The translations under genes and the position numbers were made by a program. The notes under the pieces were generated by a model. That model was not told the DNA's origin and did no database searches. It saw only the letters and a list, made by a program, of their open reading frames with translations. From an uncultured Bacilli bacterium (GTDB lineage Bacteria > Bacillota_I > Bacilli_A > RF39 > UBA660), in NCBI GenBank assembly GCA_947629285.1, contig CANRDA010000001.1, positions 1 to 28,054 on the forward strand: 28,054 nucleotides of DNA, read 5' to 3'. Each line of letters begins with the position of its first letter. The stretch's first letter is position 1. This document shows, piece by piece, positions 1-28,054 of the stretch.

Positions 1-862
1 CTTCAACTTTTAAAGCCATATTTGGATTAGCAAGTCCAATATCCTCGTATGCAATCACACTCATTCTTCTAAATATAATATCTAAATCTTCTGCTTCTAT
101 AAGTCTTGCAAGATAATGTAGCGCGGCATCTACATCAGAACCTCTAATACTTTTTTGAAACGCACTTATGACATCATAATATCCATCTTCATTTTTATCG
201 TGAAATAAATTAGGTTTATTACTTATATTTTTTAGTGATTCTAAAGTCACTTTTTTATCAGTAGAGTAGTAAGCAACTTCAAGTAAATTATATGCATATC
301 TAAGGTCCCCACTTGAAGTGTTTGCTATAAAGTCTATACATTCATCATCTATTTTAATATCATTTAATTCTGTTTTGATAGCTTTATTAATAGCTATTTT
401 AATATCATCACTAGTTAGTTCTTTAAGTTCAAATATTTGACACCTAGAACGTATTGCTGGATTAATAGCGTGGTACGGATTAGATGTAGTCATACCAATT
501 AAAATAATTAATCCATTTTCTAGATATGGTAAAAGTAAGTCTTGTTTATCTTTATTGAGCCTATGTATCTCATCCATGATAACTACAAGTCCTTTATACA
601 TTTTGGCTTCTTCTACAACTACATCGAAGTCTTTTTTATTATTAATAACTGCATTAAGCATTCTATATTGTAATCCAAGTTCCTCAACTATTGCAGTTGC
701 TATTGTAGTTTTTCCAATACCTGGCTTACCATATAATATCATGGAAAACAATCTCTTGTTCTTTACTAAATTAGTAAGTACTTTATTTTTACCTATTAAA
801 TGTTTTTGTCCTATAACATCGTCTAAACATTTAGGTCTAAGTTTTAACGCCAATGGTTCCAT
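1..862 (-). CDS. rarA: Replication-associated recombination protein A (MgsA/RarA AAA+ ATPase); 3' end runs off the window
   Basis: Manual translation from ATG at 862 (SD GGTGA): MEPLALKLRPKCLDDVIGQKHL...YGKPGIGKTT (Walker A)...IMDEIHRLNKDKQDLLLP (Walker B)...TTSNP...SRC...GDLR...YDVISAFQKSIRGSDVDAALHYLARLI. Missing from the ORF track because it is open at the window edge. Confidence 0.95.
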   Translation of the reverse strand, partial: MEPLALKLRPKCLDDVIGQKHLIGKNKVLTNLVKNKRLFSMILYGKPGIGKTTIATAIVEELGLQYRMLNAVINNKKDFDVVVEEAKMYKGLVVIMDEIHRLNKDKQDLLLPYLENGLIILIGMTTSNPYHAINPAIRSRCQIFELKELTSDDIKIAINKAIKTELNDIKIDDECIDFIANTSSGDLRYAYNLLEVAYYSTDKKVTLESLKNISNKPNLFHDKNEDGYYDVISAFQKSIRGSDVDAALHYLARLIEAEDLDIIFRRMSVIAYEDIGLANPNMALKVE

Positions 863-925
863 AATCTCACCAATAATATTTTACCATAATATATAAAAAA
901 GTGGTATAATAAGTATGGTGATAAT

Positions 926-1813
926 ATGGAGAACCTAAACGAATTAGTAGAAGAGTTTTTGAGATATTTACTTATAGATAAAGGTTATAGCAGCAATACT
1001 ATCGCTTCATATAAAATAGATTTGGAAAAATTTTTGGAGTATAACAAAGGAAAAAATATAGATAATATAACTAATAGTGATTTAAAAGAGTATGTTAAGT
1101 GGTTAAATAAAGAAAATTTAAATGAGAAATCTATATCGAGAAATATATCTTGTTTAAAAAGTTTTTATAAGTTTTTAGTAATAGAAAAATACGTAAAAAA
1201 TAATCCTAGTGATTTGATATCCATACCAAAAGTTAAAAAAAGTCTACCTAAAACACTTACTGAAGAAGAAGTAATTAAACTACTTGATATAGATTTAACT
1301 GATAATTTTAGTTATAGAAATAAAGCAATGCTTGAAGTGATGTATGCAACAGGACTTCGTGTAAGTGAACTAGTTAATTTGAAACTTCAAGATGTAGATT
1401 TATCTCAAGACTTAGTTAGAACTTTTGGAAAAGGTAGTAAAGAACGTGTTATTCCAATAGGAGAGTATGCTAGGGAATATTTAGAAAAATATATATATGA
1501 ATATAGAGCTTCTATGTTAAAAAGGACTAATAACGAATACTTATTTTTAAATAATCATGGGAATAAAATGACTAGACAAGGATTCTTTAAAATAATAAAG
1601 AAAATCGCTAAAGAAAAGGGTATAGATAAAGAGTTATCTCCTCATACACTTAGACATTCATTTGCTACTCACTTACTTAAATATGGGGCAGATTTAAGGA
1701 CAATACAAGAACTTTTAGGACACTCTGATATTTCAACAACTCAGATTTACACATATATAAGTAATGAAGAATTAAAGAAAAATTATGAAGATTTTCATCC
1801 ACATGGAAATTAA
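926..1813 (+). CDS. xerD: Site-specific tyrosine recombinase XerD/RipX
   Basis: 295 aa with N-terminal SAM-like domain, LEVMYATGLRVSEL, GKGSKERVIP, HTLRHSFATHLL, LGHSDISTTQIYT. Adjacent to deoB, as ripX-drm in Bacillus. Confidence 0.9.
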   Translation: MENLNELVEEFLRYLLIDKGYSSNTIASYKIDLEKFLEYNKGKNIDNITNSDLKEYVKWLNKENLNEKSISRNISCLKSFYKFLVIEKYVKNNPSDLISIPKVKKSLPKTLTEEEVIKLLDIDLTDNFSYRNKAMLEVMYATGLRVSELVNLKLQDVDLSQDLVRTFGKGSKERVIPIGEYAREYLEKYIYEYRASMLKRTNNEYLFLNNHGNKMTRQGFFKIIKKIAKEKGIDKELSPHTLRHSFATHLLKYGADLRTIQELLGHSDISTTQIYTYISNEELKKNYEDFHPHGN

Positions 1814-1869
1814 GTGTAGATTTATACCACAAAATTTGATACAATAGTAATAGATAAAAGGAGGGTTGT

Positions 1870-3036
1870 ATGAAATTTAAAAGAATATTTTTAATCGTAC
1901 TAGATTCACTCGGGGTGGGGGAAGCAATAGATGCTAAAAAGTTTGATGATGTAGGAGCTAATACACTAGGTCATATATTAGAGTTTAATCCTATAGACTA
2001 TCCTAATTTAGAGCAAATGGGATTTTTGAATCTTGTCAATCACAACACTGATAAAAAGATTGATTCCTATTACACAAAGGCACATCCAAAGGCAAATGGG
2101 AAAGATACACTAACTGGGCACTTAGAGATGATGGGTATAAGAACGCTAATTCCATTTAAAACATTTACTAAGACTGGATTCCCTAAAGAATTAATAGATG
2201 AACTTGAAAAAAGAACTGGCAGAAAAGTAATTGGAAATTGTAATGCTAGTGGGACTGAAATAATAGAAAGACTTGGACAAGAACAGATAGATACTGGCGC
2301 ACTCATAGTATATACATCAGCTGATTCAGTACTTCAAATAGCCGCACACGAAGATGTAATTCCACTTAATGAATTATATAAGGACTGTGAGATTGCACGT
2401 GAATTAACCATAAAAGATGAATGGAAAGTCGGTAGAATTATTGCAAGACCATATGTTGGAACTCCTGGCAATTTTACTCGTACATCCAATAGACACGATT
2501 ATGCACTAGACCCGGTTAGTGATACTGTGTTAGATAATCTAAAAAATAGTGGCTTTGATGTAATATCTATAGGTAAAATAAGTGATATATTTAATAACTG
2601 CGGTATTACTAAAAGTACTAAAACTAAAGATAACTTAGATGGTATAATTAAAATAATTGAAACTGAAAAAGATGATTTTAGAGGCTTGTGTTTTGCCAAT
2701 CTAAATGATTTTGATTCAAAATACGGACATAGAAGAAATATAAAGGGGTATGCAGAGGCAATTAAAGAGTTTGATACTTATTTGCCTGTCATTAAAGACA
2801 ATTTAAAGGAGGACGATTTACTTATGATAGTAGCAGACCACGGAAATGATCCATCATACAAAGGAACAGACCATACAAGAGAAAACATACCTGTACTTAT
2901 ATATTCAAAAATGTTTACTGATCCAAAACATTTAAGAGAACTTGATTGCTTCTCAGATATAGGAGCGACAATCGCAGACAATTTTAATGTTAAATTACCA
3001 TTGGTTGGAAAGAGTTTTTTAGGTAAATTAAAATGA
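1870..3036 (+). CDS. deoB: Phosphopentomutase
   Basis: RIFLIVLDSLGVGE, GKDTLTGHLEM, YTSADSVLQIAAHE, DFDSKYGHRR, ADHGNDP, DHTRE motifs; SD AGGAGG. Confidence 0.96.
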   Translation: MKFKRIFLIVLDSLGVGEAIDAKKFDDVGANTLGHILEFNPIDYPNLEQMGFLNLVNHNTDKKIDSYYTKAHPKANGKDTLTGHLEMMGIRTLIPFKTFTKTGFPKELIDELEKRTGRKVIGNCNASGTEIIERLGQEQIDTGALIVYTSADSVLQIAAHEDVIPLNELYKDCEIARELTIKDEWKVGRIIARPYVGTPGNFTRTSNRHDYALDPVSDTVLDNLKNSGFDVISIGKISDIFNNCGITKSTKTKDNLDGIIKIIETEKDDFRGLCFANLNDFDSKYGHRRNIKGYAEAIKEFDTYLPVIKDNLKEDDLLMIVADHGNDPSYKGTDHTRENIPVLIYSKMFTDPKHLRELDCFSDIGATIADNFNVKLPLVGKSFLGKLK

Positions 3037-3719
3037 AATATCAAGAGTTTTTAAAAGAATTAAATAGTCTGCAAGATTTAAAATTTAAAGATTTTCATTC
3101 AAAATTAATTCACGATGATAATTTAATAGGTGTTAAGACAGCTGATTTAAAAAATGTTGCTAAAAAAATTGTCAAAGCTGATTATGATGCATTCATAAAA
3201 GAAAATAAACATTCATTTTACGAAGAAAATTTAGTACACGGGTTATTACTTGGATATATAAAAAAAGATTATATTGAACTTAAAAAGTATATAGATGATT
3301 TTATACCATACATAGATAACTGGGCAGTTTGTGACCTTACTGCAGCAAATTTAAAAATATATAAGAAAAAGGCTTTAAGAGAAGAGGCATTTAACGATAT
3401 AAAAGGATATATCAACGATAAAAATCCTTGGATAAACAGATTTGGATATGTACTTCTTTTATACTATTACATAGATGATGAGCATATAGATGAAATATTT
3501 AAATTGTGTGAAAAAGAAACGCAAGAATATTTTGTTAAAATGGCAGTAGCTTGGTTACTTTCTATGTGCTTTGTATCATATAAAAAAGATACTTTAGCAT
3601 TCTTTAAGAATAACAAGCTAGATAAATGGACACATAATAAAGCACTTCAAAAACTAATCGAATCTAGAATGATTACTGATAAAGAAAAAGATAAATTAAG
3701 AAAGATGAAAAAGAAATGA
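3033..3719 (+). CDS. DNA alkylation repair protein (AlkD-like)
   Basis: IDNWAVCD, WINRFGYV and YFVKMAVAWLLS motifs typical of the family; ATGA overlap with deoB. Confidence 0.8.
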   Translation: MKYQEFLKELNSLQDLKFKDFHSKLIHDDNLIGVKTADLKNVAKKIVKADYDAFIKENKHSFYEENLVHGLLLGYIKKDYIELKKYIDDFIPYIDNWAVCDLTAANLKIYKKKALREEAFNDIKGYINDKNPWINRFGYVLLLYYYIDDEHIDEIFKLCEKETQEYFVKMAVAWLLSMCFVSYKKDTLAFFKNNKLDKWTHNKALQKLIESRMITDKEKDKLRKMKKK

Positions 3720-4228
3720 AATACTTAGTTATTTCTGATATACATGGTAATATTTATAATTTAAATAAAGTACTTGATATATATTTCTTGGAACACGCAT
3801 CTAAGCTTATTATACTCGGTGATTTATTTAATTATGGAATAGATTTAAATAAAACCGATATTATTAACAGATTAAATCTTATGAAAGATAATATTATTGC
3901 TGTTAGTGGGAACTGTGATAATAATATAAAAGACATATTATTTGATATGCCATATATAAATAAAGTTAATCTAAATAATAAAAATATTATACTTACTCAT
4001 GGACATTTATATAATAAAGAGTATCTATTAAATACAGATGCTGATATTATATTTACTGGACATTCACATATAGCAGATATTAGTGAAGTAGGGGATAAAC
4101 TATTTATTAATCCTGGGTCAATTTCTAAATCTAGGAGAGGAGAAAATAGTTTTGTTATCGTTGATGAAAATAAAGTTAGTATAAGAAATTTAGATAATGA
4201 AATATTAGAAGAATACAAACTTAAATAG
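3716..4228 (+). CDS. YfcE-like metallophosphoesterase
   Basis: ISDIHG, LGDL, GNCD, THGH, GHSH, NPGS metallophosphoesterase motifs. Confidence 0.88.
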   Translation: MKYLVISDIHGNIYNLNKVLDIYFLEHASKLIILGDLFNYGIDLNKTDIINRLNLMKDNIIAVSGNCDNNIKDILFDMPYINKVNLNNKNIILTHGHLYNKEYLLNTDADIIFTGHSHIADISEVGDKLFINPGSISKSRRGENSFVIVDENKVSIRNLDNEILEEYKLK

Positions 4229-4240
4229 TTTGTGTTTTTT
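4214..4240 (+). terminator. Intrinsic terminator separating the housekeeping operon from the cas locus
   Basis: ACAAACT-taaat-AGTTTGT stem followed by GTTTTTT. Confidence 0.55.
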
Positions 4241-4270
4241 ATTGATTGTTGGTGAATATCTATAAAAATA

Positions 4271-4279
4271 TGGTATAAT
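4271..4279 (+). promoter_or_regulatory. Extended -10 promoter, probably driving the cas9 operon
   Basis: TGgTATAAT immediately downstream of the terminator; no clear -35. Confidence 0.55.
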
Positions 4280-4292
4280 TAAATTGTGATAC

Positions 4293-4386
4293 AAAAAAGG
4301 ACTGTCTAAACAGTCTGCTTAGGGTAATCCATAAGGAAAACCTTTATTTTAACTTTCTATGTCATCTTAAATGGTATTAAGACAAC
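4293..4386 (-). ncRNA. tracrRNA: tracrRNA
   Basis: Minus strand reads GUCUUAAUACCAUUUAAGAUGACAUAGA-AAGU-UAAAAU-AAAGGUUUUCCUUAUGGAUUACCCUAAGCAGACUGUUUAGACAGUCC-UUUUUU. It has an anti-repeat to the array repeat, the same GA/AAGU bulge and UAAAAU lower stem as SpCas9 tracrRNA, a nexus-like segment, a terminal hairpin and a U6 tract. The 5' end is approximate. Confidence 0.92.
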
Positions 4387-4389
4387 TTA

Positions 4390-4419
4390 ATTGTATCACG
4401 TAATGAAGGAGGAAGTCAA
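4390..4419 (-). promoter_or_regulatory. tracrRNA promoter, overlapping the cas9 ribosome-binding site
   Basis: Minus strand TTGACT (4419-4414), 18 nt, TACAAT (4395-4390), with TG extension. Confidence 0.65.
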
Positions 4420-4420
4420 G

Positions 4421-7400
4421 ATGTTAGACGAAAAAAATATAATATTGGATTAGATATCGGTACTACTTCAGTTGGTTGGGCAGTAGTAGATCCTGAAACC
4501 TATAAAATTATGAATAAAGCAAATAAACAATTATGGGGTGTTAGACTATTCGATGAAGCCATTACTGCAGAAGGTAGAAGAGGTTTTAGAACAAGCAGGA
4601 AAAGATATGATAGAAGAAGAAAAAGAATTAAATTATTACAAAATGAATTTAGAGATGAAATAAATAAAGTCGATCCTAACTTCTTTAAAAAATTAAAAGA
4701 AAGTTTTTACAATGAATCAGATACAAAGAACAAAACAATTATATTATCAAAAGAAGAAAAAAAGCAAATTAAAGAATATAATAAAAAATATAAAACTATA
4801 TATCATCTTAGAGAAAGACTAATAAATAATCCTGAAAAAGAGGATATAAGACTTGTTTATTTAGCAATACACCACATTATAAAATATAGAGGTAATTTCT
4901 TATATAATAGTGATAGTTTTAACGTTGATAATTTAAATATATCTGAAAAGTTAAATGAAATATTTAATAATATATATTCACTTTGTGATGAATTAGAATT
5001 AAATATAGATATTTTAAATGATAATTTTTATCAAGTATTAGAAAATGCTTTAATTGAAAAGTCTAATACGGATAAAAAAGTACTCATTAAAGCATCATTA
5101 AATGATAATATTTATAAGGACTTTACAAATGAATTTATTAAATTAATATTAGGTAATAAATTTTCAATATCAAAATTATTTAATATTGAACTTGATGAAG
5201 ATATAAATATTAGTTTCAAAAGTTCAGAATACGATGATAATTGCTCTAAACTTGAAAAATCTTTAGGGGATAAAATAGAAGTATTAAACAATTTAAAAGA
5301 ATTATATAATATTTTGTTTTTAAAAAGTTTATTTAAAAATAGTAATAATACTAATATATCTTCATTAATGGTTAAAAGATATAACGAACATGCAAATGAT
5401 TTAAAATTTTTAAAACAATTATTAAAATACGATGATAAATTATATAAAATTTTCTTTAAAGATAATTTGTCAGATAAAAAAGATGAGTTTTGTATTTATA
5501 GAAAATATGTGAATAATGCTTTATCTTATGAGGAATTTAAAAAAGAATTAAATAAAGCCTTAGAAATAATATTTAATTATAATATCGATGAAAACCTTAT
5601 AGATGAATATACAAGTTACTTTAAAGAAAGAATTGATGAAAACTTATTTTTACCTAGGATTACTGATTCAGATAATGGTAAATATCCATATCAATTAAAT
5701 AAAGTTGAGTTAGAAAAAATAATAGAAAATCAAGGAAAATACTATCCTTTCTTAAAACAAACAGTAAAAGATTCAAATAAAGAAGTTTATAAATTAGTTA
5801 AACTTTTAACATTTAAAATACCATATTATATTGGACCATTAAATAATACTACTAATAAAAAAGGTATTGTTAATAAAAACGCATGGGCAGTAAAAAAAGA
5901 TAATAAAATACAAGTAACACCTTATAATTTTGATGAAATAATAGATAAAGAAGCATCTGCAGAATTATTTATTACTAGAATGATTTCACATTGTACTTAT
6001 TTACTTAATGAATATGCACTACCTAGTAATTCGATATTATATTGTAAATATAAAGTGATGAATGAGTTAAAACAGATAAAGGTAATGAATAGAAAAATTC
6101 CAAATTCTTTACAGCACACAATCTTTGATGAGTTATTTTTAAAGACTAATTCATTTATAACTGAAAGAAAATTTATTAATTATTTAAAAGGTACTAATGA
6201 ATATAATATGTATGATAATTTGAATATAGAAGGTTATTCTAGTGATAAAAAGTTTGCTAATAATATGCAATCATATGTAGATTTCTTTGGTGAAGATGGG
6301 ATATTTAAAGATACTGATTATAAAATTAATGATGCTGAAGAAATAATTAGATGGATAACTATTTTTGAGGATAAAGATATCTTAGAGACAAAAGTGCGAA
6401 AAGAATATCCAAAATTAAATGACCGTGCAGTAAAATTAATTCTATCAAAAAGATATACTGGCTGGGGAAATCTATCAGAAAAGTTATTAAATGGTATATA
6501 TTATAAAGATAAAGAATCCAATATAAATAAATCTATAATGGATTTAATGTATGAAACAGAAGATAATTTTATGCAAATAATATTTAAAAAAGAATATGGC
6601 TTTCAAGATAAAATTGATGAGATAAACTTATCTAATGTTAATAATAAACTAGATTATTCTATAGTAGATGCACTTGCAACCTCTCCATCTACCAAAAGAG
6701 CAATTTATCAATCATTAAAAATAGTAAAAGAAATTACTGATTATATGGGATATGACCCAGAAAACATAATGATTGAAATGTCCAGAGGGGAGGATAAAGT
6801 AAAATCAAGAAAAGATACAAAAAAGACTTACTTAAATAAATTATATGATAAATTTAAAAAAGATATAAATGATTATAATAAATTAAAGAAAGAATTAAAC
6901 TCTTTTGATAAAATTGATAGTCAAAAGTTATTCTTATATTTTATCCAAGAGGGGAAAAGTCTATATTCGAGAAAACCACTTAATATAGATAATTTGGAAG
7001 AATATGAAATTGACCACATTATTCCAAGAACACTTATAAAAGATGATTCTATCGAGAATAAAGCACTAGTATTAAGAAGTGAAAATCATGAAAAAGCCGC
7101 AAATTTCGTACTACCTTCTAATTTTAGAACTAGAGATATGATTAATTGGTGGATACATCTTAAAGATTGTAATTTAATTACTAGTAAAAAATTTAACAAT
7201 CTATGTAGAAATTATTATACTGAAAAAGATATAGAAGGTTTCATCAATAGACAGTTAGTTGAAACAAGGCAGATAACTAAACATGTAGCAAGTATTTTAA
7301 ATAATTTTTATAAAGATACTAAAATCGTTTATTTAAACGCTGAGCTATCAAGCAATTATAGAAAGAAATTTGAATTATTTAAATACCGTGATTTAAATGA

Positions 7401-8478
7401 TTATCACCATGCTCATGATGCTTATTTAGCAGCAGTTATAGGTGAATATAAAGAGAAATATTTAAATACAACTACTGATTTTGAAAAATTAAAAGAAATT
7501 ACTAAAAAACTTATTGAAGAAAAAAAATATAATGAATTAAGTTATGGATATGTAATTAATAGTATTAGTAATGATGTAAGTCTTTTTGATGAAGATACAG
7601 GTGAAATTAAATTTGATGCAGATTTATTCAATGAGACAGTAAAAGAAACATTATATAGAAATGATATATTAATTAGTAAAAAAACTGAAATTAAAACTGG
7701 AGAGTTTTATAATCAAACTAAAAGCAAAAAAGGAAATAAAGGAGTTCCTTTAAAAGAAAATCTACCAACGGAATTATATGGTTCATATACAAGTTTAAAT
7801 CCTTCATATTCAGTTTTAGTAAAATATACTAAGAAAAATAAAACTGAACAAAGATTAATTGGCGTTCCTATATATTATAGTATTAAAAATAACAATGATA
7901 ACAATATACTTATTAATTATATTGCGAGTTTGTTACAGATTGATGATAAAAATAGTATTGAAATTATAAAAGATAAAATACCTTTTTATACAATTTTAGA
8001 TTGGGATGGTCAAATTTGTTCTTTAGTAGGTGCGACAGATAAAGTAGAAGTATGTAATGCGAAAGAATTTAAAATTAATAAAGAAAATCAAATAAAATGG
8101 AAATATACTTTAAACAGGCTATTTAATAAAAATATAAATAGTATAGATGATGTTATATATAACAATCAATTAAATGAAGTTGCCAATTATATAATTGAAA
8201 AAATTGAAACTGACTATAAACTATATGAGAATCTTTTACCAGAAATAAAAGAGTTCTTAAGTGATGATGTTTTAAATAATATAACTATTGATACAAAAGA
8301 AAAAACATTACTTGAATTGTTTAAACTATTAAAATTTAATAGTGCAACTGCTAATTTAAAATGCTTAGACAGTAACTTGTCCTTAGCATTCGGAAAAAAG
8401 CACAGTAGAATTATAAGTCATTTCACAATCATTAATAAATCTGTAACTGGATTAAGGGAACATAGAAATGAGTTTTAG
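4421..8478 (+). CDS. cas9: Type II-A Cas9, 1352 aa if repaired; as written it has a 1-nt frameshift in the A7 tract at 4431-4437
   Basis: SD AAGGAGGA (4406-4413) precedes ATG 4421. RuvC-I YNIGLDIGTTSVGWAV starts at 4438, in the frame of the 4510-8478 ORF. Also present: Arg-rich bridge helix RRGFRTSRKRYDRRRKR, RuvC-II IEMSR, HNH EIDHIIP...N...N, RuvC-III HHAHDAYL. Confidence 0.95.
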
Positions 8479-9340
8479 GACTGTTGTTATATCAAAACAA
8501 TCTAGGATAAGTTATAAAAACAGATTTCTAGTAGTTAAACAAGAAAATGATGAAAAATATATTCATTTATCAGAAATAGATACAATTATAGTCGATTCTA
8601 TAGCTGTATCTATTTCCTTATACTTGTTAAAAGAATTATGCGATAATAAAATAAATATAATTTTTTGTGATGAAAAACATAATCCATATGGAGAATTAAT
8701 GTCTCTTTATTCAAGTCATAATTCTAGTAAAAAAATAATATTACAAAGTAAATGGAATAATAAATTAAAAGATGAATTATGGGAAAATATAATAATAAAT
8801 AAAATAACTAATCAAGCCATTTTATTACAAAAAATAAAATCTGATAATTATAATTTATTATTAGAATATGCTAAAGACGTAAAAATAGGGGATAAAACAA
8901 ATAGAGAAGGACATGCTGCAAAAGTATACTTTAATTCATTATTTACTAAAAAGTTTGTAAGAAATGAAAATGATGATATAAATTCGGCACTAAATTATGG
9001 ATATGCAGTATTACTTTCTACATTTAATAAAGAAATAGTAAATAATGGTTACAAAACAGAACTTGGAATACATCATAAAAATGAATTTAATCCATTTAAT
9101 TTAACTTGTGATTTAATGGAACCTTTTAGGATAGTTATTGATAGTTTTGTGTATTATAATCAAACAAGAGAGTTTAATAGTGAATATAAGATGGATTTGG
9201 TAAATATATTTAATGCTAAATACGACTATTTAGGTAAAAAATATACATTAAAAGATATAATAAAATTATATGTAAAAAATATATTTGATTTTATAGAAAA
9301 TAATAAAGAGTATAAAGGATTTAGTATTTATGAGGGATAG
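8468..9340 (+). CDS. cas1: CRISPR-associated endonuclease Cas1 (type II)
   Basis: MSFRTVVISK, NREGHAAKVYF, NSALNYGYAVL, GIHHKNEFNPFNLTCDLMEPFR. Confidence 0.96.
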   Translation: MSFRTVVISKQSRISYKNRFLVVKQENDEKYIHLSEIDTIIVDSIAVSISLYLLKELCDNKINIIFCDEKHNPYGELMSLYSSHNSSKKIILQSKWNNKLKDELWENIIINKITNQAILLQKIKSDNYNLLLEYAKDVKIGDKTNREGHAAKVYFNSLFTKKFVRNENDDINSALNYGYAVLLSTFNKEIVNNGYKTELGIHHKNEFNPFNLTCDLMEPFRIVIDSFVYYNQTREFNSEYKMDLVNIFNAKYDYLGKKYTLKDIIKLYVKNIFDFIENNKEYKGFSIYEG

Positions 9341-9650
9341 AGCAATGAGGACAATAGTGTTTTTTGATTTACCTAATGTTTATGCAAAAGATAGAAGAAA
9401 TTATAATTTATTTAAAAAATTTCTAACAAATGAAGGATTTTTAATGTTACAAGAATCAGTTTATTCTAAAATTGTATTAAATTCAGTTCAATCCAATTTG
9501 TTGATTGAACGAGTAAAAAAGAACGCACCAAAAAAAGGTATTATTCAATTGATGACAATAACAGAAAAACAATATTCCCAAATAATTTATGTAATAGGGG
9601 AGTCCAACACTAAAATAATAGATAGTGAAGATAGGTTAGTGGTATTATGA
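9330..9650 (+). CDS. cas2: CRISPR-associated Cas2
   Basis: MRTIVFFDLP...FLMLQESVYSK...MTITEKQY; follows cas1. Confidence 0.95.
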   Translation: MRDRAMRTIVFFDLPNVYAKDRRNYNLFKKFLTNEGFLMLQESVYSKIVLNSVQSNLLIERVKKNAPKKGIIQLMTITEKQYSQIIYVIGESNTKIIDSEDRLVVL

Positions 9651-10324
9651 AATTTAATTTTAGTTATCTCGATAATGATGTGCTTATTGATAATAATAAA
9701 ATACTATCGATTGAAGTAGAAAATAAAAATTACTTTTATAGAATTGTCAATGACTTAAATACAATTTATAACGGAAATATTAGTGATGACTTAACGATTT
9801 ATGATAATGAAAATAATGAAATAGATTTAACTAATAAGATAAGTGTTATGATTGATTATTTTAATATAGATTTTAACTCGAAAAAATTAATTAATACTCT
9901 TTCTAAATCTATAATTGAAAATATAGATATTGAAGATTTAAATAAAATCAAAATTAATTATAAAAAAATAAAAAATATTATTTCTAAATCATTAAATGAA
10001 TATGATTTTTCAATATCATTCAGTGATGAATTAGAAATGGAAAATCTTTTTAAAATATTAAAAATTAGTATTAATAAAAAGGATTCATTAATAGATAATT
10101 TATTTCTTATTATTGATTTAGAAAATAAATTTAAATTAAATAAGTTATTAGTTTTTATAAATTTAAAACAATACTTGTCTAAAGAAGAATTAATTGAATT
10201 CTATAAATATTGTATATATAATAATGTTATGATTATTTTAGTAGATTCACAAACATATGGAACAACTATAAAATATGAAAAAAAGTTAATAATAGATAGT
10301 AATTTAGATGAATATTTGTTATAA
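9647..10324 (+). CDS. csn2: Type II-A CRISPR-associated Csn2
   Basis: 225 aa after cas2; KLLVFINLKQYLSKEEL and C-terminal IIDSNLDEY resemble Csn2. Confidence 0.88.
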   Translation: MKFNFSYLDNDVLIDNNKILSIEVENKNYFYRIVNDLNTIYNGNISDDLTIYDNENNEIDLTNKISVMIDYFNIDFNSKKLINTLSKSIIENIDIEDLNKIKINYKKIKNIISKSLNEYDFSISFSDELEMENLFKILKISINKKDSLIDNLFLIIDLENKFKLNKLLVFINLKQYLSKEELIEFYKYCIYNNVMIILVDSQTYGTTIKYEKKLIIDSNLDEYLL

Positions 10325-10415
10325 TCAATATAGTAATATAGATTTTACCATTTAAAATATAAAATTTTCTATGTATTTTATATAACGTTCTAAAATCTTA
10401 ACAAATTAATTTGAG
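10317..10415 (+). promoter_or_regulatory. CRISPR leader with extended -10 and leader-anchoring end
   Basis: TGtTATAAT at 10317-10325; AT-rich; ends in ATTTGAG directly before repeat 1, a known type II-A leader-end motif. Confidence 0.8.
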
Positions 10416-11045
10416 GTTTTAGATCTATGTTATTTTAAATGGTATTAAAACAAGTTAATACGACTATACTTTCACTGATAGGTTTTAGATCTATGTTATT
10501 TTAAATGGTATTAAAACATAGTTGTACTTATAAAGAGATGCCTACTAGTTTTAGATCTATGTTATTTTAAATGGTATTAAAACCTGCCATCATCAGGCGT
10601 ATCTCCATGTTCAGTTTTAGATCTATGTTATTTTAAATGGTATTAAAACTGTTACATCCAACTGTAGAGGCGTTATTAAGTTTTAGATCTATGTTATTTT
10701 AAATGGTATTAAAACAATTATAAAAAAGGCATCTAAATGGATAGTGTTTTAGATCTATGTTATTTTAAATGGTATTAAAACTTATCTAAATTAGTAGGTG
10801 TTAGTCCACTAGTTTTAGATCTATGTTATTTTAAATGGTATTAAAACTTGTAACAGCAGTGTAAACAGTTAATCCCAGTTTTAGATCTATGTTATTTTAA
10901 ATGGTATTAAAACTTTCACATCGGCACTACCCTCTAATATACAGTTTTAGATCTATGTTATTTTAAATGGTATTAAAACTTAAATAATGTTAATAACGAA
11001 TTATCGGCAGTTTTAGATCTATATTATTTTAAAAGGAAGATTGAT
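10416..11045 (+). CRISPR. CRISPR array: 9 identical 36-nt repeats GTTTTAGATCTATGTTATTTTAAATGGTATTAAAAC plus a degenerate terminal repeat; 9 spacers of 30 nt
   Basis: Repeats start at 10416, 10482, 10548, 10614, 10680, 10746, 10812, 10878, 10944 (66-nt period). The terminal repeat at 11010 is GTTTTAGATCTATATTATTTTAAAAGGAAGATTGAT. Confidence 0.99.
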
Positions 11046-11167
11046 AAAATGTTAATGTTTATTATAATCATATTGGCAATATGGTGTGGCTTTTGTGACT
11101 TTGCTAACAAAAGAAAATAAATTTAATTAATATTAAATTAAAATGCATACAATTAACTGGTGATACT

Positions 11168-11917
11168 ATGTCAGGTAATATGTATGCTTTTTTACTTTCT
11201 ACTATTGCTGGAATATCTACCCTAATAGGTTTTCTATTCATATATATTAAAAAGGATAGAGATAGTATGATTAGTAAAGCACTAGGTTTTGCAAGTGGAG
11301 TTATGCTTACAATATCAGTAATTGATTTAATACCTAGTTCGTTTTTATTAATGATTAAAAATAATTCAAATATTTATACATTATTATTTATTATAATAGG
11401 ATTTTTAATAGGTGTTATCATATCTAGTGTAATTGATAAAAGAGTAGGGGAACAATCTAAAAAAGGTACTAAATTATATAAACTTGGACTAATTACAATG
11501 TTAGTTATAATGATGCATAATATTCCTGAGGGAATTGCAACATTTATAACAACTACAAATAACATAAAATTAGGTTTAATACTAACAATCGCAATCGCAC
11601 TTCATAATATCCCAGAAGGAATATCTATAAGTATACCAATATATTATTCAACTAATAGCAAATTTAAAGCATTTTTATATACATTTATATCAGGAATGTC
11701 TGAGCCACTTGGAGCATTAATTTCATATCTATTTCTTGCTAGATTTGTAAATGATACTATATTAGGTATTATATACTCAATAATCGCTGGAATGATGATT
11801 AATATATCAATAAATGAATTATATAAAGAAGCAACACATTATAATAGAAAAAATACTGTTATTTATTTTATAATTGGTTCTTTTATTATGATATTAAATC
11901 ATATATTATTTGGATAG
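11168..11917 (+). CDS. zupT: ZIP family divalent metal transporter (ZupT-like)
   Basis: Multi-TM protein with MMHNIPEG and ALHNIPEG motifs and GMSEPLGA. Confidence 0.85.
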   Translation: MSGNMYAFLLSTIAGISTLIGFLFIYIKKDRDSMISKALGFASGVMLTISVIDLIPSSFLLMIKNNSNIYTLLFIIIGFLIGVIISSVIDKRVGEQSKKGTKLYKLGLITMLVIMMHNIPEGIATFITTTNNIKLGLILTIAIALHNIPEGISISIPIYYSTNSKFKAFLYTFISGMSEPLGALISYLFLARFVNDTILGIIYSIIAGMMINISINELYKEATHYNRKNTVIYFIIGSFIMILNHILFG

Positions 11918-11918
11918 T

Positions 11919-11946
11919 AAAAAGAGACATTAAATAGTCTCTTTTA
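11919..11946. terminator. Bidirectional intrinsic terminator
   Basis: AAAAGAGAC-attaaata-GTCTCTTTT between convergent ORFs. Confidence 0.75.
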
Positions 11947-11952
11947 AGTGGG

Positions 11953-12078
11953 TTATTTACAATCTATATCAGAATTTGATTTAGAATTGTTTGATTTAGA
12001 ACTAGAAGATTGAGCGTTAGTACTTTTATTCATACTATTGCTTTTATTCATATTAGTTTCCTTATTATTCTTTCTCAT
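11953..12078 (-). CDS. 41-aa Asn/Ser/Lys-rich small protein (below the ORF-track cutoff)
   Basis: MRKNNKETNMNKSNSMNKSTNAQSSSSKSNNSKSNSDIDCK*; SD GGTGA upstream; stop next to the bidirectional terminator. Confidence 0.6.
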   Translation of the reverse strand: MRKNNKETNMNKSNSMNKSTNAQSSSSKSNNSKSNSDIDCK

Positions 12079-12278
12079 TTAAATCACCCAATAATATTAT
12101 TTACTGATAAATTAAATATATACGTAATTTTTTATATTAAAGAAATAAATGATAGAGTATGAATATAAATTTATATTTTGAAACATAGGTTGAACATAGA
12201 GAAGAATATATAATTTAAATAAATATAATATGAGCAATTAGTAGTATTAAATACATATCTACTTTTATTCCATCGAGA

Positions 12279-12307
12279 AGTTAACATAATTGAAACTTGA
12301 CGGAAGA
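12279..12307 (-). other. Left attachment site: dif-like, 7-bp spacer
   Basis: Minus strand TCTTCCGTCAA-GTTTCAA-TTATGTTAACT. Confidence 0.85.
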
Positions 12308-12309
12308 CT

Positions 12310-12525
12310 TTATATAATTCTTTTTTTATTATTTGTATTTCCAACTATATAATCTATGCTTGTTTCATAAAAATTTGATAATGTTATTAATAAATCTATA
12401 GGAATTGTTCTCTTTCCTGTTTCATATAATCCATATTGTTGTCTCGTTATTTTTAAAATGTTTGCAATATTTTCTTGCTTTAAGTCTTTATCTTCTCTTA
12501 AATCTCTTAATCTTTTAAAATACAT
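12310..12525 (-). CDS. XRE-family HTH prophage repressor (71 aa)
   Basis: MYFKRLRDLREDKDLKQENIANILKITRQQYGLYETGKRTIPIDLLITLSNFYETSIDYIVG; SD AGGAAGTG before ATG 12525 (the track start at 12582 is probably too long); divergent from the phage operon. Confidence 0.9.
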   Translation of the reverse strand: MYFKRLRDLREDKDLKQENIANILKITRQQYGLYETGKRTIPIDLLITLSNFYETSIDYIVGNTNNKKRII

Positions 12526-12571
12526 TTTTTCACTTCCTAATATAATTTTATATGAATTTATTTGAATTCTC

Positions 12572-12629
12572 TTGACAAGCATTCATTTAAATGCTAAAAT
12601 GTATATAGTGAAGCATTCATTTGAATGTT
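12572..12629 (+). promoter_or_regulatory. Phage rightward promoter with two putative repressor operators
   Basis: TTGACA (12572)-17 nt-TAAAAT (12595). Near-identical quasi-palindromes AAGCATTCATTTAAATGCT (12577-12595) and AAGCATTCATTTGAATGTT (12611-12629). Confidence 0.75.
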
Positions 12630-12641
12630 TCACGTGAAACA
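12626..12641. promoter_or_regulatory. parS: parS site (ParB/Spo0J binding consensus)
   Basis: TGTTTCACGTGAAACA, a perfect 16-bp palindrome matching the bacterial parS consensus TGTTNCACGTGAAACA. Confidence 0.85.
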
Positions 12642-12736
12642 TCTGTTTCAACCTTATGCAAGGTAGTTAATTCCTAGCAACTAACTATCTTGCACCTACT
12701 CATTTTTATGAGTAGAATTGAAAGGAGAGTAGGAAA

Positions 12737-12940
12737 ATGAATAAAAATGTTATTAAAAAGATTTTAAAAGAATTAAGAAAGAATAATGAAATTACTATTA
12801 GTTATTGCCCTAGTTTAGAAGAATGTGACTATTTGTATAATCAAGGTGTTAATGTTATTATGGTGAATTCAATTAGATATTGTATTTTAGATAATAAATA
12901 TTCTTACTTAGTTAATTCTTATAAATATGTAAAGGAGTAG
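12737..12940 (+). CDS. Prophage hypothetical protein (67 aa)
   Basis: SD AAGGAG; first gene after the promoter; no recognised motif. Confidence 0.7.
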   Translation: MNKNVIKKILKELRKNNEITISYCPSLEECDYLYNQGVNVIMVNSIRYCILDNKYSYLVNSYKYVKE

Positions 12941-12945
12941 GTATT

Positions 12946-13038
12946 ATGGAAGAAAAAAATAAAAGGTTATATAAGATAATGTTTATTGTATGTATGGTTA
13001 CGAGTTTATTAATTATATTAATGCCTTTATTATTTTAG
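12946..13038 (+). CDS. 30-aa single-TM peptide
   Basis: MEEKNKRLYKIMFIVCMVTSLLIILMPLLF*; SD AAGGAG 8 nt upstream. An overlapping 58-aa ORF (12990-13166) may be its frameshifted continuation. Confidence 0.55.
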   Translation: MEEKNKRLYKIMFIVCMVTSLLIILMPLLF

Positions 13039-13073
13039 TTTTAGTTCTATGTCTTTATAAATGGTATTATTGG
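13038..13073 (+). repeat. Solitary CRISPR-repeat-like unit inside the prophage
   Basis: GTTTTAGTTCTATGTCTTTATAAATGGTATTATTGG versus the host repeat: 28/32 identical over the first 32 nt, 28/36 overall. Confidence 0.85.
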
Positions 13074-13155
13074 AAGAAAAAATATAAAAATGCTAGGTAT
13101 ATTATAAGAATATATGAAATTAAATTATATGATTTACAGAAGGGAAGATTTAAAA

Positions 13156-13443
13156 ATGGAAAATAAAATGGAAATATTTATTACAAATTTAGATAAAAGA
13201 AATATAACAAATGAAAAGACTGGTGAGATTTCAAACTGGTGTATGGTTACTTATTTCATTAAGAAAGAAGACACTGACAGGTCAAAAGGTAATGCACAGT
13301 TGAGTTGCTATTGTAAAGCAAATGCTTTCAATGATTTAGAAAAATATATGTATAAGTGGTCAAATGCTAATATTACTCAAACTGTTGAGGGTAATCGTAT
13401 TAAATTAAAGATAAAAAGTGTAGATAATGTTGTGGTTTCTTAA
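13156..13443 (+). CDS. Probable ssDNA-binding protein (pV-like), 95 aa
   Basis: Size, beta-rich sequence, NEKTGEISNW hairpin-like motif and position before the coat genes. Start at 13156 preferred over 13114. Function inferred. Confidence 0.6.
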   Translation: MENKMEIFITNLDKRNITNEKTGEISNWCMVTYFIKKEDTDRSKGNAQLSCYCKANAFNDLEKYMYKWSNANITQTVEGNRIKLKIKSVDNVVVS

Positions 13444-13639
13444 CGAATATATAATTGATAATAAATTATATTTTAAGATAGTGAAATGTCCATTTGGATA
13501 TTCTGACAATTACTACTTAGTTAATACTTATGTATTATCTAAGAATAGATTTATTGAATATAGGAATTATATAAACTCTATAAAAATTCCTGAAAAAACT
13601 ATGTTTAAAAAATTGCTAGGGTTTTTTAATAAATTATAA
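13427..13639 (+). CDS. Prophage hypothetical protein (70 aa)
   Basis: Overlaps the SSB stop; no recognised motif. Confidence 0.55.
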   Translation: MLWFLNEYIIDNKLYFKIVKCPFGYSDNYYLVNTYVLSKNRFIEYRNYINSIKIPEKTMFKKLLGFFNKL

Positions 13640-13657
13640 TTGAAAGGAGAGTGTATC

Positions 13658-13825
13658 ATGCAAGCAGTTATTAGTGCGTTAACTGAAAGTGTAACGTCAA
13701 CTGTAATGTTCGGAACTCTAGCAGAGATAGTGCCATTTATTGTAACACTATTACCATTTAGTTTAGGTTTATATTTCTTACGTAAACTTGTTAAAGGTGC
13801 CGGAACAGGTAAAGTTAGATTTTAA
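13658..13825 (+). CDS. Major coat protein (pVIII-like), 55 aa
   Basis: MQAVISALTESVTSTVMFGTLAEIVPFIVTLLPFSLGLYFLRKLVKGAGTGKVRF: amphipathic N-terminus, one TM, basic C-terminus; SD AAGGAG at 13644. Confidence 0.8.
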   Translation: MQAVISALTESVTSTVMFGTLAEIVPFIVTLLPFSLGLYFLRKLVKGAGTGKVRF

Positions 13826-13873
13826 TAATTGGAGCATCTTGCTCCTTTTATTATATTAGAAAGGATAGATTTT

Positions 13874-13987
13874 ATGTTTGATATTTCAATGGAATTTATG
13901 AAAGATTTAGTAGATTTAATAGTCCCAGTAATGGCTATATATATTGTATTTGATTTATGTGGAAGTTTATTATTTGGAAAGAAGTGA
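13874..13987 (+). CDS. Minor coat protein (pVII/pIX-like), 37 aa
   Basis: MFDISMEFMKDLVDLIVPVMAIYIVFDLCGSLLFGKK*; SD AAGGA; below the ORF-track cutoff. Confidence 0.65.
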   Translation: MFDISMEFMKDLVDLIVPVMAIYIVFDLCGSLLFGKK

Positions 13988-13991
13988 TTTT

Positions 13992-14336
13992 GTGATTTAT
14001 GTACCTAATTTAGAAAATTATAAATGTGTTGTAGTTCAAGATAAAGATACTATAAGAGCATATCATACAAGACCTTATAATCCAAGTTATAATAACTCAA
14101 TTCAAGTACAGTATACTGATTTTTATGTCAATTCAAATTATATGTCAAAAGAGGGTTCTCAAAATTTTAATTATAATAGTAGTTTGCCAAACTGTATAAG
14201 TCAAGATAATTTAACAAATGAGGTTTATTATAGGAATGATTTTGATAGAATACTTATTATATTTATAATATTTGCTATTTTTTGCATTTTAATACCTTTA
14301 AAAGTATTTATGAGATTGTTTAGGAGGTTTAACTAG
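13992..14336 (+). CDS. Virion/membrane protein with C-terminal TM (114 aa)
   Basis: GTG start at 13992 in the frame of the track ORF 13944-14336, avoiding overlap with the 37-aa gene; C-terminal ILIIFIIFAIFCILIPLKVFMRLFRR. Confidence 0.65.
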   Translation: MIYVPNLENYKCVVVQDKDTIRAYHTRPYNPSYNNSIQVQYTDFYVNSNYMSKEGSQNFNYNSSLPNCISQDNLTNEVYYRNDFDRILIIFIIFAIFCILIPLKVFMRLFRRFN

Positions 14337-14337
14337 T

Positions 14338-15840
14338 ATGAAAATTTTAAAAAGAATAATAGTAGGTGTAGCTATAGGTACTATATTAATGCTTATTAAA
14401 TCATCTAATGTTTTTGCTTATGATGCTGAAACATATTACATTAAATTTGAAAATGTTGAGAATTATGTCTTGGAGCATATTCCTAATAATGATAAATGGA
14501 AAGATTTTGATTTAAACAATTATCCTTATGTATTAGTTGAATTAGTTAATGGCAGTAATAATAATAAAGGAATTATGGTTTTCTTTTTTAAATCTTTAGA
14601 CCAATTTAATTCTTTATATATTGAAAAAAATCAATATGGTATTTCTATTAAATCTGGTACTGATTATTGTGGCTACACTTATTATTCTATTAAAGATAGT
14701 TACTATCAAGATTTAGGTTGCAAAGGCGGTTCTGGTGGTTATATTTCTACTTATTTTAGTACTAATTATAATTACAAAGATGCAATTATTACTAATTTTG
14801 ACATCTCAAAATTGACTATAAATAATACTTCTGATGGTGCTCATACAGTTGAAGAGGTAAATCTATTAATGAATAAGATGGACTTTTCTGCTTATTTAAA
14901 TCCAATATATTATTATATTTATTCTTATGATAAAGATTTCAAATTAGTTGATAGTAAAAAATGTACTGATAAGGAGAATTACTGTAATTTACAATCTTAT
15001 AAAGATAATGTTAAATATGTTAAAGTTTCTTATTATTTAGATAAAATTATTGGTAATAATTTAGATATTATAAGTGGACATACTTATGATTTTAATACTA
15101 GTTTTATTAATTCTTATGACGATGTAACTGTTTATGATGCATCTGCTTATTATTTTTATAATGATGATGCTATTAATGTAGATTATGCTTATTTGCTCAC
15201 ACCTAAACAATCTCATAGTTCAGTTGATGAAAAATTTGATTATAAGTTTCAAATTCCCATATCATATGACTATGATAGTGCTAAATTATACCGTTTAGAT
15301 GTTACTTATGAATTTAACGAGTATGTACCAACTGAGATTGTTATACCTCCAACTGTTAGTTATTCAGATATTACAATTGGTGGTGGAGATGTAGACCCAC
15401 CTGTTGACCCTGAACCTGAACCTGAAGACCCTAACAAAGAGATTAATGATAAATTAAATGGTGTTAATGATAAACTTGACGATTTAAATAGTAGTATTAC
15501 TGATAGTAATGTTGATACAGGTAGTGCTGGTGGTTTCTTTAATGATTTTGAAGATAAAGATTTTGGATTATCCGATATAGTTAAAGCCCCTTTAGGTGTA
15601 ATAAATTCAATAACAACTGGTTCTTGTGAAGATATAGAGGTTAGTTTACCTTTTGTTAATAAAAAAATTACAATTCCTTGTATGATGCCTATTTATCAAA
15701 AACATTTTATGCCAGTTTTAGTTATTTATCAAACTATTACGGGTGGTTTAATTTCTTATTGGATATGTGTGCAATTATTGGAAATGGTAAAGGGATTTAA
15801 AGACCCTGACAAAGACGAAATACAGGTGGTGGACGTATGA
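14338..15840 (+). CDS. Adsorption protein (pIII-like), 500 aa
   Basis: Signal peptide (…SSNVFA), Tyr/Asn-rich receptor-binding region, Pro/acidic linker GGGDVDPPVDPEPEPEDP, coiled segment, C-terminal hydrophobic anchor; largest gene, followed by a pVI-like gene. Confidence 0.8.
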   Translation: MKILKRIIVGVAIGTILMLIKSSNVFAYDAETYYIKFENVENYVLEHIPNNDKWKDFDLNNYPYVLVELVNGSNNNKGIMVFFFKSLDQFNSLYIEKNQYGISIKSGTDYCGYTYYSIKDSYYQDLGCKGGSGGYISTYFSTNYNYKDAIITNFDISKLTINNTSDGAHTVEEVNLLMNKMDFSAYLNPIYYYIYSYDKDFKLVDSKKCTDKENYCNLQSYKDNVKYVKVSYYLDKIIGNNLDIISGHTYDFNTSFINSYDDVTVYDASAYYFYNDDAINVDYAYLLTPKQSHSSVDEKFDYKFQIPISYDYDSAKLYRLDVTYEFNEYVPTEIVIPPTVSYSDITIGGGDVDPPVDPEPEPEDPNKEINDKLNGVNDKLDDLNSSITDSNVDTGSAGGFFNDFEDKDFGLSDIVKAPLGVINSITTGSCEDIEVSLPFVNKKITIPCMMPIYQKHFMPVLVIYQTITGGLISYWICVQLLEMVKGFKDPDKDEIQVVDV

Positions 15841-16136
15841 TTAATGCTATAATTCAAGGAATTTTCTCTTTAATAATGGGCTTGGTAGATATTGTATTAA
15901 AACCTATTGATTTATTAATTGAGAGTGTTCTTCCTGACGTATCTCAAGGTTTATCTTTTGTAGGTCAATTATTTAATATAATAAGTCAAGGCTTATCGTG
16001 GGCTGTAAATGCTAGTGGCTTGCATAGTGGTGTACTTTCATTTTTAGTATTATTTATGACATTTAAATTAACAGTACCAGTTACTGTTAGTGCGATTAAA
16101 AAAGCGATTAAATGGTATAATGCTTTGAAGATTTAG
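15837..16136 (+). CDS. Minor coat protein (pVI-like), 99 aa
   Basis: Hydrophobic, about 100 aa, ATGA-coupled to pIII and upstream of pI. Confidence 0.75.
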   Translation: MINAIIQGIFSLIMGLVDIVLKPIDLLIESVLPDVSQGLSFVGQLFNIISQGLSWAVNASGLHSGVLSFLVLFMTFKLTVPVTVSAIKKAIKWYNALKI

Positions 16137-16187
16137 TTTTCGTGAGTGCTATATATATAGCACCACGAAAACGAAAGGAGAATTTAT

Positions 16188-16253
16188 ATGGAAATAGATT
16201 TTGAATTTTGGGACGATTTAGATTTAGAAAAGGACGTTGAAAAATGTTATTGA
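16188..16253 (+). CDS. 21-aa acidic micro-ORF
   Basis: MEIDFEFWDDLDLEKDVEKCY*; SD AAGGAG 7 nt upstream; overlaps the pI start by 10 nt. Confidence 0.45.
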   Translation: MEIDFEFWDDLDLEKDVEKCY

Positions 16254-16891
16254 TTTTTATAATTATAGGTATAGTATTCTTTTTTTGGAGATTTAGAAAA
16301 ACAAAAATAAAATGGAAAACCTTTTTTAAAAAAGGTTTTGCACCTGTACGTGGTAGATTTGGTATTTATTGCTACTGTGGTAAGCAGGGTAGTGGGAAGA
16401 CTTATAGTGCAGTAGAATTTTTATTACATAATACTGATTTGCCAATATATAGTAATGTATCTACTATTAAGGGTATAGATTATACATATTTTAGTGGTTT
16501 TGACGAATTATTAAAATTAAAGGATAAGACTGATTGTATTATCTTTTATGACGAAATATTTACTGCACTTACTCGTTCTAGTAGAATGAATACAGACGTT
16601 TTAGATTTTCTATCTCAAATGAGAAAGAGACGTATTATATTTATTACTACTGCTCAAGAGTGGTTAGAGATTAATATGACATTAAGGAGATACTGTAGAT
16701 TTCAAATAGAATGTAATATGCGTAATATATTCGGATTAGGTATATTAATTAAGCATTGTTATGATGCTGAGCAATTAAAATGGTCTCAAGAAGATAACGA
16801 GTATATAGCACCTCTAATATCGACAACTATCTCAAAATGTAATTTATATGTAGCAAATAGTTATGATACATTCGAGCAAATAAAAACTTAA
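16244..16891 (+). CDS. Zot/pI-like morphogenesis ATPase with N-terminal TM
   Basis: N-terminal TM, Walker A GKQGSGKT, Walker B CIIFYDE, LSQMRKRR, TTAQ; the inovirus hallmark gene. Confidence 0.92.
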   Translation: MLLIFIIIGIVFFFWRFRKTKIKWKTFFKKGFAPVRGRFGIYCYCGKQGSGKTYSAVEFLLHNTDLPIYSNVSTIKGIDYTYFSGFDELLKLKDKTDCIIFYDEIFTALTRSSRMNTDVLDFLSQMRKRRIIFITTAQEWLEINMTLRRYCRFQIECNMRNIFGLGILIKHCYDAEQLKWSQEDNEYIAPLISTTISKCNLYVANSYDTFEQIKT

Positions 16892-17386
16892 TTTTTTTGC
16901 CATACTTTTTTAAATAACTAAAAAAAAGTATGTACTATACTATGAGAGTATTTTCGATTAATTTTGCTTTAGCAAAATTAATTGAAAATACTTAATCCGC
17001 GAGGGTTAGAACTCTAATGAACGCGATTTTCAGTACCATATATAATGCTTATGTTATCAGTTTTTAATAAAAAATAAAATTTAAACTTGTTTAAATTATA
17101 TTTTTTAGCAACAGTAGAAAGGGTTCACGCGTGGGGCTAACTTAAAATCGCGTTGGAATTTAATTAGAATTAACAAAGTGTAAAATAATTTTTTCTATTG
17201 GGTTTCACCCAATAAAAAAAATTATTCCACAGGTTCTTAGGGTGTAACCCTAAGTAGGTCGTAGGACAAAGTCCTACATACGATAAACAAGTATAGTAAT
17301 GGGTGCGTTTTAGCACGGTAATTGCACACTACGACTAATGCAATTACTGTGTCAAGTGTCAAATATAGAAAAGGAGTAGGTAAAAT
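16892..17386 (+). other. Phage intergenic region: hairpins, probable packaging signal and single-strand origin, and double-strand origin
   Basis: Hairpins at 16901-16932, 16948-16991, about 17184-17226, 17236-17254, 17261-17277 and 17318-17347. The last has ACTACGAC in its loop. Confidence 0.75.
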
Positions 17387-26240: not shown

Positions 26241-27510
26241 TTTTATTCTCCTTTACACTTTTAACCGTAGTGTTAATCTCACCATCATATAGTTTTATAA
26301 GTAGTGTATCTCCCGTGTTAACACTCTTAATTTCTTTTAAAACTTTATCATCTTTATAAGTTAGAGAGTATCCTCTTTTTAATACTCCAAGTGGATTAAT
26401 TAGTTCTAACTTTTCTATTAAACTATCTAGTTTAGTCATCTTTTCTTTATAAAGTAATGTTGGATTATTTAAAATAAAACTTTTTTTAACTATTTCAAGT
26501 TTATGAAGTGAATTATCATATTTTTTAAGTAAAGTTTTATTCAAATTATCTAGTAACATATCAAGTTTTTGTTTTTTATTTTCATACATTATAAGTGGAT
26601 TTTTTAATGCATATGAACCTTTAATAGAATCTAGTAATAATTTTTGATAGTTAACTTTTTTGTTTATTGCTTCATTTAATCTAATTTTTAAATTACTTAT
26701 AAGACTTATTAAATCACTCATATTAGGTACAGCCATCTCTGCTGCTCCTGTTGGAGTTGGTGCGCGCATATCTGCAACATAATCTGCTATTGTGAAGTCT
26801 ATTTCGTGTCCTACTGCACTAATAACAGGTATATTACACTCGAATATAGCACGAGCTACTATCTCTTCGTTAAATGGCCATAAATCTTCAATAGAGCCAC
26901 CACCTCTACCTACTATTAATACATCCAAATCGTAACTTTCTGCAAGTTTAATATTCTTTACTATATCTTCTTTAGCACTCTCTCCTTGCACTAATGATGG
27001 AAAAAGTATTACTTCACATATAGGAAATCTCCTTTTAATAGTAGACATTATATCTTTAATAGCAGCACCCGTTGGAGCTGTTACAACTCCTACCCTACTT
27101 GGTATTTTAGGTATTTGTTTTTTATATTTAGTATCAAACAATCCTTCTTTAGATAATTTTTTCTTTAACTCTTCAAATGCTATATAAAGGTTACCTATAC
27201 CATCTTCAAGCATTTCATCTACATATATTTGATATCCACCTGTTGCCTCATAAACACTAATTCTACCTGTTACAAGTACTTTAGAGCCATCTATTGGCTT
27301 AAATAGTAATTTTTTAGCACTACTAGAAAACATAATAGCGTTTATCTTACTAGTTTCATCTTTAAGTGAGAAATATATATGTCCTGTGGTGTGGTACTTT
27401 ATATTTGATATTTCACCTTTTAAAAAAACTACTCTAAGGTTATCATCACTATCGAACTTTGCCTTTAAATATCTAGTAATCGCACTAACACTTAAATACT
27501 TATTATCCAT
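26233..27510 (-). CDS. xseA: Exodeoxyribonuclease VII large subunit
   Basis: GEISN...GHIYFSLKD, VGVVTAPTGAAIKD, RGGGSIEDLWPFNEE, SAVGHEIDFTIADYVAD, LKRGYS. Confidence 0.97.
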   Translation of the reverse strand: MDNKYLSVSAITRYLKAKFDSDDNLRVVFLKGEISNIKYHTTGHIYFSLKDETSKINAIMFSSSAKKLLFKPIDGSKVLVTGRISVYEATGGYQIYVDEMLEDGIGNLYIAFEELKKKLSKEGLFDTKYKKQIPKIPSRVGVVTAPTGAAIKDIMSTIKRRFPICEVILFPSLVQGESAKEDIVKNIKLAESYDLDVLIVGRGGGSIEDLWPFNEEIVARAIFECNIPVISAVGHEIDFTIADYVADMRAPTPTGAAEMAVPNMSDLISLISNLKIRLNEAINKKVNYQKLLLDSIKGSYALKNPLIMYENKKQKLDMLLDNLNKTLLKKYDNSLHKLEIVKKSFILNNPTLLYKEKMTKLDSLIEKLELINPLGVLKRGYSLTYKDDKVLKEIKSVNTGDTLLIKLYDGEINTTVKSVKENKND

Positions 27511-27919
27511 TGTTATCTACCTTACTGTGGTATACTTTATCTAGCACACCATTAATCATATTTTTAACATCATCATCACTATATAACTTTGCAAGTTCAA
27601 TTGCTTCATTTATTGCAACTATATCAGGAGTATTAGTGTATATCAACTCATATATACCCATTCTAAGTATGGATTGGTCTGTATTACCTAATCTATCAAT
27701 AGTCCATTTGTTTAAGTATTTATTTGCTATCTCATCTAATTCTTCTTTTTTTGTTACAACACCATAAACCATATCTTTAACAAATTCGTTATCTATTGGA
27801 TTAACTTCTTTTATTATGTTATCTACATTATATTCTATCTTATTAGAAGTATATACATTTATTTGATAAAGTATTGTCATTATATTTTTTCTAAGTTCTG
27901 AACGAGTTAATTGTTCCAT
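27503..27919 (-). CDS. nusB: Transcription antitermination factor NusB
   Basis: RSELRKNIMTILYQ, WTIDRLGNTDQSILRMGIYEL, INEAIELAKLY, INGVLD. Confidence 0.95.
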   Translation of the reverse strand: MEQLTRSELRKNIMTILYQINVYTSNKIEYNVDNIIKEVNPIDNEFVKDMVYGVVTKKEELDEIANKYLNKWTIDRLGNTDQSILRMGIYELIYTNTPDIVAINEAIELAKLYSDDDVKNMINGVLDKVYHSKVDNNG

Positions 27920-28054
27920 AACATCACCACTAACTATTTTATCATAAATATTAAAAAAAATATATAAATTAATCTATATACAGTAAAAAAGAGTAAATTT
28001 TCTTCGCAATAAAAATTTGATATAATTACTACATAATAAAGGTGGTATGTAGTA

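Follow-up and report, generated by a model that had tools for sequence, protein, structure and literature searches.

We found that the cas9 gene of an uncultured Bacilli bacterium carries a run of seven adenines (A7) behind its start codon, where other strains of the species carry eight (A8), and that the start codon and the body of the gene consequently lie in different frames. The window, that is, the whole stretch of DNA that was analysed, is 28,054 nucleotides long and comes from a metagenome-assembled genome (MAG). The A7 cas9 is probably a real loss-of-function allele, and neither a switch, a programmed shift nor an artefact. On our best reading, it is a null or strongly hypomorphic allele that is fixed in one clonal lineage, represented by at least five assemblies.

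The start region was read directly from the sequence. On the plus strand, the ribosome-binding site GGAGG (4408-4412) precedes an ATG codon at 4421-4423, and the same frame begins the intact genes of conspecific strains. Frame 0 from this ATG reads ATG TTA GAC GAA AAA AAT ATA ATA TTG GAT TAG, a dead-end ORF of 10 codons (4421..4453, plus strand) encoding MLDEKNIILD and ending with TAG at 4451-4453. Within it lies the A7 tract (4431..4437, plus strand), the site of the one-base deletion, for which A8 is the in-frame ancestral state. The Cas9 frame is the -1 frame, relative to which ATG 4421 is in frame +1. It is open from 4381 to 8478 and reads ...KKYNIGLDIGTTSVGWAV, and the cas9 body (4438..8478, plus strand) contains the RuvC-I, RuvC-II, HNH and RuvC-III motifs, the Asp of RuvC-I being encoded by GAT at 4453-4455. 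No ATG, GTG or TTG occurs in the Cas9 frame upstream of 4510, and a start codon in frame with RuvC-I is therefore absent; for this reason the listed ORF from 4510, of 1322 aa, lacks the RuvC-I motif. A preliminary description of this DNA had given the same picture, with an SD-backed ATG at 4421, a stop at 4451-4453, Cas9 at -1 behind the A7 and an ORF from 4510 without the RuvC-I Asp, and direct reading confirmed each of these points. Two ways around the lesion were considered and rejected. ATT 4390 was the only upstream codon that could serve the Cas9 frame as a non-canonical start, and it has no SD; a functional truncated Cas9 from ATG 4510 would have no SD ahead of it and would miss RuvC-I.

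Beyond the tract, cas9 is undamaged. The read-through Cas9 matched TIGR01865, the Cas9 equivalog, over the whole model (positions 1-1070, E 1e-233), the precomputed Pfam domains were Cas9_REC, HNH_4, Cas9_RuvC, Cas9-BH and Cas9_PI, and the body was 98.4% identical in amino acids to P0122, an intact Cas9. That an A8 tract would yield an intact Cas9 of 1352 aa, as had been predicted, was verified by conspecific A8 contigs, which use the same ATG. The further long A runs of the gene (A8 at 7520-7527; A7 at 4757, 5892 and 7678) are undisrupted, also in agreement with the preliminary description. A8 runs occur just twice in the intact gene, and one of the two is the site of the lesion.

The other components of a type II-A locus, cas1, cas2, csn2, a repeat array and a tracrRNA, were all found, and their intactness had been rightly noted before. 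On the plus strand, cas1 (8468-9340; NCBIfam TIGR03639), cas2 (9330-9650; TIGR01573) and csn2 (9647-10324; TIGR01866) are open. The tracrRNA is encoded on the minus strand (4293..4383) with an anti-repeat region, a promoter and a terminator, and folding showed its hairpins to be intact. A promoter scan located TTGACT-18-TACAAT at 4419-4390 and a terminator scan located a stem followed by a T run at 4315-4300, both on the minus strand; the repeat-like anti-repeat stretch at 4356-4391 matches the CRISPR repeats. Compared with the A8 strains, the tracrRNA of the A7 lineage has a 5-nt deletion at 4315/4316. The CRISPR array (10416..11045, plus strand) consists of 9 perfect 36-nt repeats, 1 degenerate terminal repeat and 9 spacers of 30 nt. 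Since the catalytic motifs and the full TIGR01865 match are kept and cas1, cas2, csn2, the tracrRNA hairpins and the array are intact, the A7 allele is young, and the earlier view of a recent lesion holds.

One spacer of the array is self-targeting. S2 (10518..10547, plus strand), the second from the leader, matched G000:C85:2244-2273(-) at 29 of 30 positions, inside an ORF and without repeat flanks. The target is a zot-like gene, with Zot matches in both Pfam and PHROGs, that adjoins a G2P-type Rep. It belongs to phi2, the second inovirus-like prophage of the genome, in tRNA-Glu on contig C85. This tRNA-Glu is intact in the sister species G015, whereas C85 retains just its 3' ~25 nt, abutting phage DNA, and phi2 is therefore integrated. 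G015 is a nearest relative of the housekeeping genes on both C85 and C1 (91-94% aa identity), two contigs whose assignment to one genome rests on MAG binning. Copies of phi2 were present at matching coverage in two samples holding the A7 strain. These results directly support the earlier suggestion of a recent inactivation tied to prophage carriage, as one spacer of the genome matches an inovirus-like prophage that is integrated on another of its contigs.

On C85, the S2 protospacer has a single mismatch, at spacer position 20, which is the 11th base from the PAM end; in four other samples it has two mismatches, at the 11th and 8th bases. The position 20 mismatch was thus found in all sampled phi2 copies, and a nonsynonymous change at position 23 was found in 4/5. 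The 3' flank of the phi2 protospacer is AAGATTT. In the search for a PAM, the PAM-proximal 20 nt of S2, S3 and S8 had no exact match in IMG/VR. A BLAST search with the complete array found only repeat-to-repeat matches among INPHARED phages, and 400 genomes of the family contained no protospacers except on the genome's own C85. Cleavage of phi2 directed by S2 is therefore putative. Direct and inverted repeat searches of C85 found no att repeats, a comparison of dif-prophage att regions with C85 gave noise only, and the small phi2 ORFs had no PHROG match. The resident inovirus-like prophage that adjoins the CRISPR locus encodes an HTH regulator (12310-12582, minus strand), a Zot-like ATPase (16244-16891, plus strand) and a Rep (17387-17935, plus strand), assigned by Pfam/PHROGs, as well as a 500-aa ORF; spacer BLAST against the genome found no match to it.

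Conspecific contigs were located by exact look-up of neighbouring proteins in other assemblies. The tract reads A7 in the window and in four independent ENA assemblies of the same strain (L018-L021, 99.7-99.97% identical, coverage 1.7-2.8x), their samples appearing to come from one study with possibly non-independent hosts. Two strains diverged by 2-3%, L016 and L017, carry A8 and are in frame at the tract, on contigs too short to reach the array or the prophages. When all A/T runs of at least 6 were compared across the contigs, 1/117 differed in length, and this was the cas9 tract. Two independent nonsense codons were found in the cas9 of L017, TAT>TAA at codon 128 and TGG>TAG at codon 911, in a 2.4x assembly that could include errors. 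dN/dS was 0.14 on the window branch vs 0.03 on the intact-strain branch, with nonsynonymous to synonymous changes of 21:33 and 2:16, respectively (Fisher p = 0.04), which also speaks for a recent lesion. A scan for the start region found no more conspecific contigs in JGI metagenomes or GTDB genomes, and exact matching of the 228-aa upstream protein and a 170-aa L017 protein led only to contigs already in the set. A homologue starting at the same internal Met, P0217, was rejected as a second case; it is the cas9 of another species and is broken at a different, non-homopolymer site.

A true sequence of A8, misread as A7, would be conceivable in a homopolymer of a 62%-complete MAG whose supporting contigs have only 2-3x coverage. 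However, the five independent assemblies agree on A7 and differ from one another by no indel over 1.8-3.5 kb each, none of the other 116 homopolymer comparisons differed in length, and L016 (ERZ27249283) resolves A8 within the accession range of the A7 assemblies. The lesion is not a random assembly error, because it is replicated across independent metagenome assemblies; the homopolymer sequencing error raised earlier is effectively refuted, and we consider an artefact highly improbable. A7/A8 toggling by slipped-strand mispairing, with Cas9 ON and OFF subpopulations, is unlikely. Such a phase-variable system would fit a homopolymer directly behind the start codon, the occurrence of both lengths within the species and an intact downstream gene, the function of which a +1 slip would restore. 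Low ON fractions are also compatible with 5/5 A7 assemblies, which exclude only an ON (A8) fraction above ~45% at the 5% level. However, tract length follows lineage exactly, the clone having A7 in 5/5 assemblies and A8 being confined to the diverged strains, and therefore one mutational event suffices. The tract is also ordinary: 874 kb of the genome contain 292 A8/T8 runs and 26 A9/T9 runs, and relatives carry A5-A8 at this position as a by-product of Lys codons, so its length is not conserved. MutS and MutL are present and open, and the RuvC-I motif is in frame with the start in 119/119 full-length homologues. Thus, neither both lengths in one clone nor an unusual or conserved tract length, the marks of a contingency locus, was found at the A7, and the proposal of ON/OFF immunity received no positive support. 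A fuller version, in which the tract at cas9 codons 4-6 is a reversible switch whose OFF state admits or keeps filamentous prophages and a +1 slip returns it to ON, is slightly less probable again. If true, it would make the tract a contingency locus controlling adaptive immunity in a small-genome gut bacterium. The genome does contain plausible contingency tracts of a different kind, namely poly-G/C tracts of 9-11 that adjoin TTGACA and precede pilin-like genes.

Low-level Cas9 made from A7 by -1 ribosomal frameshifting or transcriptional slippage, as a deliberately weak immunity, is improbable, and a little more so than the switch. The zero-frame heptamer A_AAA_AAT (4432-4438) fits the X_XXY_YYZ pattern, and a -1 slip on it would yield MLDEKNYNIGLD... 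with RuvC-I in frame; this part of the earlier proposal stands. Similar A-rich heptamers in IS elements give roughly 1% or less frameshifting. Against a programmed shift, the 82 nt downstream (4439-4520) folded at -9.6 kcal/mol compared with a shuffle mean of -12.6 (z +1.15), so no stimulatory structure was indicated, and the SD lies ~20 nt upstream of the heptamer, which is not a dnaX-type spacing. The two-frame arrangement is not conserved either, as the A8 conspecifics and all 119 homologues are in frame. Efficient transcriptional slippage needs runs of about 9 or more, and A7 is too short for it. A further alternative accepts the real loss-of-function allele and differs from our preferred explanation only on cause: the frameshift would be neutral decay or a cost-driven loss in a slippage-prone tract, unconnected with phi2, which would be tolerated through protospacer mutations or a non-functional PAM. 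This is a possibility of some weight, if a minority one. The mismatch at spacer position 20 and the change at position 23, the latter within the PAM-proximal 8-12 nt, look like escape from a once-active Cas9, and phage escape alone could explain the coexistence of phi2 and its spacer. However, the phi2 copy in the A7 genome has the position 20 mismatch only, and Cas9 usually tolerates one mismatch 11 nt from the PAM. S2 is leader-proximal and hence recent, as is the cas9 lesion. An unrelated loss would also accord with the absence of a consensus PAM from most type II self-targeting spacers (PMC7708048) and with the loss of cas9 through other mutations in L017.

In our preferred explanation, a real loss-of-function allele, the change from A8 to A7 is a heritable one-base deletion, most likely caused when replication slipped on a homopolymer that is among the two longest in cas9. 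The whole of Cas9, with its RuvC-I aspartate, is thereby shifted out of the frame of the start codon. The A7 lineage would then make no full-length Cas9, or at most traces whenever a ribosome or polymerase happens to slip. Both interference and the uptake of new spacers should be lost, the latter because type II-A uptake requires Cas9. An active Cas9 with S2 would be autoimmune or would block phi2 lysogeny. As S2 matches the integrated phi2, we propose that a lineage carrying phi2 would tolerate the loss of cas9 or benefit from it. From the sequences at hand, we regard it as roughly an even chance that self-targeting of phi2 was the selective context of the loss. Since the A8 strain L017 has two nonsense codons, cas9 loss may recur in the species.

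A cas9 frameshift together with self-targeting would be an ordinary and already predicted exit from CRISPR autoimmunity and involves no new mechanism. The locus is a clean natural example of what large surveys report to be beyond their view: a CRISPR-Cas9 system that is perfect except for one lost base, which silences it, in a genome with a self-targeting spacer. A further lesson is that reads are not needed to check a frameshifted cas gene of a MAG, as neighbouring proteins can be looked up exactly in other assemblies. The A8 allele and S2, set against phi2 protospacers with 1 or 2 mismatches, form a testable pair for the coexistence of type II-A systems and chronic filamentous phages in Gram-positive gut bacteria.

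Programmed -1 frameshifting on A-rich heptamers is known from dnaX and IS1/IS911. The A7 cas9 resembles them in its zero-frame X_XXY_YYZ heptamer, but it has no downstream stimulatory structure, and its relatives encode Cas9 in one frame. Like the poly-G contingency loci of Campylobacter jejuni (PMC8437040), it has a 5' mononucleotide run in the ORF that decides the frame. In contrast to those loci, the run is short (7-8 A), genome-ordinary and unconserved, mismatch repair is present, and at the level of assemblies there is no ON/OFF mixture within the clone.

It is recognised that cells can escape self-targeting spacers, most of which lie close to the leader, by inactivating their cas genes (Nobrega et al. 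2020, PMC7708048; Wimmer & Beisel 2020, PMC6990116; Stern et al. 2010, as cited in PMC11893278). As in such cases, a leader-proximal spacer here matches a prophage of the same genome, and the effector has a small lesion while the rest of the locus is intact. The surveyed cases differ from the single-base slip at codon 5-6 found here, a type of lesion that large surveys state to be invisible to them, and the lethality of S2 is in the present case only inferred. In the model that Roux et al. 2019 (PMC6813254) tested, targeting its own integrated inovirus proved lethal to the host, and natural hosts of self-targeted inoviruses were predicted to have non-functional or inhibited CRISPR-Cas. phi2 resembles those inoviruses in its Zot-like ATPase, rolling-circle Rep, size of about 6-7 kb and match to a host spacer. 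Their model was Pseudomonas Pf1 with a type I-F system, whereas ours is a type II-A system in a low-GC, small-genome Bacilli MAG, where the mechanism of inactivation, a cas9 frameshift, is directly visible. Recurrent truncated Cas9 alleles, both nonsense and frameshift, were reported in Mycoplasma gallisepticum after a host jump (PMC11893278). Both organisms show several independent, lineage-specific nonsense and frameshift cas9 alleles within one species with a small AT-rich genome. That study used dated isolates and complete genomes, compared with three strain lineages from metagenomes only in ours. Unlike in M. gallisepticum, a specific self-targeting spacer is present here as a candidate cause.

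Direct reading of the sequence confirmed in full the claim of the preliminary description that cas9 is out of frame by one base at a run of seven A bases (A7) just before the RuvC-I aspartate. On the forward strand, a Shine-Dalgarno sequence, GGAGG (4408-4412), precedes the start ATG at 4421. The ATG is followed by TTA GAC GAA AAA AAT ATA ATA TTG GAT TAG, with the A run at 4431-4437, and this frame stops at 4451-4453 after only ten residues. The Cas9 frame lies one base back and is open from 4381 to 8478. Its translation reads KKYNIGLDIGTTSVGWAV..., with the RuvC-I aspartate codon GAT at 4453-4455, and retains the RuvC-II (IEMSRG), HNH (DHIIP), and RuvC-III (HHAHDAY) motifs. From YNIGLD on, the protein matched the Cas9 equivalog TIGR01865 end to end in a profile search (E 1e-233). 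A start-codon scan of this frame from 4381 found no ATG, GTG, or TTG upstream of 4510; the sole near-start, an ATT at 4390, has no Shine-Dalgarno sequence and was rejected. Profile searches also placed cas1, cas2, and csn2 after cas9, and the locus is therefore type II-A. The array consists of nine perfect repeats of 36 nt, a tenth that is degenerate, and nine spacers of 30 nt, and a tracrRNA is encoded on the minus strand immediately upstream of cas9 (promoter 4419-4390, terminator 4315-4300). Apart from the cas9 frameshift, the locus is intact. The window is all of contig C1 (28 kb) of a MAG that comprises 874 kb in 86 contigs, with 62% completeness and 26% GC.

Two conspecific contigs were obtained through the three other proteins that cluster with the truncated Cas9. 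Both L016 (ENA ERZ27249283; 98.1% DNA identity to the window) and L017 (ERZ27060145; 97.2%) carry eight A bases (A8), and L016 encodes from the same ATG the intact 1352-aa Cas9 that had been predicted for an A8 tract. Exact matches to the 170-aa protein whose gene directly precedes cas9 led to contigs L018-L021 from four other assemblies (ERZ27249041, -180, -512, and -158; coverage 1.7-2.8x). These were 99.7-99.97% identical to the window with zero indels, and all four read A7. When 117 A/T runs of at least six bases were compared across six contigs, the sole length difference was the cas9 tract, which split exactly by lineage. L016 has an accession number from the range that also contains the A7 assemblies; hence, this sequencing resolves an A8 tract where one exists. 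Since the only differing run divides by lineage, with A7 in five assemblies and A8 resolved in L016, the homopolymer error or assembly artefact considered earlier is very unlikely. These results demonstrate that A7 is an allele confined to a single clonal lineage, that A8 is the ancestral in-frame state, and that the frameshift is a genuine, heritable change from A8 specific to this lineage. Inside the A7 clone, L019 (window 4710 and 4719) and L020 (window 5260) carry A8-strain alleles at a few sites, which could reflect recombination between strains or a mixed-strain consensus at 2x coverage. The window and L018-L021 also lack 5 nt at 4315/4316 that are present in both A8 strains, a second lineage-specific change within the CRISPR locus. 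The site is the linker joining two 3' tracrRNA hairpins (minus strand), both of which still fold.

Phase-variable immunity and -1 frameshifting or transcriptional slippage had also been proposed for the tract, and neither was supported. Tract length follows phylogeny (A7 in 5/5, A8 in 2/2), so a single event explains the data where an evolved ON/OFF switch had been suggested. Nor is the tract special in a genome with ~290 A8/T8 runs and 26 nine-base runs; the corresponding position holds A5, A6, or A8 in relatives, and the A run is a by-product of Lys-Lys(-Asn) codons ahead of YNIGLD. Open reading frames for both MutS and MutL are present, and the RuvC-I motif is in frame with the start in all 119 full-length homologues retrieved. 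A7 in five of five assemblies rules out only an ON fraction above ~45%, and the A7 lineage may hold a minority of A8 cells. The real-looking contingency tracts of this genome are unlike the cas9 tract, being poly-G/C. For programmed recoding, the slippery heptamer A_AAA_AAT is present, but the 82 nt downstream of it fold less stably than shuffled sequence (z +1.15) and the out-of-frame arrangement is not conserved. Seven A bases are also short for transcriptional slippage. A leak of Cas9 at or below ~1% may occur from the A7 allele.

The poly-G/C tracts, 9-11 nt long in a 26%-GC genome, lie directly after TTGACA (C4:2054-2064, C57:2241-2250, C18:13844-13853, and C61:4902-4910). In three of the four (C4, C18, and C61), a gene with the type IV pilin/pseudopilin-like N-terminus MKKGFTLIELL... 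begins ~40-50 nt downstream. These tracts are candidates for phase variation via the promoter spacer.

Replication slippage would be expected to hit one of the longest A runs of cas9. The lesion is in one of the two longest; intact cas9 contains only two runs of A8, alongside three of A7. The A7 allele probably abolishes Cas9 function. The dN/dS ratio was 0.14 on the window branch, 0.13 on that of L017, and 0.03 on that of intact L016 (window versus L016, Fisher p = 0.04), a weak hint that constraint was relaxed over part of the window and L017 branches. Together with the intact remainder of the locus, this supports the view that the lesion is recent. L017 carries two nonsense codons in cas9, TAT>TAA at codon 128 (Tyr128; L017:2383-2385) and TGG>TAG at codon 911 (Trp911; 4732-4734), which may be assembly error at its coverage of 2.4x; if they are not, cas9 was broken independently in two of three sampled lineages. 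A cas9 of another species, with a 73% identical N-terminus, lies in several pieces on a Logan contig (L045:755-1800), its first break directly after DIGT, where there is no homopolymer.

Searching the whole MAG by BLAST with the nine spacers showed that S2 (10518-10547), the second spacer counted from the leader, agrees at 29 of 30 positions with C85:2244-2273, on another contig. Ordinary chromosomal genes are found on C85, namely rnc, cdsA, and those for an ABC transporter and an RseP-type protease. At one end lies phi2 (1092-7080), a compact module with its genes on one strand that comprises a rolling-circle Rep of the G2P type, a Zot-like assembly ATPase, a 456-aa ORF, and many small ORFs. 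Judged by its gene content, phi2 is an inovirus-like element, and the protospacer is close to the 3' end of its zot-like gene. It lies in the 3' end of tRNA-Glu(UUC). The sister species G015 has this tRNA gene intact beside the same ABC transporter, and in C85 it is reduced to its last ~25 nt, directly abutted by phage DNA; phi2 is therefore integrated. No integrase was seen on C85, and the other phi2 junction lies beyond the contig end. G015 is among the nearest relatives for proteins of both C85 and the window contig (91-94% identity), which supports binning them in one genome. These results show that an array spacer matches an integrated filamentous prophage of the same genome. A second inovirus-like element, beside the CRISPR locus (12275-18144; HTH regulator, Zot-like ATPase, and Rep), was matched by none of the nine spacers in this search. 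It lies 1.2 kb from the array, and a genome of another genus of the family shows a similar arrangement, with a Zot homologue (G028:C15:4923-5561; 56% identity) ~5 kb from its own type II-A array (10775-12449).

Copies of phi2, 98.9% identical, were found in four other assemblies (L041-L044; ERZ27249032, -276, -512, and -041), two of which contain the A7 strain as well, with matching coverage. In the sample that yielded the intact A8 strain, a 92% identical Zot relative showed five differences from S2; thus, the source of S2 was phi2 or a near twin of it. In C85 the protospacer departs from S2 only by a G>A change, which is synonymous and lies 11 bases from the PAM-proximal end. L041-L044 have this change and also a G>T (ATG>ATT, Met>Ile) at a distance of eight bases from the same end. 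The protospacer changes look like escape from a once-active Cas9, and the Met>Ile change in the phage assembly ATPase is possibly a CRISPR-escape mutation. Since IMG/VR (scanned for exact matches to the 20 PAM-proximal bases of S2, S3, and S8), INPHARED (BLAST of the full array), and 400 family genomes yielded no further protospacer from which to derive a PAM, we can only infer that S2 would be lethal if Cas9 were active.

Recent inactivation favouring prophage carriage had been a further proposal. Its recent lesion stands, and S2 matches integrated phi2; conflict with phi2 is a candidate cause. Fixation of A7 may have been tolerated or favoured through this conflict, or may reflect plain drift plus phage escape mutations, and we consider the two about equally probable. 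In published work, self-targeting proved lethal in a model tested with an integrated inovirus, and in 45 natural cases of self-targeted inoviruses CRISPR-Cas was predicted to be dead or inhibited (PMC6813254). Mutation of cas genes is a known means of escape, self-targeting spacers are concentrated near the leader and in type II systems mostly have no consensus PAM, and small cas-gene lesions are invisible to surveys (PMC7708048). The picture of S2, phi2, and cas9 fits these reports, and the cas9 frameshift of the A7 lineage adds a further case to a type of event already known.

What the first reader, a model, noticed from the sequence alone, without database searches (positions are those of the whole stretch)
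12626..12641. Perfect parS centromere inside the prophage promoter region, at the terminus
TGTTTCACGTGAAACA is the canonical ParB/Spo0J site. Established: chromosomal parS sites cluster near oriC, and Bacillus phage phi29 uses parS/Spo0J to get its genome trapped in spores. Here the site lies about 25 nt downstream of the phage -10 box and overlaps the second operator by 4 nt. Inference: it could partition the episomal replicative form, possibly into the forespore (spoIIM and spoIVB are in the window). It could also let ParB binding or spreading repress the phage operon. In the integrated state it places a ParB/SMC loading site at dif, which should perturb chromosome organisation unless the repressor occludes it.
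Basis: partly seen in the sequence, partly recalled or inferred. Interest (0 to 1): 0.82.

Follow-up and report, generated by a model that had tools for sequence, protein, structure and literature searches.

The report
Host centromere site pirated by tiny phages
A 5.9-kb filamentous prophage sitting at the chromosome terminus of a small spore-forming gut bacterium carries an exact copy of the host's chromosome-segregation site (parS). Related mini-phages carry the same site, so they probably use the host's ParB machinery to get their circular DNA inherited.

Summary
TGTTTCACGTGAAACA lies at 12626-12641, 25 nt after the -10 box of the prophage early promoter and abutting the second repressor operator.

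- **Match to the host.** It is identical to 8 perfect sites (plus 3 near-perfect) in an array between gyrA and tadA-dnaX beside dnaA in the same MAG. No other site with up to 2 mismatches occurs in the assembled 62% of the genome.
- **The element.** It spans 12272-18141 and is an integrase-less inovirus-like phage inserted at dif. A congeneric genome has an empty dif there, GC skew flips there, and a contig from another sample shows the circular junction.
- **Not the repressor's operator.** Homologous XRE-promoter-O1-O2 modules exist without it.
- **Conservation.** A distant inovirus lineage (Zot 33% identical, regulatory DNA about 76% identical) has a perfect parS at the same position. A separate clade of 13 roughly 3.9-kb contigs, 11 with circular-type end overlaps, has it as a clean insertion after the coat-gene terminator, invariant at 89% mean identity. 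Most relatives lack it.
- **Host machinery.** The host family has parA-parB, SMC and sporulation genes.

Best reading: a pirated host centromere for ParB-dependent inheritance of the episomal replicative form. Function is inferred, not shown. phi29 is the known precedent, so this is a new variant of a known kind.

The parts
12626..12641 (.). Perfect 16-bp host-type parS (TGTTTCACGTGAAACA), at about +19 to +34 of the early transcript
   Evidence: Identical to the 8 perfect origin-array sites of the same genome. Conserved at this position in lineage B phages.
12572..12600 (+). Early (rightward) promoter: TTGACA, 17-nt spacer, TG-n-TAAAAT
   Evidence: 11 of 12 matches, TG before the -10. Conserved in homologous modules.
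12579..12594 (.). Operator O1 (GCATTCATTTAAATGC), between the -35 and -10 boxes
   Evidence: Read from the sequence. Conserved in all XRE-module relatives.
12608..12633 (.). Operator O2 core (CATTCATTTGAATG, 12614-12627) inside an extended inverted repeat, GTGAAG...TTTCAC. The right arm of that repeat is the left half of parS.
   Evidence: The outer 5-bp arms covary among relatives: GTGAA/TTCAC, GTAAT/ATTAC, GTAAA/TTTAC, CAAAG/CTTTG.
12644..12651 (.). Half-site-like TGTTTCAA (7 of 8), complementary to the right half of parS. GTGAAGCA at 12608-12615 is the matching motif on the other side.
   Evidence: The predicted 5'UTR fold is -46.4 kcal/mol, z = -6.9.
12310..12525 (-). XRE-family repressor (71 aa; start ATG at 12525 with RBS AGGAAGTGA)
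   Evidence: Pfam HTH_3, E = 3.5e-10. Translation. 763 homologs found.
12272..12304 (.). attL: shared core GAGAAGTTAACATAAT plus a divergent phage-side arm
   Evidence: The circular-junction contig L079 joins 12272 to 18128.
18109..18141 (.). attR, the reconstituted host dif (AGTTAACATAATATATATTGTCGGATAT)
   Evidence: An empty dif lies at the same locus in G065. The GC-skew switch falls here.
12272..18141 (+). Integrase-less inovirus-like prophage (IMEX), about 5.85 kb
   Evidence: Zot-like ATPase, RCR Rep, coat-like and pIII-like proteins, and synteny with more than 50 related elements.
13640..13825 (+). Major-coat-like protein (one TM segment, C-terminal ...GKVRF). In the 3.9-kb clade, parS sits just after this gene's terminator.
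14338..15840 (+). 500-aa putative adsorption (pIII-like) protein
   Evidence: The C-terminal part is conserved across the family. No Pfam or PHROG hit.
16244..16891 (+). Zot/pI-like assembly ATPase (215 aa)
   Evidence: Pfam AAA/Zot. PHROG 197 Zot-like. 34-39% identical to bajarodino inovirus Zot.
16900..17370 (+). GC-richer non-coding stretch with strong inverted repeats; probable replication origin region (inferred)
   Evidence: repeat I21 (22-nt arms, 95% complementary) and I2 (33-nt arms).
17387..17935 (+). Rolling-circle Rep (Rep_OBD)
   Evidence: Pfam PF01719, E = 4e-19.

Best explanation
The site is a genuine host-type centromere (parS) that small filamentous phages of these gut Bacillota have captured. 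None of the element's ten main ORFs matches a ParA or ParB family, so it appears to encode neither.

Proposed mechanism:
- On the double-stranded replicative form, the host's ParB (Spo0J-type, CTP-dependent clamp) loads at the single parS.
- The resulting complex couples the 4-6-kb circle to the host segregation apparatus. That could be ParA/Soj-driven partition, co-clustering with the ParB-coated origin array, or both.
- The episome is then inherited by both daughter cells. In sporulating cells it would be carried into the forespore with the origin region.
- In the integrated prophage at dif, parS abuts and shares bases with repressor operator O2, so repressor occupancy probably limits ParB loading there.

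Shown here: identity with the host's own sites, the phage context, the episomal junction, and recurrent, conserved presence in related phages. Inferred: ParB binding, the partition or forespore function, and occlusion by the repressor.
For: 1. The 16-mer is exact and identical to the host's origin array. No other site with up to 2 mismatches occurs in the assembly. In relatives, all listed perfect sites lie in one compact array per genome.

2. The host family has a parA-parB operon, SMC, Spo0A, SpoIIGA, SpoIIM and SpoIVB.

3. Two independent placements exist.
- (a) After O2 in the window phage, and in a distant lineage (Zot 33% identical, regulatory DNA 76-77% identical upstream of the site). 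It is perfect in 13 contigs carrying three XRE variants and 15 of 16 in one further variant.
- (b) As a clean insertion between the coat-gene terminator and the next RBS, in a strongly supported clade of 13 contigs of about 3.9 kb, 11 with end overlaps typical of circles. Sister taxa have the same junction without it.

4. In that clade, parS plus 3 flanking bases is the longest invariant run, while only 52% of upstream columns are invariant and the downstream gene is swapped among four types.

5. Episomal forms exist. L079 is the same phage at 99.4-99.7% identity, joined attR-to-attL. L324, L332 and L333 are circularly permuted. The 3.9-kb contigs have k-mer end overlaps and no dif-like arm.

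6. No Pfam or PHROG match to a ParA or ParB family was found for the ten main ORFs of the element; four short ORFs (12990-13166, 13640-13825, 13829-13987, 17922-18122) were scanned against only one of the two libraries.

7. Precedents. phi29 carries five parS sites and uses Spo0J for spore entrapment (PMC2731898). A single perfect parS plus parAB stabilises an unstable plasmid (PMC4368675).
Against: - No binding or function was measured.
- Most related elements lack parS: 0 of 22 loci from GTDB genomes, the second element in this MAG, and the closest XRE modules at 93-94% identity. It is therefore dispensable for the family.
- Small rolling-circle replicons are usually multicopy and may not need active partition.
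- In two lineages the site is tightly tied to the early promoter and operator, which suits a regulatory role equally well.
- The canonical parA-parB operon was not found in the assembled 62% of this MAG, only in its congener.
- The attP-type junction could also arise from tandem prophages.
- Many lineage B contigs share one XRE sequence and are near-identical, so they are not independent.
Confidence: 0.55

Rival explanations
1. Regulatory site. Host ParB bound at +19 to +34, and clamps spreading from it, damp or time transcription of the phage early operon. Alternatively ParB competes with the XRE repressor at O2, linking phage expression to the host cell cycle or to ParB level.
For: The site lies 25 nt after the -10 box and shares bases with O2. 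This exact juxtaposition is kept in two phage lineages whose regulatory DNA is only about 76% identical. Chromosomal ParB represses promoters next to parS3/parS4 in P. aeruginosa (PMC5521831).
Against: The 3.9-kb clade places parS after a terminator, has no XRE repressor, and still keeps the site invariant. The shared juxtaposition in lineages A and B may be common descent of one module rather than repeated selection. To my knowledge, B. subtilis-type ParB is a weak silencer.
Confidence: 0.2
2. The site acts on the host. From the prophage at dif it would load ParB/SMC at the terminus. From many replicative-form copies it would titrate ParB. Either would alter chromosome organisation, division or sporulation to the phage's benefit.
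For: Prophages with a perfect parS sit at dif in the window, L080, L318-L322 and L331. The native sites are otherwise confined to one origin array.
Against: The non-integrating 3.9-kb phages also keep the site. An ectopic ter-proximal parS is expected to cost the host rather than benefit it. The overlap with O2 suggests the site is masked in the lysogen. There is no direct evidence.
Confidence: 0.08
3. The palindrome works as a nucleic-acid structure or as part of the repressor's operator: a 5' mRNA hairpin, an ssDNA hairpin or an extended operator. On this reading its identity with parS is incidental.
For: The left half of parS is the 3' arm of a conserved, covarying inverted repeat around O2. 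The predicted 5'UTR is unusually stable, z = -6.9.
Against: Covariation explains only the TTCAC arm, not the full 16-mer. The isolated parS hairpin is weak: -4.2 kcal/mol, with 16 of 200 shuffles folding as well. The same 16-mer recurs without this context in the 3.9-kb clade. Operators O1 and O2 have a different sequence, and modules with the same operators lack parS.
Confidence: 0.06
4. Neutral passenger. The site was picked up by recombination with host origin DNA, or arose by chance, and is not selected.
For: Most relatives do without it. One variant has a central mismatch, CACATG in L234/L235.
Against: The chance expectation is about 1e-6 per 5-kb genome (my arithmetic). There are two separate placements, no flanking host origin sequence, and the site is invariant where neighbouring columns vary.
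Confidence: 0.05

Closest known systems
phi29-family phages of Bacillus subtilis: host Spo0J/parS used for spore entrapment (PMC2731898, citing Meijer et al. 2005)
   Same: The phage genome carries host-type parS and no parB match was found among its main ORFs. The host is a spore-former with a Spo0J-type system. The proposed benefit is inheritance or forespore capture of a non-integrated phage genome.
   Different: phi29 is a 19-kb linear, protein-primed, lytic podovirus with five parS sites plus Spo0A boxes. Here the genomes are 3.9-5.9-kb circular filamentous (ssDNA/RF) phages with a single site. I saw no Spo0A box next to the promoter. Two lineages integrate at dif, and there the site overlaps a repressor operator.
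Chromosomal parS placed on an unstable plasmid (a single perfect parS plus parAB stabilises it; PMC4368675; Lin and Grossman 1998, from my own knowledge)
   Same: One 16-bp site on a small circle is enough to recruit the chromosomal ParABS system. This is the mechanism proposed for the replicative form.
   Different: Those are laboratory constructs. Here the arrangement is natural, recurrent and conserved in phages.
Plasmid-prophage partition cassettes (P1 parABS, N15 sopAB)
   Same: Active partition of an episomal phage genome through a ParB-type centromere.
   Different: Those phages encode their own ParA and ParB and use their own centromere sequence. No ParA or ParB family match was found for this element's main ORFs, and it uses the host's consensus site.
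CTXphi/VGJphi-type IMEX filamentous prophages (Xer/dif integration)
   Same: An integrase-less inovirus-like element inserted at dif, with a repressor, a rolling-circle Rep, a Zot-like ATPase and an episomal replicative form.
   Different: The host is a monoderm, AT-rich, spore-forming Bacillota. I found no report of these phages carrying a host parS.
Small gut inoviruses from metagenomes (bajarodino viruses, PQ006174.1 and others; 'plasmid' pRGI00483, HG796331.1)
   Same: Same genome size and gene order. Zot is 34-39% identical, and the coat region of pRGI00483 is about 80% identical over 78 nt.
   Different: The three records checked have no parS-like site within 3 mismatches.

Membership tests
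Chromosomal-type parS (ParB/Spo0J binding site) | Match to the 16-bp consensus TGTTNCACGTGAAACA | tested here: met
   16 of 16 at 12626-12641.
Chromosomal-type parS (ParB/Spo0J binding site) | Same sequence as the host's own origin-proximal sites | tested here: met
   8 perfect and 3 near-perfect sites at C2:14225-15298, between gyrA and tadA-dnaX and downstream of dnaA-dnaN-recF-gyrB. The same type of array occurs in relatives.
Chromosomal-type parS (ParB/Spo0J binding site) | Host encodes a ParB with the N-terminal CTP-binding box and an HTH (plus ParA and SMC) | tested here: inconclusive
   This MAG (62% complete) holds one ParB_N+HTH_ParB protein with a GERRYKA box. It is the long gidB-linked paralog, possibly Noc-like. 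A canonical parA-parB operon and SMC are present in the congeneric G065 and in two other family genomes.
Chromosomal-type parS (ParB/Spo0J binding site) | ParB occupancy or spreading at the site | not testable with these tools
   Needs ChIP-seq or EMSA.
phi29-type piracy of host parS for spore entrapment | Phage carries host-type parS and no parB of its own | tested here: met
   No ParA or ParB family match for the ten main ORFs of the element in Pfam or PHROGs; four short ORFs were scanned against only one of the two libraries. parS is present.
phi29-type piracy of host parS for spore entrapment | Host is an endospore former | tested here: met
   Spo0A_C, SpoIIGA, SpoIIM and SpoIVB genes are present. 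Sporulation itself was not observed.
phi29-type piracy of host parS for spore entrapment | Several parS sites plus Spo0A boxes at the early promoters | tested here: not met
   There is a single site. Reading, I see no TGTCGAA/TTCGACA in 12540-12740.
phi29-type piracy of host parS for spore entrapment | Phage genome recovered from spores in a Spo0J-dependent way | not testable with these tools
   Experimental.
Phage- or plasmid-encoded ParABS cassette (P1/N15 type) | Own parA and parB genes next to the centromere | tested here: not met
   Pfam and PHROG scans of the element's main ORFs found no ParA or ParB family.
XRE repressor operator | Sequence shared with the other operator, and kept wherever the repressor and promoter are kept | tested here: not met
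   O1 and O2 share CATTCAnnnGAATG, which parS does not resemble. Modules with 84-94% identical XRE and the same O1/O2 lack parS, and two of them lose homology exactly at 12626/12627.
IMEX (Xer/dif-integrating filamentous prophage) | No integrase; flanked by dif-like sites; empty dif in a relative; located at the replication terminus; circular junction exists | tested here: met

The most novel reading that the evidence does not exclude
A repressor-gated centromere. In the lysogen, the XRE repressor on O2 physically masks parS, so a prophage parked at dif does not nucleate ParB/SMC at the terminus. When repression is lifted, the same 16 bp becomes available and host ParB loads onto the excised or replicating circle. 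The circle is then partitioned, and packed into forespores. Lysogeny control and episome segregation would thus be wired through overlapping sites. More broadly, piracy of the host centromere would be a recurrent maintenance strategy of the smallest known filamentous phages.
Probability: 0.3. Interest if true: 0.85.

Novelty: new variant of a known kind. Interest (0 to 1): 0.72.

Why it matters
Filamentous phages persist for many host generations as small circles. How those circles are inherited is rarely asked. If a bare 16-bp host centromere is enough, it is the most economical partition device known for a virus: no genes, one site.

It would extend the phi29 spore-entrapment idea to ssDNA phages and to uncultured, small-genome, spore-forming gut bacteria.

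It also provides natural cases of a perfect parS placed at the replication terminus. These could be used to ask how ParB/SMC loading is restricted to the origin. They could also show whether a transcription factor can gate a centromere.

Practically, a host-type parS without a parB gene is a simple sequence signature linking uncultured episomal phages to ParB-bearing hosts.

Tried and rejected
- **Read mapping.** I therefore have no depth ratio and no read-level junction count.
- **IMG/VR protein searches.** Searches with the 500-aa protein, Rep and Zot found no relatives.
- **IMG/VR pattern scans.** A scan for the bare parS gave at least 119 contigs (capped). A scan for TTGAATGTTTCACRTGAAACA gave 83. 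None encodes relatives of this phage. Many look like larger phages or plasmid-like elements, some with the site inside coding sequence. They were not pursued.
- **Off-origin parS on other mobile elements.** I checked G119:C47 and C83 and G032:C53. These are simply the gyrA and tadA-dnaX ends of the same origin array, broken by assembly.
- **Operator hypothesis.** Rejected; see the membership test.
- **Chance.** Rejected on composition and recurrence.
- **dif-like sites in the 3.9-kb contigs.** Searches found none: up to 6 mismatches to the 28-mer, and up to 1 mismatch to the 12-nt arm.
- **Noc-binding site.** No Noc-binding-site-like sequence (ATTTCCCGGGAAAT) occurs in the window within 2 mismatches.
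- **Known relatives.** The three records checked carry no parS.
- **Literature.** Searches found no report of parS in filamentous phages. The library covers open-access papers only.

Full report
**1. The observation**

The 16-mer TGTTTCACGTGAAACA is at 12626-12641. It is the only match with up to 3 mismatches in the window.

It lies in the divergent control region of a small prophage.
- An XRE repressor gene runs leftward at 12310-12525 (HTH_3; translation).
- A near-consensus promoter runs rightward: TTGACA at 12572-12577, a 17-nt spacer, then TAAAAT at 12595-12600 preceded by TG.
- Operator O1 is GCATTCATTTAAATGC at 12579-12594. Operator O2 has the core CATTCATTTGAATG at 12614-12627.

parS begins 25 nt after the -10 box and shares its first two bases with O2.

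At 26% GC I expect about 2e-4 perfect sites in the whole 874-kb assembly (my arithmetic). The site is not a chance match.

**2. The host and its own centromere**

The window is contig C1 of an 874-kb MAG that is 62% complete, in 86 contigs. Runs holding the sequence are rabbit-gut metagenomes. Relatives are labelled uncultured Bacilli or Tenericutes.

The genome holds nine perfect parS sites. One is the site in the window. The other eight, plus three with 1-2 mismatches, lie in a 1.07-kb non-coding array at C2:14225-15298. That array is directly downstream of dnaA-dnaN-recF-gyrB-gyrA and upstream of tadA-dnaX. No other site with up to 2 mismatches exists in the assembly.

The pattern holds across the family.
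- In the congeneric, 94%-complete G065, all sites with up to 1 mismatch form one 0.8-kb array.
- In 120 family genomes at least 90% complete, 80 have perfect sites. All of the listed sites fall in one tight array per genome.
- Apparent singletons in G119 and G032 are the gyrA and tadA-dnaX ends of the same array, split by assembly.

Family genomes carry two ParB_N proteins.
- One is about 295 aa and sits next to ParA.
- The other is a long paralog of 374-542 aa. In G000 it lies next to gidA-gidB.

Only the long paralog is in the assembled part of this MAG. It has the GERRYKA box, an HTH_ParB domain and a roughly 300-aa P/Q/S-rich linker.

SMC, Spo0A and SpoIIGA are present in this MAG and in relatives. 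spoIIM and spoIVB are in the window.

**3. The element**

The interval 12272-18141 is an inovirus-like element of about 5.85 kb with no integrase. It contains:
- the XRE repressor;
- small early genes;
- a coat-like protein ending ...GKVRF;
- a 500-aa pIII-like protein;
- a Zot-like ATPase (Pfam and PHROG 197);
- a structured non-coding region;
- a Rep_OBD rolling-circle initiator.

Its nearest GenBank relatives are rodent-faecal 'bajarodino' inoviruses, with Zot 34-39% identical.

Four results show that it sits at dif.
- The right end reconstitutes a dif-like 28-mer. The left end keeps one arm and the core.
- G065 has the flanking genes with an empty dif between them.
- GC skew flips from about +0.2 to about -0.2 at 18-19 kb, and gene orientation converges there.
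- Contig L079, from another sample, is the same phage at 99.4-99.7% identity. It joins window position 12272 directly to 18128, which is the attP-type circular junction, and it carries parS. A tandem prophage would give the same junction.

**4. It is not the repressor's operator**

The XRE protein has 763 homologs. Several homologous modules keep the XRE gene, the promoter and both operators but have no parS.
- L082/L083 have XRE 93% identical.
- L232 has XRE 94% identical.
- L094-L098 have XRE 84% identical and are integrated at the same locus in a related host.
- L084-L093 are a chromosomal copy next to addAB.

.

In blastn, similarity of L094 and L082 to the window stops exactly at 12626 and 12627, the first bases of parS.

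The 5-bp outer arms around O2 covary among the variants: GTGAA/TTCAC, GTAAT/ATTAC, GTAAA/TTTAC, CAAAG/CTTTG. I read this as a conserved 5' hairpin of the early mRNA. In the parS-bearing variants, its 3' arm doubles as the left half of parS. The predicted 5'UTR fold is -46.4 kcal/mol, z = -6.9. The isolated parS hairpin is weak at -4.2 kcal/mol.

**5. Conservation in related phages**

*5.1 Same position, distant phage (lineage B).* Phages with a 76-aa XRE that is 79-82% identical carry a perfect parS at the same place, ...CATTCATTTGAATGTTTCACGTGAAACAT.... This holds in all 13 contigs examined, from many samples (L318-L327, L331-L333).
- Some are integrated beside a dif-like site, flanked by host genes.
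- Others are circularly permuted, with XRE followed by Rep.

.

A further variant, L234/L235 with XRE 85% identical, has 15 of 16 (CACATG). In L234, the lineage B representative I compared, Zot is only 33% identical to the window's. Regulatory DNA upstream of the site is 76-77% identical to the window in L318, L234 and L332. Many of these contigs share one XRE sequence and are close copies. The independent comparisons are therefore the four XRE variants, not the thirteen contigs.

*5.2 Different position, separate clade (lineage C).* Of 57 loci recovered with the Zot protein, 13 contigs of 3.4-4.06 kb carry one perfect parS. Several are labelled human-gut metagenome. Eleven have end overlaps of 31-77 nt, which is typical of circular molecules. 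One has 258x assembly coverage.
- They form one clade with 99/96 support. The window phage lies outside it.
- The representative I annotated (L041) is a complete 3.9-kb phage genome, and tblastn found no XRE homolog in any of the 13. None has a detectable dif-like arm.
- In them parS is a clean insertion between the T-tract of the coat-gene terminator and the RBS AGAAAGGA of the next gene. Sister and outgroup phages have the same junction without it.
- Over 479 aligned columns the mean identity is 89% and the minimum 79%. Only 52% of upstream columns are invariant. The longest invariant run is the 19 nt made of AA, parS and T. The gene downstream of parS is swapped among four types.

*5.3 Absence elsewhere.* None of the 22 related loci from GTDB genomes has a site with up to 2 mismatches. 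Neither does the second related element in this MAG (C85), nor those in G014, G032 and G119. Three GenBank relatives also lack one.

parS is therefore an accessory feature. It was gained at least twice and is kept where present.

**6. Interpretation**

The common denominator of the two placements is a double-stranded host-type parS on a small phage circle, with no ParA or ParB family match among its main ORFs.

The best-supported reading is piracy of the host ParB system for inheritance of the replicative form, with forespore capture as a plausible extension in these spore-forming hosts. phi29 does this with five parS sites (PMC2731898). A single perfect parS with parAB stabilises an unstable plasmid (PMC4368675).

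The tight, conserved abutment to O2 in lineages A and B keeps a regulatory role alive. It also suggests that repressor and ParB binding are mutually exclusive. That would keep a prophage at dif from acting as a terminus centromere. ParB repression of parS-adjacent promoters is documented in P. aeruginosa (PMC5521831).

None of these functions was tested here.

**7. Novelty**

I found no report of host-type parS in filamentous phages. The library covers open-access papers only. Canonical parS does occur in at least 119 IMG/VR contigs unrelated to this phage. The general idea of phage-borne parS is therefore not new.

What is new here:
- the phage type, tiny ssDNA/RF inoviruses that include dif-integrating ones;
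- the recurrence at two positions;
- the overlap with a repressor operator.

**8. Limits**

The MAG is incomplete. Read mapping failed. The hosts of lineages B and C are inferred from flanking genes or are unknown. All functional statements are inference.

Noticed in passing
G000 contig C2:14225-15298 (locus L006:9926-10999): The host centromere is a compact array of 11 parS sites (8 perfect) in 1.07 kb of non-coding DNA between gyrA and tadA-dnaX. Relatives have the same kind of single array, for example 12 sites with about 79-bp spacing in G032. These arrays often break assemblies.
   Followed up: partly
G000 contig C40:2271-3899 (L007); G065:C2:292350 and 309892: The family has two ParB_N proteins. 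One is about 295 aa and sits next to ParA. The other is a long paralog next to gidB with a roughly 300-aa P/Q/S-rich linker. Noc-binding-site-like ATTTCCCGGGAAAT occurs 4 times in G000, all on the origin contig and twice inside the parS array, so the long paralog may be Noc-like.
   Followed up: partly
window 12608-12633 and homologous modules (L082, L232, L094, L084, L318): The 5-bp arms flanking operator O2 covary among variants while the operator core is conserved. This suggests a conserved 5' hairpin on the early mRNA. The predicted 5'UTR (12607-12745) is very stable, z = -6.9.
   Followed up: partly
L021-L031, L035, L038, L041 (metagenome contigs); HG796331.1 (L228): Complete circular inovirus-like genomes of only 3.8-4.0 kb, among the smallest phage genomes, occur in gut metagenomes. 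'Plasmid' pRGI00483 (3915 nt) is a related mini-inovirus deposited as a plasmid.
   Followed up: partly
L079 versus window 12772-12934: The episomal-junction contig lacks about 165 nt, which removes most of the first early ORF (12737-12940). The deletion apparently arose by recombination between two similar RBS-start regions.
   Followed up: no
L084-L093 (XRE homolog P0014): An XRE protein 88% identical to the phage repressor, with the same promoter/O1/O2 layout, sits in a chromosomal, non-phage context. It lies next to addAB-like helicase-nuclease genes and controls a large secreted protein gene.
   Followed up: no
L328 5534-6499, L329, L330: At the equivalent ZIP-spoIIM (dif-side) locus of another relative there is a cluster of four small XRE-family genes and no phage structural genes. 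This may be remnants of successive IMEX integrations.
   Followed up: no
G000 contig C85:4642-5286: This is a second related element in the same MAG. The N-terminal part of its pIII-like protein is 59-69% identical to the window's. It has no parS within 3 mismatches.
   Followed up: partly
IMG/VR loci L105-L184 and L236-L314: At least 119 viral contigs hold a perfect canonical parS. Several recurrent families have the extended palindrome GAATGTTTCACGTGAAACATTC, in some cases inside a coding sequence. None is related to this phage.
   Followed up: partly
window 4510-11041: A type II-A CRISPR-Cas locus (cas9, cas1, cas2, csn2, and an array of 36-nt repeats at 10412-11041) lies 1.2 kb from the prophage. 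A repeat-like 36-mer lies inside the phage at 13034-13069. This was already covered by another note.
   Followed up: no
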